From the NCBI GenBank assembly GCA_041690495.1, contig JAWLHE010000001.1, positions 11,369 through 75,368 on the forward strand: a stretch of 64,000 nt of DNA. Reading direction: 5' to 3'. The DNA comes from Alphaproteobacteria bacterium (GTDB lineage Bacteria > Pseudomonadota > Alphaproteobacteria > CACIAM-22H2). Positions within the stretch are counted from its first letter, which is position 1. Every line of letters starts with the position of its first letter. Below, piece after piece: positions 1-64,000 of the stretch. Both the position numbers and the translations under genes were made by a program. A model generated the notes under the pieces. The model did not search any database, had not been told where the DNA came from, and worked only from the letters and a program-made list of their open reading frames with translations.

Positions 1-187
1 TTGAAGTCCTCGAAATAGCGCTTCCCCATGTCCCCTCCGCTCGCCGTCTGGCATGCCTTAGCAGAGTCGGTCGCGATGTGCATACCGGCGACGTCGCCGA
101 CCGGGCGGCGGCACCAGCGGAACCGTCTGTCACACACTCCGTTGCCAGCCGGGTGGGGAGCGCCCCCCGCACGCATCGAGGTCGGTA

Positions 188-370
188 ATGCTCGGAATCG
201 CGGTCCTCGTCCTGCTGCTGGTTCTGCTGGTCGTGACCTGGCCGGGTTGGTCTTACAGCCGCCGCTGGGGCTACATCCCGACCGGCGCCATTGCTTTGTT
301 GATCGTTGCCGTTCTCATACTCGCCTATTCCGGGTTCCTGGCCATCCGGAACCCGTTCTCAGCCTTGTAG
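188..370 (+). CDS. DUF3309 family small membrane protein (60 aa)
   Basis: Hydrophobic 60-aa ORF with a TWPGWSYSRRWGY motif typical of DUF3309; two predicted TM segments. Confidence 0.6.
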   Translation: MLGIAVLVLLLVLLVVTWPGWSYSRRWGYIPTGAIALLIVAVLILAYSGFLAIRNPFSAL

Positions 371-472
371 GGCTGTCGGAACCGCACCGCCACGCGGTCG
401 TTCCGCGATCACGGCGGGCGCATGCGCTTGCCACGGCATTCGCCTGAACACGACATTTCGGAGAGCGCAGCC

Positions 473-934
473 ATGAGCATGACCGGACTCGAGGTCTTCG
501 ACGATACTCTGCAAAAGACGAATATCTGGCTCAAGGAGATCATGGCGGTTCTGGGCCCGGACCGCCGCCGCGCCTATACGGCCATGCGCGGCGTGCTGCA
601 TTGCCTGCGCGACCGGCTCACGGTCGACGAGGCGGCGCATCTGGGCGCGCAGCTTCCCATGCTGGTGCGCGGCATCTACTACGAAGGCTGGCGACCGACG
701 GGCAAGCCCGACAAAATCCGTTCACGCGACGAGTTCCTGGCCGGCATCGCCGATCATTTCAAAAACGTCCGCCCGATCGATCCGCAGGACGCGGCGCGGG
801 CGGTATTCCAGACCCTCGAGCATCACGTCGACCCGGGCGAGATTGCCGACGTGATCCAATCCCTGCCGCAGGATATCCGCACGATGTGGCCGCGCCACGC
901 GCAGTATGCGATGAACACCCCTGCTTCGGCCTGA
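473..934 (+). CDS. DUF2267 domain protein
   Basis: ATG at 473 inside the 422..934 ORF; conserved LRDRL…AAHLGAQLP…GIYYEGW pattern of DUF2267. Confidence 0.6.
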   Translation: MSMTGLEVFDDTLQKTNIWLKEIMAVLGPDRRRAYTAMRGVLHCLRDRLTVDEAAHLGAQLPMLVRGIYYEGWRPTGKPDKIRSRDEFLAGIADHFKNVRPIDPQDAARAVFQTLEHHVDPGEIADVIQSLPQDIRTMWPRHAQYAMNTPASA

Positions 935-1116
935 ACCCCGGGCGCGGGGCTGCCGGTCCGCCCCACATGCCCCTGGGCCGGGGAACGGACCGCGCGATCC
1001 GGCAATGGCTCTCCGTCTGGTGGCGCCGGACACGCGATTGTGCGCGTGATATTCGGTTTCGGCGCGTGGCCGCCGTCATGCTACGCTTGCCCCGGCACTC
1101 CTACGGATGGCAAGCC

Positions 1117-1611
1117 ATGGCAAACGATGCTCCGCCTACTGATAACGCCGCGGTCGCGATCGATGCGGCCAGCCTGAAAGCGCTCACCGGCACCGGCTAT
1201 CCCGATCCGTTCCGCAAGGCGGTGGCCGGCCGCGAGAAGCGCAGGCTCGGCGATGCATTCGGACTGAGCAATTTCGGCGTCAATCTGGTGAAGCTGCCGC
1301 CCGGCGTCATGTCGTCGATGCGGCACTGGCACAGCAAGCAGGACGAATTCGTCTACATGCTCGAGGGCGAAGTCGTCCTGATTACCGATGCCGGCGAGCA
1401 GATCCTCCGGCCGGGCATGGTCGCCGGTTTTCCCGCCGGCCGGGCCAACGGGCATCACCTCGTCAACCGCTCTACGCGCGATGCGCTCTACCTCGAAGTC
1501 GGCGATCGCATGCCGGGGGACAGCGCGACCTATCCCGACATCGACATGCACGCGACGCAGCAGCCCGACGGCAAGTGGGTCTACCTGCACAAGAACGGCG
1601 ACCCCTACTGA
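1117..1611 (+). CDS. cupin domain protein
   Basis: ATG at 1117 in frame within the 601..1611 ORF; small beta-barrel cupin-like sequence (…HWHSKQDEFVYMLEGEVVL…); upstream part of the ORF is Arg/Gly-rich filler. Confidence 0.65.
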   Translation: MANDAPPTDNAAVAIDAASLKALTGTGYPDPFRKAVAGREKRRLGDAFGLSNFGVNLVKLPPGVMSSMRHWHSKQDEFVYMLEGEVVLITDAGEQILRPGMVAGFPAGRANGHHLVNRSTRDALYLEVGDRMPGDSATYPDIDMHATQQPDGKWVYLHKNGDPY

Positions 1612-1719
1612 CGGACGGAAAGCGCCGTGATTGCGCCGATCACAGAGATGCGGCCGCGAACTATCGCTCCGCAACCATGGCCATGGACCGCCGGCGATCG
1701 TCCGCTATTTCATCGGGCC

Positions 1720-2208
1720 TCAACTGCCCAGTCGTGACTCGACCCGCACGCTTGCCTCAAGCGTGCGGTGGACCGGACATTTCTCGGCGATCTCCAGCAA
1801 CCGCGCCCGCTGTGCGTCGTCGAGCGGCCCGACCAGCTCGATCAGCCGCTCGATGCGCTCGATCTGCACATTGCCTTCAGGACAATTCTTGCAGTCGGTA
1901 GCGTAATCGCGGAAATGGCGGAGCCGGACGGTGATCCGGTCGACCGGCCAGCCTTTCCGGTTCGCATAGAGCCGCAGGGTCATCGACGTGCAGGAACCCA
2001 GCGCCATCAGCAGCAGGCGATAGGGCGACGGACCACGATCGTCGCCGCCGGCCTCCTTCGGCTCGTCGGCGAGCAGCACGTGCCGGCCGTCGAGCATCAC
2101 CTGGGTGAAGGCGCCGTCGCCGCGCTCGGTCACGACGACCGTGCCCTTGCCGGTACTCAGCTGCAGGCTTTCGATGGCGCCCGCTTCGATCGGTTTGCCC
2201 ATGCCCAC
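1720..2208 (-). CDS. OsmC/Ohr family protein
   Basis: 162 aa with OsmC-like length and conserved Cys-containing segments (LGSCTSMTL…, EKCPVHRTLE). Confidence 0.8.
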   Translation of the reverse strand: MGMGKPIEAGAIESLQLSTGKGTVVVTERGDGAFTQVMLDGRHVLLADEPKEAGGDDRGPSPYRLLLMALGSCTSMTLRLYANRKGWPVDRITVRLRHFRDYATDCKNCPEGNVQIERIERLIELVGPLDDAQRARLLEIAEKCPVHRTLEASVRVESRLGS

Positions 2209-2231
2209 CCTCCGAATACGAATAGGGGCGG

Positions 2232-2255
2232 GTTTAAACCCGCCCCTGGAGGGAA
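2232..2255 (-). terminator. GC-rich perfect hairpin (AGGGGCGGG-TTTAAA-CCCGCCCCT) downstream of rho
   Basis: 9-bp perfect inverted repeat with 6-nt loop between the rho stop (2279) and the osmC start (2208); moderate T content downstream on the minus strand. Confidence 0.5.
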
Positions 2256-2278
2256 TCCAATCAATTCTCGCAGGCCCG

Positions 2279-3655
<1,377 letters not shown>

Positions 3656-4266
3656 CGGTGGGCTTCATTGGGGAAAAGGGCCCGGTCGGTCGGGCCGGAT
3701 ATTCGCTGGACGGGGACGGCGCGACGACACGCGCCGTGGTTTCAAGAGTTTCAATGACCAACCCGCAAACGGGCCGACACGACGGAAATTTCGGGGGTTG
3801 GCTGGCCGTGGCGCTGCGCCTCGATCTACCCGCAACGCTGTAGGCCAAATCTGATCGCCTCGAAAGAAGCGACGTCTACAAGCATTTAGTCGAAGGTGGG
3901 GGGCAAGTCAACCCGCTCAATTGTTGCCATTCCGATGCCCGCCGCGGCCCCGGATCCGTTCAGGATATACGATCACAGGTTGTGGCCCGGTGGCTCCCGG
4001 TCGTGCGCGCCCTTATCCCGCTTTGTTCTTAAATCTCTGTTAAATCGCCCGGCTTACAGTGTACCCACCCAACAAATCATAAACCGGGGACCCCGATGGC
4101 TTGTGCACGCGGCGCCGCAATTTCCGGTATTCGGTGCCACCGGTACGGGCCCGGCGCGGCCAGCGGCCGGGGTCCGGGCGAGCCAGTCCCGGCCGTCCGG
4201 AAAGCCGGCTTCCGGGTGATCGATCCCCGCGACGGCAGCAGCGCCTGACGGCCGCCGGAGATCCCG

Positions 4267-6459
4267 ATGCTCCCTATCCGCAAACAACATTCTTCCGCCT
4301 CACACGCGCGCGATGTTTCGGCCGAACCGGTCCTGGCGGCAGGCGATCCGCGACGCACCTTTGGCCTTCGCCACAAGCTGTTTGCCGCCTTCGGCGTGGT
4401 TGCCGCCACGACCGTCGCGGCTAGCATCGTTGCGTGGATCAACTTCACCGGGGCCGGCGCGACCATCCAGGACATCACCGCCCGCCGCATGCCCTCCGTG
4501 GTGGGATCGCTGCAGCTCGCGCGCGTCACCGCCGATGCCGCCGCAATCGCTCCAGGCCTCGCCACCGCAGCCGACGAGAGCGAACGTTTCGAAGTGCTCA
4601 GCACCCTGCAAGAGAAGGAAGCGGCCATGCAGGAGCAGCTCGGCAAGCTCCTCGAGGCCGGACACACCGCGGCGGTCGAAACCCTGCAGCCGCTCGCGGC
4701 AGACATGTCGGCAAAGCTCAACGAACTCAACGCGGCGGTGCAGGAACGCATCATCGTCGGCCAGCAGAAGACGCATGGCGTGGTGGCGCTGCGCGACGCT
4801 CACGGGAAACTCCTGCAGGTGCTGGCGCCTCTCGCCGACGAAACCGGCTCCAATCTTCGCGCCGGCCTGCAATCCGCCGCAGCCAAGCAGGCCGGGCAGG
4901 ACGTCGCGCAGCAACTTGCAAAGCTTGCTGACCAGGACCTCGCCTCGTTCGAGGCAATGCTGAAGCTTGCAAGCGAGGCCAATCTGCTCGTCGGCATCCT
5001 GACCGAGGCCGCATTCGCACCGCAAGCCGAGCTTCTTGTCCCGGCGCGCGAACGCTACGTCGCCAGCAGGGATCGGCTCACGAAGGCGCTCGGGATTGCC
5101 GCCGACGAAGCGCGCGCCGCCGCCGCCGCGCTGCTTGCTTTCGGCGAAGGCAGGACCGACCTTATCGAGCTGCGCAAGCGAGAACTCGCCGCGGTCATGA
5201 CCGCTTCGAACGCAATGCGCGCAAGCCGCGAGATCGCCGAACGCTTCGCCGAGGAAGTCAGCGCGATCGTCGCCGCTACCGATGCCGCCAATCGCGACGC
5301 CGTCGCCGCCTCGGACGACGCCATCGCGTGGGGCAAGATGCTTCTGCTCGTCTTCGCCGGACTGAGCGTCGTCTCCGCCGGGGGCCTCGCCTGGCTCTAT
5401 GTCGGCCGCTATATCGTCGGCCGCCTGACGACGCTGGGGCGCGCCATGCGCGCGGTCGCGCGCGGTGAGCTCGACACCCCGATACCGTCCGGCGGCCGCG
5501 ACGAGATCGCCGACATGGCGGCGGCGCTCGTGATCTTTCGCGATACGGCGCTCGAGGTCAGAGCGGCGAACGCGCGCGCCGAGGAGGAGCGTGCGAAGGC
5601 TTCGGCACAGCGGCACCAGGACCGGCTGCGCCTCGCCGACAGTCTCGAGGAGACCGTCAAGAACGTGGTCGGCGTCGTCTCGAGCTCCGCTGCGACGATG
5701 CACGCGACCGCCGAATCGATGACGGTCACCGCCGAGCAGACCTCGCGCCAGTCCGCCGCGGTCGCGACTGCGTCGGAGGAGGCATCGAGCAACGTGCAGA
5801 CGGTTGCATCGGCCGCCGAGGAGCTCTCGTCCTCGATCGTCGAGATCGGCCGCCAGGTGGAACAGTCGGCCGCGATGGCACACCGCGCCGTCGAGGAGGC
5901 GAACAGCACCAACGCTTCCGTGCAGGGCCTGGCCGAGGGCGCGCAGAAGATCGGCGAAGTGGTGAAGCTGATCAACGACATTGCCGCGCAGACCAATCTC
6001 CTGGCCCTCAACGCCACGATCGAGGCAGCCCGCGCCGGCGACGCCGGCAAGGGCTTCGCCGTCGTCGCCGGCGAGGTCAAGGCGCTCGCCAATCAGACCG
6101 CCAAGGCCACCGAGGAGATCGCTTCGCAGATTTCCGCCATCCAGGGCGCAACCATGGAGTCGGTCGGCGCCATCCGCAAAATCGGCAAGACGATCGCCGA
6201 CATCGCCGAAACCGCTACATCGATCGCAGCGGCTGTCGAGGAGCAGCGCGCGGCGACGCAGGAGATCGCGCGCAACGTGCAGCAGGCCGCGCGCGGCACC
6301 AGCGATGTCTCGCGGAACATCGACGGCGTTTCGACAGCTGCGAATGAAACGGGTCAGGCTGCCGGCCAGGTCCTCGTCATTGCCGGCGAGCTCGCCAGGC
6401 AATCAGATCAGCTGCAGGCCGAGGTCGACACGTTCGTGGCACGCATCCGGGCGTCCTGA
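4267..6459 (+). CDS. methyl-accepting chemotaxis protein with HAMP domain
   Basis: 730 aa; N-terminal TM, helical periplasmic region, second TM, HAMP, and conserved MCP signalling segment ([31 protein letters not shown]). Confidence 0.9.
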
Positions 6460-6525
6460 CCGGCGTGCGGAACCCTGCGGGAGCGCGTTCATGGCCACCC
6501 CGCCGCCGCCGGCCGGCCAGGCGGA

Positions 6526-6978
6526 TCAGAACGGCTTGACGATCACCAGGATGACGATGGCGATCAGCACCAGCGTCGGAACCTCGTTCCAGATCCGATA
6601 GACGCGTGCCGGCCGCTTATTGCGGTCGTCGGCGAAATCCTTGCGCCAGGCCGCATAGAGGTGGTGCACCACCGTGAGCACCACGACCAGCACCAGCTTC
6701 GCGTGCAGCCAGCCTTGAGCCCAGTCCTGCACCACAAGCATCAGCCCGCCGAACACGTACACTGCAACCATCGCCGGGTTCATGATCGCGCGCAGCAGGC
6801 GGCGTTCCATTACCTTCAGAGTTTCGGACAGCGCTGAGCCGACGGGCGCATCCGCGTGATACACGAATAGCCGCGGCAGATAGAGCAGCCCGGCCATCCA
6901 TGCGATCACCGATATCAGGTGAAGCGCCTTGATCCAGAGGTACCACTCCGCGACCCAGGCGCTGATCGAATCGAACAT
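6526..6978 (-). CDS. hemJ: protoporphyrinogen IX oxidase HemJ (CopD-like/UPF0093 family)
   Basis: About 150 aa membrane protein with a HemJ-like N-terminus (LYLPRLFVYHA); lies directly downstream of hemH/hemE. Confidence 0.75.
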   Translation of the reverse strand: MFDSISAWVAEWYLWIKALHLISVIAWMAGLLYLPRLFVYHADAPVGSALSETLKVMERRLLRAIMNPAMVAVYVFGGLMLVVQDWAQGWLHAKLVLVVVLTVVHHLYAAWRKDFADDRNKRPARVYRIWNEVPTLVLIAIVILVIVKPF

Positions 6979-7035
6979 GGCCCGCGACTTTGCCCCAAGC
7001 CGCACACGCGAACAACGGCCAATGGTCGCGCGAGG

Positions 7036-8064
7036 TCAGGGCGTGGCGAAGCATCGTCCGCAGTGGGCCGGACACAGCCGCATGCCTGTTTCGGAGCGGC
7101 GGCCGGACGCGGGCAGGGCCGCGGCGGTCACTACCAGCCGCGCGAGACCGGCGATGAATGCCGGATGGGTCGAAACGGTGGGGACGCGCAGATAGGCCGG
7201 CACACCGTGCTTCTCAGCGCGATCGCGGTAGTCGATGTCGAGCTCGACCAGCGTTTCCGAGTGCTCCGACACGAACGAGATCGGCACGACCACCAGCGGC
7301 ATATGCTCGCGGCCGGCGCGCTCGATCTCAGCTTCCGTGTACGGTCCGATCCATTCCAACGGACCGACGCGGCTCTGATAGCAGACCACATGGTCCAGCT
7401 CGCGAACGGCCAGCTCGCGGACGACCGCCGCGGCAGTCTGCTCGACCTGCCACTGATAGGGGTCGCCGCCACGAACGACCTTCCTCGGCAATCCATGCGC
7501 GGAGAACAGGACCCGCGGCTTGCCGGATTCGCCGGCCGCGGCAAGTACCGGACGAATCAATGCAGCGATTGCCGTGACGAAGCCGGGCTCGGTCGGGTGG
7601 CAGCAAATCGTCCTGGTCGGGCGGTCCAGGCCGGCCCTGCGCGCTGCCTGCGTCCACTCCCGGTGCGAGGATGCGGTAGTCGTCGTGGAGAACTGGGGGT
7701 AGAGCGGCAGCAGCACGATCTCGTCCGGCTCATAGGCCTTCACCGCCGCGGCTGCCTCGTCGCTCATCGGATGCCAGTAGCGCATCGCGATGAAGACGCG
7801 CGTGTCGCCGCCGAGTGCCGCTTGAAGCGCTTCAGCCTGCAGGCGCGTGTTGGCCAGCAACGGCGACGAGCCGCCGATACGATTATAATTCTCCGCCGCG
7901 GTGACCGCGCGGCGCGCCGCAAGCAACCGCGCCAGCACGAAGCGCAGGGGCTGCGGCAAGCCTATGATCGACGGGTCGTTGAAGAGATTGAACAAGAACG
8001 GGCGCACCGCTTCCGGCGAATCCGGCCCGCCGAGATTGAACAGGACGACGGCGCGGCGTGTCAC
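7036..8064 (-). CDS. hemH: ferrochelatase
   Basis: 342 aa; conserved ferrochelatase segments (VLLFNLGGPD…, RYWHP…, SAHGLP). Confidence 0.95.
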   Translation of the reverse strand: MTRRAVVLFNLGGPDSPEAVRPFLFNLFNDPSIIGLPQPLRFVLARLLAARRAVTAAENYNRIGGSSPLLANTRLQAEALQAALGGDTRVFIAMRYWHPMSDEAAAAVKAYEPDEIVLLPLYPQFSTTTTASSHREWTQAARRAGLDRPTRTICCHPTEPGFVTAIAALIRPVLAAAGESGKPRVLFSAHGLPRKVVRGGDPYQWQVEQTAAAVVRELAVRELDHVVCYQSRVGPLEWIGPYTEAEIERAGREHMPLVVVPISFVSEHSETLVELDIDYRDRAEKHGVPAYLRVPTVSTHPAFIAGLARLVVTAAALPASGRRSETGMRLCPAHCGRCFATP

Positions 8065-8073
8065 GGCTCGAGA

Positions 8074-9195
8074 TCAGTTCCGCCAGCGCCGGATGAAATC
8101 GCAGAGAATCCCGACATTGTCGGGGGGCGTTTCCGGCACGATCCCATGGCCCAGATTGAACACGAACGGTCCCTTTCCCAAAGCCGTCAGAATATGCGCG
8201 GCTCCTTCCGCCATGGAGCGACCGCCGATCGCCACCAGCATCGGGTCGAGATTGCCCTGCACCGTCGCCTGGCGCTGCAGAACCGACGCTGCCCAGCCCG
8301 GCGGCACGCTGGAATCGATGCCGATCGCCGTGACGCCGGTCAGAGCAGGAAAATCCTGGTACTGTACGCCCGCCCCTTTCGGGAAGGCGATGATCGGTAC
8401 CGCCGGATGACGCATCCGAAGCTGCTGGGTGATCTCGCGGATCGGCGCCACGCACCAGCGCTGGAAGGCCGCGTCCGAAAGTACGCCCGCCCAGGTGTCG
8501 AAGATCTGCACTGCCTCCGCTCCGGCATCGATCTGCGCGGCAAGATATTCGACCGTCGCGTCGACGAGCAGCTCGATCAGCCGCTGGAACGAATCCGGAT
8601 CTGCATAGGCCCAGCGCCGCACATGACGGAAATCGTGTCCGCCCCCGCCTTCGACCATGTAGGTGGCGACCGTCCAGGGCGCTCCGGCGAAGCCGATCAG
8701 CGCCGTATCCAGCGGCAGTCGCTTCGATACCAGCCGCACGGTCTCAAGCACCGGTGCGAGCCGCGTCGTGACTTTCTCCAGCTGATCGCCAAGCCTCGCT
8801 ACCTCGCGGGCCGAGCGTATCGGTTCCAGCACCGGCCCCTCGCCCTCCCGGAATTCCAGCTTCTGTCCCAGGGCATGCGGCACCAGAAGGATGTCGGCGA
8901 ACAGGATCGCCGCATCCATGCCGAAGCGCCGGATCGGCTGGAGCGTGATTTCCGAGGCCAGCTCCGGCGTCAGGCACAGCGATACGAAATCCGGCGCCTT
9001 GGCGCGCAAGACCCGGTATTCGGGCAGATAGCGCCCGGCCTGGCGCATGAACCAGAACGAGGGACGGGCATGGACCTCACCATGCAGGGCACGAATGAGG
9101 GATTTGGCCTGGGCGAGCGTACCGGTCGATGACACGACGATTGTGCAGCTTGAAAGCGATATGGGAACGAGACTGGTCCGAAGACCCGCCCTCAT
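8074..9195 (-). CDS. hemE: uroporphyrinogen decarboxylase
   Basis: Conserved PSFWFMRQAGRYLPEY motif and full-length URO-D homology; true start may be the GTG near 9135, giving an MSSTGTLAQAKSLIRAL N-terminus. Confidence 0.92.
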   Translation of the reverse strand: MRAGLRTSLVPISLSSCTIVVSSTGTLAQAKSLIRALHGEVHARPSFWFMRQAGRYLPEYRVLRAKAPDFVSLCLTPELASEITLQPIRRFGMDAAILFADILLVPHALGQKLEFREGEGPVLEPIRSAREVARLGDQLEKVTTRLAPVLETVRLVSKRLPLDTALIGFAGAPWTVATYMVEGGGGHDFRHVRRWAYADPDSFQRLIELLVDATVEYLAAQIDAGAEAVQIFDTWAGVLSDAAFQRWCVAPIREITQQLRMRHPAVPIIAFPKGAGVQYQDFPALTGVTAIGIDSSVPPGWAASVLQRQATVQGNLDPMLVAIGGRSMAEGAAHILTALGKGPFVFNLGHGIVPETPPDNVGILCDFIRRWRN

Positions 9196-9242
9196 ACTAC
9201 TCTTCTTATGAATCTATAAGGAAGTGAAGGTAGTGGATACCT

Positions 9243-9441
9243 GTGAATCGGGTGAATTCACGGCCATGCTCCGGTTATCCACCTCGAGCTGCGCCCACGC
9301 GCGGCTGTGGGCAGGGCTGTGCGCTGGACGTCCGCGATGCGCCCGCAAGGCGCAGGTATCCCCGCCGGAGGCGGTGAGCATATGGCGATGTGGAAAGCGT
9401 GGATCACGATCATTACACCGGCTCGGACCGTGATTCACGGA
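9243..9441. promoter_or_regulatory. cluster of GTGA-N1-3-TCAC palindromes in the hemE–ppsR divergent intergenic region
   Basis: GTGAATcggGTGAATTCAC at 9244-9262, GTGGATCACGATCAT at 9399-9413, CCGTGATTCACGG at 9429-9441, plus cgtgaat at 9566-9576 just before the ppsR start. Confidence 0.4.
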
Positions 9442-9573
9442 CACGCACAGAATTTTTCCTCAGCCGGGCATTTCGCGGTATGCATGGCGCGCTACGGGCG
9501 CGGAATTCGACCCCGTCGGGATAACACCCGACTTATCCCCGCTCGCAACGGGCTGTCCCCAGCTGGATCGTGA

Positions 9574-10404
9574 ATGAAGAACTTCCATCTCCATCTCGTC
9601 TCGGATGCGACCGGGGAAACCAATAACGCGGTTGCGCGCGCCTGCTTCGTGCAGTTCGAGGAGGTCGAGCCGATCGAGCACAACTGGTCGATGATCCGTA
9701 CCGAGCGCCAGCTCGAGAAGGTGATCGCCGGTATCAAGGCCAATCCGGGCGTCGTCCTGTTCACGATTCTCGACAAGGATCTTCGCAAGTATCTCGAGAA
9801 CGCTTGCCGCGAGCTGTCGGTGCCGTACATCTCGGTGCTGGATCCGGTGCTCGACGTGCTCGCGAACTATCTCCATGCCAAGGCGCGCAATCTTCCGGGC
9901 CGGCAGCATGCGCTCGATGCCGAATATTTCGCTCGCATCGAGGCGATGGATTTCGTCATGGCGCACGATGACGGCCAGGCGCTGGTCGACCTGCGCAAGG
10001 CGGATGTCGTGTTGGTCGGCGTCTCGCGCACCTCGAAATCGCCGACCTGCATCTACCTGGGCAACCGCGGAATAAAGGCCGCCAACGTGCCGTTGGTGCC
10101 CGGTCTCAGACTGCCTGAAGAGCTCGAGGAACTCGACGGTCCGCTCATCATCGGCCTGACCAACGATCCCAACGTTCTCGTCCAGATCCGCCGCAACCGG
10201 CTGCGGATGCTCAATGAAACGCGCAACACCGAGTATATCGACCCCGAGGCGGTGAAGGCCGAAGTGGCGGCCGCCCGGCGGCTGTTCTCGGAGCGAGGCT
10301 GGCCGGTGCTGGACGTCTCGCGTCGTTCCATCGAGGAAACGGCTGCTGCCATCATGCAGATGGTCGCCGAGCGGGGCGGCAAACAGAAGAAGATCACCGC
10401 GTGA
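9574..10404 (+). CDS. pyruvate,phosphate dikinase / PEP synthase regulatory protein (DUF299 kinase-phosphotransferase)
   Basis: 276 aa with the typical MKNFHLHLVSDATGET N-terminus and P-loop GVSRTSKSPT of PpsR/PDRP family. Confidence 0.9.
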   Translation: MKNFHLHLVSDATGETNNAVARACFVQFEEVEPIEHNWSMIRTERQLEKVIAGIKANPGVVLFTILDKDLRKYLENACRELSVPYISVLDPVLDVLANYLHAKARNLPGRQHALDAEYFARIEAMDFVMAHDDGQALVDLRKADVVLVGVSRTSKSPTCIYLGNRGIKAANVPLVPGLRLPEELEELDGPLIIGLTNDPNVLVQIRRNRLRMLNETRNTEYIDPEAVKAEVAAARRLFSERGWPVLDVSRRSIEETAAAIMQMVAERGGKQKKITA

Positions 10405-11021
10405 GTGCGTTGTTGGTCCAGGGCGCACCGAAGATCGTGCTGGCCTCGGCGAGCGTGGCTCGCCGTGCTCTGCTGACAAATGCCGGTATTCCAGTCGAAG
10501 CCGATCCGGGTGTCGTCGACGAGGACGAGGTCAAGCGCGCCATGCGCGCCGATGGGGCGCCGGCCGCCGCCGTGGCCGAGACCCTCGCTGAAATGAAGGC
10601 GCTCCGCGTGGCGCCGCGCCATCCCGACGCCCTGGTGCTCGGCGCCGACCAGATGCTCGAGTGCAATGGCGTGTGGTTCGACAAACCCGCCGATCGCGCG
10701 CACGCGGCGGCGCACCTGGCAGCGCTTTCCGGCCGCACGCACAAGCTGATCAGTGGCGTCGTCTGCGTGCGTAACGGCGCCAGAATCTGGCATCACACCG
10801 CGACCGCATCGTTAACCATGCGTTCTCTGTCGCGAGAGTTCATCGAGACCTATCTCGATGCCGTCGGTTCGCGCGCGCTCTCGTCGGTCGGTGCGTACCA
10901 GCTCGAGGGCATCGGCGCCCATCTCTTTGCCCGGGTCGAAGGCGATTATTTCACTGTACTCGGCTTGCCCTTGCTCGACGTACTCGCTTTCCTGCGCGGG
11001 CATAGCGTGGTTATAGGTTAG
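10401..11021 (+). CDS. maf: Maf-like nucleoside triphosphate pyrophosphatase
   Basis: 206 aa; Maf family motifs (LASAS…R, GADQ…, AY.LEG); overlaps the preceding gene by 4 bp. Confidence 0.85.
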   Translation: MSALLVQGAPKIVLASASVARRALLTNAGIPVEADPGVVDEDEVKRAMRADGAPAAAVAETLAEMKALRVAPRHPDALVLGADQMLECNGVWFDKPADRAHAAAHLAALSGRTHKLISGVVCVRNGARIWHHTATASLTMRSLSREFIETYLDAVGSRALSSVGAYQLEGIGAHLFARVEGDYFTVLGLPLLDVLAFLRGHSVVIG

Positions 11022-11023
11022 AA

Positions 11024-11869
11024 ATGACGATCACGGGCGCCGCACGCATCGCCGGTGTGATCGGGTGGCCGGTCAAGCATTCGCGCTCCCCGCAACTGCA
11101 CGGCTACTGGCTGACCAAATATCGTATCGACGGCGCCTATGTTCCCTTTGCGGTGGCGCCGGAGGATCTCGGGGCCGTCATCTCCGCGCTGCGGCCGCTC
11201 GGAATGGCCGGCCTCAATGTCACCGTTCCGCACAAGGAAGCGGTCCTCTCCCTGGTCGATGAGGCCGATTCGCTCGCGCGCCGGATCGGTGCGGTGAATA
11301 CGATCGTGGTTCGCGCCGATGGATCGCTTCACGGGAGCAACACGGATTCCTTCGGCTTCATCGAGCATCTGCGTGCATCGGTGCCGGGCTGGAACGCAGG
11401 CGCCCCGGCCGTCGTGCTTGGGGCCGGCGGTGCCGCACGCGCGGTGGTCGTGGCGCTCATCGACGCGGGTGTTCCCGAGCTGCGCATCGTCAACCGCTCG
11501 CGCAGCCGCGCCGAGCGCCTCGCCGCGGAGCTCGGCGGACCTATCCGTGTCGCAGACTGGGGCGACTGGAAAACTCCGCTCGGCGATGCCGGTCTGCTGG
11601 TCAACACCACCACGCTGGGGATGGAGGGAGAGCGGCCGCTGGAGATCGATCTCGCGATGCTGCCGCCATCGGCGGCGGTCAATGACATCGTATATGTCCC
11701 GCTCGAAACCCAGCTGCTCGCCGCGGCACGGCGGCGCGGCAATGCGATCGTCGACGGGCTCGGGATGCTGCTGCACCAGGCGCGGCCCGGCTTCCGCTCG
11801 TGGTTCGGCGTCGATCCGGAAGTGACGCCCGAGCTGCGTGCGCATGTCGCCGCCGACCTGCTCCGGTAA
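11024..11869 (+). CDS. aroE: shikimate dehydrogenase
   Basis: 281 aa; SPQLHGYW substrate-binding motif and NADP Rossmann GAGGAARA. Confidence 0.92.
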   Translation: MTITGAARIAGVIGWPVKHSRSPQLHGYWLTKYRIDGAYVPFAVAPEDLGAVISALRPLGMAGLNVTVPHKEAVLSLVDEADSLARRIGAVNTIVVRADGSLHGSNTDSFGFIEHLRASVPGWNAGAPAVVLGAGGAARAVVVALIDAGVPELRIVNRSRSRAERLAAELGGPIRVADWGDWKTPLGDAGLLVNTTTLGMEGERPLEIDLAMLPPSAAVNDIVYVPLETQLLAAARRRGNAIVDGLGMLLHQARPGFRSWFGVDPEVTPELRAHVAADLLR

Positions 11870-11875
11870 GGTGCC

Positions 11876-12502
11876 GTGGTCATCCTCGGTCTCACCGGAT
11901 CGATCGGCATGGGTAAGAGCACCGCGGCGGCCATGTTGCGCCGCCGCGGCATTCCGGTCCATGACGCCGACGCCGCGGTGCATCGCCTGATGGCAGCGGG
12001 CGGAGCCGCCGTCGAGCGGGTCGGGCGCGCCTTCCCCGGCGTGGTGCGTACCGGCGCGGTTGACCGCGCCGCGCTCGGCAAGATCGTGTTCAGCGATCAG
12101 GCGGCACTCCGGAAGCTCGAGGCGATCCTGCATCCCATGGTGCGTGCCGCCACCGGCCGGTTTCTTGCAAAAGCGGCGCGGGCACGTCGTCGCGTCGTCG
12201 TTCTCGACATTCCGCTTCTGTTCGAAGGCGGCAACGAACGACGCTGCGACGGCGTGATTGTCGTCAGCGCGCCGCAGTTCCTCCAGGCCCAGCGCGTGTT
12301 ACGGAGGCCAGGCATGACACCCGCCCGATTCGCGGCCATCCTGGCGGCGCAGCTGCCCGATCGCGAGAAGCGGCGGCGCGCCGATGCGGTGGTCACCTCC
12401 GGTCTCGGCAAGGGCCGCACCGGGCGCCAGCTCGTCCGGATCATCCGAGCCGCACGGAGCGGACGCGGCAAGGCTTGGCGGCCCGGGTATTTGCTGCGAT
12501 AG
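11876..12502 (+). CDS. coaE: dephospho-CoA kinase
   Basis: GTG start; P-loop GLTGSIGMGKST, CoaE length and order (aroE–coaE–dnaQ conserved in alphaproteobacteria). Confidence 0.9.
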   Translation: MVILGLTGSIGMGKSTAAAMLRRRGIPVHDADAAVHRLMAAGGAAVERVGRAFPGVVRTGAVDRAALGKIVFSDQAALRKLEAILHPMVRAATGRFLAKAARARRRVVVLDIPLLFEGGNERRCDGVIVVSAPQFLQAQRVLRRPGMTPARFAAILAAQLPDREKRRRADAVVTSGLGKGRTGRQLVRIIRAARSGRGKAWRPGYLLR

Positions 12503-12523
12503 GCCGAAGAGCTGCAGTGTCGC

Positions 12524-13096
12524 GTGGCGGCAGCCGAACTTTTACCGAGCTCGACCGTTCTTGTAGCCGTGTCATTGCCTCCATTCGTTTCAGAGCCGGC
12601 GATAAGCCGGCTCCTGCACCGGATCGCGGACGCGCTGCTGCTGGCGGCTGCCATCGCGTTGATATTGCTGGGGACGATGCTGATCGTTTATGCCTGCTGG
12701 GCCGTTGCCCGCCCGCTCTGGGGCGCCGAGACTCTCTCCCACGCCGTGGTCGAAGCGGTCAGCTTCATCATCATCGCCTTCGCCGTGATCGCCTTGTCGA
12801 AGTTTATCGTCGAGGAGGAGATCGAGCGGGAACGCGAGCTGGCTTCCGCCCGCGAGGCGCGGCGGTCGCTCACCAAGATGCTCACTATCGTCATTATCGC
12901 GCTGAACCTCGAGGCGCTCGTGATGGTCTTCGAGGCGAATCGCGGCGATGTCGCCACCGTGATCTATCCGACCGGACTTCTCGCCGTGGCGATTCTGGCG
13001 CTGGTGGGGCTCGGCGCGTATCAGTGGCTCAGCAACGTGGTCGAGCGGGAGAATATCGGCGAGGCGCACGAGGAAAAGCAGCGCGGCAAGAACTGA
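12524..13096 (+). CDS. hypothetical membrane protein
   Basis: 190 aa with several hydrophobic helices and a charged EEEIERERELA linker; no family recognised; inserted between coaE and dnaQ. Confidence 0.4.
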   Translation: MAAAELLPSSTVLVAVSLPPFVSEPAISRLLHRIADALLLAAAIALILLGTMLIVYACWAVARPLWGAETLSHAVVEAVSFIIIAFAVIALSKFIVEEEIERERELASAREARRSLTKMLTIVIIALNLEALVMVFEANRGDVATVIYPTGLLAVAILALVGLGAYQWLSNVVERENIGEAHEEKQRGKN

Positions 13097-13120
13097 ATTC
13101 GTTCGCGCCCATACGGCGCC

Positions 13121-13849
13121 ATGCTATATCGATCGAGCTGCGCCTGCGGAATCGCCGGGGGAGATATCTTGGCTTTGCGCGAGATCGTTCTGGATACCGA
13201 AACGACGGGCCTCGATCCCGATGCCGGGCATCGCCTCGTCGAGGTCGCCTGCGTCGAGCTCGTCAATCATCTGCCGACGGGACGGACCTTCAGGCGCTAC
13301 ATCAATCCCGAGCGCGACATGCCGCAGGATGCGTTCGCGGTACATGGGCTGAGCGAGGCGTTTCTCGCAACCCAACCTGTGTTCGCGGAAGTCGCGGCGG
13401 AATTTCTCGAGTTCGTCGGCGATGCGCAGCTGGTGATCCACAACGCAGAGTTCGATCTCAAATTCGTCAATGCCGAGCTTGCGCGGCTCGGCTTTCCTGC
13501 CATTGCGGCGCAGCGTGCGATCGACACGGTGCAGCTTGCGCGACGCAGATTTCCGGGCGCCGCGGCTTCGCTCGATGCGCTGTGCACCCGCTTCAATGTC
13601 GACAATTCGAACCGCACGCTGCATGGCGCGCTGCTCGACGCGCAGCTGCTGAGCGAAGTCTATCTCGAGCTGATCGGCGGCCGCCAGGCAACGATCGAGC
13701 TGGTGTCGGGACCGGGCGTCATCAGTGTCGCGGTGGACGAGGAGCGTCCGGTGCGCCCGCCGCGGCCGCACCAGCCCAGCGCCGACGAGCTGGCCGCGCA
13801 CGCGGCTCTGCTGCAGCAGATCAAGGGTCCGATCTGGCTCGACTCCTGA
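13121..13849 (+). CDS. dnaQ: DNA polymerase III subunit epsilon (3'-5' exonuclease)
   Basis: Exo I motif VLDTETTGLD, Exo II and III motifs (HNAEFD, HGALLDAQLL); true start may be a TTG/alternative codon near 13170. Confidence 0.9.
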   Translation: MLYRSSCACGIAGGDILALREIVLDTETTGLDPDAGHRLVEVACVELVNHLPTGRTFRRYINPERDMPQDAFAVHGLSEAFLATQPVFAEVAAEFLEFVGDAQLVIHNAEFDLKFVNAELARLGFPAIAAQRAIDTVQLARRRFPGAAASLDALCTRFNVDNSNRTLHGALLDAQLLSEVYLELIGGRQATIELVSGPGVISVAVDEERPVRPPRPHQPSADELAAHAALLQQIKGPIWLDS

Positions 13850-13859
13850 TCGGCGCGGA

Positions 13860-14348
13860 TCAGGCGGTTCCGGCGGTCGCGGTCGCGGCGGCCTGCGCCT
13901 GCTGGCGATAGAGAGCCGCGAAATCGATTGGATTGATCATCAGCGGTGGAAAACCGCCATCACGCGTCGCTTCGGCGATGATCGCGCGCGCGAACGGGAA
14001 CAGCATGCGCGGGCATTCGATCAACAGCAGAGGCCGAACCTGCTCCTGCGGTAGCGCCGGCAGGGTGAACAGCCCGGCATAGGTCAGCTCAACCACGAAA
14101 ACCGGCTCTTCGGCCGACTTCGCCTCCGCGTTCAGCACCAGCGTCACCTCGTACATGTTCTCCGCCACCGGCCGCGCGTTGACGTCGACGTTGACCTGAA
14201 CCTGCGGCGCGCGCTCGTTGCTGGCGAAGACCTGCGGCGCGCGCGGATTCTCGAACGAGAGATCCTTCACGTACTGCATGTTGACGGTAAGCGCGAGATT
14301 CGACTGCGTCGGCTGAGCCGCGGCCGTGCCGGCGGGCTGGTCGGACAT
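13860..14348 (-). CDS. secB: protein-export chaperone SecB
   Basis: ATG at 14346-14348; about 162 aa with the SecB pattern (…NMQYVKDLSFENP…LLIECPRMLFPFAR…). Confidence 0.92.
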   Translation of the reverse strand: MSDQPAGTAAAQPTQSNLALTVNMQYVKDLSFENPRAPQVFASNERAPQVQVNVDVNARPVAENMYEVTLVLNAEAKSAEEPVFVVELTYAGLFTLPALPQEQVRPLLLIECPRMLFPFARAIIAEATRDGGFPPLMINPIDFAALYRQQAQAAATATAGTA

Positions 14349-14435
14349 GAGCTGGGCTCCGTGAATGCGAGGAACGGAAACGGGGCGTGTGGTAACACGC
14401 GAGACTGAATGCCGCAATGCGCGAGGAGCGCCGTT

Positions 14436-14996
14436 TCAGAGCGGCAGCGAAGGCTGTTCGAGGCGGGGATCGATGCGGACGATCTCGCAATTCGTCACCG
14501 GCCGTCCGGTGAGACCGCGAATGAAACCCCAATGCGTCACCACCGCAACCTCGGACCAGTCGGCGAGCGCGGTTGCGACGCGGCGGAAGGCAGCGCAGCG
14601 TACGGCCAGGGCCTCCTCGGTCTCTGCGATGCCAGTGGCGATATGGTCATGCCACCAGGGGTTTTCGAGGTGATCGAAGCGATAGCGCGGGAACAGCTGC
14701 CCGAGCATCTCGGGAGCCGTGCCGATATCGCAGTGGAACGCGGCCCGCTCGCGTACCAACGGCTCGATCGTGACGTCGAGGCCGAGAGCATCGGCGATGA
14801 TCGTCGCGGTTTCGAGCGCGCGCCGATACGGGCTGGAGATCAGCCGGCGCACGCCGGCTCGGCGCAGCGCTTCAGCGGCCTGTGCCGCCTGGCGGCGCCC
14901 CTCGCTGGTCAACCGGGGGTCCGGAATGCCGGGATCGACCCGCGAAACCGAGAACGCGGCGTTAAACTCCGACTGGCCATGGCGTACGAGGATCAT
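14436..14996 (-). CDS. histidine phosphatase family protein (phosphoglycerate mutase-like)
   Basis: N-terminal RHG catalytic motif (MILVRHGQSEFN) and a later His motif (VVTHWGFIRGL). Confidence 0.8.
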   Translation of the reverse strand: MILVRHGQSEFNAAFSVSRVDPGIPDPRLTSEGRRQAAQAAEALRRAGVRRLISSPYRRALETATIIADALGLDVTIEPLVRERAAFHCDIGTAPEMLGQLFPRYRFDHLENPWWHDHIATGIAETEEALAVRCAAFRRVATALADWSEVAVVTHWGFIRGLTGRPVTNCEIVRIDPRLEQPSLPL

Positions 14997-15261
14997 CGAA
15001 CCGGCTGCTCCAGACTAACTAACACATTGATATACCGTCCCCGGCTTGAGCGGCGGGCGGTGCGTTCCTATCTATCTACAGGGATGCAGCAGGCCAAGCG
15101 CAGAACGATCTCCCTCGACCGTCAACCGGACCGGGCTCTAGACCCCGAACCCCGGGGCCGGTACCTTGGTTATATAGGGGCCGGCTGCCCCAGCAAGGGT
15201 GGCGGATTCAGCCACAGCGGAGCCGTGCCGGACCGGCGGCCCAACACGCGGGGATAAATTC

Positions 15262-15954
15262 ATGGACGGCGGTTTCGCCTTCTTCGACATCGTATTTTTC
15301 GCCATGGTAGCGGCGTTTCTGATCCTGCGCCTGCGGAGCGTGCTTGGCCGCCGGACCGGCAACGAGAATCCCGAACGCTGGACCACGCGCACGCCGAAAC
15401 CGACGGCGAACCGCGCCGAGCTGCCGGAGAATGTCTCGCGCCTGCCGGATCGCAACCGTCCGGCGGTCGACGTCAAGCCGATCGACATCGCGCCGGGTTC
15501 TCCGGTCGAGGCCGGCCTGGCCCAGATAGGGGTCGCCGATCCGACCTTCGACGCGCGGATCTTCCTCGACGGCGCGCGCCAGGCTTTCGACATGATCGTC
15601 CAGGCCTATGCGCAGGGCGATACCGCGACTCTTCGGCCGCTGCTTTCCGATGAGGTCTATGAGAATTTCGCGGCCGCAATTCATGCGCGCCAGCAGGCGC
15701 GGCACACACTCGAGACGTCCCTGATCGGCATCAAATCGGCCGAGATCAGCGAGGCAAAGATGGACGGGCGCATGGCGCTGGTCACGGTCAAGTTCGTGAC
15801 CGAGCAGATCAACGTCACCCGCGATGCCGACGGTCATGTGGTCGAGGGCGACCCACAGCACGTCGCGACCGTGACCGATGTCTGGACGTTCGCGCGCAAC
15901 ACCCGCGCGCGCGATCCCAACTGGTCGCTTGTCGCCACGTCGGACAACGCCTAG
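15262..15954 (+). CDS. Tim44-like domain protein
   Basis: ATG at 15262; N-terminal TM helix followed by a Tim44-like C-terminal domain; conserved Tim44–mltA neighbourhood of alphaproteobacteria. Confidence 0.8.
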   Translation: MDGGFAFFDIVFFAMVAAFLILRLRSVLGRRTGNENPERWTTRTPKPTANRAELPENVSRLPDRNRPAVDVKPIDIAPGSPVEAGLAQIGVADPTFDARIFLDGARQAFDMIVQAYAQGDTATLRPLLSDEVYENFAAAIHARQQARHTLETSLIGIKSAEISEAKMDGRMALVTVKFVTEQINVTRDADGHVVEGDPQHVATVTDVWTFARNTRARDPNWSLVATSDNA

Positions 15955-15975
15955 CAAACGGGTCCGGCGCGGCAG

Positions 15976-17151
15976 ATGATTCGGCGCAGCCTCGGTGCGC
16001 TCGCGCTCGCGACCCTTGCTGCACTGGCTGCCTGCGAAACCAGGCCGCCCGAGCCGCGGCTGACGCTGGTGCCGGCGGAGTTCGGCGACCTGGCCGGCTG
16101 GGGCGACGACCGCCAGGCCGAGGGGCTAGCGGCGTTCAAACGCTCCTGCGCGCGAATCGCGGTGCTGCCGGAGGACCGCATGATCGGACCGGCCGGCCAG
16201 GAGGCACCGACCACCGCGTGGCGCGCGGTCTGCGACGAGGCGCTGGACGTAGCGGACGATGACGCGGCGGCCCGTGCATTCTTCGAGCGCGCCTTCACGC
16301 CCTTCGCCGCCGGCGACAACGGCGAGGCCGAGGGGCTGTTTACCGGCTATTACGAGCCGGAACTGCACGGGTCGCGCAGGCCGGGCGGCCGCTACACCGT
16401 TCCGCTTCATGGCCGACCCGCCGATCTCGTCACCGTCGATCTCGGCCTGTTCAAGGCGGAATGGCGGGGCCAGCGCATCACCGGACGCCTCGACGGGGGC
16501 AGCCTGCGGCCCTACCCGACGCGCGCCGAGATCGCCGCCGGCGCTCTCGGAAATGCGCAATCGGAAATCGTCTGGGTCGACAACCCGGTTGACGCCTTTT
16601 TCCTGCAGGTTCAGGGATCGGGGCGAATCCTGCTCGAGGACGGCAGCGTGCTGCGCGTCGGCTATGCGGCGCAGAACGGCCATCCCTATGTTGCGATCGG
16701 TCGCGAGCTGGTGGCGCGCGGTGCGATGGCGCGCGAGCAGGTGTCGATGCAGTCGATCCGCGCTTGGCTCGCCGACAATCCCGCCGAGGCGGCAACTTTG
16801 ATGAACCTCAACCCGTCCTACGTGTTCTTTCGCGAGCTCGATGGTGACGGGCCGATCGGCAGCCAGGGGGTGGCGCTGACGCCGGGGCGCAGTCTCGCCG
16901 TCGACCGCGCGTTCCTGGCGATGGGCCTGCCGGTCTGGCTTGATGCCGAGGATCCGCTCGATCCGGCAGCACGGGTGCGCCGGCTGATGGTGGCGCAGGA
17001 CACCGGTGGTGCCATCAGGGGGCCGGTGCGCGGCGACGTATTCTGGGGGCACGGCGACGAGGCGGCCGAGCGCGCCGGCCGCATGCGCTCGCGCGGACGC
17101 TACTGGATCCTGATGCCGCGCGCGACCGCGGGCCGCGTCGCCGCGCGCTGA
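15976..17151 (+). CDS. mltA: membrane-bound lytic murein transglycosylase A
   Basis: 391 aa; lipoprotein signal (LAALAAC), MltA and 3D domain homology (…GYYEPELHGS…, QDTGGAI.G…D). Confidence 0.9.
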   Translation: MIRRSLGALALATLAALAACETRPPEPRLTLVPAEFGDLAGWGDDRQAEGLAAFKRSCARIAVLPEDRMIGPAGQEAPTTAWRAVCDEALDVADDDAAARAFFERAFTPFAAGDNGEAEGLFTGYYEPELHGSRRPGGRYTVPLHGRPADLVTVDLGLFKAEWRGQRITGRLDGGSLRPYPTRAEIAAGALGNAQSEIVWVDNPVDAFFLQVQGSGRILLEDGSVLRVGYAAQNGHPYVAIGRELVARGAMAREQVSMQSIRAWLADNPAEAATLMNLNPSYVFFRELDGDGPIGSQGVALTPGRSLAVDRAFLAMGLPVWLDAEDPLDPAARVRRLMVAQDTGGAIRGPVRGDVFWGHGDEAAERAGRMRSRGRYWILMPRATAGRVAAR

Positions 17152-17177
17152 CGCAGCGCCCCGCCGGATCGGCGATC

Positions 17178-18032
17178 TTGCGTTGCGCCGGTGCGAAGGC
17201 CATTAATACGCGCGCAACAAGGAATTCCGCTTTGGCCGAAACCGCAACCAAGCCGCGCGTCGGGCTGTTCATCACCTGCCTCGTCGACTTCTTCCGGCCG
17301 TCGGTGGGCTTCGCTGCAGTGAAGCTGCTCGAGGATGCCGGCTGCGAGGTTCACGTTCCCGAGGCGCAGACCTGCTGCGGCCAGCCCGCCTACAATTCCG
17401 GCGACCGCGCCGACACGAAGGAGCTCGCACGCCGCACGATCGCGCTGTTCGAAGGCTTCGATTACGTGGTTGTGCCGTCAGGCTCATGCGGCGGCATGCT
17501 CAGGGAGCACTATCCCGGGCTGTTCGCCGACGAACCGGACTGGGCGCACCGTGCCCAGCATCTCGCGGCGCGCACCTATGAGCTGATCTCGTTCCTCCAC
17601 GATGTGCGCGGCATGCGCGGCGTCGCTTCGCGCTATGAAGGCACCGTGACCTATCACGATTCCTGCTCGGGCCTGCGCGAGCTCGGGGTCAAGCAGCAGC
17701 CGCGCGCGCTCCTGAGTTCGGTCGAGGGGCTGAAGCTGGTCGAGCTGCCGGCCGCCGAGGTGTGCTGCGGCTTCGGCGGCACGTTCTGCGTCAAGTATCC
17801 GGAGATCTCCGACAAGATGGTCTCCGCCAAGGCGGTCGACATTGCGAGCACCGGCGCCGACACCGTGCTCGCCGGCGATCTCGGCTGCCTTATGAACATG
17901 GCCGGCAAGCTCAAACGTCAGCAGATCGAGGCGGGCGGACCCGATATCCGCGTGCGCCACGTCGCCGAAGTGCTGGCCGGCATGACCGACGAGCCGCCGA
18001 TCGCGGCGGCGAAGACGCGCGACGGCGCATGA
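17178..18032 (+). CDS. lutA: lactate utilization protein A (LutA/YkgE; Fe-S oxidoreductase, CCG domains)
   Basis: Two cysteine-rich CCG domains (TCCGQPAYNSG, DSCSGLRELG, VCCGFGGTF); start may be downstream of 17178. Confidence 0.85.
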   Translation: MRCAGAKAINTRATRNSALAETATKPRVGLFITCLVDFFRPSVGFAAVKLLEDAGCEVHVPEAQTCCGQPAYNSGDRADTKELARRTIALFEGFDYVVVPSGSCGGMLREHYPGLFADEPDWAHRAQHLAARTYELISFLHDVRGMRGVASRYEGTVTYHDSCSGLRELGVKQQPRALLSSVEGLKLVELPAAEVCCGFGGTFCVKYPEISDKMVSAKAVDIASTGADTVLAGDLGCLMNMAGKLKRQQIEAGGPDIRVRHVAEVLAGMTDEPPIAAAKTRDGA

Positions 18033-19471
18033 CGATGCAGCCGACCTCCCGGGCCTTCAAGGCCAATGCACATGACGCCCTCGCCGACGCGAAGCTGCAG
18101 CGGGCGCTGGGATTTTTCCAGTTCGGCCAGGCCGGACTCGCCGAGCGGCGGCGCCAGGCGGTCGACAGGCTGCCCGAGTTCGATGTGTTGCGCGACCGCG
18201 CCAAGGCGATCAAGGACCATACGCTGGCGCATCTCGACTGGTACCTCGAGCGTTTCGAGCGCAACTGCACGGAAGCGGGCGGGCATGTCCACTGGTGCCG
18301 CAACGCCGAGGAGGCGCGGCAGGTCGTGCTCGACATCTGCCGCAAGCTGAACGCGCGCACGGCGACAAAGGGCAAGTCGATGATCGGCGAGGAGATCGCC
18401 ATCAACGACTATCTGGCTGCGAACGGGGTCGAGCCGATCGAGACCGACCTCGGCGAATACATCGTCCAGATCCGTCACGAGATGCCCTCGCACATCATCG
18501 CGCCCGCGATCCACCTGACGCAGCATCAGGTCGAGGCCTCGTTCCGGAAGACGCACACCCAGCTCGATCCCGCGCGCCAGCTCGAGGAACCGCGCCAGCT
18601 GCTCGACGAGGCGCGCGGCATTCTCCGCCAGAAGTTCCTCGACGCCGATGTCGGCATCACCGGGGCCAATTTCCTGATCGCCGAGACCGGCACCTCGGTG
18701 ATCGTCACCAACGAGGGCAACGGCGACCTGACGCAGCTTCTGCCCAAGGCGCATATCGTGCTGGCGAGCCTCGAGAAGGTCGTGCCGACGCTTGAGGATG
18801 CCTCGACCATCCTGCGCGTGCTGGCGCGCTCGGCGACCGGCCAGGACATGTCGGTCTACACGACCTTCTCGACCGGGCCCCGTCGTGCTGGCGACCTCGA
18901 CGGCCCGGGCGAGTATCACGTGATCCTGCTCGACAACGGCCGCAGCGCCCTGCTCGGCACCGAGTTCCAGGACATCCTGCGCTGCATCCGCTGCGGCGCG
19001 TGCATGAACAACTGTCCGGTCTATGCGTCGGTCGGCGGGCATGCCTATGGCTGGGTCTACCCCGGCCCGATGGGCTCGGTGCTGACGCCGGCCCTGATCG
19101 GCGTCGAGAACGCCGGCCATCTGCCCAATGCCTCGACCTTCTGCGGACGCTGCGAGAGCGTGTGTCCGATGAAGATCCCGCTGCCGAAGATGATGCGGCA
19201 TTTCCGCGAACAGGAGTACGAGCGCAAGCTGTCGCCGCGCACGGTGCGCGCCGGGCTCGCCGTCTGGGCCTTTCTCGCGCGCCATCCGGTGCTGTACCAT
19301 TTTCTCGCCGGCAAGGCTGCCGCGCTGCTCGGGCGGCTCGGCCGGCGCAATGGCAGCTTCTACGGCCTGCCGCTGGCCGGCGGCTGGACCGCCACGCGCG
19401 AGATGCCGGCGCCGCAGGGCCGCACGTTTCAGGCGATGTGGCGCGGGCGGCAGGCAGGAAAGGTACGCTGA
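18029..19471 (+). CDS. lutB: lactate utilization protein B (LutB/YkgF; 4Fe-4S ferredoxin-type iron-sulfur protein)
   Basis: ATG at 18029 overlapping the lutA stop (ATGA); two 4Fe-4S motifs (CIRCGACMNNCP, CGRCESVCP); LutB-type N-terminal domain. Confidence 0.9.
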   Translation: MTMQPTSRAFKANAHDALADAKLQRALGFFQFGQAGLAERRRQAVDRLPEFDVLRDRAKAIKDHTLAHLDWYLERFERNCTEAGGHVHWCRNAEEARQVVLDICRKLNARTATKGKSMIGEEIAINDYLAANGVEPIETDLGEYIVQIRHEMPSHIIAPAIHLTQHQVEASFRKTHTQLDPARQLEEPRQLLDEARGILRQKFLDADVGITGANFLIAETGTSVIVTNEGNGDLTQLLPKAHIVLASLEKVVPTLEDASTILRVLARSATGQDMSVYTTFSTGPRRAGDLDGPGEYHVILLDNGRSALLGTEFQDILRCIRCGACMNNCPVYASVGGHAYGWVYPGPMGSVLTPALIGVENAGHLPNASTFCGRCESVCPMKIPLPKMMRHFREQEYERKLSPRTVRAGLAVWAFLARHPVLYHFLAGKAAALLGRLGRRNGSFYGLPLAGGWTATREMPAPQGRTFQAMWRGRQAGKVR

Positions 19472-20175
19472 TGGCGAATGCGCGCGACCAGGTTCTCGGC
19501 GGCATTCGCCGTGCTCTGCGGCGCGCAGCGCTGGATTCCGCTTCCGCCGTACCGCTCGAGCAGCGTCTGGCGCAGCCGCCGCGCGGTCCCGTTCCCGCGC
19601 GTACGCACGGCCTCGACCGCCGGCGGCTGGTCGATCTCTTCGAGAAATACGCCGTCGAGGTAAATGCGACGGTCATGCGCGTGGCCGGGCTCGACGACGT
19701 GCCCGAAGCGGTCGCGACGTTTCTTGCATCGCAGAACCTGCCGGCCGAGATTGCAATGGCGCCCGATCCGCTGCTCGACCGGATGCCGTGGGCCAGGCGA
19801 CCGCTCCTGAAAATCCGCAAGGGCCGCAGCGACGGGCGCGACGCGGTGGGGCTGTCGGCGGCGTTCACCGGCGTCGCGGAGACCGCGACCCTGATGCTCG
19901 CCTCCGGTCCGGGCAATCCGTCAACGCTCAACTTCCTGCCCGATACCCATATCGTCGTCCTGCCCGCCTCGCGCGTCGTCGGTCCTCTCGAGGATGCTTG
20001 GGCGAGGCTGCGCGCGGCGCATCCGGGTGCACCGCTGTCGGGTGCGGCCATGCCGCGCACGGTCAATCTGATCACCGGACCGTCGCGCACCGGCGATATC
20101 GAGCAGAAGATCCTGATGGGCGCGCACGGGCCGCGCCGCCTCCACATCGTGATCGTCGAGGATGAGCAAGATTGA
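19471..20175 (+). CDS. lutC: lactate utilization protein C (LutC/YkgG)
   Basis: ATG at 19471 overlapping the lutB stop (TGATG); LUD-domain length and conservation. Confidence 0.8.
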   Translation: MANARDQVLGGIRRALRRAALDSASAVPLEQRLAQPPRGPVPARTHGLDRRRLVDLFEKYAVEVNATVMRVAGLDDVPEAVATFLASQNLPAEIAMAPDPLLDRMPWARRPLLKIRKGRSDGRDAVGLSAAFTGVAETATLMLASGPGNPSTLNFLPDTHIVVLPASRVVGPLEDAWARLRAAHPGAPLSGAAMPRTVNLITGPSRTGDIEQKILMGAHGPRRLHIVIVEDEQD

Positions 20176-20725
20176 GGCCGCGGGCAGGCGCCGGCTGCCG
20201 CCCGACGATGCGAAGCTGTTTCGCGCGGCGATGCGCGATGTCGATCCGCTGCCGAAGCGCCGCGCGCCGCCTGTTTCGACCACCGATGCGCAGCCGGCGA
20301 GCCGGTCGGGGACGGAACCGGACGCGCGTGCTGCCAGGGCCGCGCCGCCGGCCCGGACCGCGCCTCCGCCACCCGCAGCAAAGCCCAATCCAGGCATCGA
20401 TCGCCGCACCGCGGAGCGGGTACGCAAGGGCGAGATCCCGATCGAGCGCCGCCTCGACCTGCACGGCATGACGCAGGATGACGCGCACGCGGCGCTGGAC
20501 CGCTTCGTCCGCCAGGCGTGGAGCGACGGCAAGCGCATGCTGCTGATCATTACCGGCAAGGGCAGTGTCAGTGCCGGCGGCGGCGTACTGCGCCGCCATG
20601 TGCCGCGCTGGCTTGCCGCCGGCGAGCATGCCGCACGCGTGCTGCGGGTCGAGACGGCGCAGGCCCGCCATGGCGGCGGCGGCGCGCTCTATGTCCTGCT
20701 GCGCCGCCGGCGCGACGAGCGATGA
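20162..20725 (+). CDS. Smr domain-containing protein
   Basis: C-terminal Smr domain (LDLHGMTQDDA…LLIITGKG); overlaps lutC by 14 bp. Confidence 0.8.
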   Translation: MSKIEAAGRRRLPPDDAKLFRAAMRDVDPLPKRRAPPVSTTDAQPASRSGTEPDARAARAAPPARTAPPPPAAKPNPGIDRRTAERVRKGEIPIERRLDLHGMTQDDAHAALDRFVRQAWSDGKRMLLIITGKGSVSAGGGVLRRHVPRWLAAGEHAARVLRVETAQARHGGGGALYVLLRRRRDER

Positions 20726-21126
20726 CCCCGTTCGGCGAGAAGCTGCGCGCGCTGCGGCGCGAGAAGGGTGTCACGCTCAAGCAGATGGCAGGCGCGCTCG
20801 AGCTCTCGCCGGCCTATCTTTCGGCGCTGGAGCACGGCCATCGCGGCCGGCCGACGCCGGCGCTGATCGTGCAGATCTGCGAGTATTTCCACCTGATATG
20901 GGACGATTACGAGGAGATGCACCGCCTGGCGCGGCTATCGCATCCGCGCGTCGTGGTGGACACCAGCGGGCTTTCGCCCGAGGCGACCGAGCTTGCCAAT
21001 CTCCTCGCCGAGCGGATCGACGCGCTGACACCGCCGGCCATCAGGACGATGCGCGACATGCTGCTGGCCGTGCGGCCCGCGGCGCCGTCGCGCGCGAGCC
21101 GCACGCGACGGCACGGTGCGGCATGA
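20722..21126 (+). CDS. XRE-family helix-turn-helix transcriptional regulator
   Basis: ATG at 20722 (ATGA overlap with the smr stop); HTH_XRE N-terminus (LRALRREKGVTLKQMAGALELSPAYLSALE). Confidence 0.7.
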   Translation: MTPFGEKLRALRREKGVTLKQMAGALELSPAYLSALEHGHRGRPTPALIVQICEYFHLIWDDYEEMHRLARLSHPRVVVDTSGLSPEATELANLLAERIDALTPPAIRTMRDMLLAVRPAAPSRASRTRRHGAA

Positions 21127-22184
21127 AGGTCGATTCGCGTGCCATTGCAGGGTTCCTCAAGCGGCCCGACGCGGCCTGCCGGGCGGTGCTGGTCTGGGGC
21201 GAGGATGCCGGCCTGGTGCGCGAGCGCGGCGAGGCGCTGGCGCGCACGGTCGTCCCGGATCTTTCGGATCCCTTCCGGGTCGCCGATCTGACCGGTGCGG
21301 CGCTGGCCGATGACCCGGCGCGGCTGGCCGATGAGGCCGCCTCCATGTCCCTGACCGGCGGCCGCCGCGTGGTGCGCGTGCGCCACGTGACGCCGGCTCT
21401 GGGCAAGGAGCTCGCCGACTGCTTTGCCGCCCTGCTCAAGCAGGATATTGCCGGCCACAAGCCGGAGGACCTTGCCTTGATCGTCGTCGAGGCGGGGGAG
21501 CTCGACGGGCGTTCGGGTCTGCGCAAGCTGTTCGAGACGGCCCGCAACGCCGCGGCGATCGCGTGCTACCGCGACGAGGCGCGCAACCTCCCCGCCGTGA
21601 TCCGCGATACATTGGCGCAGTACAAGGTCACCGCCAGCGCGGACGCGCTGACCTGGCTCGCCGGCCGCCTCGGCGGCGACCGCGCGGTGACGCGCGGCGA
21701 ACTCGAGAAGCTGGCGCTCTATGTCGGCGCGGGCCACGAGGCGAGCCTCGAGGATGCCCGCGCCACCGTCGGCGACAGCGCCGATATCGGCTTCGACGAC
21801 CTGGCGAATGCGACCGCGGGCGGCGATGTGGCGACGCTCGCGCGCGTCTTCGACAAGCTGACCGCGGAAGGCATGCCGGCAGTGCCGATCCTGCGCGCCG
21901 TGCAGCGGCATTTCACGCGTCTGCACCACTGCGCCGGCCTGGTCGCATCCGGCCAGGACCCGGAAGGGGCCATGATGCGGCTGCGGCCGCCGGTGTTCTG
22001 GAAGGAGAAGGACAGTTTTCGCGCGCAGCTCAGGCGCTGGCCGCCCGATCGGCTGTCGGAGGCGCTGGATCGCCTGCTCGACGCCGAGATCGCCTGCAAG
22101 ACATCGGGGCCGGTGGCGGAGATGCTGGCCGGACAATGCCTGCTGGACATCGCCGCCCGCGCCGGGCGCGGCGCGCGGCCTTGA
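21123..22184 (+). CDS. holA: DNA polymerase III subunit delta (HolA-like)
   Basis: ATG at 21123 (ATGA overlap); 353 aa; HolA-like N-terminus (…VLVWGEDAGLVRE…) and C-terminal helical domain. Confidence 0.75.
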   Translation: MKVDSRAIAGFLKRPDAACRAVLVWGEDAGLVRERGEALARTVVPDLSDPFRVADLTGAALADDPARLADEAASMSLTGGRRVVRVRHVTPALGKELADCFAALLKQDIAGHKPEDLALIVVEAGELDGRSGLRKLFETARNAAAIACYRDEARNLPAVIRDTLAQYKVTASADALTWLAGRLGGDRAVTRGELEKLALYVGAGHEASLEDARATVGDSADIGFDDLANATAGGDVATLARVFDKLTAEGMPAVPILRAVQRHFTRLHHCAGLVASGQDPEGAMMRLRPPVFWKEKDSFRAQLRRWPPDRLSEALDRLLDAEIACKTSGPVAEMLAGQCLLDIAARAGRGARP

Positions 22185-22195
22185 GTGGTTCGCAC

Positions 22196-22345
22196 CGGGC
22201 GCGGCATGTGCCGCTCGCCCGTCCTTCGAGACGCGATTCGCCGCAGCGAAATCGCTCCCCAGGACGAGGCGGTTCGGTTAGTTAGATTTCGTCCTGGGGA
22301 GCGCGCGTTGCGCGCGTTTCGAAGGACGGGCCGCGCGCGCCCGGT
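22196..22345. repeat. mosaic of nested GC-rich inverted repeats (RIME-like intergenic element)
   Basis: gcggca-tg-tgccgc hairpin; 13-bp stem ctccccaggacga/tcgtcctggggag (22256-22301); cgcgcg-ttg-cgcgcg; outer arms cccgtccttcgagacgcg / cgcgtttcgaaggacggg (22218-22326). Confidence 0.6.
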
Positions 22346-22369
22346 CCGGCGCCAACACTGAAAGGATTC

Positions 22370-23065
22370 GTGCGAATGCTGGTCGTCATTCCGGACATTC
22401 TGACCAAGGCCGAGCTGCAGGAGATCCGCTCCAGGCTGCGCGCCGAGGATTTCCGCGACGGCCGCCTGACTGCAGGAGCCCGCACGGCCTCGATCAAGGC
22501 GAATCTGCAGACCGACGCCAAGGCAGAGACGATGCGCGCGCTGCAGGAGCTGGTGCTCGCCGCTCTCATGCGCCATTCGACCTTCATCACCGTCGCGGCG
22601 CCCAAGCGGATCCTGCCGATCCGCTTCAACCTCTACAAACAGGGCATGTATTACGGCGACCACGTCGACAACGCGATCATGGGCGGCACGCCCGGCGAGC
22701 CCGATACGGTCCGGGTCGATATGTCCTTCACGCTCTTCATCTCGCCGCCGGACAGCTACGACGGCGGCGAGCTGGTCATCAAGTCAGGCTATGGGCGTCA
22801 TCCGTTCAAGCTGCCGGCCGGGCAGCTCGTCGTCTATCCGACCTATTTCTTCCACGAGGTAACGCCCGTGACGCGGGGCGAGCGGCTGGCCTGCGTCAGC
22901 TGGCTGCAGAGCATGATCCGCAGCGAGAATCACCGCGAGGTTCTGCTCGATCTGGCCATCGCCTCGCAGGCGATGGCGAGCAAGGAGCCGGCCGGGCGGA
23001 TCGCCGCCGGCAATCTCATCGACAAGGTGCGCAAGAACCTCTTGCGCATGTGGGCCGAAAACTAG
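22370..23065 (+). CDS. PKHD-type Fe(II)/2-oxoglutarate-dependent hydroxylase (PiuC/YbiX family)
   Basis: 231 aa matching the PKHD-type hydroxylase family (HVDN…, FFHEV…GER). Confidence 0.85.
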   Translation: MRMLVVIPDILTKAELQEIRSRLRAEDFRDGRLTAGARTASIKANLQTDAKAETMRALQELVLAALMRHSTFITVAAPKRILPIRFNLYKQGMYYGDHVDNAIMGGTPGEPDTVRVDMSFTLFISPPDSYDGGELVIKSGYGRHPFKLPAGQLVVYPTYFFHEVTPVTRGERLACVSWLQSMIRSENHREVLLDLAIASQAMASKEPAGRIAAGNLIDKVRKNLLRMWAEN

Positions 23066-23075
23066 CCGCGGGACG

Positions 23076-23633
23076 TCACCGCCCGGCGCTGTCGATCCGC
23101 ATCTGCCGGGCGCGGGTGAGGATGGTGTTCTCGAGCTCGGTCGCGGTCTTCGCCTCGACCGCCGCATCGACCCAGCCACCGTTTCCGTCGGAGCGCTGGC
23201 GGAATACCGCCGCCCGGATGCCGTCGGCGCGCAGCTGGCGCCCGAGAATGTAGATGTTGAGCTTGACCCGCTCGGCCGGCGTCTCCGGCGGCGAATACCA
23301 GTCGGTTATGATGACGCCGCCGAACGGGTCGGCCGAGGCCAGCGGCATGAACGAGATCGAGTCCAGCGAGGCACGCCACAGATAGCTGTTCACGCCGATG
23401 CCGCCCCCGCCGGGGTCTTCCTGTTTGCTTCCGCCGAACACATTGAAGCCGTCCTGGCCGAGCAGGCCCTCGTACTGCTTGTTGCTGCCGGTCGGGTCGA
23501 TCCCCTGCCCAGGCTTCTTGTCCGGATAATTATACTCGGTCCTGCCGCTGCAGGCCGCAAGCGCACCGAGCGCCAAGGCGAGCGCCAAGGGGAGAAGGCC
23601 CCGTGCTCTGGTGGACGGATTGCGAATCGACAT
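23076..23633 (-). CDS. DUF3576-like lipoprotein
   Basis: ATG at 23631-23633; lipoprotein signal with lipobox (LALALALGALAAC); upstream part of the 23076..23942 ORF is not coding. Confidence 0.6.
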   Translation of the reverse strand: MSIRNPSTRARGLLPLALALALGALAACSGRTEYNYPDKKPGQGIDPTGSNKQYEGLLGQDGFNVFGGSKQEDPGGGGIGVNSYLWRASLDSISFMPLASADPFGGVIITDWYSPPETPAERVKLNIYILGRQLRADGIRAAVFRQRSDGNGGWVDAAVEAKTATELENTILTRARQMRIDSAGR

Positions 23634-24181
23634 GACGACCTGACCGTATTGAAATGAAGCGGCTCCTCGCCGCGGAGGAATAATAGCGTGGCGCTCTGCT
23701 TTGCAACACTGCTGCGAGGCGAAGCCGGACGCGGGGGGTATATGCCCGCGAAATGTGTCGAGATCAGGGTAAGGCGAACTGCCGCTGGCCTGAATCCGGT
23801 CGGGCAACAGTCCCGGACCGGGTTTCAGCCCCGCCCCGGGACGCCTCGGCCGGAGGGCAGCCGGACACGAGAGCCGAAGCCATTCATAACGAGTCGAAAC
23901 AACCCTGGTGCGAAGATTGCCGCCACCTTTACGTTCACGCAACGATTGCGCCCAGATGGCACTTTCTCCAGATATTTCAGGGCACTATCGAGTATCCTAA
24001 CAGTTCCTTATCGACAGAAGGGGCTAGCGCCCTGTGGCGTAGAAACAACACTGCGCGATTTTCGACACAAATTGCGGTTGGTTTCCTTGACCGGTGCGGG
24101 ACGGCATGGAAAGACTGCTCCGCCTAATGAGAGGCGCAGTCTGGCCGCAAGGCTGGCGAGCACAACTGGAGAGGTAATCAG

Positions 24182-25351
24182 ATGAAGAAACACCTGCTAG
24201 GGACGACGGCGCTGGTGGCGGCTGGCATGTTTGCCATGGCCGACACTGCCGCTGCTCAGACCAAGGTCATGCCGATACAGGTATCGGTTGGCGGCTACTG
24301 GGCCGAGTATTTGAGCTTCACGAGCCAGGACGACGTGGCCGGCGCGACCGGCGATCAGGAAGCCACGCAGTTCGACCAGTATTCCGATAAGGAAATCCAC
24401 TTCAACGGTCGCACGACGCTGGACAACGGTCTGACGGTCGGCTTCCGCGCGGAGCTGGAGGCGAACACCGAGAGCGACCAGATCGACGAGTCGTTCATGT
24501 TCATCGAGGGCCGCTTCGGCCGTGTCGAGCTGGGCGCGATCAACAACGTCCAGTATCGCATGGCGTACAAGGCGCCCGAGGCTCAGACCCGTCCGTGGTC
24601 GAACGAAGGCAACATCTTCAACGTCATGGTGCAGCAGACGGGCTCGCCGACGTTCGACTCGATGCTCGGCACCACGGTGTCGCGCTTCAACGACAACGAT
24701 TCGGAAAAGATCAACTACTACACGCCGCGCTTCGAGGGCTTCCAGCTCGGCCTGTCGTACATTCCGAACTCGTCGCAGGACAAGCAGTCGCCTGATGCCG
24801 TCTCGGCTGCGTACTCGCGCGGCTGGGCCGCTGCCGTCAACTTCGTTCGCACCTTCGGCGCGTTCAGCGTTGCGGCATACGGCGGCTACATGACGTGGCA
24901 GGCTCCGGACGGAGTCGGCTCGGATCCGGACCAGTGGAACCTCGGCCTGCAACTCGGCTACGGCGGCTTCAAGGTCGGCGGCAGCTACGGCAAGATCGAG
25001 GACGGCCGCTCGGGCTCGGCCGGTACCGCCAGCGTTTCGTCGGCCGGCACGGGCGCCAATCGCGTCGAAGGCAGCGCCTTCGACCTCGGCATCATGTACA
25101 CCTTCGGTCCTGCCGCGGTCAGCCTGAACTACATCAACGGCGAGAACGACGACAGCCCGGCGGCTGCGGCGTCGACCGGCGATGATGAGTTCGAGATGAT
25201 CTCGGTGGCCGGCAAGTACACCCTCGGGCCAGGCGTGAGCCTCGAGGCGGCCATCTTCCATGCCGAGCTGGACAACAACGGCTCGGGTGGCACGACGACC
25301 GAAAGCAACGACGCGACCGGCGGCATCGTCGGCGTGGTTCTGGTGTTCTAA
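24182..25351 (+). CDS. outer-membrane porin (alphaproteobacterial Porin_2 family)
   Basis: Signal peptide (MKKHLLGTTALVAAGMFAMADTAAAQ), beta-strand-rich 389 aa with C-terminal aromatic residue (…VVLVF); strong SD ggagagg before the ATG. Confidence 0.85.
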   Translation: MKKHLLGTTALVAAGMFAMADTAAAQTKVMPIQVSVGGYWAEYLSFTSQDDVAGATGDQEATQFDQYSDKEIHFNGRTTLDNGLTVGFRAELEANTESDQIDESFMFIEGRFGRVELGAINNVQYRMAYKAPEAQTRPWSNEGNIFNVMVQQTGSPTFDSMLGTTVSRFNDNDSEKINYYTPRFEGFQLGLSYIPNSSQDKQSPDAVSAAYSRGWAAAVNFVRTFGAFSVAAYGGYMTWQAPDGVGSDPDQWNLGLQLGYGGFKVGGSYGKIEDGRSGSAGTASVSSAGTGANRVEGSAFDLGIMYTFGPAAVSLNYINGENDDSPAAAASTGDDEFEMISVAGKYTLGPGVSLEAAIFHAELDNNGSGGTTTESNDATGGIVGVVLVF

Positions 25352-25373
25352 GCAACGCCAGTTACCGAACTGG

Positions 25374-25404
25374 AAGGGGCGGCTTCGGCCGCCCCTTTTT
25401 TCTT
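25374..25404 (+). terminator. rho-independent terminator of the porin gene
   Basis: AAGGGGCGGC-TTCG-GCCGCCCCTT followed by TTTTTTC immediately after the porin stop. Confidence 0.85.
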
Positions 25405-25437
25405 CGGGGTGCTTGGAGCGCGGGATGTGCGACCATA

Positions 25438-26169
25438 TTGTCGTCGCACGCCAATTCCGACCCCGAGGCCATGAGCCAGGACGCTACAGCCAGAGACATC
25501 GCCGCGAACCTCGCATCCGTTCGGCAGCGCATCACCGAAGCTGCGGCTGCCGCCGGGCGCACGCCCGGTTCGATCGCGCTCGTTGCAGTTGCAAAGACCT
25601 TCGGCGCGGATGCGGTACGCGCCGCGCTGGCCGCCGGTCAGTCGGCGTTCGGCGAGAACCGCGTCCAGGAAGCACAAGGCAAGTATCCGCCGCTCAAGGC
25701 GGCGCACCCGTCACTCGAGCTGCACCTGATCGGCCCGTTGCAGACCAACAAGGTGCGCGATGCCGTTGCGCTGTTCGATGTCATTCAGACGGTCGACCGG
25801 CCGAAGCTCGCCGCGGCCCTGGCGGCGGAGATGAATCGGAGCGGCCGGAGGCCGCGCTGCTTCATCCAGGTCAACACCGGCGAGGAGCCGCAGAAGGCAG
25901 GTATTCTGCCGGACGGCGCCGACGCGTTCATCGCCGAAGCACGCGAGAAGCACGGCCTTCCCGTCGAAGGCCTGATGTGCATCCCGCCGCTCGACGAGGA
26001 GGCGGCGCTGCATTTCGCACTGCTGCGCGAGATCGCGCGGCGCAACGGCCTCTCGGGCCTCAGCATGGGCATGAGCGGCGACTTCGAGACCGCGATCCGC
26101 TTCGGCGCCACCCATGTCCGCGTCGGTTCCGCCATCTTCGGCGCGCGAGCGCTTGCGAAGTCGGCGTAG
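25438..26169 (+). CDS. yggS: YggS family pyridoxal-phosphate-binding protein (PLP homeostasis)
   Basis: Alanine-racemase N-terminal barrel fold; conserved lysine segment (VAVAKTFGAD) and SMGMSGDF motif; start may be at 25471. Confidence 0.9.
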   Translation: MSSHANSDPEAMSQDATARDIAANLASVRQRITEAAAAAGRTPGSIALVAVAKTFGADAVRAALAAGQSAFGENRVQEAQGKYPPLKAAHPSLELHLIGPLQTNKVRDAVALFDVIQTVDRPKLAAALAAEMNRSGRRPRCFIQVNTGEEPQKAGILPDGADAFIAEAREKHGLPVEGLMCIPPLDEEAALHFALLREIARRNGLSGLSMGMSGDFETAIRFGATHVRVGSAIFGARALAKSA

Positions 26170-26217
26170 CTCAGTTTCAAAGGATGAGGCGGAGCGGGCG
26201 GGTGCATCGCGCCGCAT

Positions 26218-26727
26218 TCACGTGCGGATGCAGATGCGGTCTTCCGGTCCAAGTGCGGCGACGAGGGCGAGCGCGAGCTCGCGCGTGACGCCGACGCAGC
26301 CCTCGGTGGGGCCGCCATCATCGCGCGCAAGATGCAGGAAGACGGCGCTGCCCAGGCCCGGCACGACCGGCGCATCATTGTGGCCGAGCACGACGACGAG
26401 ATCGTAGAGCCCGTCTTCCCGCCACATCCGCTCGGCGCTGGCGGGGTACGGCAGGCGGACCTTGCGGTTATAGGCGGGATCACCGGGCGCGTCGCACCAG
26501 CCGTCGTCGCGGGCGATCGCGGCGCAGGGCAATCGCGTTACCGGTGCCGCCAGGCGGTCGCCGCGGTAGAGCACGCCGCGCAGCGGAAAGCAGCCGATCG
26601 GGCTGGCGCCATCGCCTTCGCGTTTATTCCTGCTTGCACCGCTACGGCCGAGCGTCACGTCATGACGCCGCCCGTTCCAGGTCAGGACGCCGCGCCCCGG
26701 CGCCGTGCAAACGACATCAATATCCAT
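26218..26727 (-). CDS. L,D-transpeptidase family protein
   Basis: 169 aa with a YkuD-type catalytic motif (H…GGPTEGCVGV). Confidence 0.65.
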   Translation of the reverse strand: MDIDVVCTAPGRGVLTWNGRRHDVTLGRSGASRNKREGDGASPIGCFPLRGVLYRGDRLAAPVTRLPCAAIARDDGWCDAPGDPAYNRKVRLPYPASAERMWREDGLYDLVVVLGHNDAPVVPGLGSAVFLHLARDDGGPTEGCVGVTRELALALVAALGPEDRICIRT

Positions 26728-26754
26728 GGGCTGCGATCCTACACGGCCGCGCTC

Positions 26755-27600
26755 TCAATGCGAGAGATCGACCTGCGGTGCGGCTTCGCCGCGTTGCATC
26801 GCACGATAGCGATCGAGCCCGCGCATCATCGCCGCGTTGAACCATTGTGCGGGCGGGCCGTCGGGCGACGTGCTTGCGTCCGCTTCCTCGCGCGCCGCGT
26901 CGGCGATCCGGGCGGCGGGCGGCGCCGGCGCCTGGATTGCGGGCTGCACGGGCTGCGCCTGGATGACGCGACCCTTCGACGGGTCGGTCGGCGGCAGCCG
27001 GCGGCCGGCATTGGCAAGATAGTATCCGATCGTGCGGCCCTGGCCGGAGTCTGAGGCGGTCTCGGGCACCGCGGCGGCGGCAGGCTCAGTCTTGGCCGGC
27101 TGTTCGCGCAGTCCTTGCAGATCGGCCGCGAGCTGGGCCAGCGCCTCGGCTCCGGTGCTGGCCGGCGTCTCGGACTCCGCCCCGGCGAGTGCCGCCGCGT
27201 TCGCCGGCGCTGCAGCCAGCTCCGGCGTTGGCGCCGCGCCGGCCGGCTCGTCGCCGTCGAGCAGCGCCAGGACTTGCGCACCGAGATCCGCGCCCTTCAC
27301 CTGTTCGACGATGGCATTGATGGCGGCCGAGGCGAGACCGATCGGCCCGCCAAACAAGGCCCCGCCGACCACGCGGGCCGCGGGCTTGATCGTATCGCCG
27401 GTGATCCAGCGGTAGACCGACGAGACCACCGGAATATGCTGCAGCGGATTGAAGACGGACAGAAAGTCGCTGAAGGTGAGCTCGTCCTCGCCTTCGGCCG
27501 CAGGCGGGTCAGGCGCAAGCGGTCCGCCGGAAACGCGGCGGCCCTCGCCATCCCAGGACAGCGGAGCGGTGCTCGTGAGCGAGGCCGGAAAATCGGTCAT
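26755..27600 (-). CDS. hypothetical protein with conserved N-terminal domain and Ala/Pro-rich tail
   Basis: ATG at 27598-27600 (MTDFPAS…); well-composed N-terminal about 110 aa (FSDFLSVFNPLQHIPVVSSVYRWITGDTIKP…); upstream extension of the ORF overlaps the esterase gene and is rejected. Confidence 0.45.
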   Translation of the reverse strand: MTDFPASLTSTAPLSWDGEGRRVSGGPLAPDPPAAEGEDELTFSDFLSVFNPLQHIPVVSSVYRWITGDTIKPAARVVGGALFGGPIGLASAAINAIVEQVKGADLGAQVLALLDGDEPAGAAPTPELAAAPANAAALAGAESETPASTGAEALAQLAADLQGLREQPAKTEPAAAAVPETASDSGQGRTIGYYLANAGRRLPPTDPSKGRVIQAQPVQPAIQAPAPPAARIADAAREEADASTSPDGPPAQWFNAAMMRGLDRYRAMQRGEAAPQVDLSH

Positions 27601-27792
27601 CGCCCCTGTCACAGCAAGTCCGATGCCAGCCGCAATACCGCGCCTTATCAAGCGGTTAGACAAGGGCCGATCGGGCCGCCCGGCAGGATTTGCCGACCCG
27701 ATCTGCCGATCAGGCGGTTGAACAAGCCTGGCCGGTCCAGTATCTGGAAGGCGCGGCAGCCGGCGCCGCTGACATATTCGGGCGGGAGACCA

Positions 27793-28659
27793 ATGAACGT
27801 TTTTCGCGACTACGACCAGCAGGAACTCGATGCGCAGTACAACCTGCGCGCCCGCTTCACCGACCATCCCAAATACATCGGGCAGTGGCAGCGGCTCGGC
27901 GATGCCGAGGCGGGCAAGCCGGGGTGGAAGCTCGATCTCGCTTACGGGCCGACACCGCCGGAAAAACTCGACCTCGTCGTTCCCGAGCGCGCCGAAGGCA
28001 GGCGCGCGCCGCTGATGGTCTTCGTCCATGGCGGCTACTGGCAGAATCTCGACAAGCGCGATTGCCGGCTGCTTGCGCCCGCCTTCGTCGATGCCGGCGT
28101 CGCCTTCGCCACCATCAACTACACCCTGGCGCCGGTCGCGGGCATGGATGAGATCGTCCGTCAGGCCCGCGCCGCCGTCGCCTGGCTGTGGCGCAATGCA
28201 CCGCTGCTCGGCTGCGATCCCGACCGCATCGCCGTCGCCGGCCATTCGGCGGGCGGGCATCTCGCGGCGATGCTGGCCGCCACCGACTGGACGAAACAGG
28301 GCGGGCTGCCGGCCGACCTGGTGAAGGCGTCATACCCGGTCAGCGGAATCTACGATCTCGAGCCGATCCGGCTGTCCTACCAGAATCCGGTGCTGAAGCT
28401 CGACGAGGGGACCGTCCGCCGCAACTCGCCGATCGGTCTCGAGCCGCGCACCAGGCGGATCATTCTGAGCGTCGGCGAGAAAGAGCCGGACGAATTCCAG
28501 CGCCAGCAGGAAGAATTCGCTGCGGCCTGGAGGAAGAAGGGGGCGTCGGTCGAGATCGTGCCCGCCGCCGGCCTGCACCATTTCGACATCCTCGAGAAGT
28601 TCGGCGATCCCGCTCACCCGATGGGCCGCGCCGCGCTTGCGCTGATGCGCGAGCTTTGA
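27793..28659 (+). CDS. alpha/beta hydrolase (esterase/arylformamidase-like)
   Basis: ATG at 27793; HGGYW oxyanion motif, nucleophile elbow GHSAGGHL, C-terminal His; 288 aa. Confidence 0.85.
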   Translation: MNVFRDYDQQELDAQYNLRARFTDHPKYIGQWQRLGDAEAGKPGWKLDLAYGPTPPEKLDLVVPERAEGRRAPLMVFVHGGYWQNLDKRDCRLLAPAFVDAGVAFATINYTLAPVAGMDEIVRQARAAVAWLWRNAPLLGCDPDRIAVAGHSAGGHLAAMLAATDWTKQGGLPADLVKASYPVSGIYDLEPIRLSYQNPVLKLDEGTVRRNSPIGLEPRTRRIILSVGEKEPDEFQRQQEEFAAAWRKKGASVEIVPAAGLHHFDILEKFGDPAHPMGRAALALMREL

Positions 28660-28888
28660 ATACGCGTCTCAAATGAAACGACCGCATCCTGAGGCGCGAT
28701 TTCGCGATCAGTGAAATCGCGTCTCGAAGGATGGGCCACGGGCACAATACGTTGCAATTCAATGGTGTACGAGCAGATCACCGGTCTCCAACGGCCATTT
28801 CTGCTCAAGGTTGTGTCACCCGCGCTGCCGCCTGGGGCGGCCAGCGGCGGTTTTGCCCCAGGGATACGCCCGTGCTAGAAGCACGCCC

Positions 28889-29569
28889 ATGAACCGGCGC
28901 CGGAAAGTCCTTTTGGTGGATGACGATGCGGCTTTGCGCAGCTCCCTCGCCGAACAGCTCGCCGCCGATTACGACACCGCCGAGGCCGAGACGGGGGCGG
29001 CGGCGCTCGCCGCCGCCAGGGCGGACCGCTTCGATGCGATTCTGCTCGACATCGGCCTGCCCGATGCGGACGGCCGCGAGGTCTGCCGCAGCCTGCGCGA
29101 GGCCGGCGTCAGCGCGCCGATCATCATGCTGACGGCATCGGCCGGCGAATCCGATACCATCGCCGGCCTCGACTCCGGCGCGAACGACTACATCACCAAG
29201 CCGTTCCGCCTCGGCGTGCTGATGGCACGGCTGCGCGCGCAGTTCCGCCAGCACGAGGCTTCGGAGGACGCGGTTTTCAGCATCGGGCCCTACAGCTTCC
29301 AGCCCGGGGCCAAGCTGCTCCTGGAGGGCAGCTCCAAGCGCAAGATCCGCCTGACGGAGAAGGAGGCGGCGATCCTGCGCTTTCTCTACCGCGCCGGCGA
29401 TCCGGTCTCGCGCGAGACCCTGCTGGGCGAAGTCTGGGGCTACAACGCCGGCGTCAACACCCACACCCTCGAGACGCACATCTATCGCCTGCGTCAGAAG
29501 ATGGAGCGCGATCCCGCCAACGCCGAAATCCTCGTCACGACACCGGGCGGATATCGCCTTGTGCCGTAA
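28889..29569 (+). CDS. OmpR-family two-component response regulator
   Basis: ATG at 28889; receiver domain (VLLVDDD…, LLDIGLPDADG, phospho-Asp context) and winged-helix C-terminal (…THIYRLRQK…GYRL). Confidence 0.9.
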   Translation: MNRRRKVLLVDDDAALRSSLAEQLAADYDTAEAETGAAALAAARADRFDAILLDIGLPDADGREVCRSLREAGVSAPIIMLTASAGESDTIAGLDSGANDYITKPFRLGVLMARLRAQFRQHEASEDAVFSIGPYSFQPGAKLLLEGSSKRKIRLTEKEAAILRFLYRAGDPVSRETLLGEVWGYNAGVNTHTLETHIYRLRQKMERDPANAEILVTTPGGYRLVP

Positions 29570-29595
29570 AGCATAACGGGATATCGGAGAGGTCG

Positions 29596-30432
29596 GTGGG
29601 GACTCCTTCGCACCAATTCACCGTCCGCTTCTGGGGCGTCCGCGGGTCAATTCCATGCCCCGGCCCGGAGACGGTGCGCTATGGCGGCAATACCGCCTGC
29701 GTCGAAATGCGCTGCGGCGAGCGGCTGCTGATCTTCGACGCCGGTACCGGCCTGCGGCCCCTCGGCGCCCATCTCGACGCACTCGGCACGGTGAGCGCCG
29801 ACCTGTTCTTCACCCACACGCATTTCGACCATATCTGCGGCTTGCCGTTCTTCAGCTCGGCGTATGCAAAAACCAATCACTTCCAGTTCTGGGCGGGTCA
29901 TCTGCTGCCCGACCACACGCTGCGCTACGTGCTGTCCGAGATGATGATGGCGCCGCTTTTCCCGATCCCGATCAGCGTGCTCGGCGCCGACATCTCGTTC
30001 CATGACTTCCGGGCCGGCGAGACGCTCGAGCCGGGGCCGGGCATCGTCATCCGGACCGTGGCGCTGAACCATCCGAACGGCGCCACCGGCTATCGCGTCG
30101 AATATGCCGGAAAGTCGGTGTGTTACGTGACAGACACCGAGCACGTGCCTGGCACGCCGGACAAGAACGTACTCGGGCTGATCGCCGGTGCTGATCTGGT
30201 GATCTACGATGCGACCTATACCGACGACGAGTATCCCGATCATGTCGGCTGGGGCCATTCGACCTGGCAGGAAGGCGTACGGCTGGCCGACGCGGCGCAG
30301 GTGAAGCAGCTCGTCATCTTTCATCATGATCCCGGCCATGACGACGAAACCATGGATGCGATCGCCGCCGCGGCCGGCAAGGCGCGCCCCGGCACGCTCG
30401 TCGCCCACGAAGGCATGATCCTCAAGCCGTAG
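29596..30432 (+). CDS. MBL-fold metallo-hydrolase
   Basis: GTG start; HxHxDH motif (FFTHTHFDHICG); 278 aa; 26 bp after the response regulator. Confidence 0.85.
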   Translation: MGTPSHQFTVRFWGVRGSIPCPGPETVRYGGNTACVEMRCGERLLIFDAGTGLRPLGAHLDALGTVSADLFFTHTHFDHICGLPFFSSAYAKTNHFQFWAGHLLPDHTLRYVLSEMMMAPLFPIPISVLGADISFHDFRAGETLEPGPGIVIRTVALNHPNGATGYRVEYAGKSVCYVTDTEHVPGTPDKNVLGLIAGADLVIYDATYTDDEYPDHVGWGHSTWQEGVRLADAAQVKQLVIFHHDPGHDDETMDAIAAAAGKARPGTLVAHEGMILKP

Positions 30433-30542
30433 CGGAGCTCTCGCCTGCTGAGAATTTTCTTGGGGCGCCATCCTCGACTTACCCTCTCCCGCGAGCGGGA
30501 GAAGGCGGGGGATGAAGGTCCCGCCGCCGCCAGAGATTTCAC

Positions 30543-31388
30543 ATGACCTGGCGCACGAACCCGCTGTTGCGATCGGCCTGGATGACCCTGTCCGCCGCGG
30601 CGGGACGGCCGCGCGGATTCGTCATTCCCTACCGCTACGCGGACTCGGTCGAGGCGCCGCCATCCTATCCCGCCCTCGCGCCGCTGTTCGCCGCGGCGGA
30701 ACCGGAGTTCCGCGCACTGCTGGTGCTGGCGCAGGGGCATCTCGAGCGGCTGCTGACGTTCGGCGGGGCGAGCCCGCCGGCGCCGCGCTTCGACCAGGAC
30801 TGGTTTCCGCGACTCGATGCGGCGATCGCCTACACGATGGTGCGGACGCTGCGCCCGGCCCGTATCGTCGAGATCGGCTCTGGCCACTCGACGCGTTTCC
30901 TCGCGCGCGCGGTGGCCGACGAGCGTTGCGCCACCAGGATCGTCGCGATCGATCCGGCGCCGCGCGCGACGATCGAAGGACTGCCGATCGAATTCGTCCG
31001 CTCGACGGTGCAGCGCGCGGGCCTTGACCCATTCCGCGGCCTCGCCGCCGGCGACATCGTCTTCGTCGACTCCAGCCACATCCTGATGCCGGGCACCGAT
31101 CTCGACGTCGTGCTCAATGCGGTGCTGCCGGCGCTGCCGCCCGGCGCGCTGGTGCATTTCCACGACATCTTCCTGCCGGAGGGCTATCCGGCGGACTGGG
31201 CATGGCGCGGCTACAACGAGCAGAACGCGGTCGCGGCGCTGGCGATGTCGGGTGGCTACCGCCTTCGCTGGGCCTCGCACCATGCTGCGACGCGCCTGAC
31301 GGCCGGGATCGCCGCCGCTGGCCTCGATCGGCTCCCTCTCGTCCCGGGCGCCCGCGAAACCAGCCTGTGGCTGGAAAAGGTGCGTTGA
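30543..31388 (+). CDS. class I SAM-dependent methyltransferase (Methyltransf_24-like)
   Basis: Motif I IVEIGSGHSTRFLA and acidic motif II (VFVDSSH); 281 aa. Confidence 0.65.
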   Translation: MTWRTNPLLRSAWMTLSAAAGRPRGFVIPYRYADSVEAPPSYPALAPLFAAAEPEFRALLVLAQGHLERLLTFGGASPPAPRFDQDWFPRLDAAIAYTMVRTLRPARIVEIGSGHSTRFLARAVADERCATRIVAIDPAPRATIEGLPIEFVRSTVQRAGLDPFRGLAAGDIVFVDSSHILMPGTDLDVVLNAVLPALPPGALVHFHDIFLPEGYPADWAWRGYNEQNAVAALAMSGGYRLRWASHHAATRLTAGIAAAGLDRLPLVPGARETSLWLEKVR

Positions 31389-31404
31389 GGCCGCCCTTTG
31401 CGGT

Positions 31405-32559
31405 TCAGCGATAGGGGTCGGCCGCGTCGCGCAGGCCGTCGCCGAGGAAGTTGAAGGCGAGCACGGTGATAATCACCGGGACCACCGGGGCCAGCAGCCA
31501 CGGATAGAGCGCCACCACGTTGATGTTCTGCGCCTCGGTCAGCAATACGCCCCACGAGGTGATCGGCGGGCGCAGGCCGAGGCCGAGGAAGGACAGCGCC
31601 GTCTCGCCGAGGATCATCGCCGGGATCGACAGGGTGGCCGAGGCGATGAGATGGCTCATGAAGCTCGGAAGGAGGTGGCGGCCGATGATGCGGCGCGGGC
31701 TTGCTCCCATCAGCACCGCCGCAGTGCAGAAATCCTCCTCGCGCAGCGCCAGCAGCTTGGAGCGCACCGCACGCGCCAGCCCCGTCCAGTCGATCAGGCC
31801 GAGGATGACGGTGATGCCGAAATAGATCAGCAGCGGATTCCACGACACCGGCAGCGCCGCGGACAGCGCCATCCACAGCGGCAGTTCGGGGAACGAGCGG
31901 ATGATCTCGATCACGCGCTGGATGACGTTGTCGACCCAGCCGCCGTAATAGCCGGCCAGCCCGCCCAGCGTCATGCCCAGAGCGAAGCTGATCGTGATGC
32001 CGATCAGCCCGACGGTGAGCGAGATGCGCGCTCCGTAGATCAGGCGCGAGAGCATGTCGCGGCCGAGCCGGTCGGTGCCGAGCAGGAACAGCACGCCGTC
32101 CTGCGCCGGGCAGACCAGATGCAGATTCGCCGGCACCAAGCCCCAGAAATCGTACGGGTCGCCGCGGCAGAAAAAGCGCAGCGGATAGACCCGATCGTGA
32201 TCGGGCGTGTACTCGCGTTTCAGGGTGTCGAGGTCGAGATTGTACTTGAAGCCGTAGACGAACGGCCCGATGAAACTGCCCTCGTGGAACAGGTGAACGG
32301 TCTGCGGCGGCGCGTAGATGAAATCGGTGTTGCGCGTGTAGAGGCTGTAGGGCGCCAGGAACTCGGCGACCAGGATCGACGCATACATGACCAGCAGGAT
32401 GACCCCGGAGATGACCGCGAGCCGGTGGCGCTTGAGCTTCCACCACATCATCCGCCACTGCGAGGCCATGTAATAGCGCTCGAGTTCCGGCGTCAGCCGC
32501 TCCGCCTCCTGCGGGTCGAACGGCGCCGTGCTGGCGTAATGCTCGAGCCGTGTGCTCAT
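31405..32559 (-). CDS. yejE: ABC transporter permease, YejE/DppC-OppC family
   Basis: 384 aa; BPD-transporter permease signature; N-terminal extension typical of YejE. Confidence 0.88.
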   Translation of the reverse strand: MSTRLEHYASTAPFDPQEAERLTPELERYYMASQWRMMWWKLKRHRLAVISGVILLVMYASILVAEFLAPYSLYTRNTDFIYAPPQTVHLFHEGSFIGPFVYGFKYNLDLDTLKREYTPDHDRVYPLRFFCRGDPYDFWGLVPANLHLVCPAQDGVLFLLGTDRLGRDMLSRLIYGARISLTVGLIGITISFALGMTLGGLAGYYGGWVDNVIQRVIEIIRSFPELPLWMALSAALPVSWNPLLIYFGITVILGLIDWTGLARAVRSKLLALREEDFCTAAVLMGASPRRIIGRHLLPSFMSHLIASATLSIPAMILGETALSFLGLGLRPPITSWGVLLTEAQNINVVALYPWLLAPVVPVIITVLAFNFLGDGLRDAADPYR

Positions 32560-33554
32560 CTGGTGGCGCCGCCATGCAGCCGGATGCGCGGGTCGAGAGC
32601 GGCCAGCGCCAGGTCGGACAGGAACACGCCGACCACGACCAGAAGCGCCTCGATCATCAGGAACGAGCCGGCGAGATACATGTCCTGGCTCTGCAGCGCG
32701 CGCAGCAGCATCGGGCCGTTGGTCGGCAGCGACAGCACCACCGAGACGATCGCGGCTCCGGAGATCAGGCTCGGCAGCAGGCTGCCGATATCGGCGATGA
32801 ACGGATTGAGCGCCATGCGCAGCGGGTATTTGAACAGCAGGCGGCGCGGCGGCAGCCCCTTGGCGCGCGCCGTCACGACATACTGTTTCTGCAGTTCGTC
32901 AAGGAGGTTCGCGCGCAGCCGCCGGATCATCGCCGCGGTGCCGCCAAGGCCGATGACGATCACCGGAATCCACAGGTGCTCGAGGATCGAGCCGAGCTTG
33001 CCCCAGGACATCGGCTTGTCCATGTAGACCGGATCCATCAGCCCGCCGATCGACGTGCCGAACACGGCATTGCCGACATAGAGCAGCACCAGCGCCAGCA
33101 GAAAGCTCGGCGTCGCCAGACCGAGGAAGCCGACGAGGGTCAGCCCGTAGTCGCCGAGCGAATACTGGTGAGTCGCCGAGTAGATGCCGATCGGAAAGGC
33201 GACAACGTAAGTGAAGATCACGGTCGCGATGGCGACGATGAAGGAGAGCGCAAGCCGCTCGCCGATGACGTCGCGCACCGGCAGGTTGTATTCGAAGGAC
33301 CACCCCAGGTCGCCCTGGACGAGGCCGACCACCCAATGGAAATACTGCTCGATCGGCGGCCGGTCGAGGCCGTACTGCTCCCGCAGGAAAGCGATCCGCT
33401 CCATGCTGGCGCCTTCGCCCTGGGCCTGCAGCTCCATCATCATCGTCGTCAGATAGTCGCCCGGCGGAAGCTGGATGATGGTGAAGACGATGGCGCTGAT
33501 CGCGACCAGGGTCGGGACCATGATCAGAATGCGGCGGATGAGATAGCTCAGCAT
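32556..33554 (-). CDS. yejB: ABC transporter permease, YejB/DppB family
   Basis: Likely start MLSYLIRRIL…; DppB-type permease with EAA-like loop; 4-bp overlap with yejE. Confidence 0.88.
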   Translation of the reverse strand: MLSYLIRRILIMVPTLVAISAIVFTIIQLPPGDYLTTMMMELQAQGEGASMERIAFLREQYGLDRPPIEQYFHWVVGLVQGDLGWSFEYNLPVRDVIGERLALSFIVAIATVIFTYVVAFPIGIYSATHQYSLGDYGLTLVGFLGLATPSFLLALVLLYVGNAVFGTSIGGLMDPVYMDKPMSWGKLGSILEHLWIPVIVIGLGGTAAMIRRLRANLLDELQKQYVVTARAKGLPPRRLLFKYPLRMALNPFIADIGSLLPSLISGAAIVSVVLSLPTNGPMLLRALQSQDMYLAGSFLMIEALLVVVGVFLSDLALAALDPRIRLHGGATR

Positions 33555-33567
33555 GCAAGGCCCGTGG

Positions 33568-35480
33568 TCATTGCGCCGCCGCCGTGTTCGGCGCATCGGC
33601 GAACCAGAACGTGTCCGGATGATAGATGCCGAAGAATGCGCCGGGGTCGAAATTGTAGACGCCGTCGGTCGGCACGTTACGCAGCCGATTGGATACGACC
33701 ACCGGCTGCTTCACCGCGGCGATCAGCCCGATCGAATAGACCTGCTCGGCGTGGATGGCGAGCATCCTGTGCCACACGGCGCGGCGCTGCTCGGTCGTGG
33801 TGGCGTGCTGCCATTCCGCGTTCAGTTTCGCGAGCTCGATGGCGTGCGGGTCGTCCACCTTCTCGCCGCTGGCGCCGCCGGTTTCCGCATACTGCCCCCA
33901 TTTCGGCCATTGCAGGTGCTGCTGAGAGGTCGGCGCAAGCTCCGCGGGCGACATGTCGGCGGTCGGGATGCCGTTCTCCAGGCCGATCCAGATGGTCATG
34001 ACGCTCTCTCCGGAGAAGACCCGGTTGCGGAACATCTCGCGCTGCAGCGGACGCGAATACAGCTTGACGCCGACGTCGAGCCAGGAATCGTGGATCAGCT
34101 CGAGCACGTCGGTCTGCTCGGTCTCCTCTCCTGCTGTCTCGACGATGACCTCGAGCGGGCGGCCATCGGGCAGAAGCCGCACGCCGCGGCTGTCGCGTTT
34201 GGTGAGTCCGATCTCGTCGAGCAGCCGCTTTGCCTCCGCCCTGTCGAACTTCGCATAGGCGTCGCGATACTCGGGGCGATAGAGCGGGCTTTTGGGCAGG
34301 ACCGTGTTCTGCCCCTCGATCGCCAGGCCGAAATAGACGACCTGGTTGATTTCGTGCCGGTTGATCGCGAGCGACAGCGCACGGCGGAAGCGCACGTCGC
34401 GGTTGAGCTCGCGCCAAACGCGGTCGTTGGCGTTGAGGTTGGGATAGAGCGCCAGATGCGCCCCCTTGGCGGTATCCCAGAGATGCACCGAAAAGTCGTT
34501 GCGCTTCGCCGCCTGCCTCAGGAAGGTGAAATTGCTGAAAGAGAGATTGCGTGCCTGGATATCCGATTCGCCGGCGCCGGTCTTGGCGGGAATCAGCCGG
34601 CTGTCGGACACCGACGCGACGACGCGGTCGATATAAGGGAGCTGGCGCCCGTTGACGTCGATACGGTGGAAGTACGGGTTGCGCACGAACACGAAACGGT
34701 CGGCCGGCGGATGGGTCTGCGGCACCCATGGCTCGAGCGAGGGCAGATCCGGATTGTCGTTGCGGTACTGGTTGTCGAGGCGATTGTGTAGCTGCGCCCA
34801 CCCGCGCACATGGGCATTGCGAACCGCCTCCTCGAGTTTCGCGGTTTCGGCGTAGCGCTTGTGGAAGCGCTTCAGGTAATGCGCGGGCCGATAGATATAG
34901 AGCGGTGCCGCGCCGGCGAGCGCCTGCAGGAAATAGGGGTTGGGCGTTGGCCAGGCGTAGCGGACCGTGACCTCGTCGATGATCGTCACTTCGGGCGGCT
35001 TGCCGTCTATGATCAGGCTGCGCGGGGGCCCGACGGGCGACAGCTTCTTGTCGTTGGCGACGTCTTCCCAGTAGTAGCGGAAATCCTCGGTCGTGAAGGG
35101 ATGGCCGTCCGACCAGCGGTGGCCGCGGCGGAGCTTCAGGGTGAAGATGCGGTTTCCCGTGTTCTCGATGCTCTCGAGAATGTCGGGCTTGAGCTCGAGA
35201 TTGGCGTTGTAGCCGACCAGGCGCGCATAGCCGTAGACGACCATCATCCGGATGTCCTGGCTGCGGCCGATCAGGAGCCGTGCCTCGCCGCCGTGCCGCC
35301 CCGGCTCGGCGCCGGGCCGATCGGGTTTCAGCACGAGCGGCACCTCCGGCAGGCGTTGCTCGACCGGCGGCAATCTGCCTTCGCGGACATCCTTCTCCAG
35401 CGCGGGGCTGTCGATCAGCGCCGCTGCCGCCGGGCCGCCGAGCGTCGCGGCCAAAAGAATTGCGGCAAGCAGCGCGCGGA

Positions 35481-35484
<4 letters not shown>
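33568..35484 (-). CDS. yejA: extracellular solute-binding protein, family 5 (YejA-like)
   Basis: ATG at 35482-35484 (MIRALLAAILLAATLGGPAAA signal peptide); 638 aa SBP_bac_5 homolog; ATGA overlap with yejF. Confidence 0.85.
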
Positions 35485-37377
<1,893 letters not shown>

Positions 37378-37394
<17 letters not shown>

Positions 37395-37875
37395 TACCCA
37401 ATGCCCCGAAATTCGCTCGCGTGGCGTCCGACAGACTCAGCCCTGCGGCGCGCGCGGCTTCGGCAGCCTGGCGCGCGATTTCGTTGAAACCTTCGAGGGT
37501 GGAATCGAGGCGGATAGTCCCGCTATCGGGACCGCCATTCCCTTTGAGCATCAACTGCATCCACCCTCCCGTCCGGTCGAATCGCGTTGAGTAGTAATTA
37601 AGCCGGACGTCCTTCAACTTCTCCCACGCCAACCTAGCCCGCCATGGTGAAGAAAGCGATATGTCGTGCGCTGTGACGGTTATCACAGCTACGCTCCGCC
37701 GCCACGTCCGGATGCCGAAAATGGCGAAAAGGGTGGCCAGCGGCAACAGAACGAACTGCGCCGCTGACGTCGCGGGGATGGCGAGCGCGGGGCCGAGCGT
37801 GAGTGCGAGCCCGGCGCCGGCGCGGATGAAGTCGCCGGTCAGCGACTGCCGCGGATAGCGATGGTAGGCGGTCAT
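37378..37875 (-). CDS. hypothetical membrane protein (two N-terminal TM helices plus soluble domain)
   Basis: 165 aa; balanced composition; 4-bp overlap with the upstream deacetylase gene and 17-bp overlap with yejF. Confidence 0.5.
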
Positions 37876-38618
37876 GATCGGAACAGCGCGGCCGCGTCGA
37901 CCAGCCTTGCTGCGGGGTGGCGGCGCAGCGCCGCCAGGAACGCATCGACAAACGCCCAGGCGGCCTCATCGTGGGCGAGGTGGTGCGTCAGCAGGCCGGT
38001 CGGCTCGTCGGGATCGGCGTCGCCGATGCGGCGGGCGCGCAGATGAGCGACGGCCAAGCCGAGCGCAACGTCGCTGCCGCCGAAGGCGCGGGTGGTCCAG
38101 TTCATGACGTCGACATGGGTATTGACCCGGACGAGTCCGGGTACCGCGCGTCTGCGGGGGCCGTAGGTCGACAGGCCGATATAGCCGGCGGCGGGGAGGG
38201 CAGCGGCAAGCTCGCCTGCGATACGGTTATGCGGCGGAACCAGCGCGCGGGTCCAGCGGCCGAACAGCGCGTCCATGACGAGCTGGCCGCGTGCGAGCTC
38301 GCCGAGCATAAAGGACAGCGGCCGGTGCGGCCCGAGCTCGGCCTTCGAGGCGCCGACCGGCGCATGGTTCGCATGCATCCAGCCGTGCTGGACCACGGTC
38401 ACCAGAGGTCCTTCGATCCGCTTCCCGAGCTCGGGCTCGGCCCGGGCGGGGATCACCGCGATGGTGATCGGCGCGTCGTGCCTGCGGTGCAGCTCGAGCA
38501 GCCGGTCGAGGGCCGGCGTCGGCGCCGTTGCGTCGTCGTCGCGCCACCAGAAAGTTGCAGTCCGGCCCGATTCGCGCCAGCATTCGAGTTCGCCGGCCAG
38601 ATCCGCCCAGGAGCTCAA
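37872..38618 (-). CDS. polysaccharide deacetylase family protein
   Basis: 248 aa; N-terminal WWRDDD and His-rich motifs typical of this deacetylase family. Confidence 0.65.
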   Translation of the reverse strand: MSSWADLAGELECWRESGRTATFWWRDDDATAPTPALDRLLELHRRHDAPITIAVIPARAEPELGKRIEGPLVTVVQHGWMHANHAPVGASKAELGPHRPLSFMLGELARGQLVMDALFGRWTRALVPPHNRIAGELAAALPAAGYIGLSTYGPRRRAVPGLVRVNTHVDVMNWTTRAFGGSDVALGLAVAHLRARRIGDADPDEPTGLLTHHLAHDEAAWAFVDAFLAALRRHPAARLVDAAALFRS

Positions 38619-39772
38619 GCGCCGGCACCCCGCGTCGTCAGCCAGGTGCGGATCAGCCGGGCGGTTTCCGCCGCGCCGTCGCAGCGCAGCGCCCCGGACT
38701 CGGGCCGCTTCATCGCCGCCGCGCGGTCGATCGCCCCGGCGAGGGTCGCCGGCGTCAGTGTCGACTCCGCGACCATCTCGGCCCAGCCGCGATCGACCAG
38801 TGCGGCGGCGCGCACGGTCTGCTCGGTTTCCTGGCCGGCGGCGAACGGCACCAGTACGGCACGCGCGCGCGCGTTGAGAATGTCCATCACCGTATTATAG
38901 CCAGCCTGCGCCACCGCCACATGGCAGCGCGCGAGCAGGCCGGGAAAATCGGCACGCGCCGGCTCGACGATACAGCCCGCACTGGTGGCTGCGGCCAATT
39001 CCATCCGGATCGCGGCAGGAAGATTGGGGCCGACCAGCAGACGCCAGACGCGGCTGCCTTGCGCGCTTTGCAGCCGTGCGGCGAGCGCTGCGCGCAGCAG
39101 CGGCGCGCCGACGGCGCCACCGCCGACCGAGACGACGATCTCGCCTTCGCCATGGCCGGCCGGCGGCTCTGGTGCGGCGCCATTCGCAACATAGCCGGTA
39201 TAGACCACGCGGTCGGCAATGCGGTCCTCGGGAAAGCTCTTGGCCAAGGGGAGGAACCCCGGATCGCCGTGAACGAGCACGTGGTCGTACCAGGCGCGGA
39301 CCCGCTCGGCCATCTCGTAGAGCTTGCGTTCGTCGCTCTTCTGCGCGAGCACGTCGCGCACCGACGACAGGATCAGCGGCTGCGGCCGTTGCCGCCGCGC
39401 CGCGGCGATCAGCGGAATCAGCTCGAATGCCAGCATTCGCCGCCCGAGCGGGAACAGCTCGGTAATGACCACATCGGGACGCGTGGCAGCGAACCACGAT
39501 AGCAATGCCTCGCTGCGCGCCGCCCGCCAGGCGTCGTCGACCGGCCGACCCTCGGCATCGACCAGTTTCCTGAATGTCTCGTCCGTGGCCCGCATCGGCG
39601 GGAGCTGCACCAGTCGTGCGCCGCCGCAATCGAGGTCGGGGATCGGCGGGCCGCCTGAAACGAGCACGACGTCGAAGCCGTCGCGTGCCAGTGCCGCGGA
39701 GATCACCGCCGCCCGGCGCAGATGCCCGCTGCCGAGCAGATGCTGAACGTGAAAGAGGATGCGCGCGGTCAT
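38615..39772 (-). CDS. glycosyltransferase, GT28/MurG-like C-terminal domain (GT-B fold)
   Basis: ATG at 39770-39772 (MTARILFHVQHLLGSGHLRR…); C-terminal AGYNT motif; paralogous to the 42868..44094 gene. Confidence 0.75.
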   Translation of the reverse strand: MTARILFHVQHLLGSGHLRRAAVISAALARDGFDVVLVSGGPPIPDLDCGGARLVQLPPMRATDETFRKLVDAEGRPVDDAWRAARSEALLSWFAATRPDVVITELFPLGRRMLAFELIPLIAAARRQRPQPLILSSVRDVLAQKSDERKLYEMAERVRAWYDHVLVHGDPGFLPLAKSFPEDRIADRVVYTGYVANGAAPEPPAGHGEGEIVVSVGGGAVGAPLLRAALAARLQSAQGSRVWRLLVGPNLPAAIRMELAAATSAGCIVEPARADFPGLLARCHVAVAQAGYNTVMDILNARARAVLVPFAAGQETEQTVRAAALVDRGWAEMVAESTLTPATLAGAIDRAAAMKRPESGALRCDGAAETARLIRTWLTTRGAGA

Positions 39773-40356
39773 TGCACCTCGAGCGGCAGGTTGAGCTTCT
39801 CGACGCGCGGCACGCCTCCCCTGTCCAGCGCGAACAGGTGCAACGCGTACAGGTCGAGTCCTTCGGGCGGCTCGCCGGTCATATCCCAGTTGACGGCGCG
39901 CGCATAGATGGCGCGGATGACGCCGCGGTGGGTCACCGCCAGGGTCGGCCGAGCCGCGGCGCCGATCTCCCGCAGCAGCGGCGCAACGCGCGCCTGCACG
40001 TCGCGGGGACTCTCGCCGCCTGGCGGACGGAAATCCAGCCCGCGCGCCTCGTTCGTCGCCAGATCGGTGCCGTGCGCGTCGCGCAGCTCGGACAGCGTAC
40101 GGCCCTGGAACTCGCCCCAGTCCATCTCGATCAGGCGCGGATCGGGCGACACCACCAGGCGCAGCATTGCCGCGGTGTCGAGACAGCGCCGCAAGGGCGA
40201 GGACAGCGCGCGGAACCCGGCATAGGCGTCGGGGATGCGGCGCCGCAGGAGATCGGCGCGGCTCTCGTCGAGGAGCGGGACGTCGCTGCGCCCCTGCAGC
40301 CGGCCGGCCTTGTTCCACGCCGTCGGCGCGTGGCGGATCAGCGCCAGCAGGGTCAT
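39769..40356 (-). CDS. histidine phosphatase family protein
   Basis: RHG motif (LALIRHAPTAWN), second His motif (AVTHRGVIRA); ATGA overlaps on both sides. Confidence 0.8.
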   Translation of the reverse strand: MTLLALIRHAPTAWNKAGRLQGRSDVPLLDESRADLLRRRIPDAYAGFRALSSPLRRCLDTAAMLRLVVSPDPRLIEMDWGEFQGRTLSELRDAHGTDLATNEARGLDFRPPGGESPRDVQARVAPLLREIGAAARPTLAVTHRGVIRAIYARAVNWDMTGEPPEGLDLYALHLFALDRGGVPRVEKLNLPLEVQ

Positions 40357-41501
40357 GCGCGCTCCGCGGCCACGGCCTGCAGGATCCGGTCGAGCGCGGC
40401 GCCGGCGGAAACGACGTCATGCTCCGCCGCAACTTTTGCCATCGCCGCGGCACCATAATCGAGACGCCGCTCGGGTGCAGCGAGCAGCGTGTCAACCGCC
40501 GCGGCGAATGCCGCCGCATCGCCCGGCGGCGTCAGCAGACCGGTTCGCTCGTGGACGATCAGCTCGGGCACACCGCCGCTTCTGCCCGCGACCGCCGGCA
40601 ATCCCGCCGCCTGGGCCTCGAGAATGGCCATTCCGTAGGCCTCGTTGATTGCCGGCCAGACCAGGAGATCGGCTGCCGCGAGAAGGCCGGGCAGCCGCCC
40701 GGGATCGACCGCGCCGACGTGGACGACGCGATCGCGGACCGGCGCCAGTGCCGCCTCGACCTCCCGCCGCGCCGGTCCATCGCCGATGGTCAGGAGCCGC
40801 CAGGGTCTCGCGCGCAAGACGTCCAGGGCTGCGCCGAGCACGCGGTACGAGGCCAGCTTGTCGCCAGCACGCATCATCGCGACGGCGACGAGCCAAGGCT
40901 CGTCGGACGGGAGATGGAAGCGCCCGGCGATTTCGCGTCGCTGGTCGGCGCGACCTTGCGCCGCCGTGGCGAATGCAGCCGATTCGAGGAATGGCTTCAG
41001 GTGGCGCAGACGCGCAGCGTCGCGCAGATGCGGGATGACGCCGTCATCGTCGGCGGGATTGAGCGAGATTACGGCGTCGGCGCGCTTGAGCGCCGCAAGC
41101 GTCGCTTCGTGACCGAGCGACCACGGGCCGCCAGCGCGCTTTGCTGCGACCGATGCCTCGACGACGACGTACGGAATGCCGAGCCGGGCGGCGACGCGTG
41201 GCCCGATCCAGTCCGGCGCCTTGTGATAGAGGTGATAGGTCAGCCATGCGCGGGGACGCCGCGCCGGCGTACGGGCGCCGAGCTGCTCGATCAGCCGCGC
41301 CGCGAGACGTCCACCGAGCTCCGCCAGACGGTGCTGGCGTTCCGTATCGCCGCCGCCGTCATAACTGCGCAGCCGTGCGGCGAGCTCTACCTCGTGTCCG
41401 GCGCGGCTCAGCGCCAGCCGAAGGAGCTGTGCCACGCGCCGGTCGCCGGACGGGACCGGATGATCGGGCGGTTTGAGCGGGGCGTAGAAGGCGATGCGCA
41501 T
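40353..41501 (-). CDS. glycosyltransferase family 4 (GT-B, retaining)
   Basis: 382 aa; C-terminal E-x7-E region (…INEAYGMAILEAQAAGLPAVAGRSGGVPELI…). Confidence 0.85.
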   Translation of the reverse strand: MRIAFYAPLKPPDHPVPSGDRRVAQLLRLALSRAGHEVELAARLRSYDGGGDTERQHRLAELGGRLAARLIEQLGARTPARRPRAWLTYHLYHKAPDWIGPRVAARLGIPYVVVEASVAAKRAGGPWSLGHEATLAALKRADAVISLNPADDDGVIPHLRDAARLRHLKPFLESAAFATAAQGRADQRREIAGRFHLPSDEPWLVAVAMMRAGDKLASYRVLGAALDVLRARPWRLLTIGDGPARREVEAALAPVRDRVVHVGAVDPGRLPGLLAAADLLVWPAINEAYGMAILEAQAAGLPAVAGRSGGVPELIVHERTGLLTPPGDAAAFAAAVDTLLAAPERRLDYGAAAMAKVAAEHDVVSAGAALDRILQAVAAERA

Positions 41502-41519
41502 GCGGTCGGCGAAGGTCGG

Positions 41520-42815
41520 TTACCTCGCCGCTTCGCGCGCCGGCGCGCGTCCGTCTGCAATCGTCGAAGACAACAGAAGGGCGGCAATGCGGCCGATGCC
41601 GCGCTCGAGCGGGAAGTCGCGGCGCACCCGCGCCTCGCCGGCGGCCGCGAGGCGCGCGCGCAGGGCGGGGTCGCTGACAAGGCGTGTGATTGCCGCTGCC
41701 ATGGCGGCGGGGTCGCCCGGCGGAACCAGTGTGCCGGTGACGCCGTCCGCGACGAGCTCGGGTATCGCCGAGACGGCGGTCGCCGCCACCGGGCAGCGCT
41801 GGCTCAACGCCTCGAGCAGGACGTTGGGCAGGCCGTCGCGATCGCCGTCGCCGCTGATCCTGCTTGCCAGAACGAACAGGTCGGCCTCGCGATAGGCCGC
41901 GCGCACCACGTCCTCGGTCTGGGCGCCGCGCCACGCGATGCGGTCTGCGAGGCCGCGCCGCTCCGCCTCGCGCCGGAGATCGGGGAGCAGCGGTCCGCCG
42001 CCGATATGGATCATCCGCCAGTGCAGGTCGCGCGGCAGCAGGGCCAGAGCCGCGAGCAGGTCGCCGTAGCCCTTTTTCGGCACCGCGCGCCCGACCGACA
42101 GCAGGATGACCGGATCGGCCGGCGCCGTTCCGTCGCGGGGCGGGCGCGATGCGTCGTGCGGTGGGAAACGCGCGGCATCGATGCCGTGGTAGACGAGCTC
42201 GACTTTCGCCGGCGCGGCAGCCAATTCGGCGAGGTGCTCGCGTCCCGCACGCGTGCAGGTCACCGCCCATGCCGCGTCGTCGAGCTTCTCGCGTTTCTCC
42301 CAGCCGGGCGTGGTCCAGATGTCCTTGGCGTGCGCCGACACGCTCCACGTCAATCCGGCGAGAAGCGCGGCATAGCGCGCGACCGATGCAGGCGTGTGCA
42401 GAAAATGCGCGTAATAGTGCACGACATCCGGGCTGCGCTCCGCCGCCAGCACCAGCGCCTGGCCGAAGCGCCGGATGCGATTGGGCGTCGGATCGCGAGC
42501 GAGGTCCTTGAGCCAGGCGGCGCGTGCGCGCGCATAGCCGGGCAGACGCCGCACCGCACGCCAGGCGCGCCAGACCCGCGCCGGCTCGCGCCACAGATAT
42601 TCGGGCAGATACGTCAGCGCGGCGCCGACTGACCGGTTGAGCGGGTGCACGCGCTTGTCGGTAGGATGGCGCAGCGAATAGATGCGCAGGTGCACGCCGC
42701 TGCGCTCGAGCGCGCGCAACTCCTGGGCGATGAAGGTTTCCGACAGGCGCGGCCAGCCCTTGACGACCACGCCGATTGCGGCGACGGATGGCTGGCTCGT
42801 CGGCTCGTGAGGCAT
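41520..42815 (-). CDS. glycosyltransferase family 4
   Basis: ATG at 42813-42815 (MPHEPTS…); about 431 aa; GT4 C-terminal domain (…GLPNVLLEALSQRCPVAATAVSAIPELV…). Confidence 0.85.
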   Translation of the reverse strand: MPHEPTSQPSVAAIGVVVKGWPRLSETFIAQELRALERSGVHLRIYSLRHPTDKRVHPLNRSVGAALTYLPEYLWREPARVWRAWRAVRRLPGYARARAAWLKDLARDPTPNRIRRFGQALVLAAERSPDVVHYYAHFLHTPASVARYAALLAGLTWSVSAHAKDIWTTPGWEKREKLDDAAWAVTCTRAGREHLAELAAAPAKVELVYHGIDAARFPPHDASRPPRDGTAPADPVILLSVGRAVPKKGYGDLLAALALLPRDLHWRMIHIGGGPLLPDLRREAERRGLADRIAWRGAQTEDVVRAAYREADLFVLASRISGDGDRDGLPNVLLEALSQRCPVAATAVSAIPELVADGVTGTLVPPGDPAAMAAAITRLVSDPALRARLAAAGEARVRRDFPLERGIGRIAALLLSSTIADGRAPAREAAR

Positions 42816-42867
42816 GAAGCAATCTAGCGTCGAAGCGGCGCCCGTCGGAAGCAGGATGCGCAGACCT

Positions 42868-44094
42868 TCAGCCGTGATCGGCGAGGGCGAGACGGCGTGC
42901 AGCCGGCTGGACGACGCGGTCGGGCAGCCAGCGGTTGACCAGGCGCCCGACATTCTCGAAACCGTCGAGCAGACCGGGCACCACCATTTCCGACGGGCGG
43001 GGCTGGCCGGGCAGGCGGCGCAGCGCGTCCGCCATCAACCGCGCGTCGCGCTTGCCGTCGTCCTGCAGCATGCGGACGAGGCCGAGATCCTGGGCACGGC
43101 TGGCGCGGATGTACTGTTCGAGCCGGGGTGCCGTGCGCGGCACGATGATCGCGCGCTTGTTGAACGAAAGGATCTCGCAGAAGGTGTTGTAGCCGCCCAT
43201 CGCCACCACGCCGGCGGCGCGGTCCATCAGCTCCTCGAGATGCGTGTCGAAGGTGATCGCCTCGACGTGCCGCAGACGCCGCGCGCGCTCGATGAAATCG
43301 GTCTGCAGCTCGGGCTGCATGAACGGTCCAAGGACCAGCACCGCACGGTGCGGCAGGTTGCGGTCGTATTCGTAGGCGCGCAGCACCCAGTCGACCAGCG
43401 TCTCGCCGTCGCCGCCGCCGCCGGTCGTCACCAGGACATAGGGCTCCTCGGGATTCTCGTGCCGGCGCGTGCGCTGCGTGGCGACCGGCACCGTGCGCGG
43501 CAGATAGCCGGTGTAGCTGATCTTGCGCTTGACCGAGCGAGGGACCGCGATGCCCGCAAGCGGATCGCAGATCTGCGGCAGCCCGTAGATCCAGATGTCG
43601 TCGTATAGATCGCGCAGCGCCGGCAGCACGTTCTTACGTTTCCATTCCGGCTCCAGCAGCACCGGGTCGTCCATTACGTCGCGCAGGCCCAGCACCAGCG
43701 GCACGCCCATCGACTTGAGCATCACCAGCGTGTCGTGGACCTCGCCGCGGAAGCCGAGGGGTTCCTTGTCGACCAGGAACAGGTCGGGGCCGAACGCCTC
43801 CGCCGTATGGCGGATGATCGAGGAGCGGATGCCGATCGTCTGCTGGATGTCGATGTGCAGGTTGAGCGAGGTGTATTCGCCGTTGCGCAGCTTGATGACG
43901 CCGGGCACGCGCACGAAATCGACGCGGGTCTTGAAGTCGAAGCTGCCGATGATCGGCGAGCCCGATAGGATCAGGACCGAGAGATCCTTGTTGCGTTCGA
44001 CCAGTGCATGCGCGAGGGCGCGGCAGCGGCGCAGATGGCCGAGGCCGAGCGTATCGTGGCTGTAGATGAGAATCCGGGAGCCGCCGCTTTTCAT
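42868..44094 (-). CDS. glycosyltransferase, GT28/MurG-like C-terminal domain (paralog)
   Basis: Start MKSGGSRILIYSHDTLGLGHLRR… (paralogous N-terminus to the 38615 gene); MGGYNT motif; about 408 aa. Confidence 0.75.
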   Translation of the reverse strand: MKSGGSRILIYSHDTLGLGHLRRCRALAHALVERNKDLSVLILSGSPIIGSFDFKTRVDFVRVPGVIKLRNGEYTSLNLHIDIQQTIGIRSSIIRHTAEAFGPDLFLVDKEPLGFRGEVHDTLVMLKSMGVPLVLGLRDVMDDPVLLEPEWKRKNVLPALRDLYDDIWIYGLPQICDPLAGIAVPRSVKRKISYTGYLPRTVPVATQRTRRHENPEEPYVLVTTGGGGDGETLVDWVLRAYEYDRNLPHRAVLVLGPFMQPELQTDFIERARRLRHVEAITFDTHLEELMDRAAGVVAMGGYNTFCEILSFNKRAIIVPRTAPRLEQYIRASRAQDLGLVRMLQDDGKRDARLMADALRRLPGQPRPSEMVVPGLLDGFENVGRLVNRWLPDRVVQPAARRLALADHG

Positions 44095-44290
44095 GCGCTG
44101 TGCTATCTCGCTCAAGGGCTGGCTCTCCGTCGCTCCCCAGCGGAGGACTATGGCATAAGGCCGCGGGGGCGAAAAAGTCACCTTTTTTATTGACTGGGGC
44201 TACAAAGTGCGCGGATTTTGGATCGATTTTACAATTCAGCGCAAGGGCTTAATGATTCGGAGCATTATTGGAGGGCCTTACCGCGGGCTC
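44095..44290. promoter_or_regulatory. AT-rich divergent promoter island between the glycosylation operon and the PCuAC-like/ABC gene set
   Basis: Local AT-rich stretch (…gaaaaagtcaccttttttaTTGACTggggctacaaagtgcgcggattttggatcgattttacaattcag…) in a 65% GC background. Confidence 0.45.
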
Positions 44291-44764
44291 CGCGGCCGGC
44301 TCCCGTATGCGGCGGGCGGCCGGTCCGGGATGCCGCTGGGGCCGCTCTGCGGGATCGCGCTTGCCGTGCTGATCGGCGGGCCCGGCGAAGCTCACGACCT
44401 GCGCCACGGCGACCTGCATGTCGGTCACGCCTGGACACGCCCGGCCGCGGCCGGCGGTGCCGCGGAAGTCTATTTCCCGATCGTCAACCGTGGGGCGCGC
44501 GCGGATCGGCTGACCGAGGTGCGCACGTCGATCGCGGCGGAAGCCGGCTTGGCGGAAACGCGAGACGGAACTGCGGAACGCCTCGATGCGATTGCGCTGC
44601 CCGCCGGGCGGCCGGTGGCGCTGCGTCCGGGCCGGTTCCATGTCCGTCTTGAGGGGCTGGCGCGCAGGCTGGAGGCCGGCGATCAATTCATCGTGACCCT
44701 GATTTTCGCGGCGGCAAGCCCGGCCGATGTCACCGTGATCGTCGAATCGGCGGCCGGCCACTGA
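44207..44764 (+). CDS. PCu(A)C/DUF461-like periplasmic protein lacking the Met/His copper ligands
   Basis: Pattern H.W.RP…Y..I.N.G…L……HVRLEGL…GD.F.VTL.F collinear with copper chaperone PCuAC, but H(M)-Mx/MxM ligand positions are V/L/R/E; start may be an internal Met (MIRS… or MPLGPL… signal). Confidence 0.45.
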   Translation: MRGFWIDFTIQRKGLMIRSIIGGPYRGLRGRLPYAAGGRSGMPLGPLCGIALAVLIGGPGEAHDLRHGDLHVGHAWTRPAAAGGAAEVYFPIVNRGARADRLTEVRTSIAAEAGLAETRDGTAERLDAIALPAGRPVALRPGRFHVRLEGLARRLEAGDQFIVTLIFAAASPADVTVIVESAAGH

Positions 44765-44886
44765 GGGCCACTTGGCCGGCGGTGCCGCCGGGCCCTAGTG
44801 ATATGGTGGCGCCGATTGGGTAGATTTATGCGCTGCCTTCACGACCCCATGGCGCACGGATAGCCGGGGCGATCGCGACGACCCTG

Positions 44887-47523
44887 ATGGAATCGAACCT
44901 CTATCGCTTCGTTCTGAAATACGCGCCGCGCGAAACCGCATGGGTCTGCACGCTTACCGTGCTGTCGATGCCGTTCTACTACCTTTCGCTCGAGGTGCCG
45001 AAGACGATCGTCAACAAGGCGCTGCTGCAGAAGGACATTACGTTTCCGACGGCCATTCTTGGTGTGGAGGTAGGCCGCGTCGCCTACCTGTTCCTGCTCT
45101 GCGCCGCATTCTTCTTCCTGTTCGTCACCAATACCGGCCTCAAGCAATACATCAATACGCTGAAGGGCAGGCTGGGCGAGCGGTTGCTGCGGCGATTGCG
45201 CTATGACCTGGTCTCGCGCGTCCTTCGTTTTCCGCTGCCCCATTTCCGCAAGGTTTCGGCCGGCGAGATCATCCCGATGGTGACATCGGAAGTCGAGCCG
45301 CTCGGCGGCTTTATGGGCGACGCGATTGCGCAGCCGCTGATCCAGGGCGGCACGCTTCTGGTGATCATCACCTTTCTGTTCATGCAGAATCCCTGGATCG
45401 GCCTGGCCGCGATCTCGCTCTATCCGCTGCAGGCCTACCTGATCCCCAAGCTGCAACGTCGCGTGAACCAGCTCGGCAAGGAGCGCGTACGTGCGGTGCG
45501 CAAGCTGTCGGAGCGCATCGGCGAGGCCATCCAGGGCGTCCAGGAAGTCCACGCTCACGGCACCACGACCTGGGAGCGTGCCGACTTCTCCGACCGGCTC
45601 GGGCTGATCTTCAAGATCAGGTTCGAGATCTACCAGCGCAAATCGTTCGTCAAGTTTCTGAACAATTTTCTCAACCAGATGGTGCCGCTGCTGTTTTATT
45701 CGCTCGGCGGCTATCTGGTGATCCGGGGCGACCTGTCCGTCGGCGCGCTCACAGCGGCACTGGCGGCGCACAAGGACATGTCGGCGCCATGGAAAGAGCT
45801 GCTCGACTATTACCAGCAGAGTCAGGATTCGAAGATCAAGTACGAGCAGGTCACCGAGCAGTTCAAGCCGGAGAACATGTTCGACGAGACGCTGGAGCAG
45901 CCGATCGATGAGCCGCCGGGCCGGCTTGAAGGCGAGATCGAGGCGACCAATCTCGCTCTCTACGAGGACGCCCAGACCAGGCTGCTTGAAAGCACCAGCT
46001 TCAGAATCGCGCCTGGAGAGAAGGTGGCGCTCGTCGGCCCTTCAGGCGGCGGCAAGGAGGCGGCTGCCATGCTGCTCGCGCGTCTCTATCAGCCGAGCGC
46101 CGGCCGCATTGCTGTCGGCGAGCGGGATCTGCGGACGATTCCGAGTGCGGTGCTCGGCGCGCGCATCGGCTATGTCGGACCGACCGCCTATCTCTTTTCC
46201 GCCAGCGTGCGGGACAACCTGAGCTATGGCCTGCGCCAGCGGCTGGTGAAGGCCCGCGAGGATGCCCAGTTGCGCCAGAAGCAGCGCTGGCTCGCCGAGG
46301 CGGCGCGCGCGGGCAACCTCGCGCTCGACACCCAGGCCGAATGGATCGACTGGCGCGGCGCGGACCTTTCTGGCGATCAGGGTCCGACCGAGGCGATGAT
46401 CGAAGCGCTGTCGCTCGTCGGCCTCTCGGAGGATCTCTACCACTTCGGTCTGCGCGGGACGATCGATCCGAAGAAGCGCAGCGACATCGCGGATTGCATC
46501 GTAAAGGCGCGCGCGGCGCTGCAGGAGCGGATCAGGGATCCCGAGCTGGCGCCGCTGGTCGAGGTGTTCGATCCGGGGCGCTACAACAACAATGCGACGA
46601 TGGCGGAGAACCTGCTGTTCGGAACGCCGGTCAGCGCCGCCTTCGACATCGATCGCCTCTCCGAGAACGCGTATGTGCTTGGCGTGCTCGACAAGGTCGG
46701 CCTCACCGATGATCTGGTCGCCATCGGCCGCGAGGTCGCGACCACCATGATCGAGATCTTCGCCGACCTGCCGCCCGGGCACGAGTTCTTCGAGCAGTTC
46801 AGCTTCATCTCGTCGGACGAGCTTCCGGAATTCCAGGCGCTGCTCGGCCGTGTCGACGGCAAGGGCATGACCCCGGCGGACCGCGCGCGCCTGCTCACGC
46901 TGCCTTTCAAGCTGATAGAGGCGCGCCACCGTCTGGGTCTGATCGACGACGCCCTCAAGGCGCGAATCCTCGAAGCGCGGCACGTCTTCCGCGAGGATCT
47001 GCCCGAAACGACACGCTCGGGTATCGAGTTCTTCGATCCGGCGGCCTACAATGCCGCAACGTCGCTGCAGGACAATATCCTGTTCGGGAAGCTCGCCTAT
47101 GGGCAAGCACGGGCCGCCCAACGGGTCGGCAAGCTCATCGTCGAGATCCTGGACGAGCTCCATCTCCGCCCAGCGGTGCTCGAAGTCGGGCTCGAATACC
47201 AGGTCGGCGTGGGCGGCGCGCGCCTGAACCAGGGCCAGCGCCAGAAGCTGGCGATCGCGCGATCTCTGCTCAAGCGCCCGGATATCATGATTCTCAACGA
47301 GGCCACGACGATCTTTGATTCGACGACGCAGGCGCACATCATGGATGGCATTTTCAAGGCGTGCGAAGGCCGCACCGTGATCTGGGCGCTGCATACGCCG
47401 GCGATGGCCAAGCACTTCGATCGTGTCCTCGTTTTTGCGGACAACCGCCTTGCAGAGTCCGGTGATTTCGGCGAGCTCGGGCGCCCGGGCACGCTGTTCA
47501 CCGAGCTGCTCGCGGCGGCATGA
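44887..47523 (+). CDS. ABC exporter (type I TMD + NBD) with degenerate ATPase motifs and triplicated helical-subdomain segment
   Basis: 878 aa; 6-TM exporter domain; Walker A GPSGGGKE, signature LNQGQRQK, Walker B IMILNEAT, H-loop IWALH; three tandem copies of the Q-loop/ENIxFG segment (46169-46231, 46560-46623, 47026-47088). Confidence 0.85.
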   Translation: MESNLYRFVLKYAPRETAWVCTLTVLSMPFYYLSLEVPKTIVNKALLQKDITFPTAILGVEVGRVAYLFLLCAAFFFLFVTNTGLKQYINTLKGRLGERLLRRLRYDLVSRVLRFPLPHFRKVSAGEIIPMVTSEVEPLGGFMGDAIAQPLIQGGTLLVIITFLFMQNPWIGLAAISLYPLQAYLIPKLQRRVNQLGKERVRAVRKLSERIGEAIQGVQEVHAHGTTTWERADFSDRLGLIFKIRFEIYQRKSFVKFLNNFLNQMVPLLFYSLGGYLVIRGDLSVGALTAALAAHKDMSAPWKELLDYYQQSQDSKIKYEQVTEQFKPENMFDETLEQPIDEPPGRLEGEIEATNLALYEDAQTRLLESTSFRIAPGEKVALVGPSGGGKEAAAMLLARLYQPSAGRIAVGERDLRTIPSAVLGARIGYVGPTAYLFSASVRDNLSYGLRQRLVKAREDAQLRQKQRWLAEAARAGNLALDTQAEWIDWRGADLSGDQGPTEAMIEALSLVGLSEDLYHFGLRGTIDPKKRSDIADCIVKARAALQERIRDPELAPLVEVFDPGRYNNNATMAENLLFGTPVSAAFDIDRLSENAYVLGVLDKVGLTDDLVAIGREVATTMIEIFADLPPGHEFFEQFSFISSDELPEFQALLGRVDGKGMTPADRARLLTLPFKLIEARHRLGLIDDALKARILEARHVFREDLPETTRSGIEFFDPAAYNAATSLQDNILFGKLAYGQARAAQRVGKLIVEILDELHLRPAVLEVGLEYQVGVGGARLNQGQRQKLAIARSLLKRPDIMILNEATTIFDSTTQAHIMDGIFKACEGRTVIWALHTPAMAKHFDRVLVFADNRLAESGDFGELGRPGTLFTELLAAA

Positions 47524-47544
47524 GAAAGGCCGGAGGAAACACCG

Positions 47545-48003
47545 ATGTCGATCAAGGAAGAAGTCGAGATTCTCCGCAACATTCCGCTTTTCGCAAAGCT
47601 CGAGCCGGCGAAACTGAAACTGCTGGCTTTCACCAGCCAAAGACTGACTTTCGAGGCCGGCCAGCCGCTGTTCCAGCAGGGCGATCCCGGCGATGCCGCC
47701 TACATCGTCCTGGACGGAGAGGCGGAGGTCATGATTCACACGGCGCAGGGACCGGTTCGGGTCGCGCGGGTCGGGCGCCACGCGATCATCGGCGAGGTGG
47801 CCATACTGTGCGAGGTGCCGCGCACCGCGACGGTGATCGCCAGCTCGCAGCTCACTACATTGCGCATCGACAAGGATTTGTTCTTCCGGCTGGTCAACGA
47901 GTTCCCGCAGATGGCGGTCGAGATCATGCGCGAGCTCGCGCACCGGCTCGAGAAGACCAACGAGCAGCTCCGCGTTGCCGTGACGCGCGCCGGAAACGCC
48001 TGA
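47545..48003 (+). CDS. stand-alone cyclic nucleotide-binding domain protein
   Basis: 152 aa; cNMP-binding beta-roll (…FEAGQPLFQQGDPGDAAYIVLDGEAEV…GEVAIL…RTATV…); no DNA-binding domain; SD ggagga precedes the ATG. Confidence 0.85.
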   Translation: MSIKEEVEILRNIPLFAKLEPAKLKLLAFTSQRLTFEAGQPLFQQGDPGDAAYIVLDGEAEVMIHTAQGPVRVARVGRHAIIGEVAILCEVPRTATVIASSQLTTLRIDKDLFFRLVNEFPQMAVEIMRELAHRLEKTNEQLRVAVTRAGNA

Positions 48004-48004
48004 C

Positions 48005-48526
48005 ATGGCGCCCTCGGATCGCGGGCGCAAGGGCAGCCGTCTGGACAGCTTCATCCGCCGCCTCGAGGCGCAGCGCGCCTGTCTCGACTGGGCGACGGCC
48101 GCGGTCGCCGATGTTCCGGGTGCAACCCTCGAGCTCGGACTCGGCAACGGCCGCACCTACGATCACCTGCGAACGAGGCTGTCGGCCGGTCGCGAGATCT
48201 TCGCTTTCGACCGCCAGGTCGCGGCACATCCCGACTGCATTCCCGACGCCGATCATCTGCTTGTCGGCGACTTCCGTGACACCGTACCGGCTTTCGCCGC
48301 GCGACATGGGGCGACGGCGGCTCTCGTCCATGCAGACATCGGCTCGGGCGACGCGGCCGCCACCGCGGCGCTGGCGCGCTGGCTTGGACCGGCGCTGATA
48401 CCGTTGCTTGCCGCGCATGCGATCGTTCTGTGCGACCAGGCGCTCGATGCGCAGGGACTGCGCCTTCAGCCGCTTCCGCCCGGCGTGCCGGCGGACCGCT
48501 ATTTCATCTATCGCCGTGTGCTCTGA
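48005..48526 (+). CDS. small methyltransferase-like protein (putative class I SAM-binding fold)
   Basis: 173 aa; motif-I-like LELGLGNGRT and acidic motif (LLVGDF); start codon 1 nt after the cNMP-protein stop (TGAcATG). Confidence 0.5.
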   Translation: MAPSDRGRKGSRLDSFIRRLEAQRACLDWATAAVADVPGATLELGLGNGRTYDHLRTRLSAGREIFAFDRQVAAHPDCIPDADHLLVGDFRDTVPAFAARHGATAALVHADIGSGDAAATAALARWLGPALIPLLAAHAIVLCDQALDAQGLRLQPLPPGVPADRYFIYRRVL

Positions 48527-48600
48527 CCGGGGATGCTGAAGGCGGCGGCCGGCCGCGAGCAAGACGCGCTGCAGCGCAGGCGCGGCGCCGCCTGCGTCTG

Positions 48601-49488
48601 TTACGGCTTCAGATCGAGCAGCACGGGAACGTGGTCCGACGGCGTCGGCCAGTCGCGCGCCTCCTTGAGAATGTGCACGCCCATGACGCCGCCGGCGAGC
48701 GCCGGCGTCACCCAGGCGTGATCGAGCCGCCGGCCGCGGTCGGACCGGCGCCAGTCCTGATTGCGATAGCTCCACCAAGTGTAAATCCGCTGCGGCTCGG
48801 GGAACAGCTCGCGTGTCGCATCGACCCAGTGATGCGCGTCCTGGAACGCCGCCAGCAGCTCGACCTCGACGGGCGTGTGGCTCACCACCGTCAGCAGCTG
48901 CTTGTGCGACCACACGTCGTTCTCGCGCGGCGCCACATTGAGGTCGCCGACCAGGATGCGCTTGCGGCCGTTGGGCTGCCTGGCCCAGTATGCGCCAAGC
49001 TCGCGCAGGAACTGGAGCTTGTGCGCGAATTTCGGGTTTACCGCGGGATCGGGAACGTCGCCGCCGGCGGGCACATAGACATTGTGCAGCTCGATTCCGC
49101 CGGGGAGCTCCACCTGGCAATGGCGCGAATCGTCCTTCTCGCACCAGCGCTCGCGGCCGCTGCGCGCCAGGCTGTGCCGTGACAGGATCGCGACGCCGTT
49201 ATAGCCCTTCATGCCGTAGAAGCACTGGTGCGGGTACCCCGCCTTGGCCAGGGCATCCGCCGGGAAATGCTGGTTCTCGGTCTTGGTTTCCTGCAGGCAG
49301 ATCACGTCGGGCTGCGCTGCCTTGATCAGCTTCTTGATCAGCGGCAGCCGCAGGCGCACCGAGTTGATATTCCAGGTTGCGACGCGCAGGCCCGATGCGC
49401 CGGGCGCCCGAGGAATTTTCCTGGCGAGGTAAGGCGTGGGTATGGCGGCTTCTTTCTTCGCCGGTCGCGCGGCGGCACGGTTCGACAT
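48601..49488 (-). CDS. xthA: exodeoxyribonuclease III
   Basis: EEP-fold nuclease motifs (LRVATWNINSV, DVICLQETK, VGDLN, …SDHVPV); the N-terminal 30 aa extension may not be translated. Confidence 0.9.
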   Translation of the reverse strand: MSNRAAARPAKKEAAIPTPYLARKIPRAPGASGLRVATWNINSVRLRLPLIKKLIKAAQPDVICLQETKTENQHFPADALAKAGYPHQCFYGMKGYNGVAILSRHSLARSGRERWCEKDDSRHCQVELPGGIELHNVYVPAGGDVPDPAVNPKFAHKLQFLRELGAYWARQPNGRKRILVGDLNVAPRENDVWSHKQLLTVVSHTPVEVELLAAFQDAHHWVDATRELFPEPQRIYTWWSYRNQDWRRSDRGRRLDHAWVTPALAGGVMGVHILKEARDWPTPSDHVPVLLDLKP

Positions 49489-49593
49489 CCGGATGGAAAT
49501 TTCTCAAAGCATAAAACGGCAGCGCGTTGTTTTGCCGTGCCGCCGTCGGCACGGTCAAGCCCGCCGCGAGAAATCCGGGTGCGCAAATGCAAA

Positions 49594-49640
49594 GCGCCCG
49601 GTCGGGGGGAAGACCGGGCGCTCGGAAGCTCCTCTCGGAG
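49594..49640 (-). terminator. hairpin terminator downstream of the hydrolase/GATase/LolA-like operon
   Basis: Perfect 11-bp inverted repeat AGCGCCCGGTC-GGGGGGAA-GACCGGGCGCT; on the minus strand it is followed by TTTGCATTTG. Confidence 0.55.
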
Positions 49641-49776
49641 CCCGGCGGACGTCAGGGGAGCCGTCCACCGAACGGTCGACCGGAGCCGACCGCCTCTTGT
49701 CCTAAGAAATGGTAGCGAGCCGCGTCCGTTCAAGACCCTTCGCAGCGGCGCTCAGGATCCAAAAAGCGCAAGTCGC

Positions 49777-50757
49777 TCAGCTTGATGCAAGCTGCTCACG
49801 CACCTGTGAAAGGGCCCGGTCCGGTGCCTCGAACACCATCATATGGCCGTGCTCGCGCCAGATCTCGAACGCGGCATTGCTGAGTCGACGTGCGGCAAAG
49901 CCGATCGCCGCCGTGACCCAGTCGCGCTCTGCTCCAGCCTCGGGATCGCCGCTGACGAGCCGCAGCGGCGGCGCGGCGGGGAATTGCGGAAGCAGCCGGA
50001 AGGTCGAGTCGGGCGTATCCGTCGCGAAGATCGCGAACATTGCGGCCTCTATCTCGGGCCGGCAGGCGAGCTCGACGCCGCCTTCTTCGACCGGACGCAC
50101 CGTCGCCTGCGCATGCGCCGCCAGCATCGGCGGGGCGAAGCTGGTGAAGGGCCGCCGCCGTTGCAGATAGGCCGCATATTCCTCGACGCTGTCCCAGGAC
50201 CGTCGCCGCACCCGCGTGCGCACCACCAGCGCCGCGTTCTTCTCGACCGCCTCGGCATGGACCGGGATATCCGCACTCGGAAACAGCGCGGGCTCGAACA
50301 GCAGCAGGTTGCGGAAGGGGAGCGCCGCGAAACGGTCGGGAAAGCGGCAGCCCAGCCGCAGCAGCGCCACCGCGTTCAGCGAGTGCGCCACGTAATGAAT
50401 CGGCCCGCGGGTCCGCGAGGCGACCGTCTCCGCGATGGCAGCGAGATCGAGCGCGAACCGGTCGGGATGGTAGGTCGGCACGGCCAGTTCGTCCCGGACC
50501 GGTGCATCGGGCGGCGGTGCCTGCGATCCGCCATGGCCGCGCGCGTCGAAGGCGAACACCTCGGCGTCGGCCGCGAGCTGTTCGAGCAGCGGCAGATAGC
50601 ATCCGGCGGCGAAGCCGCCGCAATGGCCCCACAGCACGACCGGGCCGTGCGTGCGCGAGCCGCGCAGGCGGTAGAGATTGAGCCCGACGCCGCCCTGACC
50701 TCCGACCGGGATCAGCTCTGCCTTGTCGGACGGGATCGAAACGAAGCGTCGTGTCAT
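49777..50757 (-). CDS. alpha/beta hydrolase
   Basis: ATG at 50755-50757 (MTRRFVSIP…); HGGG-like region (LWGHCGGFAAG), nucleophile elbow AHSLNA; starts 1 nt after the stop of the upstream gene. Confidence 0.75.
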   Translation of the reverse strand: MTRRFVSIPSDKAELIPVGGQGGVGLNLYRLRGSRTHGPVVLWGHCGGFAAGCYLPLLEQLAADAEVFAFDARGHGGSQAPPPDAPVRDELAVPTYHPDRFALDLAAIAETVASRTRGPIHYVAHSLNAVALLRLGCRFPDRFAALPFRNLLLFEPALFPSADIPVHAEAVEKNAALVVRTRVRRRSWDSVEEYAAYLQRRRPFTSFAPPMLAAHAQATVRPVEEGGVELACRPEIEAAMFAIFATDTPDSTFRLLPQFPAAPPLRLVSGDPEAGAERDWVTAAIGFAARRLSNAAFEIWREHGHMMVFEAPDRALSQVREQLASS

Positions 50758-50758
50758 C

Positions 50759-51532
50759 TCATGCGACGTCGGCGGCCGCAGTCCGGCGCAGCGCACGGGC
50801 GCGGGCGGCGTCGCCGAATGCGGCAAAGATCGCGCGCGCCAGCGGATCATTCGCGATGTGCCATTCGGGATGCCACTGCACGCCGAGCGCGAACGTCTTG
50901 GCCGCCATGACGCGCACCGCCTCGACGATCCCGTCGGGCGAGGTCGCCTCGACCGCGAGGCCTGGCGCAAGACGGTCGATGGCCTGGGCATGCAGCGAGT
51001 TCACCGTCGCCTCGCCGGCGCCCGCCAGCCGGCCGAGCAGTCCGCCCGGCGCAAGTCGCACGGTATGGGCATAGCCGTAGCGTTCCTCGTTGTTCGGCAG
51101 GTCGCGGGCGCGGTGGTCGCGGCGGCCCGGCAGCTCATGCACGTGCTGGTGCAGCGTGCCGCCAAGCGCCACGTTCAGCTCCTGGTGGCCGCGACAGATC
51201 GCCAGCAGCGGCAGCCCGGCCTCGATTGCCAGCCGGATCAGCGGCAGGGTTGTCGCGTCGCGTGCCGCATCGTGCAGCGTACCGGCGGGCGAATCGCCGC
51301 CTCCGTAGCGGTGCGGCTCCACATTCGACGGGCTGCCGGTCAGAAGCAGGCCGTCGAGCCGGGCGATCAGGGCGGCGAAATCGGTCTGCTCGCCCAGGGC
51401 GGGTACGATCAGCGGCACGCCGCCGGCCCCGACGACAACCGCGGAGACATACTGCGTCGCCACGCTGTGGAAGCGGTGACGCTCGCCCGCGCGCACGCAT
51501 GCCGTCAGTCCGATCAACGGCGTCGCGCTCAT
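50759..51532 (-). CDS. gamma-glutamyl-gamma-aminobutyrate hydrolase family protein (class I glutamine amidotransferase-like, PuuD)
   Basis: 257 aa; catalytic Cys context (LLAICRGHQELNVALGG), His/Glu pair near the C-terminus (HPEW). Confidence 0.85.
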   Translation of the reverse strand: MSATPLIGLTACVRAGERHRFHSVATQYVSAVVVGAGGVPLIVPALGEQTDFAALIARLDGLLLTGSPSNVEPHRYGGGDSPAGTLHDAARDATTLPLIRLAIEAGLPLLAICRGHQELNVALGGTLHQHVHELPGRRDHRARDLPNNEERYGYAHTVRLAPGGLLGRLAGAGEATVNSLHAQAIDRLAPGLAVEATSPDGIVEAVRVMAAKTFALGVQWHPEWHIANDPLARAIFAAFGDAARARALRRTAAADVA

Positions 51533-52191
51533 TGTGTCGCGCGCGGCGCCATCATGCCCGGATCGGTGAAGCGGAAAAGCGCCGGGTCGAGCGGTATGCC
51601 TGCATGCGGATCGATCAGCGCCACGCGCGTGGTATTGCCTTGCGCGTCGACAACCTGCCAGTTGCTCAGCGCAAATGGCCGCTCGCTGAACACCAGGGTG
51701 ATGCGCCCGGCCTGCGGATCTTCAGTCTGCACCAGGGTAACCCGCAGGCTTCCAGGCCCGCGCTCGACCCTGGTTGCCGTGACATCGCCGGAGAGCCGGA
51801 TGCGGTCGCGCACGAGCAGACCGGCGGGAGTCGAGTTGATCGGCAGATGCGTGACCGCCTTCAGCTCCTTGTCGTAATGGATCAGGAATCGGCCATTGGC
51901 GACCATCAGGATCGGCACAGGCGGATCGTATTCGAGCCGCAACTTGCCCGGCCGAAGCAGATAGAGAGTCCCTTCCGCGGCTGCGCCGTTGTCGGCGATC
52001 TGCAGGAAGCGCGCCCGCAGCGTGCGGATCCCGTTGAGATACTCCTCCACCCGCGCGATGTCCGCGTGATCCTCGGGCGACAGTTCCGGGCGCTGCGTGT
52101 TCGGCCACGCCGCGCCGGGCAGGGCGACGCTGAGCGTTGCGGCCGCGCCAAGTGCAAGGAGACGACGGCGGGTCAGGATGGCATGGCGCAT
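51529..52191 (-). CDS. LolA-like outer-membrane lipoprotein carrier family protein
   Basis: ATG at 52189-52191 (MRHAILTRRRLLALGAAATL signal); LolA-like beta-barrel length; 4-bp overlap with the downstream gene. Confidence 0.6.
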   Translation of the reverse strand: MRHAILTRRRLLALGAAATLSVALPGAAWPNTQRPELSPEDHADIARVEEYLNGIRTLRARFLQIADNGAAAEGTLYLLRPGKLRLEYDPPVPILMVANGRFLIHYDKELKAVTHLPINSTPAGLLVRDRIRLSGDVTATRVERGPGSLRVTLVQTEDPQAGRITLVFSERPFALSNWQVVDAQGNTTRVALIDPHAGIPLDPALFRFTDPGMMAPRATQ

Positions 52192-52413
52192 GACGCGAGA
52201 TATAGGCGGTCGGCTCGAACGCGGCAAGAAAAGGCCCGGCCTCGCGCCGGACGGCTCAAGGGGATCTGCTCCACGCGACCGTGGCCGTCCTCGTCCCTTG
52301 AGCGCGACTGCAAGACCGCGTGTCCGATCCCGGAACGGGTCGTCCAGAGTATCGGACAACAGGTCAAAACTGCTGCCGAAATTACAGTATCGAGGCGATA
52401 CAAGTAACTTCTA

Positions 52414-53034
52414 ATGTATAGCATTGCCAAGGCGATTTGGAGAAAGTACGTTCATCAGATGTCTGATTCTGTCGGCCGGGTCGGCGATTTGCTCGAGCGT
52501 ATCGGACGGCTCCTGCGCGGGATTCGGCATCGCAACGAACGGCTCAATCCGGCCCAGTGGGAAGCGTTGCGCTACCTCGGTCGCGCAAATCGCTATTCGC
52601 GCAATCCGACCGCGCTGACCCGCTATCTTGGAGCGACCAAGGGCACCGTGTCGCAGACCCTGATCGCGCTCGAGCGCAAGGGGCTGGTGCGCCGGGCCGC
52701 CGATCCGCGGGACCGTCGCGGCGTGCGGCTTGGTCTCACCTCGCGCGGCCGCAGCCATCTGCATCACGACCCGATGGCGGCTCTCATTGCCGGGATCGAT
52801 CCGGCGCTGATCGCCCGCCTCGATGCGGATCTAGGCGAGCTTCTGGTCCAGCTTCAGAGACGCAACGGCCAGCGCCCGTTCGGCCAATGCGGCACGTGCC
52901 GCTTCTTCCGTGTCGCCGATGCACTCGGCGAACCCGGCGGACCGAACCGCTGCGGCCTGACCCTCGAGCCGCTCTCGCATCAGGAACGCGAACAGATCTG
53001 TGCCGAGCACGAGCTACCCGCCGCCAGGCCCTGA
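52414..53034 (+). CDS. MarR-family transcriptional regulator with C-terminal Cys-rich extension
   Basis: Winged HTH (…TALTRYLGATKGTVSQTLIALERKGLV…DRR…); C-terminal CGTC…C…C cluster; start may be at 52462 (MSDSVGRV). Confidence 0.75.
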   Translation: MYSIAKAIWRKYVHQMSDSVGRVGDLLERIGRLLRGIRHRNERLNPAQWEALRYLGRANRYSRNPTALTRYLGATKGTVSQTLIALERKGLVRRAADPRDRRGVRLGLTSRGRSHLHHDPMAALIAGIDPALIARLDADLGELLVQLQRRNGQRPFGQCGTCRFFRVADALGEPGGPNRCGLTLEPLSHQEREQICAEHELPAARP

Positions 53035-53430
53035 TCGATGCGCGGGCGGCTGCCGCCGGATGTGCTCGCGGATGATTGCGACATTGCGCAGATTGGCCTT
53101 GTACCAGACGTCGAACAGGTCGCCGGCGACCGGCACGGCGCCCAGCACCGTGTCCGCCAGCACGTTGCCGGTCATGCGCGCCAGCACGGCGCCCGGCAGG
53201 CCGACCCTCCAGCCCGCGTAAATGATGTAGCCCGCCAGCGCGGCACCCACGACGTCACCGCCGCCCGGAAAAAGCCCAATGATCGAATCCGCGCCGAAGC
53301 GGAAGCGGGTGCCGGGAATGACGATCGCGGCATCGAGGAACTTGGCAAGCCGCTCGATCTTGCGTAGGAGCGCCTCGGGTTCCTGCTTGGCGTTCAGCCG
53401 GCGTCCCCGGCGGCGTCGTACGACAAGCAC
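53014..53430 (-). CDS. DUF4112 domain membrane protein
   Basis: 138 aa with the DUF4112 pattern (…LDAAIVIPGT.FRFG.DSIIGL.PG.GD…GNVL.D…GAVPV.GDLFDV.YKAN…). Confidence 0.7.
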   Translation of the reverse strand: MLVVRRRRGRRLNAKQEPEALLRKIERLAKFLDAAIVIPGTRFRFGADSIIGLFPGGGDVVGAALAGYIIYAGWRVGLPGAVLARMTGNVLADTVLGAVPVAGDLFDVWYKANLRNVAIIREHIRRQPPAHRSGPGGG

Positions 53431-53449
53431 CGCTGGCGGGAGAATCCGC

Positions 53450-53956
53450 TCAGCGGGCGTGCTCGAAATTCAGCTTCTCGTTCTGCTCGAGGTTCGGAGT
53501 CTCGTCGGTGACGACCTTGACGAGGGATTGCTCGGCGACCATCGCGGCGCTCGGACGGTCCCAGTACTCCGCTTGCCGCACGCTGACCCTGAGCAGCGCC
53601 AGCTCGGGGTCGTCGAGCCCTCGCGGAAACCATGTGCGCAGCTCTTCGGTCCACAGATCTTGTGCCTTGGCGCGGTTGCGCACCACCGCTGCGATGCCGG
53701 AAATCGAGACGTAGTTCTGGTTCTTCTTGTCCGCAAAGGAGAGATTAACAGCGTTCTCGCTTTCGACCTCCGACGTCTTGTGCGAGGACGCATAGGTGAA
53801 GAACCACAACGTGCCGTCGCGCTCGGTCTGAATCAGCTCCATCGGCCGGCTGCGCAGGACGTCGCCGTCGCGCGTCGTCAGCATCGCAATCTTTATGCCG
53901 TCAATGAGTTCCCACAGTTTGGCCGTCTGCTCGCTCTTGCCTTGCTCGGATGTCAT
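53450..53956 (-). CDS. pyridoxamine 5'-phosphate oxidase family protein (general stress protein 26-like)
   Basis: 168 aa split-barrel FMN-binding fold (…IAMLTT.DGD…RPM…WFFT…). Confidence 0.8.
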   Translation of the reverse strand: MTSEQGKSEQTAKLWELIDGIKIAMLTTRDGDVLRSRPMELIQTERDGTLWFFTYASSHKTSEVESENAVNLSFADKKNQNYVSISGIAAVVRNRAKAQDLWTEELRTWFPRGLDDPELALLRVSVRQAEYWDRPSAAMVAEQSLVKVVTDETPNLEQNEKLNFEHAR

Positions 53957-54063
53957 GACGACCCCTCCTGTGCTCTTGTTCGCGATCTCGACTTACTCAG
54001 AACCGATCGCGCCGCGGACAGGTTCCCGTCCGCGGCAACGCCTGGCCGGGCAAGGCTGAATGT

Positions 54064-54216
54064 CTACTTGTTGTCGTCGGCTTTCTCCTGGATCCATTCG
54101 CCGGACCGCTCAATGTCGCGGCCTACGCCTTCGGTTGTGTTGCAGGCAGCAAGGGCAAGCGGTGCCGCGATCATGGCGGCCAGAACGAGCATTTTGACGG
54201 GACTTGTGCGTTGCAT
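54064..54216 (-). CDS. entericidin EcnA/B family lipoprotein
   Basis: 50-aa lipoprotein with lipobox LALAAC and NTTEGVGRDIERSGEWIQ entericidin core. Confidence 0.8.
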   Translation of the reverse strand: MQRTSPVKMLVLAAMIAAPLALAACNTTEGVGRDIERSGEWIQEKADDNK

Positions 54217-54467
54217 GTATGGCGACTCCTGGGTTCGCGCGGCACCGTGCTCCAAGGACGCGTCGCCGCGCAGGCTTGACCGGCCGATAACGCGGCTCAG
54301 CTGACAACGGTTCCGCTTGCCGGTGGGCCGAAGCTTGGCCGTTTGCCAGCAGTTTGCGGTTGTGCCACGTCAACACCGGCGTGCCGGGCCTGTCCTTCCC
54401 TGACAGCACCGGCGGATGGCGCGGCCTCTCTTATCGCTGCAGATGGCGGTCGCCACCGGCGCCCGGG

Positions 54468-55382
54468 TCAACGAGCGCTTTTTCCCTGAATGGCGGCCGC
54501 AGCGGGCTCGCGGCTCTGCCAGTGCGCAACCCACAGGCCAAGAACGACGAGCCCGAGCCCTGCCAGTGCGGTCGCCGACATCGGCTCGCCCAGTACCGCG
54601 GCGCCCAGCACGGCGGCGGTTACCGGGCTTAATGCCAGGAAAACCGTGACCCGCGTGGGCGAGGCATGATTGAGCGCCCACAGCCACAGAAAATAGCCGA
54701 TCCCGCTGCTCACGCCGATGAACACCACGGCGATCCAGCCGGTCGCGGTGAAGCGCGGCAGGCTCGCGAAGAATCCCTCGCCGGCCGCGAGCAGGGCAAG
54801 GAAGGCGACCGAGGCGAGCATCGCGAAGGCGCTGACGGGCAGGGTCGGATAGCGGCGCAGATAGGGGTGGTAGAGGACGCTGCACAGGGCGCCGCTGAGG
54901 GCGCTGGCAAACACTGCCAGCTCGCCGATCCATTGCATCGGCGCATCGCCCGTCGCCGCAGCCTTCTCGCCGAGCGCGAGGGCGACGCCGGCGATGGTCA
55001 GGGCGACACCCGCGGTCTTGGCGGCGCCCAGCCGCTCGCGGCCGAGCGCCGCGGCGATCAGCATCGTCAGCAGCGGGAACAACGCGAAGATCAGGGCGGC
55101 GCGCGCCGACGGGATGAATTGCAGGCCGTAATTCAGGAGCGCGATCAGGATTCCGAACTGGGTGATGCCGAGCAGCGCGATCGGCACCACGTCGCAGGCG
55201 GCGAAGCGCATGCGCTGGCCCGACAGGATCACGAACGGCAGCAGGCAGAAGAAACCGATGGCATAGCGCAGCAGCGCGAGCGACGCAGGATCGGTCTGGT
55301 CGACGACGAAACGCGTCGCGACGATCGCGGCGCCGACCTGGATGCCGGTCGCGGCGGCCGCCGCTATCGGCAGCGCACGCAC
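54468..55382 (-). CDS. DMT-family transporter (EamA-like, 10 TM)
   Basis: 304 aa; two EamA repeats; highly hydrophobic. Confidence 0.85.
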   Translation of the reverse strand: MRALPIAAAAATGIQVGAAIVATRFVVDQTDPASLALLRYAIGFFCLLPFVILSGQRMRFAACDVVPIALLGITQFGILIALLNYGLQFIPSARAALIFALFPLLTMLIAAALGRERLGAAKTAGVALTIAGVALALGEKAAATGDAPMQWIGELAVFASALSGALCSVLYHPYLRRYPTLPVSAFAMLASVAFLALLAAGEGFFASLPRFTATGWIAVVFIGVSSGIGYFLWLWALNHASPTRVTVFLALSPVTAAVLGAAVLGEPMSATALAGLGLVVLGLWVAHWQSREPAAAAIQGKSAR

Positions 55383-55392
55383 GCGGCGACCT

Positions 55393-56322
55393 TCACAGAT
55401 TCTTCTCCCATGTTTCGCCGATCAGGTCGTGACCGAAGCTGTGGTGCGGCTCCGACGCGACCAGGCGATAGCCGGCTTTCTCATAGATATGCCGCGCCGC
55501 GTGCAGGATGCTGTTGGTCCACAGGGTGATTTTCCTGTAGCCGGCCTGTCGCGCGAAGCGCTCGCACTCTGCCGCCAGCCGCGCGCCGATGCCGAGCCCG
55601 CGCGCCTTCGGCTCGACATAGAGCAGGCGAAGCTTGGCCACGGTCTTCGACTTCTTCACCAGGAACACCGAGCCGACGATCTCCCCGTCCTTCTCGGCGA
55701 TCCAGCAGCGCTCATGCCTGGGATCGAAGTTCCTGATGAACGCCGCGGCAACCTCCGCGACCAGCGCCTCGAAGGTCTGGTCCCAGGCGTATTCCTGGGC
55801 ATAAAGCGCGCCGTGGCGGTGAATGACCCAGCCCATGTCTCCGGGCTGGTGCGGTCGCAGGAGGTAGGGCGCCTTCGCCTCCGGCCGCGCGCCAAGCAGG
55901 CTTTCGATCGTATGCATCGCCTCGACCAGCCGGACCTGTTCGGCCTCGGCGAGCGGTCCGAGCAGTGCGCCGATCTCGGCGCGCGAGCGTACGTTGAGAG
56001 GTGCGAACGCCTCCTCGCCCCTGCGCGTCAAGGTGAGCAGATTGCGCCTGCCGTCGGCCTTGGATGGTGTCTTCCGCACCAGTCCGCGCTTCTCGAAGCT
56101 GCGCAGGATGCGGCTGAGATAACCGGAGTCGAGCCCGAGGTCCTTGCCGAGCTCGCTCGCCGTCGGCTGCTCGCGATGGGCGAGCTCGTAGAGGACCCGC
56201 GCTTCCGAAAGCGAGAACGGGCTGTCGTGCAGCCCCTCGCGCAGCACGCCGATCTTCTGGGTGTAGAAACGATTGAAGCGCCGCACCGCCGCGACGCGCT
56301 GGTCGAAACTCGCCTCGGTCAT
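55393..56322 (-). CDS. fused MarR-family HTH / GNAT N-acetyltransferase
   Basis: N-terminal MarR wHTH (…SEARVLYELAH…TASELG…) and C-terminal GNAT motifs (…RGLGIGARL…); 309 aa. Confidence 0.85.
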   Translation of the reverse strand: MTEASFDQRVAAVRRFNRFYTQKIGVLREGLHDSPFSLSEARVLYELAHREQPTASELGKDLGLDSGYLSRILRSFEKRGLVRKTPSKADGRRNLLTLTRRGEEAFAPLNVRSRAEIGALLGPLAEAEQVRLVEAMHTIESLLGARPEAKAPYLLRPHQPGDMGWVIHRHGALYAQEYAWDQTFEALVAEVAAAFIRNFDPRHERCWIAEKDGEIVGSVFLVKKSKTVAKLRLLYVEPKARGLGIGARLAAECERFARQAGYRKITLWTNSILHAARHIYEKAGYRLVASEPHHSFGHDLIGETWEKNL

Positions 56323-56447
56323 CCCGCCGCTCCGCGTCCTGGATCCATGCCAGTGTCAGGCGATCGTATGACAAAGTCAACTATCGGCGGCGCGAAGAGA
56401 CGGGTCGCCTGCCGGTCCGCGGGCGCCCCTCGACGGCGATGCTGCGG

Positions 56448-57080
56448 TCAGGCACTCTTGGCGTCCTTCACGAGTCCTTCGGCGTTGAGCGCCGCCTGCA
56501 CGTGCGGCCGCCCCGCGACGCGGGCGAGACAGGCGCGCAGGTTCCGGTACGACGCCAGGTCGACCTTCAGGAAACTGGCCCGCTCATGACCGTGAAGGCA
56601 TAGGCATCGGCGATGGTGAAGCGCTCGCCGCCCGGATACATGTGCCCGGCCAGAGCCGTGTCCGAATGTGCGAAGTGCTTTCCAAGAGTCTCGCGCACGA
56701 TCGTCTTGCAGGCATCGGCTGTTGCCGGATTCCACAGCGGGCCGAAGCCTTTGTGCAGCTCGGTCGACACGAAGCCCAGCCATTCCGGCGTGCGGTGGCG
56801 CTCGTCCGTGTCCGCGGCCGGCATCAGGCCGGCGCCAGGACTGCGGCCTGCGATGTACTGCAGGATGGCGGACGCCTCCGTCAGGACCTGGCCGTCATCG
56901 AGCGTGATCGCCGGCACGCAGCCTTTGGGATTGATCCTCGTAAAATCCGCGCCGCTCTCCGTCTTCTTGCCGCCGAGATCGACCTTCTCGAACGTGAAGG
57001 CAAGCCCGGCCCCGCGCAGGGCGATGTGCGGGGGCGGGCGAGCATGCGCCGGGGGCGTAGTAGAGCTCCTTGAGACGCCC
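56448..57080 (-). pseudogene. glutathione S-transferase gene interrupted by two frameshifts
   Basis: GST N-terminus KELYYAPGACS (one frame, about 57040-57075), middle PHIALRGAGLAFTFEKVDL… (ORF 56567..57427 frame) and C-terminus …FLKVDLASYRNLRACLARV… (ORF 56448..56783 frame); shifts coincide with C/G homopolymer runs. Confidence 0.55.
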
Positions 57081-57101
57081 CCTTGCTCGAGTTGAAATCG
57101 G

Positions 57102-57542
57102 TCAGCGCGCATACGCGCCGGCCGGAGCGAACAGATTGCGAAACGGACGCGACGGGCTGAGCGCGTATGCGCCATCCCCGAGCAGCGCTTGCACGAGCGA
57201 CAGCACGACGAGATATGCTGGGTATTCCCAGCCGCCGTTGGGATAGCCGAACATCCAGCCATTCGGTGCGTGTACCCAAACGGCGCCGAGCAGAATCGGC
57301 AGCAGCACCAGCGCCACCCACCGGCTCTGGATGCCGAGAATGAGCATGACGCCGCCGGCCAGCTCGGCGGCGAAGACCAGGTGGCCGAGCGCCGCGGGCA
57401 GGCCGATGGAAGCGAAGAACTGCGCATTCCCCGCCAGCGTGAAGACGAACAGCTTCAGGACGATGCTGTGGGACAGATACATGGTGCCGAGCGCCGTGCG
57501 CAGCAGCAGGGCGGCATAGGCGGCATTGCGGGATTCGATCAT
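57102..57542 (-). CDS. DoxX family membrane protein
   Basis: Start MIESRNAAY…; about 146 aa, 4 TM, DoxX pattern (…LRTALGTMYLSHSI.K……LAGG.MLILG…). Confidence 0.8.
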   Translation of the reverse strand: MIESRNAAYAALLLRTALGTMYLSHSIVLKLFVFTLAGNAQFFASIGLPAALGHLVFAAELAGGVMLILGIQSRWVALVLLPILLGAVWVHAPNGWMFGYPNGGWEYPAYLVVLSLVQALLGDGAYALSPSRPFRNLFAPAGAYAR

Positions 57543-57628
57543 CGCGGGACCTCGCATGGGTTTGTCGCGGTGATATGGCGCTGTTATCCTGTGCAAGGCC
57601 ATATGGCAGAAACGAAAGATAAGTTTGC

Positions 57629-58531
57629 ATGAATGCAAATGCGCTTCCGTGGGATGACCTGCATCTGGTGCTGACGATCGGACGGGCCGGCACGCTCGCC
57701 GGCGCTGCCCGCGCGCTCGCGCTGAATCACTCGACCGTGTTTCGCCGGCTGGGCGCTCTGGAGGCGCGAATCGGCGTGCGGCTGTTCGAGCGCTTCCGCG
57801 ACGGCTATTCTCCAACCGCTGCCGGCGAGGAGATGATCGCTGTCGCGGCGCGCGTCGACGCGGACGTGGCGGCGATGGAGCGCCGCCTCGTCGGCCGGGA
57901 TCTGCGGCCGAGCGGCCTCATCCGAGCAACGACGACCGATACGCTGGTCGAAATGGTAATGCCGATGCTGGCTGCGTTCCGCGCGAGACACCCCGAGATC
58001 ACGCTCGAGCTCGCGGCGTCCAACGTCCTGTTCAACCTGTCGCGACGCGACGCCGACGTCGCGATTCGGCCGTCGCAGGATCCGCCCGACATGCTGGTCG
58101 GGCGCCGTGTTGCGACGGTGGCGTTCGCGATCTATGGCGCACCTGCCTATCTGAAGCGGAAACCGGCGCGGCTCCCCCTGGAGCAGCACGACTGGATCGC
58201 GCCGGACGACAGCCTCGCGCACATCGCGCCCGCGCGCTGGCTCGACGCGGCCTTGCCCGCAGCGCACGTCGTCGTTCGCGCCAACAGTCTCGTCACCCTG
58301 CTCCGTGCTGCGTGCGCCGGACTGGGGCTCGCGCTCCTGCCCTGCTACATGGGCGACGGCGAGCGGCAGCTGCGTCGGCTCGGCGGGCCGGTTCAGACGC
58401 TCGATTCCGGGCTGTGGCTGCTCACCCATCCCGATCTGCGCCGCGTCGCACGCATCCGCGCGTTCCTCGACTTCATGGCGCCGGCGCTGGCCAGGCAGGT
58501 GCCGCTGCTGGCCGGAATGAAAGGCAAATGA
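57629..58531 (+). CDS. LysR-family transcriptional regulator
   Basis: N-terminal HTH (LHLVLTIGRAGTLAGAARALALNHSTVFRRLGALEARIGVRLFER) and LysR substrate-binding domain; divergent from doxX. Confidence 0.9.
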   Translation: MNANALPWDDLHLVLTIGRAGTLAGAARALALNHSTVFRRLGALEARIGVRLFERFRDGYSPTAAGEEMIAVAARVDADVAAMERRLVGRDLRPSGLIRATTTDTLVEMVMPMLAAFRARHPEITLELAASNVLFNLSRRDADVAIRPSQDPPDMLVGRRVATVAFAIYGAPAYLKRKPARLPLEQHDWIAPDDSLAHIAPARWLDAALPAAHVVVRANSLVTLLRAACAGLGLALLPCYMGDGERQLRRLGGPVQTLDSGLWLLTHPDLRRVARIRAFLDFMAPALARQVPLLAGMKGK

Positions 58532-58559
58532 TCGCGGGCCGGCGCGGACGCGTCGCGCG

Positions 58560-60395
58560 TCAGGAGTGGGCCGTCTCCTCCGGCGCACGGGCCTTGACCG
58601 GACTGTCGCCGGTGTGGAGCGACCGAGGAGCGAACCCGGCGCTCCGGATCTCTTGCTCGGCATTTGCCCCAGGGCTCTCCGCCTTGGGCCGCTCCGCCGG
58701 CATGGAATTGTCCGCGCGCGGAAACAGGAGGCGCACCGTGGTGCCCTTGCCGGCCGCGCTCTCGATTCTGAGATCGCCGCCCACCTGGCGGACGAATCCG
58801 TAGACCTGGCTCAGCCCCAGCCCGGTTCCCGCACTGCCCTTGGTCGAGAAGAACGGCTCGATCGCCCTGCGAACCACGTCCGGACTCATTCCGGTCCCGG
58901 TGTCGGCGACGCAGATTTCGACATATTCGCCGACCGGAACGTGGAAGCCGCGGCAATCGGCGCGGAGATCGAGATTGCGCGCCGCGACGGTCAGCCGCCC
59001 GCCTTCGGGCATCGCGTCGCGTGCATTGACGGCCAGGTTGAGCAGCGCGGCGTCGAACTGCACGGGATCGGCCTGGCATGCCCAAATGTCGGGCGCGACC
59101 TCGAAGTTCACCACAACCTTGGCGCCGGCAGCCTGGCGCAGGAGCGCCCGCAGGTCGTCCATCTTGCGGCCGATGTGAACCGGCCGGATATTGAGCGCAT
59201 GGCTCTTGGCGAAAGACAGGAGCTGGGCCATCAGCCCGCGCCCCCGCGCCACCGCATCGGCGAGCTCGGCGGCCACCATCCGGGAGCTCTCCGCGCCCGC
59301 GCCCTCGGGGCGGGACAGGATCCGCGTGCCGCTTGCGATGATCGCGAGCAGGTTGTTGATGTCATGTGCGATCCCGCCCGTCATGCGGCCGAGTGTTTCG
59401 AGGTGCTGCGTCTGCAGCCGGCGTTCGCGCGCCAGTTCGTAATGCCGGCGATAGCGGACGGCTGCAATGCCGGCGGCGGCCAGCAGGACGGCGAGCGCCA
59501 GCCCGCCGGCGGCCACGCTGGTCAGATTGCGCCGCCACGGCGCCAGCACCGCCTCCTCGGCGAGGGCAATCGTCACGATCAGCGGATAGTTGGCGAGGGC
59601 GCGGTAGCTGATCACCCGCGGCGTGCCATCGAACGCCGTTTCCGAACGGTACGAGCCGGTCTCGCTCAGCAGCAGGTGGCTCCGAAACAGCGGTATGTCG
59701 GTTCTTCGCTGTCCCATCAGCGATTCGATGTGCGGCACGCGGAGCAGCAGCGTGCCGTCACGCCGGAACAGGGCGATGCTCGCGCTCGGACCGAGTTCGA
59801 GGCTGCGATAAAAGCTCGCGAAGCGCTGCGCCTCGACGGCCGCGACTACGACCCCGCCAAAACCGCCGCTAGGCCGGCTGATGCGCCGGCTGATGCTCAC
59901 GAACCACGTATTCGTCGAGCGGCTGAGAAGGGGCGGGCCGATATGGACCCCGAGCGACGGGTGCTCGACATGCGCCTTGAAATACTCGCGGTCTGCGAGA
60001 TTGGTCCGCGGCGTAAAGGGATGGTCCGTGTCCTGGGCGATGAAGCCGTCGGGGCCGATGATGAACAGCGCACGCACATAGGGCAGGCGCGGCAGTTTCT
60101 GCCGTAGCGCTTCCTCGAAGTCGGGATCGTGGTCCGACAATTCGGGCAGCAATTGTATCGCATCGAGCGTGTGCAGCAGGGTCAGGTCGACAGCCTGCAC
60201 CGCGGCCGTTACCTGTTCCTCGAGCACCCGAGCCAGATTGGCGCCGACGTGGTAGCCCCGATCCTGGATGGTCTGTTCGCGTTCATGCACCGCCCAGATG
60301 GCGATGCCGCCACACGCCCCGAGCGCAATCGTGATTGCCAGGGCTACGGCGGCGTAGTCGATCCGCAAGGCAGAAAGCTTTGCAGGGATACGCAT
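58560..60395 (-). CDS. sensor histidine kinase with periplasmic Cache-like domain (orphan)
   Basis: Start MRIPAKLS…; TM – periplasmic domain – TM – DHp H-box (GGIAHDINNLLAII) – HATPase_c (N, G1 DTGTGM, G2 GLGLS). Confidence 0.88.
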   Translation of the reverse strand: MRIPAKLSALRIDYAAVALAITIALGACGGIAIWAVHEREQTIQDRGYHVGANLARVLEEQVTAAVQAVDLTLLHTLDAIQLLPELSDHDPDFEEALRQKLPRLPYVRALFIIGPDGFIAQDTDHPFTPRTNLADREYFKAHVEHPSLGVHIGPPLLSRSTNTWFVSISRRISRPSGGFGGVVVAAVEAQRFASFYRSLELGPSASIALFRRDGTLLLRVPHIESLMGQRRTDIPLFRSHLLLSETGSYRSETAFDGTPRVISYRALANYPLIVTIALAEEAVLAPWRRNLTSVAAGGLALAVLLAAAGIAAVRYRRHYELARERRLQTQHLETLGRMTGGIAHDINNLLAIIASGTRILSRPEGAGAESSRMVAAELADAVARGRGLMAQLLSFAKSHALNIRPVHIGRKMDDLRALLRQAAGAKVVVNFEVAPDIWACQADPVQFDAALLNLAVNARDAMPEGGRLTVAARNLDLRADCRGFHVPVGEYVEICVADTGTGMSPDVVRRAIEPFFSTKGSAGTGLGLSQVYGFVRQVGGDLRIESAAGKGTTVRLLFPRADNSMPAERPKAESPGANAEQEIRSAGFAPRSLHTGDSPVKARAPEETAHS

Positions 60396-60543
60396 CGGGT
60401 TGCTCCTCGGGGAACCCCGGAGCGGTGCATCAGACCTTTTTAGTATTTCGATCCGCCGCCTCGTTTGCAAGGCTGTGTGGAATCCGGCCTATACGGCCAA
60501 GCTTGTATCGTGCTCGGAGCAGAACAGGCCGCCCGTGTCTGCG

Positions 60544-60696
60544 TTACTTCTTGTCGCCGGCCTTCTTTTCGATCCAGGCGCCTGCATTCCTGATGTCCTG
60601 TCCGGCGCCCTCGATGGTGTTGCAGGCCGACAGCATCAGGACCGGCAGGACGAGCAGTATGCCGGCAACCATGGCGCGCACGCGGTTCGAAGTCAT
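60544..60696 (-). CDS. entericidin EcnA/B family lipoprotein (second paralog)
   Basis: ATG at 60694-60696; lipobox LMLSAC and NTIEGAGQDIRNAGAWIEKK core. Confidence 0.8.
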   Translation of the reverse strand: MTSNRVRAMVAGILLVLPVLMLSACNTIEGAGQDIRNAGAWIEKKAGDKK

Positions 60697-60725
60697 TTGC
60701 TCCCTCCCGTCAGAATCCGGACGCT

Positions 60726-63128
60726 TCAACCGGCGTAGTCGCCCTTGGGCGCGAGGACTTCGCGCTTGCCGACATGGTTGGCGGCGCTGACCACGCCTTC
60801 GGCTTCCATACGCTCGACGATGCGCGCGGCACGATTGTAGCCGATCTGCAGGTGACGTTGAATGAAACTGGTCGAGCATTTGCGCTCGCGCGCGACCAGC
60901 GCCACCGCCTGGTCGTACAGGCCGTCGCCGGATCCGCCGCCCTCTTCGGCGCCGCCGCCGTTGCCGATCGATGCAAGGGCCGCCTCGTCCTCCGTGACCT
61001 CTTCCACATAGACCGGCTCACCCTGGTCCTTGAGGAAGTTGACGACCTGCTCGACCTCGCGGTCGGAGACGAACGGTCCATGCACGCGGGTGATGCGGCC
61101 GCCGCCCGCCATGTACAGCATGTCGCCCTGGCCGAGCAGCTGCTCGGCGCCCTGCTCGCCGAGAATCGTGCGGCTGTCGATCTTCGACGTGACCTGAAAG
61201 GAGATGCGGGTCGGGAAGTTCGCCTTGATCGTGCCGGTGATGACGTCGACCGACGGGCGCTGCGTGGCCATGATCATGTGGATGCCGGCGGCGCGTGCCA
61301 TCTGCGCCAGGCGCTGGACCGCCCACTCGACATCCTTTCCGGCGACCAGCATCAGGTCGGCCATCTCGTCGATGACGACGACGATGAAGGGCAGAGGCTC
61401 GAGATTGAGCGGCTGGTCCTCGAAAACCGGTTTGCCCGCCTCGTCGAAACCGGTCTGCACCTTGCGCAGCAGCACCTCGCCTTTCTTCTTCGCCTCGGCA
61501 AGACGGGCATTGTAGCCGGTGACGTTGCGCACGCCGAGCTTGGACATCGCGCGATAGCGATTCTCCATCTCGCGCACCGCCCATTTGAGCGCCACCACGG
61601 CCTTCTTCGGATCGGTGACGACCGGCGCGAGCAGGTGCGGGATGCCGTCATAGACCGAAAGCTCGAGCATCTTCGGATCGACCATGATGAAGCGGCAATC
61701 CTGCGGCGCGAGCCGATAGAGAATCGACAGGATCATGGTATTGATTGCGACCGACTTGCCCGAGCCGGTGGTGCCGGCGATCAGCAGGTGCGGCATGCGC
61801 GCCAGATCGGCCGAAACCGGCGTACCGCCAATGTCCTTGCCGAGGAATAGCGCCAGCGCGCCGGCGTTCGGATCCTCGGCGGCGAGCAGCTCGCGCAGAT
61901 AGACGGTTTCGCGGCTGATATTCGGCAGCTCGATGCCGATGACGTTGCGCCCCGGAATCACGGCGACGCGCACCGACACCGCACTCATCGAGCGGGCGAT
62001 ATCGTCCGACAGCCCGATGACGCGGCTGGTCTTGGTGCCGGGCGCCGGCTCGAGCTCGTAGAGCGTCACGACGGGACCGGGGCGGACTTTCACGATCTGG
62101 CCCTTGACGCCGAAATCCTCGAGGACCGATTCGAGCAGGCGCGCATTCTGGGCAAGCGCGGCTTCGTCGATCGCGTCGCCGCGCTCAGAGGCCTTCGGCA
62201 AGGTCAGGACATCGAGCGGCGGCAGCTTGTGCTTGCCGCTGGTGCGAAGGTCGAGCGAAGTCTGCTTCCTCGGCGCCGCACGCCTGGCGGGCGGTTCGGT
62301 GGCGGTCGTGCGCGGCGCAACGAGATTGGCCAGCGCCGGGCGGCGCGCAGCCGGCTCCGCTTCAACGGCGAGGTCCGCGTCGTCCTCCTCCTGTTCCTCG
62401 ATCTTCGGTTCGCGGCGGTCGCGGCGTGCGACCTTGGCCTGCTTGCGCCACTTCGCCTGGTCGCCCCAGTGCGGGCGCCACGCGGCGACCCGGCGCACGA
62501 AGGCGGCGCCGGTCGCGGCGCTGACGGCGCAGAACTGCGCGATCGCGCGCCACTCGCCCCAGGTGATCGTCAGCGCAAAGAACCACGCAGTGCCCGCTAG
62601 GATCGCGGCGAGCACGCCGAATGGGTCGGGCCCCAGCCCGACCGCATGCGCGAGTTCCACGACCGGGCCGAAGAACAAATGCCCCACCAGGCCGCCGAGA
62701 CCGATATCGAGCGGCCGCGGCCAGCCGTCGCCCCCCGGCACGAAGGCCAGGGCGAGCGAAGCCATCAGCACCGCGACGGGCAAAAGGCTGACGCGCATCC
62801 ACCACAACGGCAGATGATGGATGCGCAGCAGCCGCCAGCCCCACGCCGCAAGCGTGGCCGCGATCAGGGCGGAGCCGAGCCCCAGCGTCTGAAGCAGGAT
62901 GTCGGCGACATTGGCGCCCCAGCGCCCGGCGAGATTGCGCACCGGCGCGCTCGTCGCATGGCTGAACGACGGATCCGCGGAATCGTAGCTGAGCAATGCT
63001 AGCGCGAGAAAGAGCGCGAAGGCGATGAAGCCGACGCCCGCGACTTCGATCAGGCGCCGGCGCAGGAACGGGCCGGCGCCGTCGGGCAGCAGGGTCGTTC
63101 GCATCGCAAGGCGCGAAGCTCCGGCCAT
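60726..63128 (-). CDS. ftsK: DNA translocase FtsK
   Basis: Start MAGASRL… at 63126-63128; N-terminal 4-TM domain, Pro/Ala-rich linker, RecA-like motor (GTTGSGKS Walker A) and C-terminal gamma/winged-helix domain. Confidence 0.95.
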   Translation of the reverse strand: MAGASRLAMRTTLLPDGAGPFLRRRLIEVAGVGFIAFALFLALALLSYDSADPSFSHATSAPVRNLAGRWGANVADILLQTLGLGSALIAATLAAWGWRLLRIHHLPLWWMRVSLLPVAVLMASLALAFVPGGDGWPRPLDIGLGGLVGHLFFGPVVELAHAVGLGPDPFGVLAAILAGTAWFFALTITWGEWRAIAQFCAVSAATGAAFVRRVAAWRPHWGDQAKWRKQAKVARRDRREPKIEEQEEDDADLAVEAEPAARRPALANLVAPRTTATEPPARRAAPRKQTSLDLRTSGKHKLPPLDVLTLPKASERGDAIDEAALAQNARLLESVLEDFGVKGQIVKVRPGPVVTLYELEPAPGTKTSRVIGLSDDIARSMSAVSVRVAVIPGRNVIGIELPNISRETVYLRELLAAEDPNAGALALFLGKDIGGTPVSADLARMPHLLIAGTTGSGKSVAINTMILSILYRLAPQDCRFIMVDPKMLELSVYDGIPHLLAPVVTDPKKAVVALKWAVREMENRYRAMSKLGVRNVTGYNARLAEAKKKGEVLLRKVQTGFDEAGKPVFEDQPLNLEPLPFIVVVIDEMADLMLVAGKDVEWAVQRLAQMARAAGIHMIMATQRPSVDVITGTIKANFPTRISFQVTSKIDSRTILGEQGAEQLLGQGDMLYMAGGGRITRVHGPFVSDREVEQVVNFLKDQGEPVYVEEVTEDEAALASIGNGGGAEEGGGSGDGLYDQAVALVARERKCSTSFIQRHLQIGYNRAARIVERMEAEGVVSAANHVGKREVLAPKGDYAG

Positions 63129-63139
63129 CGATCCCCTCT

Positions 63140-64000
63140 TCAAGCGACTGTCTCCAGCACCGAGGCCATTTGCGTAAGTGCAGCCTCGGTGGTTTCCAGA
63201 TCGTGAACGAGGGCGACGCGGATATACGGGTTGCCGGAATTGCGGCCGTCCGCGTCGGGCTTGGTGATGTAGCGGCCCGGCAGCACCTTGATGCCCGCTT
63301 CCGACCACAGTCGCCGGGTCGCCGCCTCGCCGTCGACGACGTCCAGCCAGAGATAGAAGCCGGCGTCCGGCCGATAATAGCCGAAGCGGCCGGCAAACAG
63401 GCGGTCGGCCATATCGTACTTGGCGCGATAGAGCGCGCGGTTCGCCTCGACATGCGCCTCGTCGCGCCACAGCGCCGTCGCCGCATCGAGCACAGCAAGC
63501 GGCGTCGCCGCGCAGCTGAACGCACGCAGGCGGTTGAATCGCGCGATCGTCTCGGGCGAGCCGACGGCGAAGCCGGAGCGCAGGCCAGGCGCGCTCGATC
63601 GCTTTGACAGAGTGTGGAAGACGATCAGGTTGTCGAGCCCCCCGCCAAGCGCGGCGGCGGCATCGAGCGCGCCTGGCGGCGGTGCGTCACCAAGATAGAG
63701 TTCGGCATAGCACTCGTCGGAGACGAGCAGGAAGTTCCACTTCCGCGCCAGCGAAAGCGCCTGTTTGAGATAGGCGAGATCGGCGGTCGTGCCCTGCGGA
63801 TTGGCCGGAGAGCACAGATACATGAGCGCGGTGCGCGCCAGGGTCGACTCGTCGAGCGCGTCGAGATCGGGCAGGAAGCCGGTCGCGCGCGTCGCCGGCA
63901 TGAAGACCGGTTCGGCACCGGCCAGGACGGCGGCGCCGTAATAAACCTGGTAAAACGGATTGGGCATCAACGCCACCGGGGCACGGCCCCCCGGCCGCTC
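63140..64000 (-). CDS. pyridoxal-phosphate-dependent aminotransferase, class I/II (5'-truncated by the window edge)
   Basis: Fold-type I aminotransferase segments (…LCSPANPQG…, FHTLSKRSSAPGLRSG with the PLP-lysine); the ORF continues beyond position 64000. Confidence 0.8.
   Translation of the reverse strand, partial: ERPGGRAPVALMPNPFYQVYYGAAVLAGAEPVFMPATRATGFLPDLDALDESTLARTALMYLCSPANPQGTTADLAYLKQALSLARKWNFLLVSDECYAELYLGDAPPPGALDAAAALGGGLDNLIVFHTLSKRSSAPGLRSGFAVGSPETIARFNRLRAFSCAATPLAVLDAATALWRDEAHVEANRALYRAKYDMADRLFAGRFGYYRPDAGFYLWLDVVDGEAATRRLWSEAGIKVLPGRYITKPDADGRNSGNPYIRVALVHDLETTEAALTQMASVLETVA

What the first reader, a model, noticed from the sequence alone, without database searches (positions are those of the whole stretch)
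31405..44094. Eleven-gene head-to-tail, largely overlapping minus-strand array fusing a glycosylation cluster to a Yej-type peptide ABC importer
From 44094 down to 31405 every gene is on the minus strand: GT28-like, GT4, GT4, His-phosphatase, GT28-like, polysaccharide deacetylase, small membrane protein, yejF, yejA, yejB, yejE. The gaps are 52 and 18 bp, then ATGA or longer overlaps at every later junction (40353-56, 39769-72, 38615-18, 37872-75, 37378-94, 35481-84, about 33554-68, 32556-59). That degree of translational coupling implies one transcription unit. Biosynthetic glycosyltransferases co-expressed with a microcin C / antimicrobial-peptide-type oligopeptide importer (YejABEF) is not a standard arrangement. 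Possible readings are that the importer brings in a peptide or glyco-conjugate acceptor or signal for the glycosylation enzymes, or that the operon couples envelope glycan remodelling to peptide uptake and resistance, as YejABEF does in Brucella and Sinorhizobium.
Basis: partly seen in the sequence, partly recalled or inferred. Interest (0 to 1): 0.75.

Follow-up and report, generated by a model that had tools for sequence, protein, structure and literature searches.

The report
Conserved glycan-synthesis operon with its own importer
Eleven tightly packed genes that join four sugar-adding enzymes, a phosphatase and a deacetylase to an ABC uptake system are a real unit, kept together in hundreds of proteobacterial species. 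The uptake system is not the Yej peptide importer, and the product of the unit is unknown.

Summary
There are eleven co-directional minus-strand genes at 31405-44115, with junctions of 52, 18, -4, -4, -4, -4, -8/-17, -4, +13 and -4 bp.

Comparative genomics shows one conserved module. Among 40 fully assessable loci seeded with the deacetylase, 37 carry the glycosyltransferase block. Of those, 31 also carry the importer core, and 32 carry a divergent ABC-exporter-like gene plus a cyclic-nucleotide-binding protein. The genes stay together after rearrangement in Azospirillum, Marinobacterium and Rhizobium/Sinorhizobium.

The "Yej" label fails:
- The binding protein has no significant similarity to E. 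coli YejA.
- Its nearest solved relatives are an uncharacterised Thermotoga protein, a pectin-oligosaccharide binder and an alpha-galactoside binder.
- The NCBIfam cut-offs for YejF and for the two microcin C permease models (YejB, and the 341-position model taken as YejE) are all missed.

In Rhizobium leguminosarum 3841 a reduced version is annotated optDABC-redA-redB-redAh. Published transposon data there show that the glycosyltransferase, exporter and cNMP-binding genes matter in nodules, while importer mutants are neutral in nodules.

Best reading: the enzymes build a small amino-sugar glycoconjugate in the cytoplasm, it is exported, and a dedicated importer recaptures or senses it. The product and the transported ligand are inferred, not shown. 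I found no paper that characterises the system.

The parts
44147..44155 (-). Promoter-like extended -10 element TGCCATAGT at the head of the operon, 32 nt upstream of the TTG start
   Evidence: TGNCATAGT occurs only once in the 64-kb window. It sits at the equivalent place upstream of the first glycosyltransferase gene in about 20 related loci. Its function as a promoter is inferred.
42868..44115 (-). GT-B glycosyltransferase with a GT28-type C-terminal domain ('GT28a'), ortholog of Rhizobium RedA
   Evidence: Pfam Glyco_tran_28_C scores 30.5 bits against a cut-off of 22. It is a paralog of the second GT28-like gene (hhalign E 1e-33). It is 52-53% identical to redA of R. etli and R. leguminosarum. 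The start at TTG 44115 comes from conserved SD/start positions.
41520..42815 (-). GT4 glycosyltransferase ('GT4a'), ortholog of Rhizobium RedB
   Evidence: Pfam Glycos_transf_1 scores 108 bits. The nearest solved relatives are sucrose-phosphate synthase, PimB', MshA and BshA. It is 52% identical to redB.
40353..41501 (-). GT4 glycosyltransferase ('GT4b')
   Evidence: Pfam Glycos_transf_1 and Glyco_trans_1_4 match. The best NCBIfam matches are BshA- and MshA-type, all below cut-off. An EX7E motif EAYGMAILE is at residue 287. The nearest solved relatives are SPS Tll1590, BshA, PimB' and MshA.
39769..40356 (-). Histidine phosphatase, branch 1
   Evidence: Pfam His_Phos_1 scores 131.6 bits. An N-terminal RH motif is present. 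The nearest solved relatives are alpha-ribazole-5'-phosphate phosphatase and M. tuberculosis glucosyl-3-phosphoglycerate phosphatase.
38615..39772 (-). Second GT-B glycosyltransferase, GT1/GT28-like ('GT28b'), ortholog of Rhizobium RedAh
   Evidence: Pfam Glyco_tran_28_C scores 44.3 bits. The family profile hits YjiC, MurG, CalG and OleD. It is 45-46% identical to pRL110048. It falls far below the MurG equivalog cut-off (36 against 250).
37872..38618 (-). Cytoplasmic CE4 (NodB-fold) de-N-acetylase-like protein
   Evidence: The AlphaFold model has pLDDT 90.6. Foldseek top hits are CE4 deacetylases: Bc1960, PdaC, PgdA, ArnD and chitooligosaccharide deacetylase. Invariant D27-D29, H78/H82, R132, D170/W174 and H212/H213 are seen in the family alignment. 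There is no signal peptide or TM segment. The Pfam score is below cut-off (18.7 against 23.1).
37378..37875 (-). 165-aa membrane protein with two TM helices plus a small PH-like beta-sandwich domain; the junction gene between the enzymes and the transporter
   Evidence: It has no Pfam or NCBIfam hit. A family of 146 proteins is found only in this cluster. The AlphaFold model has pLDDT 91. Weak Foldseek hits are mostly PH/PTB domains, and 3 of 29 members hit bPH_6 weakly.
35481..37385 (-). Fused double-NBD ATPase of a PepT (Opp/Dpp/Nik) ABC importer, ortholog of Rhizobium OptD
   Evidence: It has two ABC_tran and two oligo_HPY stretches. Both Walker A, signature and Walker B sets are canonical. 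It scores GsiA 608 bits and YejF 542 bits, both below cut-off. It is 61% identical to optD.
33568..35484 (-). Periplasmic family-5 substrate-binding protein, ortholog of Rhizobium OptA
   Evidence: SBP_bac_5 scores 180 bits. The N-terminus has a signal peptide ending AAA-A. The nearest solved relatives are 5IPW, the pectin-oligosaccharide binder SPH1118 and an alpha-galactoside binder (PMC9314435). There is no similarity to YejA.
32556..33554 (-). ABC importer permease (OptB ortholog)
   Evidence: BPD_transp_1 and BPD_transp_1_N match. It is 64-67% identical to the Rhizobium and Sinorhizobium orthologs.
31405..32559 (-). ABC importer permease (OptC ortholog)
   Evidence: OppC_N and BPD_transp_1 match. 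It is 69-70% identical to the Rhizobium and Sinorhizobium orthologs.
44887..47523 (+). Divergently transcribed 878-aa ABC-exporter-like protein (TMD plus NBD), co-conserved with the operon. The NBD is non-canonical and split by an insertion of about 225 aa.
   Evidence: ABC_membrane and ABC_tran match. MsbA, HepA and glucan-exporter models hit below cut-off, in two stretches at 73-497 and 724-876. It is present in 32 of 37 loci with the GT block. Degenerate Walker A, signature and Walker B motifs are seen across the family.
47545..48003 (+). Stand-alone cyclic-nucleotide-binding domain protein, always next to the exporter-like gene
   Evidence: cNMP_binding scores 72.5 bits. It is present in 32 of 37 loci. 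It is 54% identical to pRL110046.
28811..31388 (+). Convergent flank: response regulator (28811-29569), MBL-fold hydrolase (29596-30432) and Methyltransf_24 methyltransferase (30543-31388). The association is looser and lineage-restricted.
   Evidence: The flank is conserved next to the operon in Rhodospirillales and Kiloniellales loci. Among the 40 assessable loci, MT24 is in 9, MBL in 14 and RR in 8. The MBL protein has weak similarity to a cyclic-nucleotide phosphodiesterase model (41.7 bits against cut-off 400).

Best explanation
The eleven genes are one conserved operon, the full-length form of the cluster annotated opt/red in Rhizobium. It works together with a divergently encoded ABC-exporter-like protein and a cyclic-nucleotide-binding protein.

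Proposed mechanism:
1. Four soluble cytoplasmic GT-B glycosyltransferases (two GT4, two GT1/GT28-like), a histidine phosphatase and a CE4 de-N-acetylase build a small glycoconjugate that contains an amino sugar.
2. The GT4-plus-phosphatase pair probably follows the 'glycosylate a phosphorylated acceptor, then dephosphorylate' logic of sucrose-phosphate synthase/phosphatase, MshA/MshA2 and GpgS/GpgP. The deacetylase would convert a GlcNAc-type residue to a free amine.
3. The product leaves the cytoplasm through the ABC-exporter-like protein, possibly under cyclic-nucleotide control.
4. The co-transcribed PepT-family importer is dedicated to this pathway. It takes the product, or a derivative of it, back up for recapture or sensing, rather than importing peptides.

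Shown: operon anatomy, co-inheritance of all parts, family and fold of each enzyme, cytoplasmic or periplasmic location, and that the importer is not Yej.

Inferred: the nature of the product, the direction and role of each transporter, and cNMP control.
For: Anatomy and co-inheritance:
- The junctions overlap, and there is no internal promoter or terminator signal beyond chance.
- A conserved promoter-like element is found only at the head.
- Of 37 loci with the GT block, 31 hold the importer core and 32 hold the exporter and the cNMP protein.
- The deacetylase-to-ATPase adjacency is kept even where the small membrane gene is lost, or where exporter and cNMP genes are inserted co-directionally between the enzyme genes.
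- The set is retained with reversed order in Rhizobium and Sinorhizobium and in Azospirillum and Marinobacterium.

Enzymes and location:
- No signal peptide or TM segment is found in the enzymes, while the binding protein has a signal peptide.

Importer specificity:
- The nearest ligand-defined relatives of the binding protein bind oligosaccharides (PMC9314435).

Rhizobium leguminosarum insertion sequencing:
- redB, the exporter, the cNMP-binding gene and an adjacent UDP-sugar dehydrogenase are required in nodule bacteria and bacteroids.
- The importer is therefore not needed to make the product, which fits recapture or sensing better than precursor supply.

Precedent: the gpgSDF operon combines a GT4 enzyme, a CE4 deacetylase and a proposed flippase (PMC12713373).
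Against: - No product has been identified in any organism, and no paper on the cluster's chemistry was found.
- The closest solved relative of the binding protein (5IPW) has no known ligand. Most family-5 binding proteins bind peptides, and the Rhizobium genes are annotated as oligopeptide transport.
- The binding-protein gene is missing from the operon in several lineages.
- The exporter-like protein has degenerate Walker A, signature and Walker B motifs, so it may not be an ATP-driven exporter at all.
- redA and redAh were scored neutral in the Rhizobium screen.
- The Rhizobium version lacks the phosphatase, the deacetylase, one GT4 and the small membrane protein, so phenotypes may not transfer.
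- A lipid-linked product is not excluded.
Confidence: 0.5

Rival explanations
1. First reader's reading. The transporter is a YejABEF-type importer of microcin C or antimicrobial peptides. The operon couples envelope glycan remodelling to peptide uptake and resistance.
For: The ATPase is 45% identical to E. coli YejF and scores 542 bits on the YejF model. The fused double-NBD architecture and the large binding protein of about 600 aa or more resemble Yej. A cationic amino-sugar glycoconjugate together with a peptide importer would make a coherent resistance island. The gpgSDF and Sap/Yej systems are precedents, from PMC12713373, PMC10128002 and my own knowledge.
Against: The binding protein has no significant similarity to YejA (E = 1.2), and the solved YejA entries are absent from its PDB hits. 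The ATPase scores higher on GsiA, and all Yej-type cut-offs are missed. Gene order differs. S. meliloti has a genuine YejABEF (PMC10128002) and also carries this cluster on pSymB. optA and optD mutants show no nodule defect in R. leguminosarum, although the plant attacks bacteroids there with antimicrobial peptides.
Confidence: 0.07
2. Precursor or acceptor import. The importer scavenges an external molecule, either an oligosaccharide such as a plant-derived one or a peptide. The cytoplasmic glycosyltransferases then modify it and the exporter releases it.
For: Importer and enzymes are co-transcribed. The relatives of the binding protein bind plant oligosaccharides (PMC9314435). The cluster has no nucleotide-sugar or acceptor-synthesis genes in the window. 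Many carriers are plant- or rhizosphere-associated.
Against: In R. leguminosarum, importer mutants do not copy the nodule defect of the redB and exporter mutants. Lineages without a binding-protein gene in the operon keep all the enzymes. The phosphatase points to an endogenous phosphorylated acceptor, though this is an inference. The cluster also occurs in marine and free-living taxa.
Confidence: 0.15
3. Lipid-linked product. The enzymes decorate a membrane lipid, giving an aminoglycolipid analogous to GlcN-phosphatidylglycerol or hexosamine glycolipids. The MsbA-like protein acts as a flippase, and the PepT-type system has a separate or retrograde role.
For: The combination of GT4, CE4 deacetylase and flippase matches gpgSDF (PMC12713373), and GT4b has a weak hit to the GlcNAc-PG synthase model (51.7 bits). 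PimA and PimB' are among the nearest GT4 structures. MurG-like GT28 enzymes act on lipid acceptors. The exporter-like protein scores best on MsbA. A membrane-anchored PH-like protein is present.
Against: There is no acyltransferase, priming phosphoglycosyltransferase or lipid-synthesis gene in the cluster. All NCBIfam hits are far below cut-off. A soluble periplasmic binding protein from an oligosaccharide-binding branch fits a soluble ligand better. The role of a histidine phosphatase in this scheme is unclear.
Confidence: 0.2
4. Fortuitous adjacency. An ordinary peptide-nutrition Opp-type transporter happens to lie downstream of an unrelated glycosylation operon.
For: PepT transporters are very numerous in Alphaproteobacteria. 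The GC content of the importer half (0.64-0.68) is lower than that of the enzyme half (0.70-0.73).
Against: Co-occurrence is seen in 31 of 37 loci across Alpha-, Beta- and Gammaproteobacteria and through several independent rearrangements. Translational coupling at the junction is conserved. All three sampled close homologs of the binding protein lie in this cluster.
Confidence: 0.03

Closest known systems
Rhizobium leguminosarum 3841 pRL110046-pRL110055 (optDABC-redA-redB-redAh, ABC exporter, cNMP-binding protein, cyaA) and the equivalent regions of R. etli CIAT 652 plasmid pA and S. meliloti pSymB
   Same: Nine of the components are orthologous: ATPase 61%, binding protein 49-51%, permeases 64-70%, GT28a 51-53%, GT4a 52-54%, GT28b 45-46%, exporter-like 38%, cNMP-binding 54%. 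All are co-located and mostly co-directional.
   Different: In Rhizobium the importer genes come first. The Rhizobium clusters lack the second GT4, the histidine phosphatase, the CE4 deacetylase and the 165-aa membrane protein. S. meliloti keeps a GT4b-like gene, a CE4-like gene and an MBL gene about 13 kb away. An adenylate cyclase and a UDP-sugar dehydrogenase are adjacent there but not in this window. These genes are named in annotation, but I found no published product or mechanism.
E. coli / S. meliloti YejABEF (microcin C, phazolicin, NCR-peptide importer)
   Same: It belongs to the same ABC superfamily branch (PepT), with a fused double-NBD ATPase, two permeases and a large cluster-C binding protein.
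   Different: The binding protein is unrelated at the sequence level. The permease is 29% identical, and the ATPase's 45% identity reflects generic NBD conservation. All curated cut-offs are missed. Gene order is yejA-B-E-F there against ATPase-SBP-permease-permease here.
SPH1118 of Sphingomonas sp. A1 (pectin-oligosaccharide binding protein) and the Agrobacterium alpha-galactoside binding protein (PDB 6EPY)
   Same: These are the closest ligand-defined relatives of the binding protein (E 2e-70 and 2e-28, full length). Both are family-5 proteins annotated as peptide binders that in fact bind carbohydrates (PMC9314435).
   Different: Those proteins serve catabolism or chemotaxis and are not encoded with glycosyltransferases. 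The ligand of the protein in this window is unknown.
gpgSDF of Pseudomonas aeruginosa (GlcN-phosphatidylglycerol synthesis)
   Same: It shares the logic of a GT4 enzyme adding GlcNAc, a CE4-type deacetylase exposing the amine, and a dedicated membrane translocator, all in one operon (PMC12713373).
   Different: It has three genes only, a lipid acceptor and an MprF-like flippase. It has no phosphatase, no GT28-like enzymes and no importer. Sequence similarity to the synthase model is weak (51.7 bits against a cut-off of 480).
Two-step synthase/phosphatase pathways for small glycosides (sucrose-phosphate synthase/phosphatase; MshA/MshA2/MshB of mycothiol; GpgS/GpgP)
   Same: The GT4 enzymes are nearest to SPS, MshA and BshA. 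The histidine phosphatase is near GpgP. The deacetylation step parallels MshB.
   Different: No curated cut-off is reached. The deacetylase is CE4 rather than LmbE type. Two further GT1/GT28-like enzymes and two transporters are present. The resemblance is a lead, not a membership.

Membership tests
YejABEF microcin C / peptide importer | Binding protein orthologous to YejA | tested here: not met
   BLASTP against E. coli YejA gives a best E of 1.2. YejA entries 7ATR and 7Z8E, named in PMC10128002, are not among the 42 PDB sequence hits at E <= 1e-3.
YejABEF microcin C / peptide importer | ATPase and permeases reach the NCBIfam curated cut-offs for YejF, YejB and the microcin C permease model taken as YejE | tested here: not met
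   YejF scores 542 against 834, and GsiA scores higher at 608. YejB scores 130.7 against 445. The microcin C permease model (NF011596, 341 positions, the length of E. coli YejE) scores 113.5 against 439.
YejABEF microcin C / peptide importer | Gene order yejA-yejB-yejE-yejF | tested here: not met
   E. coli K-12 has the order A-B-E-F. Here the order is ATPase-SBP-permease-permease.
YejABEF microcin C / peptide importer | Transport of microcin C or antimicrobial peptides | not testable with these tools
   This needs uptake or sensitivity assays.
PepT (Opp/Dpp/Nik) ABC importers | Family-5 binding protein with signal peptide, two BPD_transp_1 permeases (one with OppC_N), and an ATPase with oligo_HPY tails and canonical motifs | tested here: met
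Rhizobium opt/red cluster | Orthologs of optDABC, redA, redB, redAh, the ABC exporter and the cNMP-binding protein encoded together | tested here: met
   tblastn of the window proteins on pRL11, pA and pSymB gives 38-70% identity with full coverage and the same neighbourhood.
CE4 (NodB-fold) carbohydrate de-N-acetylases | NodB-homology fold | tested here: met
   The AlphaFold model has pLDDT 90.6. Foldseek top hits are all CE4 enzymes, with E 4e-8 and below, probability 1.0 and TM 0.55-0.70.
CE4 (NodB-fold) carbohydrate de-N-acetylases | Asp-His-His metal triad and catalytic Asp/His motifs; Pfam gathering score | tested here: inconclusive
   Invariant DDD (27-29), H78/H82, R132, D170/W174 and H212/H213 fit motifs 1-5 by inspection. 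They were not superposed on a solved active site. Pfam scores 18.7 against a cut-off of 23.1.
GT4 retaining glycosyltransferases | Glycos_transf_1 domain above cut-off and an EX7E motif | tested here: met
   The scores are 108 and 87 bits against a cut-off of 26.4. GT4b has EAYGMAILE and GT4a has the variant DGLPNVLLE.
MurG (GT28 lipid II synthase) | Reaches the MurG equivalog score | tested here: not met
   The score is 36.3 bits against a cut-off of 250.25, and only the C-terminal donor-binding half aligns. The 'MurG' annotation of redA and redAh in Rhizobium is therefore not supported.
Histidine phosphatase superfamily, branch 1 | His_Phos_1 domain and N-terminal catalytic RH motif | tested here: met
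   The domain scores 131.6 bits and the sequence begins MTLLALIRHA. The CobC equivalog cut-off is not reached (106 against 162.9), so the substrate is unassigned.
Type IV (ABCB/MsbA-like) ABC exporters | TMD of ABC_membrane type plus an NBD with canonical Walker A, signature and Walker B | tested here: not met
   The fold-level domains are present. Walker A is GPSGGGKE, with Lys replaced in several homologs. The signature is LNQGQ and Walker B is ILNE. The degeneracy is family-wide, and an insertion of about 225 aa splits the NBD.
Anti-phage defence systems (PADLOC) | Any component matching a defence-system model | tested here: not met
   Only generic cNMP-domain similarity to Pycsar effectors and a partial NBD hit were found. 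There was nothing for the enzymes.

The most novel reading that the evidence does not exclude
The module is a cyclic-nucleotide-controlled 'make, release, take back' loop for a small amino-sugar glycan that acts as a signal or shared extracellular good. Release would go through an ABC-fold protein whose nucleotide-binding domain has lost the canonical ATPase motifs. That protein might be gated by the adjacent cNMP-binding protein rather than driven by ATP hydrolysis. Uptake would go through a dedicated PepT importer. This would be a previously undescribed glycan-based autocrine or kin-signalling system, widespread in Proteobacteria and needed by Rhizobium inside legume nodules.
Probability: 0.15. 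Interest if true: 0.85.

Novelty: new variant of a known kind. Interest (0 to 1): 0.55.

Why it matters
If the reading is right, hundreds of soil, marine and plant-associated Proteobacteria share an uncharacterised pathway. Carriers include Azospirillum, Rhizobium and Sinorhizobium. The pathway would make an amino-sugar glycoconjugate, send it out, and take it or a derivative back in through a transporter that genome annotation routinely mislabels as an oligopeptide or Yej importer.

Published transposon data in R. leguminosarum already show that the glycosyltransferase, exporter-like, cNMP-binding and adjacent sugar-dehydrogenase genes matter in nodules, and that losing the importer is advantageous on roots. 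The product is therefore likely to be relevant to symbiosis.

The case also adds to the evidence that family-5 'peptide' binding proteins often handle carbohydrates. It points as well to an ABC-exporter-like family with systematically degenerate ATPase motifs, always paired with a cNMP-binding protein.

Tried and rejected
- **Literature:** searches for the gene combination, COG4671, redA/redB/opt names, the Clr/cAMP regulon of S. meliloti and pRL11 locus tags found no characterisation of the cluster. Only the insertion-sequencing tables were useful. The Clr-regulated polysaccharide cluster of S. meliloti (nodP2-smb21248, PMC5498481) is a different locus.
- **Riboswitch or leader RNA:** there was no Rfam match in 28000-49000, and the 5' UTR is only about 30 nt.
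- **Defence system:** rejected. PADLOC gave nothing specific, and the weak GT4-conflict Pfam hit sits at the cut-off.
- **First GT28-like family:** the profile search against PDB sequences gave no hit.
- **AFDB fold search:** the library was not available.
- **Organism of the window:** the exact-sequence look-up of the window's 165-aa protein found no contig, and cluster-member names gave no organism. The closest locus is an uncultured Rhodospirillales MAG (L010).
- **Azospirillum oryzae plasmid hit:** this is only an orphan copy of the first glycosyltransferase next to transposases.
- **S. meliloti 1021 locus tags:** these could not be obtained because the held record is unannotated.

Full report
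**1. What is in the sequence**

The region 31405-44115 holds eleven intact minus-strand ORFs with high third-position GC. In the order of transcription they are:

| Coordinates | Gene product |
|---|---|
| 42868-44115 | GT-B glycosyltransferase with a GT28-type C-terminal domain (GT28a) |
| 41520-42815 | GT4 glycosyltransferase (GT4a) |
| 40353-41501 | GT4 glycosyltransferase (GT4b) |
| 39769-40356 | branch-1 histidine phosphatase |
| 38615-39772 | second GT28-like enzyme (GT28b) |
| 37872-38618 | 248-aa protein with a weak polysaccharide-deacetylase hit |
| 37378-37875 | 165-aa protein with no family hit |
| 35481-37385 | fused double-NBD ATPase of the Opp/Dpp type |
| 33568-35484 | family-5 binding protein |
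| 32556-33554 | permease |
| 31405-32559 | permease |

Junction distances are 52, 18, -4, -4, -4 (TTGA), -4, -17 or -8, -4, +13 and -4 bp.

The consensus scan found no terminator-like or promoter-like site inside the array beyond the number expected from shuffles. No Rfam family matches anywhere in 28000-49000.

- The first gene most likely begins at TTG 44115.
- The ATPase most likely begins at ATG 37385.
- The binding-protein/permease junction is a 13-bp gap.

**2. Is the coupling real? Comparative genomics from both sides**

*The small membrane protein.* The 165-aa junction protein defines a small family of 146 proteins. In six members at 40-77% identity taken from long contigs, the gene always sits between the deacetylase-like gene and the ATPase gene of the same cluster.

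*The deacetylase-like protein.* This family is larger, with more than 3,200 homologs. A scan of one genome per species found at least 538 species genomes with a relative, and 80 loci were fetched. I mapped all window proteins on these loci with tblastn.

Among the 40 loci with at least 9 kb on both sides:
- 37 carry the glycosyltransferase block.
- 31 of those carry the importer core.
- 32 of those carry an ABC-exporter-like gene of about 880 aa.
- 32 of those carry a cNMP-binding gene of about 150 aa.

Both of the last two genes also lie divergently upstream in the window, at 44887-47523 and 47545-48003.

*Rearrangements.* The set stays together after rearrangement:
- In Azospirillum, four enzyme genes are inverted.
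- In some Rhodospirillales MAGs, the exporter and cNMP genes are inserted co-directionally between GT28b and the deacetylase.
- In Marinobacterium, the blocks are shuffled.

*The junction.* Approximate junction distances are about -7 nt (deacetylase to small protein) and about -13 nt (small protein to ATPase) at the median over 52-57 loci. Where the small gene is absent, the deacetylase gene abuts the ATPase gene directly.

*The transporter side.* Three binding-protein homologs at 62-65% identity, chosen only for long contigs, all lie in the same cluster.

*The promoter.* A motif TGNCATAGT occurs once in the window, at 44147-44155 and 32 nt upstream of the TTG start. It recurs at the equivalent place in about 20 related loci. 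I read it as an extended -10 promoter element at the head of the operon.

Together these results make chance adjacency untenable. They support one conserved functional unit.

**3. The importer is not Yej**

- NCBIfam places the ATPase nearer to GsiA (608 bits) than to YejF (542 bits, cut-off 834).
- The permeases reach 130.7 bits against 445 for YejB, and 113.5 against 439 for the second microcin C permease model.
- The binding protein, which determines specificity, gives no significant BLASTP alignment with E. coli YejA (E = 1.2).
- Neither solved YejA (7ATR, 7Z8E; cited in PMC10128002) appears among its 42 PDB sequence matches.

Its best PDB matches are:
- 5IPW, a Thermotoga maritima 'OppA' with no known ligand.
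- SPH1118 of Sphingomonas A1, which binds pectin oligosaccharides and not peptides (PMC9314435).
- An alpha-galactoside-binding protein.

Gene order also differs from yejABEF. S. meliloti has a genuine YejABEF (PMC10128002) as well as this cluster on pSymB. The family assignment that holds is the PepT (Opp/Dpp/Nik) branch in general. The importer has canonical ATPase motifs and a periplasmic binding protein with a signal peptide.

**4. The enzymes**

*Deacetylase.* The deacetylase-like protein folds with high confidence (pLDDT 90.6) into a NodB/CE4 fold. Every top Foldseek hit is a CE4 de-N-acetylase or esterase. The family alignment keeps Asp, His and Arg residues that fit the five CE4 motifs. 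The protein has no signal peptide, so it works in the cytoplasm, as NodB and ArnD do.

*GT28-like proteins.* The two are paralogs (24% identity, hhalign E 1e-33). The second one's profile finds GT1/GT28 GT-B enzymes: YjiC, MurG, CalG and OleD. Both are far below the MurG cut-off.

*GT4 proteins.* These are nearest to sucrose-phosphate synthase, BshA, PimB' and MshA.

*Phosphatase.* This is nearest to alpha-ribazole-phosphate phosphatase and to the mycobacterial glucosyl-3-phosphoglycerate phosphatase.

None of the enzymes reaches an equivalog cut-off, so no substrate can be assigned. The combination is reminiscent of pathways that glycosylate a phosphorylated acceptor, remove the phosphate and deacetylate a GlcNAc residue. 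Examples are SPS/SPP, MshA/MshA2/MshB and GpgS/GpgP. This is inference from family resemblance.

*The 165-aa protein.* It is predicted with pLDDT 91 to have two transmembrane helices followed by a small beta-sandwich with a C-terminal helix. That domain gives weak PH/PTB-like matches.

**5. A named but uncharacterised relative in rhizobia**

A protein search of annotated plasmids with GT28a found 274 records, mainly Rhizobium (143) and Sinorhizobium (80, including pSymB).

In R. etli CIAT 652 pA and R. leguminosarum (johnstonii) 3841 pRL11 the order on one strand is:

adenylate cyclase, ATPase, binding protein, permease, permease, redA, redB, a third glycosyltransferase, ABC exporter, cNMP-binding protein.

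tblastn shows these to be orthologs of nine window genes at 38-70% identity. The second GT4, the phosphatase, the deacetylase and the small protein are absent there. S. meliloti keeps a GT4b-like gene, a CE4-like gene and an MBL gene about 13 kb away.

The supplementary tables of Wheatley et al. (bioRxiv 10.1101/2020.05.07.082560) name the genes as follows:
- pRL110046: FNR/CRP family, i.e. the cNMP-binding protein
- pRL110047: ABC export
- pRL110048-50: redAh, redB, redA
- pRL110051-54: optC, optB, optA, optD
- pRL110055: cyaA
- pRL110056: UDP-sugar dehydrogenase

Their insertion-sequencing classes are:

| Gene(s) | Class |
|---|---|
| pRL110046, pRL110047, redB, pRL110056 | essential or defective in nodule bacteria and bacteroids |
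| redA, redAh, optB, optC | neutral |

I found no paper that identifies the product.

**6. Mechanism**

The best-supported reading is a dedicated 'synthesise, export, take back' module. Cytoplasmic enzymes build a small amino-sugar glycoconjugate. The ABC-exporter-like protein releases it, perhaps under cyclic-nucleotide control. Three observations fit that control:
- A cNMP-binding protein is always adjacent.
- An adenylate cyclase is adjacent in rhizobia.
- An MBL hydrolase with weak cyclic-nucleotide phosphodiesterase similarity lies nearby in Rhodospirillales.

The co-transcribed importer then recaptures or senses the product.

The Rhizobium data argue against the importer supplying an obligatory precursor, because importer mutants do not copy the nodule defect of redB and exporter mutants. 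The relatives of the binding protein argue for a carbohydrate ligand rather than a peptide.

Against this reading:
- No product is known.
- The closest solved binding protein has no ligand.
- The binding-protein gene is absent from the operon in several lineages, including Reyranellaceae, Kiloniellaceae/Pelagibius and some Acidiferrobacterales.
- The exporter-like protein has family-wide degenerate Walker A, signature and Walker B motifs, and an insertion of about 225 aa in its NBD. Its mode of action is therefore uncertain.
- A lipid-linked product, on the gpgSDF precedent (PMC12713373), remains a serious rival.

**7. Novelty and verdict**

The inference of a functional unit is strongly supported. 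The Yej/antimicrobial-peptide interpretation is not.

Every part belongs to a known protein family, and the rhizobial version already carries gene names. As a system, however, it appears uncharacterised. It combines glycoconjugate biosynthesis with a dedicated PepT importer, a non-canonical ABC-exporter-like protein and a cNMP-binding partner.

I classify it as a new variant of a known kind (a glycan biosynthesis/export cluster) and rate it of moderate to good interest. It is widespread, linked to symbiosis by existing mutant data, and directly testable in model organisms.

Noticed in passing
window 44887-47523 (+); homologs in L008, L010, L013, L022, L033, L095, L097 and others: The ABC-exporter-like protein has non-canonical ATPase motifs. 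Walker A is GPSGGGKE, and in some homologs the Lys is replaced by R, M, I, A or G. The signature is LNQGQ instead of LSGGQ, and Walker B is ILNE instead of ILDE. An insertion of about 225 aa lies between the two halves of the NBD. The degeneracy is conserved across the family, which suggests a protein that is not an ordinary ATP-driven homodimeric exporter.
   Followed up: partly
L007, L008, L009, L014, L022, L036, L037, L047, L049, L064, L066, L069, L070, L072, L079: In several lineages the operon keeps the ATPase and both permeases but has no binding-protein gene between them. In L082 a copy lies about 3 kb downstream of the permeases. I could not check whether an orphan binding protein is encoded elsewhere in those genomes.
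   Followed up: partly
L046 7910-9274 (+); same position in L068: An extra 454-aa ORF is inserted between the ATPase and binding-protein genes. By my reading of its sequence (not run through Pfam), its C-terminal half looks like an FkbM-type methyltransferase. S. meliloti pSymB also has an annotated FkbM methyltransferase and a class I methyltransferase within the cluster (L096). This hints that the product is O-methylated in some lineages.
   Followed up: no
window 44147-44155 (-) and the equivalent sites in about 20 loci: A conserved TGNCATAGT element, with a T-rich or TTGAC-like stretch about 16-17 nt upstream, lies in front of the first glycosyltransferase gene across Rhodospirillales, Reyranellaceae, Pelagibius and Rhizobiaceae MAGs. 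It is probably the operon promoter. No regulator site was identified.
   Followed up: partly
window 29596-30432 (+) and 28811-29569 (+): An MBL-fold hydrolase shows weak similarity to cyclic-nucleotide-degrading phosphodiesterases (NCBIfam 41.7 bits against cut-off 400; faint Apyc1 Pfam hits in homologs). It sits with an OmpR-type response regulator convergent to the operon, and the pair is conserved in many Rhodospirillales and Kiloniellales loci. Together with the cNMP-binding protein and the rhizobial adenylate cyclase, this suggests a cyclic-nucleotide theme.
   Followed up: partly
window 44207-44764 (+): A PCu(A)C copper-chaperone gene lies between the operon and the exporter-like gene. 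It is in the same place in L001, L003, L091 and L092 but absent from most other loci, so it is probably a lineage-specific passenger.
   Followed up: no
window 38000-43000 versus 32000-38000: GC content is 0.70-0.73 over the enzyme genes and 0.64-0.68 over the transporter genes. This may reflect the amino-acid composition of membrane proteins rather than different origins.
   Followed up: no
L098 (Azospirillum oryzae plasmid NZ_CP054622.1, 3549-4793): An orphan copy of the first glycosyltransferase (68% identical) lies beside copper-binding genes and Tn3 and IS6 transposases, without the rest of the cluster.
   Followed up: no
plasmid hits H88 and H89 (E. coli NZ_CP012501.1; Escherichia sp. 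NZ_AP025752.1): Ten Escherichia plasmid records encode a 'glycosyl transferase family 28' protein about 36% identical to GT28a over 82% of its length. Their gene context was not examined.
   Followed up: no
L094 and L095 (R. etli pA, R. leguminosarum pRL11): The Rhizobium genome annotation used in the insertion-sequencing tables labels redA and redAh as MurG (lipid II GlcNAc transferase). The window orthologs score only 36 bits against a MurG cut-off of 250, so that annotation is very likely wrong.
   Followed up: yes

Follow-up and report, generated by a model that had tools for sequence, protein, structure and literature searches.

Known Relatives of the Locus

Described relatives are the red/opt-type loci of Rhizobium, and no publication that we found defines their product. 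INSeq data have shown that redB, the ABC-fold protein (pRL110047), the cyclic-nucleotide-binding (cNMP) protein (pRL110046) and a dehydrogenase are required in nodules, pRL110046 being also required for root attachment. The genes redA and redAh were non-essential in the Rhizobium screens; as they are paralogs, redundancy between them is possible. When the importer was mutated (optAD), the outcome in the rhizosphere was an advantage and not a defect.

Here we describe a related locus in a 64,000-nt stretch of DNA from an alphaproteobacterium (the window). An earlier note on a six-gene block in it had proposed a pathway with a phospho-sugar intermediate; it had overlooked the predicted co-transcription with an importer, the module of ABC-fold and cNMP-binding proteins and the named orthologs in Rhizobium.

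Gene Content, Order and Conservation

The six-gene block is about half of a ~14-gene module of Alpha- and Betaproteobacteria (Table 1), which, judged by protein similarity, is the red/opt-type locus of Rhizobium with its named orthologs redA/redB/redAh and optABCD. On the minus strand the order is GT28A, GT4a, GT4b, branch-1 histidine phosphatase, GT28B and CE4-fold deacetylase, and the coding status of all six genes is supported by GC3 values of 0.79–0.90. The start of GT4a is most likely at 42815 (431 aa) and not at the start of the 477-aa ORF. The range 38615–44094 given by the earlier note holds five of the genes, but the deacetylase that it named falls outside. Both N-termini quoted there for the GT28-like pair were found (minus strand, starts 44094 and 39772), and the family assignments proved right, by Pfam for five genes and at the fold level for the deacetylase, whose Pfam score is below GA.

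Table 1. Genes of the module in the window. GA, Pfam gathering threshold.
Feature	Position	Strand	Evidence
GT28-like glycosyltransferase A (GT28A), GT-B fold, Rhizobium redA ortholog	42868..44094	-	PF04101 Glyco_tran_28_C, 30.5 bits (GA 22)
GT4a, Rhizobium redB ortholog	41520..42815	-	PF00534 Glycos_transf_1, 107.7 bits
GT4b, accessory	40353..41501	-	PF13692 Glyco_trans_1_4, 96.1 bits
Branch-1 histidine phosphatase	39769..40356	-	PF00300 His_Phos_1, 131.6 bits
GT28-like glycosyltransferase B (GT28B), paralog of A, Rhizobium redAh ortholog	38615..39772	-	PF04101 Glyco_tran_28_C, 44.3 bits
Putative cytoplasmic CE4 (NodB-fold) deacetylase-like protein	37872..38618	-	Polysacc_deac_1, 18.7 bits, below GA 23.1
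Small membrane protein, 165 aa	37378..37875	-	Hydrophobic N-terminal region; overlaps neighbors by 4 and 17 nt
Fused double ATPase, PepT/Opp-family ABC importer, OptD-like	35481..37394	-	GsiA 608 bits, YejF 542 bits, both below cut-off
Periplasmic solute-binding protein, 638 aa, signal peptide, family 5 oligosaccharide-binding branch	33568..35484	-	Solved-structure matches
ABC importer permease, OptB-like	32556..33596	-	NCBIfam Opp4B/NikB-type matches, all below cut-off
ABC importer permease, OptC-like	31405..32559	-	NCBIfam Opp4C-type match, below cut-off
ABC exporter-fold protein, 878 aa, ~250-aa insert in degenerate nucleotide-binding domain	44887..47523	+	PF00664 + split PF00005
Stand-alone cyclic-nucleotide-binding protein	47545..48003	+	PF00027, 72.4 bits
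Methyltransf_17 SAM-dependent methyltransferase	48005..48526	+	PF12692, 178.8 bits

The gene set was found in 80 genome loci; orthologs were counted in 54 adequately covered loci for the biosynthetic/importer block and in 59 loci for the divergent genes. Each of the six biosynthetic genes is present in 44–51 of the 54 loci (GT4a in 51, GT4b in 50, the deacetylase in 46, the phosphatase in 44) and the importer ATPase in 47, while a tblastn homolog of the small membrane protein, which has no Pfam or NCBIfam match, occupies the equivalent position in 39. The module occurs with shuffled gene order in Rhodospirillales, Rhizobiaceae (redA/redB/redAh with optABCD), Rhodobacterales and Burkholderiales, and its membership is kept despite reordering in Azospirillum, Rhizobium, Sinorhizobium and Sulfitobacter. 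A core trio of RedA-like GT28A, RedB-like GT4a and RedAh-like GT28B is found in every lineage. The deacetylase is followed by the importer ATPase even in three rearranged loci (L049, L066, and L067), and in another (L075) GT28A separates the importer ATPase from the binding protein. GT28A and the importer ATPase are better conserved than the neighboring exonuclease III, with a median identity of 70% (over 80 genome loci and 52 loci, respectively) vs. 58%.

From GT4b onward, successive genes overlap by 4 nt, with two longer exceptions: 17 nt between the small membrane protein and the importer ATPase, and 41 nt between the binding protein and first permease ORFs as called. The gaps after GT28A and GT4a are 52 and 18 nt, and no terminator signal above chance was found in the operon. 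By such overlaps the six-gene block continues into the small membrane protein and the binding-protein-dependent ABC importer, the biosynthetic genes thus being putatively co-transcribed with an oligosaccharide-type importer.

Biosynthetic Enzymes

The AF2 model of GT28A matched GT1/GT28 GT-B enzymes (CalG, GtfB, MurG, MGD1), its top structural neighbors being the natural-product GT1 enzymes CalG1-4, GtfA/B/D and YjiC; the loop of residues 47–69 is invariant but of low confidence in the model. GT28A and GT28B are paralogs over their full length (26% identity, E 2e-16), with an N-terminal GxGHLRR motif in common. The identity to Rhizobium proteins is 52–53% for GT28A (redA of R. etli and R. leguminosarum), 53% for GT4a (redB) and 42–44% for GT28B (third glycosyltransferase of the Rhizobium/Sinorhizobium loci, redAh in strain 3841). 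GT4a matched EpsE/WcaL-type GT4 enzymes over its full length, below threshold. The top NCBIfam matches of GT4b were BshA and MshA-type GT4s, all under cut-off, and its sub-threshold matches included the UDP-GlcNAc users BshA and MshA together with GlcNAc-phosphatidylglycerol synthase. GT4b is absent from Rhizobiaceae, and no ortholog was found in loci L083–L087. Neither Pfam nor NCBIfam revealed a GT-A glycosyl-3-phosphoglycerate synthase (GT81/GT55/GT78) or a GT20 enzyme among the four transferases.

The phosphatase keeps the catalytic residues R8, H9, R57, E77, and H143, all invariant. Among solved structures it matched the alpha-ribazole-P phosphatase of T. thermophilus (1e-15) and GpgP of M. 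tuberculosis (6e-12), the dPGMs scoring 1e-4 or worse; by these scores it groups with phosphatases and not with phosphoglycerate mutases, in line with the earlier note. ATGA overlaps of 4 nt join it to GT4b and to GT28B, and it adjoins GT4b in every locus having both. It is nevertheless an accessory gene: several Burkholderiales loci lack it although all their other module genes are retained, and the Rhizobiaceae version of the locus has none.

For the deacetylase (AlphaFold model, pLDDT 88.7), the top PDB matches in Foldseek were CE4/NodB-fold deacetylases only, chito-oligosaccharide deacetylases among them (best match PdaC, E 9e-8; TM 0.6–0.8). These fold-level matches rescue the weak Pfam call. 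The Asp/His/His metal triad (D27-D29, H78, H82) is invariant, and no signal peptide or TM segment was found in the protein.

Importer and Divergent Genes

The nearest structures to the importer binding protein were T. maritima 5IPW (4.5e-83), the pectin-oligosaccharide binder SPH1118 (2.3e-70) and the alpha-galactoside binder AgpA (1.8e-28), with peptide binders at 1e-9 or worse. The ligand of SPH1118 is trigalacturonate, not peptides (PMC9314435). By similarity, the protein lies with the oligosaccharide binders, peptide binders being far more remote. The OptB-like permease has 64–67% and the OptC-like permease, which overlaps it by 4 nt, 69–70% identity to their Rhizobium and Sinorhizobium counterparts.

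The genes for the ABC-fold protein, the cNMP-binding protein and the methyltransferase are transcribed divergently from the biosynthetic/importer block. The first (37 of 59 loci, none of them labeled Burkholderiales) has an MsbA/HepA-like transmembrane domain and MsbA as its best NCBIfam match. Its Walker B Asp is replaced by Asn, and Asp occurs in none of the common variants among 45 aligned homologs; the signature, LNQGQ here, is mostly LSAAQ-like among them, and the Walker A Lys is often lost. The nucleotide-binding domain is degenerate across the family, and the protein may therefore be unable to pump. The cNMP-binding protein was found in 42/59 loci; in Sulfitobacter the ABC-fold protein itself carries such a domain as a C-terminal fusion (residues 903–987 of 1034), and in Burkholderiales and Rhizobiaceae the locus has adenylate/guanylate cyclases or a cNMP-gated channel as neighbors. 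The Methyltransf_17 gene starts 2 nt past the cNMP gene stop and is conserved in 37/59 loci as well as near the Rhizobium locus. Of the two flanking methyltransferases pointed out previously, only this one is conserved; that at 30543 is syntenic in 0/59 loci.

A UDP-sugar dehydrogenase gene lies near the locus in Rhizobium, Sulfitobacter and an E. coli plasmid, and an AsnB-like amidotransferase gene in Rhodoferax; therefore, uronic acids are suggested in these relatives. A mechanosensitive channel gene within the locus was seen only in Sulfitobacter.

Discussion

We tentatively propose, with slightly less than even confidence, that the module of about 14 genes, with these six as its biosynthetic half, makes, exports and retrieves a short de-N-acetylated glycan. 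Four cytoplasmic GT-B glycosyltransferases, the core trio and GT4b as an accessory fourth, would build the glycan on an acceptor not primed by a polyprenyl-phosphate transferase, and the Methyltransf_17 enzyme may methylate the product. With cAMP or cGMP present, the ABC-fold protein and its cyclic-nucleotide-binding partner would allow passage of the product through the inner membrane, and the importer would recover the free glycan or a released head group from the periplasm. In favor are the overlapping genes, the neighborhood kept through rearrangement, the cNMP fusion and the cyclase or channel neighbors, the oligosaccharide-type binding protein, the sugar chemistry suggested by the CE4 fold, the GT4b matches and the dehydrogenase and amidotransferase neighbors, the nodule phenotypes and the high conservation of GT28A and the importer ATPase. 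Against it stand the degenerate ATPase site of the ABC-fold protein, the non-essential redA and redAh and the rhizosphere advantage of the optAD mutant; moreover, the Burkholderiales loci without the ABC-fold protein would need another exit route, or none. The donor and acceptor assignments derive from sub-threshold family resemblance.

A somewhat unlikely alternative is a membrane glycolipid or envelope glycoconjugate. Its head group of three or four sugars would be built by the glycosyltransferases on a membrane lipid (for instance diacylglycerol, phosphatidylglycerol, phosphatidylinositol or a lipid A precursor), remodeled by the phosphatase and deacetylase as in GPI or PIM-type pathways, flipped by the MsbA-like protein and recycled by the importer, in the manner of LpqY-SugABC, the recycler of trehalose in mycobacteria. 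It would account for the lipid-acceptor relatives among the transferase matches (MurG, MGD1, GlcNAc-phosphatidylglycerol synthase), the MsbA match, the conserved small membrane protein within the operon and the nodule-stage phenotypes, which are typical of envelope defects; the 47–69 loop of GT28A may also resemble the flexible regions with which such enzymes capture lipids. However, neither acyltransferase nor lipid-synthesis genes are syntenic, Burkholderiales loci lack the ABC-fold protein, whose ATPase site is degenerate, and a dedicated high-affinity importer is unusual in glycolipid pathways. The four transferases are all basic (pI 9.0–10.2), but so are many proteins of this GC-rich genome (housekeeping genes scored alongside, 7.3–12).

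The model of the earlier note, which we consider unlikely, has a GT4 enzyme form a glycosyl-phosphate on a small phosphorylated acceptor (3-phosphoglycerate, inositol phosphate or a sugar phosphate, for example), from which the phosphatase frees a glycoside. Extension and methylation would turn this into a small solute or oligosaccharide of the cytoplasm; extended to the importer, the model has it recover leaked product in the manner of the Ggt transporter for glucosylglycerol. Phosphorylated acceptors are used by the GT4 members SPS, MshA and GlgM, and compatible solutes are the classic case of synthesis paired with re-uptake. The synthase–phosphatase logic fits the 4-nt overlaps through GT4b, the phosphatase and GT28B, the constant adjacency of the first two, the intact catalytic residues and apparent kinship with phosphatases including GpgP, the weak matches to MshA and SPS, and the syntenic methyltransferase. 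It is weakened by the fact that about 10 of 54 loci, and every Rhizobiaceae locus, do without the phosphatase, and by the lack of a GT81, GT55, GT78 or GT20 synthase, because of which the comparison with MGLP is left with superfamily membership as its sole basis. Known solute pathways have no such set of four transferases, deacetylase, ABC-fold protein and cNMP control, consistent synteny with an osmotic-stress gene is lacking, and the methyltransferase at 30543 is non-syntenic.

It is less probable still that the pathway is catabolic or serves to modify what the importer takes up, either an oligosaccharide from the environment or a plant or some other small molecule. The deacetylase, the phosphatase (or a mutase) and the GT-B enzymes, these as phosphorylases or as GT1-like small-molecule glycosyltransferases, would process or glycosylate it, with Alphaproteobacteria expelling the product. 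Opp-type importers and CE4 deacetylases do occur together in chitin-oligosaccharide catabolism, as the chito-oligosaccharide deacetylases among our fold matches recall, and the natural-product GT1 neighbors of GT28A, weak macrolide-glycosyltransferase matches in the NCBIfam search and the position of GT28A inside the importer operon in L075 agree with such a role. Yet the syntenic genes include no glycoside hydrolase, kinase or sugar-catabolic gene, GT1/GT28-type enzymes are not known to act as phosphorylases, the dehydrogenase and amidotransferase neighbors elsewhere point to synthesis, and the very high conservation argues for a single fixed endogenous substrate.

An ordinary LPS-core, O-antigen, capsule or exopolysaccharide operon with transporters adjoining by chance, disfavored by the earlier note too as far as an LPS core is concerned, is very improbable despite the sub-threshold similarity of the GT4s to EpsE, WcaL and LPS transferases, the Rhizobium neighbor pRL110056, described as O-antigen-related, and an alginate-export-type outer-membrane protein in a distant relative on an E. 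coli plasmid. A priming phosphoglycosyltransferase, Wzx/Wzy, Wzm/Wzt, KpsMT, a polymerase and a chain-length regulator are all missing from the window, NCBIfam LPS, capsule and EPS equivalog scores are all far below cut-off, no orthologs were found in characterized LPS or capsule loci, the 65–80% identity across two proteobacterial classes is unlike that of surface-polysaccharide transferases, and the importer synteny outlasts rearrangement.

For the short de-N-acetylated glycan that we favor, the accessory trio of GT4b, phosphatase and CE4 deacetylase would, in this lineage, transfer an N-acetylhexosamine onto a phosphorylated acceptor or intermediate, which would then be dephosphorylated and de-N-acetylated, a logic like that of MshA/MshA2/MshB or PIG-A/PIG-L.

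Gene Content of the Locus

The window is GC-rich (about 0.63-0.73), and genes were therefore called by third-position GC. All six minus-strand genes named in the earlier note are present, encoding two GT28-like proteins (GT28A and its paralog GT28B), two GT4 transferases (GT4a and GT4b), a histidine phosphatase and a deacetylase, although the last of them falls just outside the range that was given for the block (38615-44094). The two N-termini quoted there were found on the minus strand, at 44094 and 39772. The true start of GT4a is most likely Met47 of a 477-aa ORF. Gaps of 52 nt and 18 nt follow GT28A and GT4a, respectively, and from GT4b onward nearly all junctions are short overlaps, mostly of 4 nt. 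A 165-aa ORF that overlaps the genes on both of its sides gave no family match; it is likely to be a membrane component that has escaped annotation. A PCu(A)C copper-chaperone gene lies in the 790-bp "intergenic" gap that separates the two divergent operons.

Rfam revealed no credible RNA element, either in the whole window at gathering thresholds or in the 800-bp divergent region with E up to 1, and scans for promoters and terminators gave counts at or below chance. The other genes of the window are those of a housekeeping chromosome (rho, hemH, aroE, coaE, secB, mltA, lutABC-like genes, holA, and ftsK). A second branch-1 histidine phosphatase, directly beside secB, is unrelated to that of the locus (29% identity).

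Features of the locus and of the compared loci (L numbers)
Feature	Coordinates	Strand	Evidence
GT28-like A (GT28A)	42868-44094	-	PF04101 30.5 bits vs. GA 22
GT4a	41520-42815	-	Glycos_transf_1 / Glyco_trans_1_4 107.7 and 107.4 bits
GT4b	40353-41501	-	Glycos_transf_1 / Glyco_trans_1_4 87.1 and 96.1 bits
Branch-1 histidine phosphatase	39769-40356	-	PF00300 131.6 bits vs. 21.7
GT28-like B (GT28B)	38615-39772	-	PF04101 44.3 bits vs. GA 22
Deacetylase-like protein	37872-38618	-	PF01522 18.7 bits, below gathering score 23.1
Membrane protein, 165 aa	37378-37875	-	hydrophobic N-terminal region
Fused double ABC ATPase (importer)	35481-37394	-	
Binding protein, 638 aa, signal peptide	33568-35484	-	
Importer permease	32556-33596	-	
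Importer permease	31405-32559	-	
PCu(A)C copper chaperone	44252-44764	+	PF04314, 70 bits
ABC exporter-fold protein, 878 aa	44887-47523	+	PF00664 + PF00005
Cyclic-nucleotide-binding protein	47545-48003	+	
Methyltransf_17 methyltransferase	48005-48526	+	
Second branch-1 histidine phosphatase	14436-15014	-	PF00300, 97.5 bits
Cyclase or cyclic-nucleotide-gated ion channel, divergent from GT28A, L064	7784-9109	-	
Same, L053	7527-8852	-	
Same, L026	7042-8358	+	
Insertion between GT4a and GT4b, L015	12475-13326	+	
Insertion between GT4a and GT4b, L081	12471-14507	-	

Enzymes of the Block

GT28A and GT28B can be aligned from end to end (26% identity, E 2e-16). Both exceed the Pfam gathering score for the C-terminal GT28 domain, and the N-terminal GT28 domain was absent from both in the Pfam scan. 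Against the MurG equivalog TIGR01133, with its cut-off of 250, GT28B scored 36.3 bits and GT28A gave no match; a MurG identity was rejected on these grounds, and the two proteins are GT28-like enzymes, not MurG. In published gene tables their R. leguminosarum 3841 orthologs, pRL110048 (redAh) and pRL110050 (redA), are annotated as MurG (UDP-GlcNAc:Lipid I transferase) in the class "murein sacculus." Judged by the scores of the window orthologs, this annotation is very likely wrong. PDB sequence searches with GT28A, singly and as a 16-sequence profile, returned nothing usable; in the model, the loop at residues 47-69 is invariant but poorly modelled.

Both GT4 proteins exceed the gathering score for the GT4 C-terminal domain, and neither reached any NCBIfam equivalog cut-off. 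The best matches of GT4b were UDP-GlcNAc-using GT4 enzymes, all sub-threshold, with scores far under the cut-offs for MshA (54.9 vs. 462.5) and BshA (79.6 vs. 273.7).

The locus phosphatase is a branch-1 histidine phosphatase by its PF00300 score and its intact catalytic set (R8, H9, R57, E77, and H143, all invariant). It sides with phosphatases and not with mutases, as the earlier note had expected: PDB phosphatases matched at E 1e-15, and dPGMs at 1e-4 or worse. An identity as dPGM was rejected (TIGR01258, 20.9 vs. 81.7; all dPGM equivalogs below 37 bits vs. cut-offs of 225-366), and so was one as the alpha-ribazole phosphatase CobC (TIGR03162, 106 bits vs. 162.9); no cobalamin genes were found in the neighborhood. 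The best solved relative is the alpha-ribazole-P phosphatase of T. thermophilus (E 1e-15), closer than GpgP, which is only second-best (E 6e-12).

The deacetylase was modelled because its Pfam score is under threshold; the AF2 model, built from 25 homologs, had a pLDDT of 88.7. PDB searches with the sequence, single and as a profile, gave a chance match only. By contrast in fold, the best 48 Foldseek hits of the model (by E-value) were CE4-type, except for a phage turret protein at rank 38, and include PdaC, Bc1960, chitin deacetylases, and ArnD (E down to 9e-8, TM 0.6-0.8). The Asp/His/His set (D27-D29, H78, and H82) is invariant in the 25 homologs. Thus, while PF01522 was missed, the modelled fold and the predicted Asp-His-His metal site point to a CE4/NodB-type enzyme. 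The absence of a signal peptide suggests that it should act in the cytoplasm, like NodB.

Importer, ABC-Fold Protein, and Cyclic Nucleotides

The importer could be assigned to the PepT/family-5 superfamily only, as every peptide-transporter equivalog failed (for the ATPase, GsiA 608 vs. 1077 and YejF 542 vs. 834). A Yej/microcin-C importer was rejected, with scores under the cut-off and a binding protein that is not YejA-like. The binding protein reached at most 77 bits with any peptide-binding model (cut-offs 390-1100), and peptide binders matched it at E 1e-9 or worse. Its closest solved relatives are members of SBP family 5 that bind oligosaccharides: the Thermotoga "OppA" 5IPW (4.5e-83), Sphingomonas SPH1118 (2.3e-70), and the alpha-galactoside binder AgpA of S. 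meliloti (1.8e-28). Despite its annotation as an oligopeptide binder, SPH1118 binds unsaturated trigalacturonate, not peptides (PMC9314435). The systems of these relatives are catabolic or chemotactic and, unlike the present one, unlinked to glycosyltransferases; an oligosaccharide is the predicted ligand of the window protein.

The ABC-fold protein combines an MsbA/HepA-like membrane domain (PF00664, 80.3 bits) with an ABC_tran domain (PF00005, 68.7 bits in two stretches), as in type IV MsbA-like proteins, and carries an insert of ~250 aa within the nucleotide-binding domain. It lacks a full set of competent catalytic motifs (Walker A and B, Q-loop, signature): the window protein has Asn for the Walker B Asp, no Gln in the Q-loop, and LNQGQ as its signature. 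Among 45 aligned homologs, the common Walker B variants all lack the Asp (Asn or Ser), the signature is LSAAQ-like, and the Walker A Lys is often lost. These motifs suggest that the protein may bind ATP without hydrolysis, which would be unusual for a homodimeric half-transporter.

Sulfitobacter has the cyclic-nucleotide-binding (cNMP) domain and the ABC-fold protein in one fused polypeptide. The ABC-fold protein is missing from Burkholderiales-labelled loci. At Burkholderiales-type loci without the ABC-fold/cNMP pair, an adenylate/guanylate cyclase (several loci, likewise L028, L030, and L054) or, in one, a cNMP-gated channel is encoded divergently from GT28A. Both classes thus show a connection between the locus and cyclic-nucleotide signalling.

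Conservation and Gene Order

Relatives of GT28A at 65-80% identity number in the thousands. A scan restricted to one genome per species gave at least 542 confirmed hits, and the module is present in at least several hundred species. Among the matches listed, the hits fall mostly in Rhodospirillales-type Alphaproteobacteria (Azospirillum, Inquilinus, and Roseomonas) and Burkholderiales; carriers of the module include Azospirillum, Rhizobium, Sinorhizobium, roseobacters, and Burkholderiales. The window proteins were mapped onto 80 loci from these at least 542 hits, 54 with enough downstream and 59 with enough upstream sequence; the taxon labels are record titles of metagenome bins, some of which are clearly unreliable.

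Of the other transferases, GT4a was present downstream of GT28A in 51 of the 54 loci, GT4b in 50, and GT28B in 49; the importer ATPase was found in 47, the deacetylase and phosphatase in 46 and 44, respectively, and the small membrane protein, at the same position, in 39. In L002, L011, and L013, GT28A is alone. Upstream, the cNMP protein was present in 42/59 loci and the ABC-fold protein in 37/59. The earlier note had pointed to methyltransferase-like genes on both flanks: the gene at 48005, encoding Methyltransf_17, recurs at 37/59 loci, and that at 30543 is syntenic at none. GT28A and the importer ATPase each have a median identity of 70% to their window counterparts, as against 58% for the adjacent exonuclease III; the key enzyme of the module exceeds a neighboring DNA-repair gene in conservation.

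The order of the genes varies, yet the set stays together. GT28B, deacetylase, and ATPase are relocated as one unit in three Azospirillum and Roseomonas loci, the importer ATPase and binding protein flank GT28A in L075, and plasmids of Azospirillum sp. B510 and Sulfitobacter carry the same gene set in different orders. Because the association outlasts repeated rearrangement across four orders, our strongest inference is a functional coupling between transferases and importer, which in Alphaproteobacteria extends to the unit of ABC-fold protein, cNMP protein, and methyltransferase.

Lineage-specific insertions occur between GT4a and GT4b. In L015 and L037 they comprise a calcineurin-like metallophosphoesterase and a small SnoaL-like ORF, and in a Rhodoferax bin an AsnB-like glutamine amidotransferase, the families being assigned from sequence motifs only. 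They could be a sign of further dephosphorylation and of uronamide chemistry.

The PCu(A)C family is also found beside GT28A in L001, and a plasmid of Azospirillum oryzae (L084) carries a solitary GT28A paralog next to copper-binding and DUF411 genes. A link to copper, for which the cyo genes beside the Rhizobium locus were also considered, was dropped: the chaperone gene is syntenic in only 2/59 loci, and its position is probably a coincidence.

Relatives in Rhizobiaceae and Escherichia coli

The closest named counterpart is the red/opt locus of Rhizobiaceae (R. leguminosarum 3841 pRL110046-pRL110056; R. etli CIAT 652 RHECIAT_PA0000036-45; S. meliloti pSymB, about 831-845 kb). Within one neighborhood it holds orthologs of three transferases (52-53% identity for GT28A, 53-54% for GT4a, and 42-44% for GT28B), of Methyltransf_17 (45%), the cNMP protein (55%), and the ABC-fold protein (39%), and of the four importer genes, among which the ATPase and permeases are 62-70% identical. 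The order in Rhizobium and Sinorhizobium is cyclase, ATPase, binding protein, two permeases, GT28A, GT4a, GT28B, ABC-fold protein, and cNMP protein, with Methyltransf_17, DUF3095, and a UDP-sugar dehydrogenase nearby. In contrast to the window, the Rhizobiaceae version has the importer upstream of the transferases and adds the adenylate cyclase, DUF3095, and the dehydrogenase. GT4b and the histidine phosphatase are missing from it, and no deacetylase is present locally; its third transferase is the ortholog of GT28B, not of GT4b.

In R. etli CIAT 652 the first two transferase genes are named redA ("membrane-anchored protein") and redB. In R. leguminosarum 3841, pRL110050 is redA, pRL110049 redB, pRL110048 redAh, pRL110051-54 optCBAD, and pRL110055 cyaA (supplement of PMC11103875). 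In published transposon sequencing, redB, pRL110047 (ABC-fold), pRL110046 (cNMP), and pRL110056 (dehydrogenase) are reported to be essential or defective at nodule stages, redA and redAh to be neutral, and optAD mutants to gain fitness in the rhizosphere (bioRxiv 10.1101/2020.05.07.082560 and supplement). Root attachment also requires pRL110046 (bioRxiv 10.1101/2022.11.21.517457). The literature found on redA/redB, on the family combination, and on Clr/cAMP in S. meliloti does not define the product of the locus, nor does it explain where the name "red" comes from; the Clr regulon paper deals with a different pSymB cluster.

A distant version (32-36% identity) lies near the sta1 enterotoxin gene on plasmids of enterotoxigenic E. 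coli (pCFSAN004179G, 159889-170067). Besides a GT28-like protein and two GT4 proteins, it encodes a nucleotide-sugar dehydrogenase, two kinases of the APH family, a canonical ABC exporter, and an outer-membrane protein of the alginate-export type; no description of this plasmid version was found.

Possible Function

According to our analysis, the locus is real, coherent, and widely conserved. Its families are known, but no characterized counterpart was found for their combination, in which GT-B transferases and an oligosaccharide-type importer are joined by an optional phosphatase and deacetylase and by a dead-ATPase ABC-fold protein tied to cyclic-nucleotide sensing. As the best model we tentatively propose the assembly, methylation, controlled passage, and retrieval of a short glycan. 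The core trio (GT28A, GT4a, and GT28B), with an accessory branch of GT4b, phosphatase, and deacetylase, would build the glycan in the cytoplasm; after methylation, it would cross the inner membrane under cyclic-nucleotide control and would be retrieved by the importer. Neighboring genes in other taxa, either for UDP-sugar dehydrogenases or for the amidotransferase of Rhodoferax, may be a sign of uronic acids or uronamides.

An alternative product, a membrane glycolipid or an envelope glycoconjugate whose head group is recycled, seems rather unlikely. The fold search with GT28A returned generic GT-B folds of GT1/GT28-like type only and did not discriminate between a lipid and a small-molecule acceptor. 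It is likewise unlikely, in its full extent, that the glycan model describes a widespread proteobacterial "secrete-and-retrieve" system, in which a GT-B line makes a small de-N-acetylated, methylated glycan that passes a non-hydrolysing ABC-fold conduit gated by its cNMP partner and is sensed or recovered by its own importer, as a diffusible signal or shared good needed in Rhizobium nodule infection.

The glycoside-phosphate solute pathway of the earlier note, in which a glycosyl-phosphate synthase is followed by a dedicated phosphatase, appears improbable. GT4b and the phosphatase may well form such a pair, but they belong to an optional branch (the phosphatase being absent from 10 of the 54 loci), not to the core. 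Nor did the proposed analogy to GpgS and MGLP hold: GpgP with a GpgS partner was rejected, as by family assignment none of the four transferases is a GT81, GT55, or GT78 GT-A synthase.

An import-and-modify or catabolic route is quite improbable. An ordinary LPS or capsule operon is very improbable, in line with the earlier note's suggestion that this might not be an LPS core operon, as no priming transferase, Wzx/Wzy, Wzm/Wzt/KpsMT, or Waa equivalogs were found among the scanned genes of the 64-kb window.

The identity of the product would account for unexplained nodule phenotypes of Rhizobium, where several orthologs are required, and would supply a concrete output for bacterial cAMP/cGMP signalling. 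With it, the widespread labels of MurG for redA-type genes and of oligopeptide transporter for the importer would be corrected.

Comparison With Known Systems

The early steps of mycothiol synthesis (the GT4 enzyme MshA, the phosphatase MshA2, and the deacetylase MshB) and of GPI synthesis (the GT4 enzyme PIG-A and the deacetylase PIG-L) share with the locus the logic of GT4 HexNAc transfer onto a phosphorylated acceptor, dephosphorylation, and de-N-acetylation, and GT4b has weak matches to BshA and MshA. However, the deacetylase of the locus is CE4 and not LmbE, there is no cysteine ligase, and the locus adds three more transferases, a second layer of two transport systems, and control by cNMP.

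The mycobacterial MGLP pathway, whose synthesis includes a GT4 enzyme and methyltransferases, resembles the locus in that GpgP is also a branch-1 histidine phosphatase and a nearer solved relative. The locus differs by the absence of the GT81 enzyme GpgS, the GH57 enzyme DggS, and an acyltransferase, and the phosphatase is accessory in the locus family.

With the Nod-factor system (NodC, NodB, NodS, and NodIJ) the locus shares predicted cytoplasmic oligosaccharide synthesis, a CE4 de-N-acetylase, a SAM methyltransferase, and ABC-type exit. Its transferases are GT-B enzymes (GT4 and GT28-like), whereas NodC is a processive GT2, and no NodA acyltransferase is present; in place of NodIJ, the putative exporter is an MsbA-like fusion whose ATPase site is degenerate, and a dedicated importer is added.

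Follow-up and report, generated by a model that had tools for sequence, protein, structure and literature searches.

An alphaproteobacterial family of ABC-exporter-fold proteins with a degenerate, expanded nucleotide-binding domain and a cyclic-nucleotide-binding partner

ABC exporters are defined by ATP-driven dimerisation of their nucleotide-binding domains (NBDs), and to our knowledge the well-studied 'degenerate' exporters all keep one competent site. An exporter-type membrane fold also operates without ATP hydrolysis in SbmA/BacA, which are without any NBD. A degenerate site is a familiar feature of heterodimeric type IV exporters (PMC7756269). TM287/288, TmrAB, BmrCD and MsRv1273c/72c are each encoded by a gene pair and combine one consensus site with an intact Walker A and an NBD of normal size. 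In CFTR (ABCC7) and SUR1/2 (ABCC8/9), an exporter fold with a degenerate site has been repurposed as a gated channel or regulator, with regulatory insertions in or beside the NBD and, in CFTR, control by the cAMP pathway, which acts indirectly through phosphorylation of the R domain by PKA. Type IV ABC exporters also occur together with a cyclic-nucleotide-binding (CNB) domain, in HetC of Nostoc and in the pairing of NHLM exporters with TIGR03896 proteins, and HetC requires its own CNB domain in vivo (PMC10986499). HetC-type proteins are PCATs, with a C39 peptidase and with ATPase residues that are both canonical and essential; their CNB domain is N-terminal and, in HetC, binds ppGpp in vitro.

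Within the window (the whole 64,000-nucleotide stretch of alphaproteobacterial DNA analysed here), an ORF with an ATG start at 44887-47523 (+) encodes an 878-aa protein that departs from each of these systems. Unlike the heterodimeric exporters, it is the product of a single gene, both NBD faces are degenerate, other residues stand in for the Walker A Ser/Thr and the Walker B Asp, and the NBD is larger by about 290 residues; unlike SbmA/BacA, it retains a large, conserved pseudo-NBD. CFTR and SUR are eukaryotic, full-length and have one competent ATP site, whereas here there is no consensus site and the CNB domain is attached or adjacent, so that we draw the likeness as an analogy only and claim no membership. 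In contrast to HetC, there is no peptidase domain (no Pfam match to Peptidase_C39 in the 878-aa protein), the NBD is degenerate with a triplicated segment, and the CNB domain is C-terminal or encoded downstream; the CNB protein of the window matched the TIGR03896 'bacteriocin-type transport-associated protein' model weakly (47.7 against a cut-off of 161.05). By sequence, the closest named family was MsbA (TIGR02203, 6e-62), at 209.9 bits against a curated cut-off of 602. The NdvA (ChvA) structure was among the fold matches and glycosyltransferases (GTs) are neighbours here, but the non-canonical ATP-site motifs, the insert and the CNB partner set the protein apart from both MsbA and NdvA. The features of the ABC gene and its partner are as follows.

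44887 to 47523 (+): whole gene, ABC-exporter-fold protein with a degenerate, expanded NBD (ORF, Pfam, AF2, Foldseek)
44887 to 45876 (+): transmembrane domain, aa 1-330, six long helices (ABC_membrane, AF2 DSSP, 2.45 bits/column)
45904 to 46170 (+): N-terminal part of the NBD core, aa 340-428, with A-loop Tyr359 and Walker A (ABCB4 NBD alignment)
46159 to 46551 (+): repeat unit A, aa 425-555, Q-loop-like strand YVGPTAYLFSASVRDNLSYG and a helical, signature-helix-like tail to conserved Arg542 (hhalign)
46552 to 47022 (+): repeat unit B, aa 556-712, VFDPGRYNNNATMAENLLFG followed by an enlarged helical module predicted to fold confidently alone
47023 to 47277 (+): repeat unit C, aa 713-797, canonical helical subdomain FFDPAAYNAATSLQDNILFG, LNQGQ and signature helix with Arg792 (NCBIfam and PDB alignments)
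47278 to 47520 (+): C-terminal part of the NBD core, aa 798-878, Walker B, D-loop and H-loop (ABCB1/ABCB4 alignment, census)
47545 to 48003 (+): stand-alone CNB protein, 152 aa, preceded by a GGAGG RBS (Pfam cNMP_binding, 2.7e-20)

The 878-aa protein combines a single NBD with one ABC membrane domain of the type IV (type I exporter) kind. Pfam placed ABC_membrane (PF00664, 2.5e-22) at aa 65-292 and split its ABC_tran match, and PDB phmmer alignments paired aa 343-458 with the N-half and aa 768-871 with the C-half of ABCB1/ABCB4 NBDs, leaving about 300 extra residues between the two. The AF2 model (pLDDT 86.9) showed a six-helix exporter fold in its DSSP string, and Foldseek searches with this model returned type IV ABC exporters only, including TmrAB, TM287/288 and PCAT1 (target-normalised TM-score 0.55-0.63). 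A six-helix ABC_membrane domain with long intracellular extensions, as in the type IV ABC fold, was therefore present, and the gene had a typical coding signature (GC3 = 0.84).

The sequence-only reading had described the segment between the Q-loop and the signature as present three times in tandem (46169-46231, 46560-46623 and 47026-47088), and profile-profile alignments were significant for all three pairs of copies, with the repeat cores A, B and C relocated by 0-4 nt to nt 46171-46230, 46564-46623 and 47029-47088. Family profiles compared by hhalign gave E-values of 2e-11 (B-C), 3e-5 (A-C) and 9e-4 (A-B) for the cores only, of 2e-14 (B-C, 77 columns), 1.9e-8 (A-C, 86 columns) and 3.8e-6 (A-B) for whole units (284 sequences), and of 6.8e-6 (A-C), 3e-4 (A-B) and 1e-3 (B-C) for the helical tails without the core motif. 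Smith-Waterman comparison against 300 shuffles yielded z = 9.8 for B-C and z = 3.6 for A-C. Self-BLASTP of the 878-aa protein found no internal matches, the copies having diverged beyond the reach of pairwise BLAST; Pfam searches of isolated insert segments returned nothing except ABC_tran on the C-terminal piece, and the insert profile matched the copy-A Q-loop stretch, and nothing else, among PDB sequences. Unit A runs on from the canonical NBD N-half in PDB alignments, and unit C is covered by NCBIfam and PDB alignments that begin near aa 712-724 and take in the signature and Walker B. A Walker-B-like reading of the 'VEVFDP' strands was also considered and rejected, because the ATxxENLLFG that follows them matches the post-Q-loop motif and the whole units align collinearly to unit C. 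From these alignments, the NBD gained its roughly 290 residues by tandem triplication of a segment made up of the Q-loop strand, the helical subdomain and the signature helix. Copies B and C are indeed alike at the nucleotide level (64% identity across 72 nt, where the background is 30 +/- 6%), but the fairly recent duplication once read from this did not hold: all three copies were found in relatives down to 27-50% identity, so the triplication is ancient, and the B/C similarity fits a conserved peptide motif together with GC3 codon bias.

The translated ORF confirmed the non-canonical motifs as originally read. Walker A is GPSGGGKE (aa 384-391, nt 46036-46059) in place of GxxGxGK[ST], the Q-loop position is Pro432, the signature is LNQGQ (aa 780-784, nt 47224-47238) in place of LSGGQ, and Walker B is IMILNE (aa 800-805, nt 47284-47301), departing from hhhhD followed by E. 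The H-loop (WALH, aa 833-836, nt 47383-47394) keeps His836, which had been taken as the only canonical residue; Walker A Lys390, catalytic Glu805, D-loop Asp811 and A-loop Tyr359 are canonical too. Across a subfamily census of 107 relatives, the Walker A Ser/Thr position was Glu or Asp in 106 (76 and 30, respectively) and never Ser/Thr, the preceding Lys was conserved as Lys/Arg (82/25), and the Walker B Asp position was Asn in 104, with the following Glu/Asp (805) kept in 98. Signature Gln784 (102/107) and D-loop Asp811 (101/107) were similarly retained within an L-[SAT]-x-x-Q signature pattern, both glycines of which occurred in only about 8-10 of the 107, and the Q-loop Gln (31/107), the H-loop His (53/107) and an A-loop aromatic (rare among relatives, though Tyr is present here) were not consistently maintained. 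Strong conservation of Lys/Arg390, Glu/Asp391, Asn804, Glu/Asp805 and Asp811 suggests that the pocket still does something in this subfamily, possibly Mg-nucleotide binding or slow hydrolysis.

A second motif table, covering 67 divergent representatives of the wider family, showed variation at every motif position, with the Walker A Lys kept in 25 of the 67 tallied. Together with the 107-member census, this upholds across the family the earlier description of the NBD as globally degenerate. The apparent charge swap between the two Mg-coordinating residues fared less evenly: it is fixed in the subfamily (106/107 and 104/107), but in the wider family a Walker A acid and a Walker B Asn occurred near-independently (Fisher p = 0.075, phylogeny ignored), and a strict compensatory Glu/Asn swap family-wide was rejected on that value. 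The acid/Asn pair thus appears to be a fixture of this subfamily only, and canonical GKS/T and DE persist in a few distant members (P0217, P0240). Mean conservation over the 67 representatives was 2.45 bits/column for the membrane domain, 2.8 and 2.5 for repeat cores and 2.6 for the signature helix, with the Walker B/H-loop half the least conserved region (1.52 bits/column). In these alignments, then, drift across the family affects the ATP-site motifs and spares the membrane domain and repeat cores.

The CNB partner, which the sequence-only reading had missed, is the strongest functional clue. Its gene starts 21 nt past the ABC stop codon, and its product scored 72.5 bits against the PF00027 gathering threshold of 27.5, had PKA/PKG-type CNB domains with GE...RTA as PDB relatives and carries the phosphate-binding cassette GEVAILCEVPRTA. 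In 81 of 82 loci the ABC gene was followed directly by a CNB gene of the same orientation, and a canonical GE...R[ST]A cassette was found in 71 of the 82. In all nine long representatives tested, and in many more clusters, the CNB domain was instead fused to the ABC C-terminus, with C-terminal CNB-GGDEF fusions of about 1180-1206 aa in several clusters. The ABC protein is therefore always coupled to a CNB domain, through a separate gene here (81/82 loci) and through C-terminal fusion in other clades.

More than 120 clusters of relatives at 53-89% identity, all of about 880 aa, and at least 589 confirmed genomic stretches with orthologues were recovered, from hosts including Azospirillum, Thalassobaculum, Nisaea, Oceanibacterium, Sneathiella, Tagaea and Stellaceae, and the insert profile reached 451 clusters (50% identity level) at E <= 1e-30. 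Many cultured Alphaproteobacteria, among them Azospirillum, Thalassobaculum, Nisaea and Sneathiella, carry one copy of the gene in a syntenic setting, and the best 80 genomic loci each lay on a different contig. Among the NCBIfam matches listed for the 878-aa protein, all 25 exporter models scored below their curated cut-offs and, in keeping with the earlier impression that no such family had been described, no family-specific model or description was found in Pfam, NCBIfam, the PDB and the searched literature. These proteins constitute a large, conserved family of alphaproteobacterial membrane proteins, half-size and of ABC-exporter fold, that has no name so far.

Divergently transcribed from the ABC gene is a GT cluster (38615 to 44181, minus strand), assigned by Pfam and NCBIfam:

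42868 to 44181 (-): GT28-like gene
41520 to 42953 (-): GT4 gene
40353 to 41501 (-): second GT4 gene
39769 to 40356 (-): histidine phosphatase gene
38615 to 39766 (-): MurG-like GT28 gene

The GT28-like gene, for which no PDB sequence relative was found, was divergent and adjacent to the ABC gene in 69 of 76 loci; a GT4 gene came next in most loci, and the MurG-like second GT28 gene usually lay about 3.3-5.7 kb upstream of the ABC gene. The cluster was absent beside the fused-type relatives, which an HGSNAT/DUF1624-type gene adjoins instead, so the glycan link may be specific to this clade. No second half-transporter or other ABC_membrane gene was adjacent in the window or in the inspected loci. 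This agrees with the earlier expectation of a homodimer with two degenerate ATP sites, and the combination favours a non-hydrolytic or regulatory role.

On balance, we consider it probable that the family comprises pseudo-ATPase ABC-fold translocators or gates under cyclic-nucleotide control, as the decayed ATP motifs, the triple helical arm and the constant cNMP sensor probably denote switching by a second messenger rather than by ATP hydrolysis. The ABC protein would form a homodimer, as other half-transporters do, in which both composite nucleotide sites would be non-catalytic and at most play a structural part by holding nucleotide or a network of salt bridges. Binding of cAMP or cGMP to the CNB partner, docked on the enlarged pseudo-NBD, would determine how the strongly conserved membrane domain switches conformation, and in this clade the switch may serve the adjacent GT cluster, with a glycoconjugate or glycoside crossing, or being gated at, the inner membrane. 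Against this explanation, the GGDEF-fused members hint at a signalling output over transport, a few distant members have canonical GKS/T and DE, and the subfamily-conserved pocket residues suggest that nucleotide chemistry may persist. A more specific form of the proposal is possible rather than probable: a bacterial channel or facilitator of ABC fold, gated by cyclic nucleotides and independent of ATP hydrolysis, which would be a functional analogue of CFTR that binds its messenger directly and in which the triplicated helical subdomains would be the platform for CNB docking and transmission and cAMP/cGMP would replace the ATP power stroke that opens the membrane domain.

Three traits are unusual in this family, namely ATP-site drift under a constrained membrane domain, a triple helical subdomain and an obligatory cyclic-nucleotide sensor. 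Were pseudo-ATPase gating by cyclic nucleotides true, it would show the ABC fold being driven, or merely gated, by a second messenger and offer a tractable bacterial model for CFTR/SUR-like repurposing. As the family adjoins an uncharacterised cluster of four glycosyltransferases, it also marks a putative cNMP-controlled envelope or glycoconjugate pathway.

Two other readings are unlikely but deserve weight. The protein could still be an ATP-driven exporter with an unorthodox catalytic site, its rate merely modulated by the CNB protein; the Walker A Glu/Asp would then coordinate Mg2+ directly in place of Ser/Thr and the Walker B Asn would replace the hydrogen bond of Asp, as in the charge swap of the sequence-only reading. 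This would fit the near-invariance of Lys/Arg390, Glu/Asp391, Asn804, Glu/Asp805, Asp811 and Gln784 in the 107 relatives, among which neighbouring motif positions vary. However, the Q-loop Gln, H-loop His, signature glycines and A-loop aromatic are unconserved even within the subfamily, where Arg replaces Lys in 25 of the 107, and the wider family usually lacks the Walker A Lys, shows no significant coupling of the acid/Asn pair and is least conserved in the Walker B/H-loop half. It is likewise doubtful that the protein is a SUR-like membrane sensor or regulator without translocation, relaying a membrane or periplasmic cue and cNMP to the glycosyltransferases or a diguanylate cyclase. The loss of catalytic motifs, the CNB-GGDEF fusions of several clusters and the change of partners by clade (GT cluster or HGSNAT-like gene) are consistent with such a role, whereas the full six-helix exporter fold and highly conserved membrane domain fit a translocation path without proving one, and the window contains no other recognisable flippase or exporter gene for the GT cluster.

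Far less credible is a degenerate half of a heterodimeric exporter whose canonical partner, encoded elsewhere, would supply one consensus ATP site. The precedent of degenerate type IV heterodimers speaks for it, but neither the window nor the gene lists of the inspected loci showed a second ABC_membrane gene next to this one, and the contigs of the best 80 loci were all different. Moreover, one NBD face is degenerate in Walker A, Walker B and the Q-loop and the other in the signature, so that both composite sites of any heterodimer would be impaired. A decaying pseudogene, to which the non-consensus motifs might point, or a cNMP-triggered Pycsar/CBASS-type anti-phage effector module is the least probable of all, and both were rejected. 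The pseudogene that had been raised as an alternative is effectively refuted by full-length, intact orthologues that keep the insertion and the non-canonical motifs in hundreds of alphaproteobacterial genomes, by synteny conserved across orders and by the typical GC3 of this gene. A defence module might be read from the PADLOC hits of the CNB protein, which were to Pycsar TIR effectors and a cyclase (E-values 1e-16 to 6e-9), but these are confined to the generic CNB domain, no cyclase gene is among the neighbours listed, and the synteny across 80 genomes reflects a vertical, housekeeping-like conservation unlike that of a defence island.

An open reading frame with an ATG start encodes the 878-aa ABC protein, and its codon-position GC content (0.66/0.41/0.84, in a window sequence of ~68% GC) has the profile of a real gene at such GC. 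Pfam assigned ABC_membrane (aa 65-292) and a split ABC_tran to the protein, whilst phmmer against the PDB aligned aa 343-458 and aa 768-871 with the N- and C-terminal halves, respectively, of the ABCB1/ABCB4 nucleotide-binding domains (NBDs), with ~300 residues between the two halves that have no counterpart there. This insert was covered by no Pfam or NCBIfam model. Motifs were taken from the PDB alignments and then positioned in the protein sequence:

44887-47523, + strand, ABC gene (878-aa ORF translation)
aa 384-391, Walker A, GPSGGGKE
aa 432, Pro at the Q-loop Gln position
aa 780-784, signature, LNQGQ
aa 800-805, Walker B, IMILNE
aa 833-836, H-loop, WALH

The degenerate Walker A, Walker B, signature and Q-loop had been recognized in the sequence-only reading, which also took the H-loop His as the only canonical residue; the WALH motif is intact, as are Lys390, catalytic Glu805, D-loop Asp811 and A-loop Tyr359. 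The AF2 model of the protein had a pLDDT of 86.9. Its sole stretch below 50, FLFMQNPWIGLAAI (aa 163-176, window 45373-45414), lies at the turn joining the third and fourth membrane helices and is nonetheless well conserved.

As the sequence-only reading had proposed, the NBD carries three tandem copies of a segment that starts with the Q-loop strand and ends with the signature helix, here called units A (aa 425-555), B (aa 556-712) and C (aa 713-797). Unit A runs on from the Walker A half and unit C, the canonical copy, into Walker B. Pairwise BLAST of the protein for internal repeats gave no match. Smith-Waterman alignment against 300 shuffles gave z = 9.8 (B-C) and z = 3.6 (A-C), profile-profile comparison of 20-30-residue cores from 118 homologues gave E = 2e-11 (B-C), 3e-5 (A-C) and 9e-4 (A-B), and hhalign with 284 family sequences aligned whole units collinearly (B-C 2e-14, 77 columns; A-B 3.8e-6; A-C 1.9e-8, 86 columns, spanning unit C in full, signature helix included). 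With the core motif left off, the helical tails aligned as well (A-C 6.8e-6, A-B 3e-4, B-C 1e-3). In the AF2 model the units share one order of elements: a short strand, a short 'ENLxFG' helix, an 'xxLxxVGL' helix with a second helix, a signature-like turn and a long helix. The closing helix bears a near-invariant Arg (Arg542, Arg698 and Arg792, each 0.99 conserved), whose equivalence is tentative because hhalign B-C sets the signature-helix equivalent of unit B at ~aa 663-674, not at Arg698. Foldseek gave no corroboration (best E 0.27). Profile evidence for the triplication is strong and structural evidence moderate. The copies lie where they were first placed, to within 0-4 nt.

Likeness of the second and third copies at nucleotide level had been read as a fairly recent duplication. 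The likeness itself is real (64% identity over 72 nt, background 30 ± 6%) and fits a conserved peptide motif (10/24 residues identical) with strong GC3 bias. All three repeat cores were found in members only 27-50% identical to the query; the triplication is therefore ancient and a recent duplication is ruled out.

Decay of the ATP site extends across the family. Residues in the subfamily of close relatives (n = 107) were:

Walker A Lys: K 82, R 25
Walker A S/T position: E 76, D 30, A 1; never S/T
Walker B Asp position: N 104, S 2, D 1
Catalytic Glu: E 72, D 26, Q 7, N 2
Signature: L-[SAT]-x-x-Q, glycines rare
Q-loop: P 65, Q 31
H-loop: H 53/107
A-loop: mostly V/Q/A

Fewer than half of the full-length wider-family representatives (25/67) kept the Walker A Lys; nearly any residue occupied the S/T position, the Walker B position was Asn or Asp, and the H-loop was unconserved. 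GKS/T plus DE was kept by a few members. Mean bits per column were high in the membrane domain (2.45), repeat cores B (2.82) and C (2.48) and signature helix (2.63), and low in the Walker B/D-loop/H-loop half (1.52), so selection appears to act on the membrane domain and repeats rather than on catalysis. Within the subfamily the acid/Asn 'charge swap' is fixed and may matter, for example by placing a carboxylate at the Mg position or by leaving the P-loop self-occupied. In the wider family the two positions are not significantly coupled (acid+Asn 18, acid+Asp 4, Ser/Thr+Asn 8, Ser/Thr+Asp 8; Fisher p = 0.075, no phylogenetic correction), and the initial emphasis on the swap was overstated.

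The decisive context of the ABC gene is a cyclic-nucleotide sensor, and a glycosyltransferase (GT) cluster lies divergently on its other side:

47545-48003, + strand, 152-aa stand-alone cNMP_binding (CNB) protein, 2.7e-20
42868-44181, - strand, GT28-like glycosyltransferase, divergent from the ABC gene
41520-42953, - strand, GT4 enzyme
40353-41501, - strand, GT4 enzyme
39769-40356, - strand, histidine phosphatase (His_Phos_1)
38615-39766, - strand, MurG-like GT28

The CNB gene starts 21 nt past the ABC stop codon behind a GGAGG ribosome-binding site, and its product resembles PKA and PKG CNB domains, with a canonical phosphate-binding cassette (GE...RTA). Of 83 related loci, 82 had room for it, and in 81 of these it was the next downstream gene on the ABC strand; the cassette was canonical in 71/82. 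About one third of full-length representatives are 1013-1066 aa long, and all nine long representatives tested (1032-1206 aa) carried a C-terminally fused CNB domain, as did many further clusters. This conserved adjacency and repeated fusion argue for physical and functional coupling of CNB domain and ABC protein. One of the nine, P0178 (1206 aa), adds a GGDEF domain, and a set of ~1180 aa likewise has CNB plus GGDEF; such single chains with a diguanylate-cyclase domain (~1180-1206 aa: P0178, P0303-P0308, P0321, P0370; L086:8001-11537) hint that the module can output c-di-GMP.

The GT28-like gene was divergent from and adjoining the ABC gene in 69/76 loci, with a GT4 gene next in most and a second, MurG-like GT28 gene usually ~3.3-5.7 kb upstream of the ABC gene. 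The GT28-like protein is 62-80% identical across loci and had no PDB sequence relative. The conserved cluster (37872-44181, - strand) also holds a 248-aa protein without family match; no recognizable flippase, polymerase or priming transferase, of Wzx/Wzy or initiating phosphoglycosyltransferase type, was seen among its genes. Because fused-type relatives (four loci) were without the GT cluster, the glycan link is clade-specific and only suggestive. Three of those four fused ABC-CNB genes were immediately followed by an HGSNAT_cat (DUF1624-type transmembrane acyltransferase) gene (L084:11143-12237, L085:11056-12225, L087:8084-9244; a 4-nt overlap with the ABC stop codon in L087), then by one or two convergent phytochelatin-synthase-like genes.

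Starting from the observed fold, triplication, family-scale motif decay, conservation pattern, CNB coupling and GT synteny, we lean towards a model in which the protein would be a homodimer whose pseudo-NBDs no longer power a cycle; the CNB protein would dock on the enlarged helical region, and cNMP binding would determine whether the membrane domain faces inward or outward, or is open or closed, so as to move or gate a product made by the adjacent glycosyltransferases. An atypical but real ATPase is a rather unlikely alternative, and a protein that only senses or regulates and translocates nothing is improbable to about the same degree. A heterodimer with a distant partner is very improbable: no inspected locus held a second half-transporter gene, so a homodimer with two degenerate sites would be the simplest working unit, and both sites of even a heterodimer would be impaired because the protein is degenerate on its Walker and signature faces. 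A pseudogene or defence module is scarcely credible, the former ruled out by orthologues in many genomes that keep the insert and odd motifs throughout alignments of 18 and 107 members, and by >120 clusters among the matches listed (53-89% identity, all ~865-907 aa).

A scan of contigs from one genome per species confirmed at least 589 stretches, the best 80 on 80 different contigs, all Alphaproteobacteria. Hosts include Azospirillum soli, A. aestuarii, A. halopraeferens, Thalassobaculum litoreum, Nisaea, Oceanibacterium, Sneathiella, Tagaea, Stellaceae and Geminicoccaceae. An insert-only profile against 1.84 billion representatives matched 1210 clusters at E<=1e-3, of which 451 reached E<=1e-30.

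Ordinary type IV exporters (MsbA, NdvA, TmrAB, TM287/288, PCAT1, P-glycoprotein) come closest in sequence and in fold, and every NCBIfam score fell far under the family cut-off. Degenerate sites are known from heterodimers and from full-length proteins in which one site is still consensus and Walker A is intact (PMC7756269). CNB-ABC associations are already known from HetC, which binds ppGpp in vitro through its N-terminal CNB domain (PMC10986499), and from TIGR03896 partners of bacteriocin exporters, but those systems are exporters that contain a peptidase and whose ATPases are essential; the likeness to CFTR and SUR is one of functional analogy alone. No description of the family turned up in literature searches. 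The protein shows a new architecture, and probably a new mechanism, for an ABC exporter, in a widespread, conserved family with a clear testable hypothesis. The sequence-only observation is confirmed and, duplication age and charge swap aside, its interpretation was largely right.

Other neighbours were noted. Apyc1 is a cyclic-nucleotide phosphodiesterase, and a metallo-beta-lactamase-fold gene with a Pfam Anti-Pycsar Apyc1 match (L087:1807-2553), 2.4 kb upstream of the fused ABC-CNB gene in this one locus, possibly encodes a local cNMP-degrading enzyme. The 705-nt gap between the GT28-like and ABC genes, only ~120-300 nt in most related loci, holds a 185-aa ORF (44207-44764, + strand) with a PCuAC copper-chaperone domain (1.9e-19); in locus L002 the equivalent gap contains a PCuAC/LpqE-like gene, but on the opposite strand. 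Downstream (48601-51532, - strand) lie exodeoxyribonuclease III (xth equivalog, 5e-52), an alpha/beta hydrolase and a C26 gamma-glutamyl peptidase. Many related loci likewise have xth and C26 genes 0.5-6 kb from the ABC gene, probably as plain synteny. Unrelated to the ABC gene, part of an Opp/Dpp-type peptide importer (33568-37394, - strand) comprises a 637-aa fused double ATPase (two ABC_tran plus oligo_HPY) beside a family-5 solute-binding protein.
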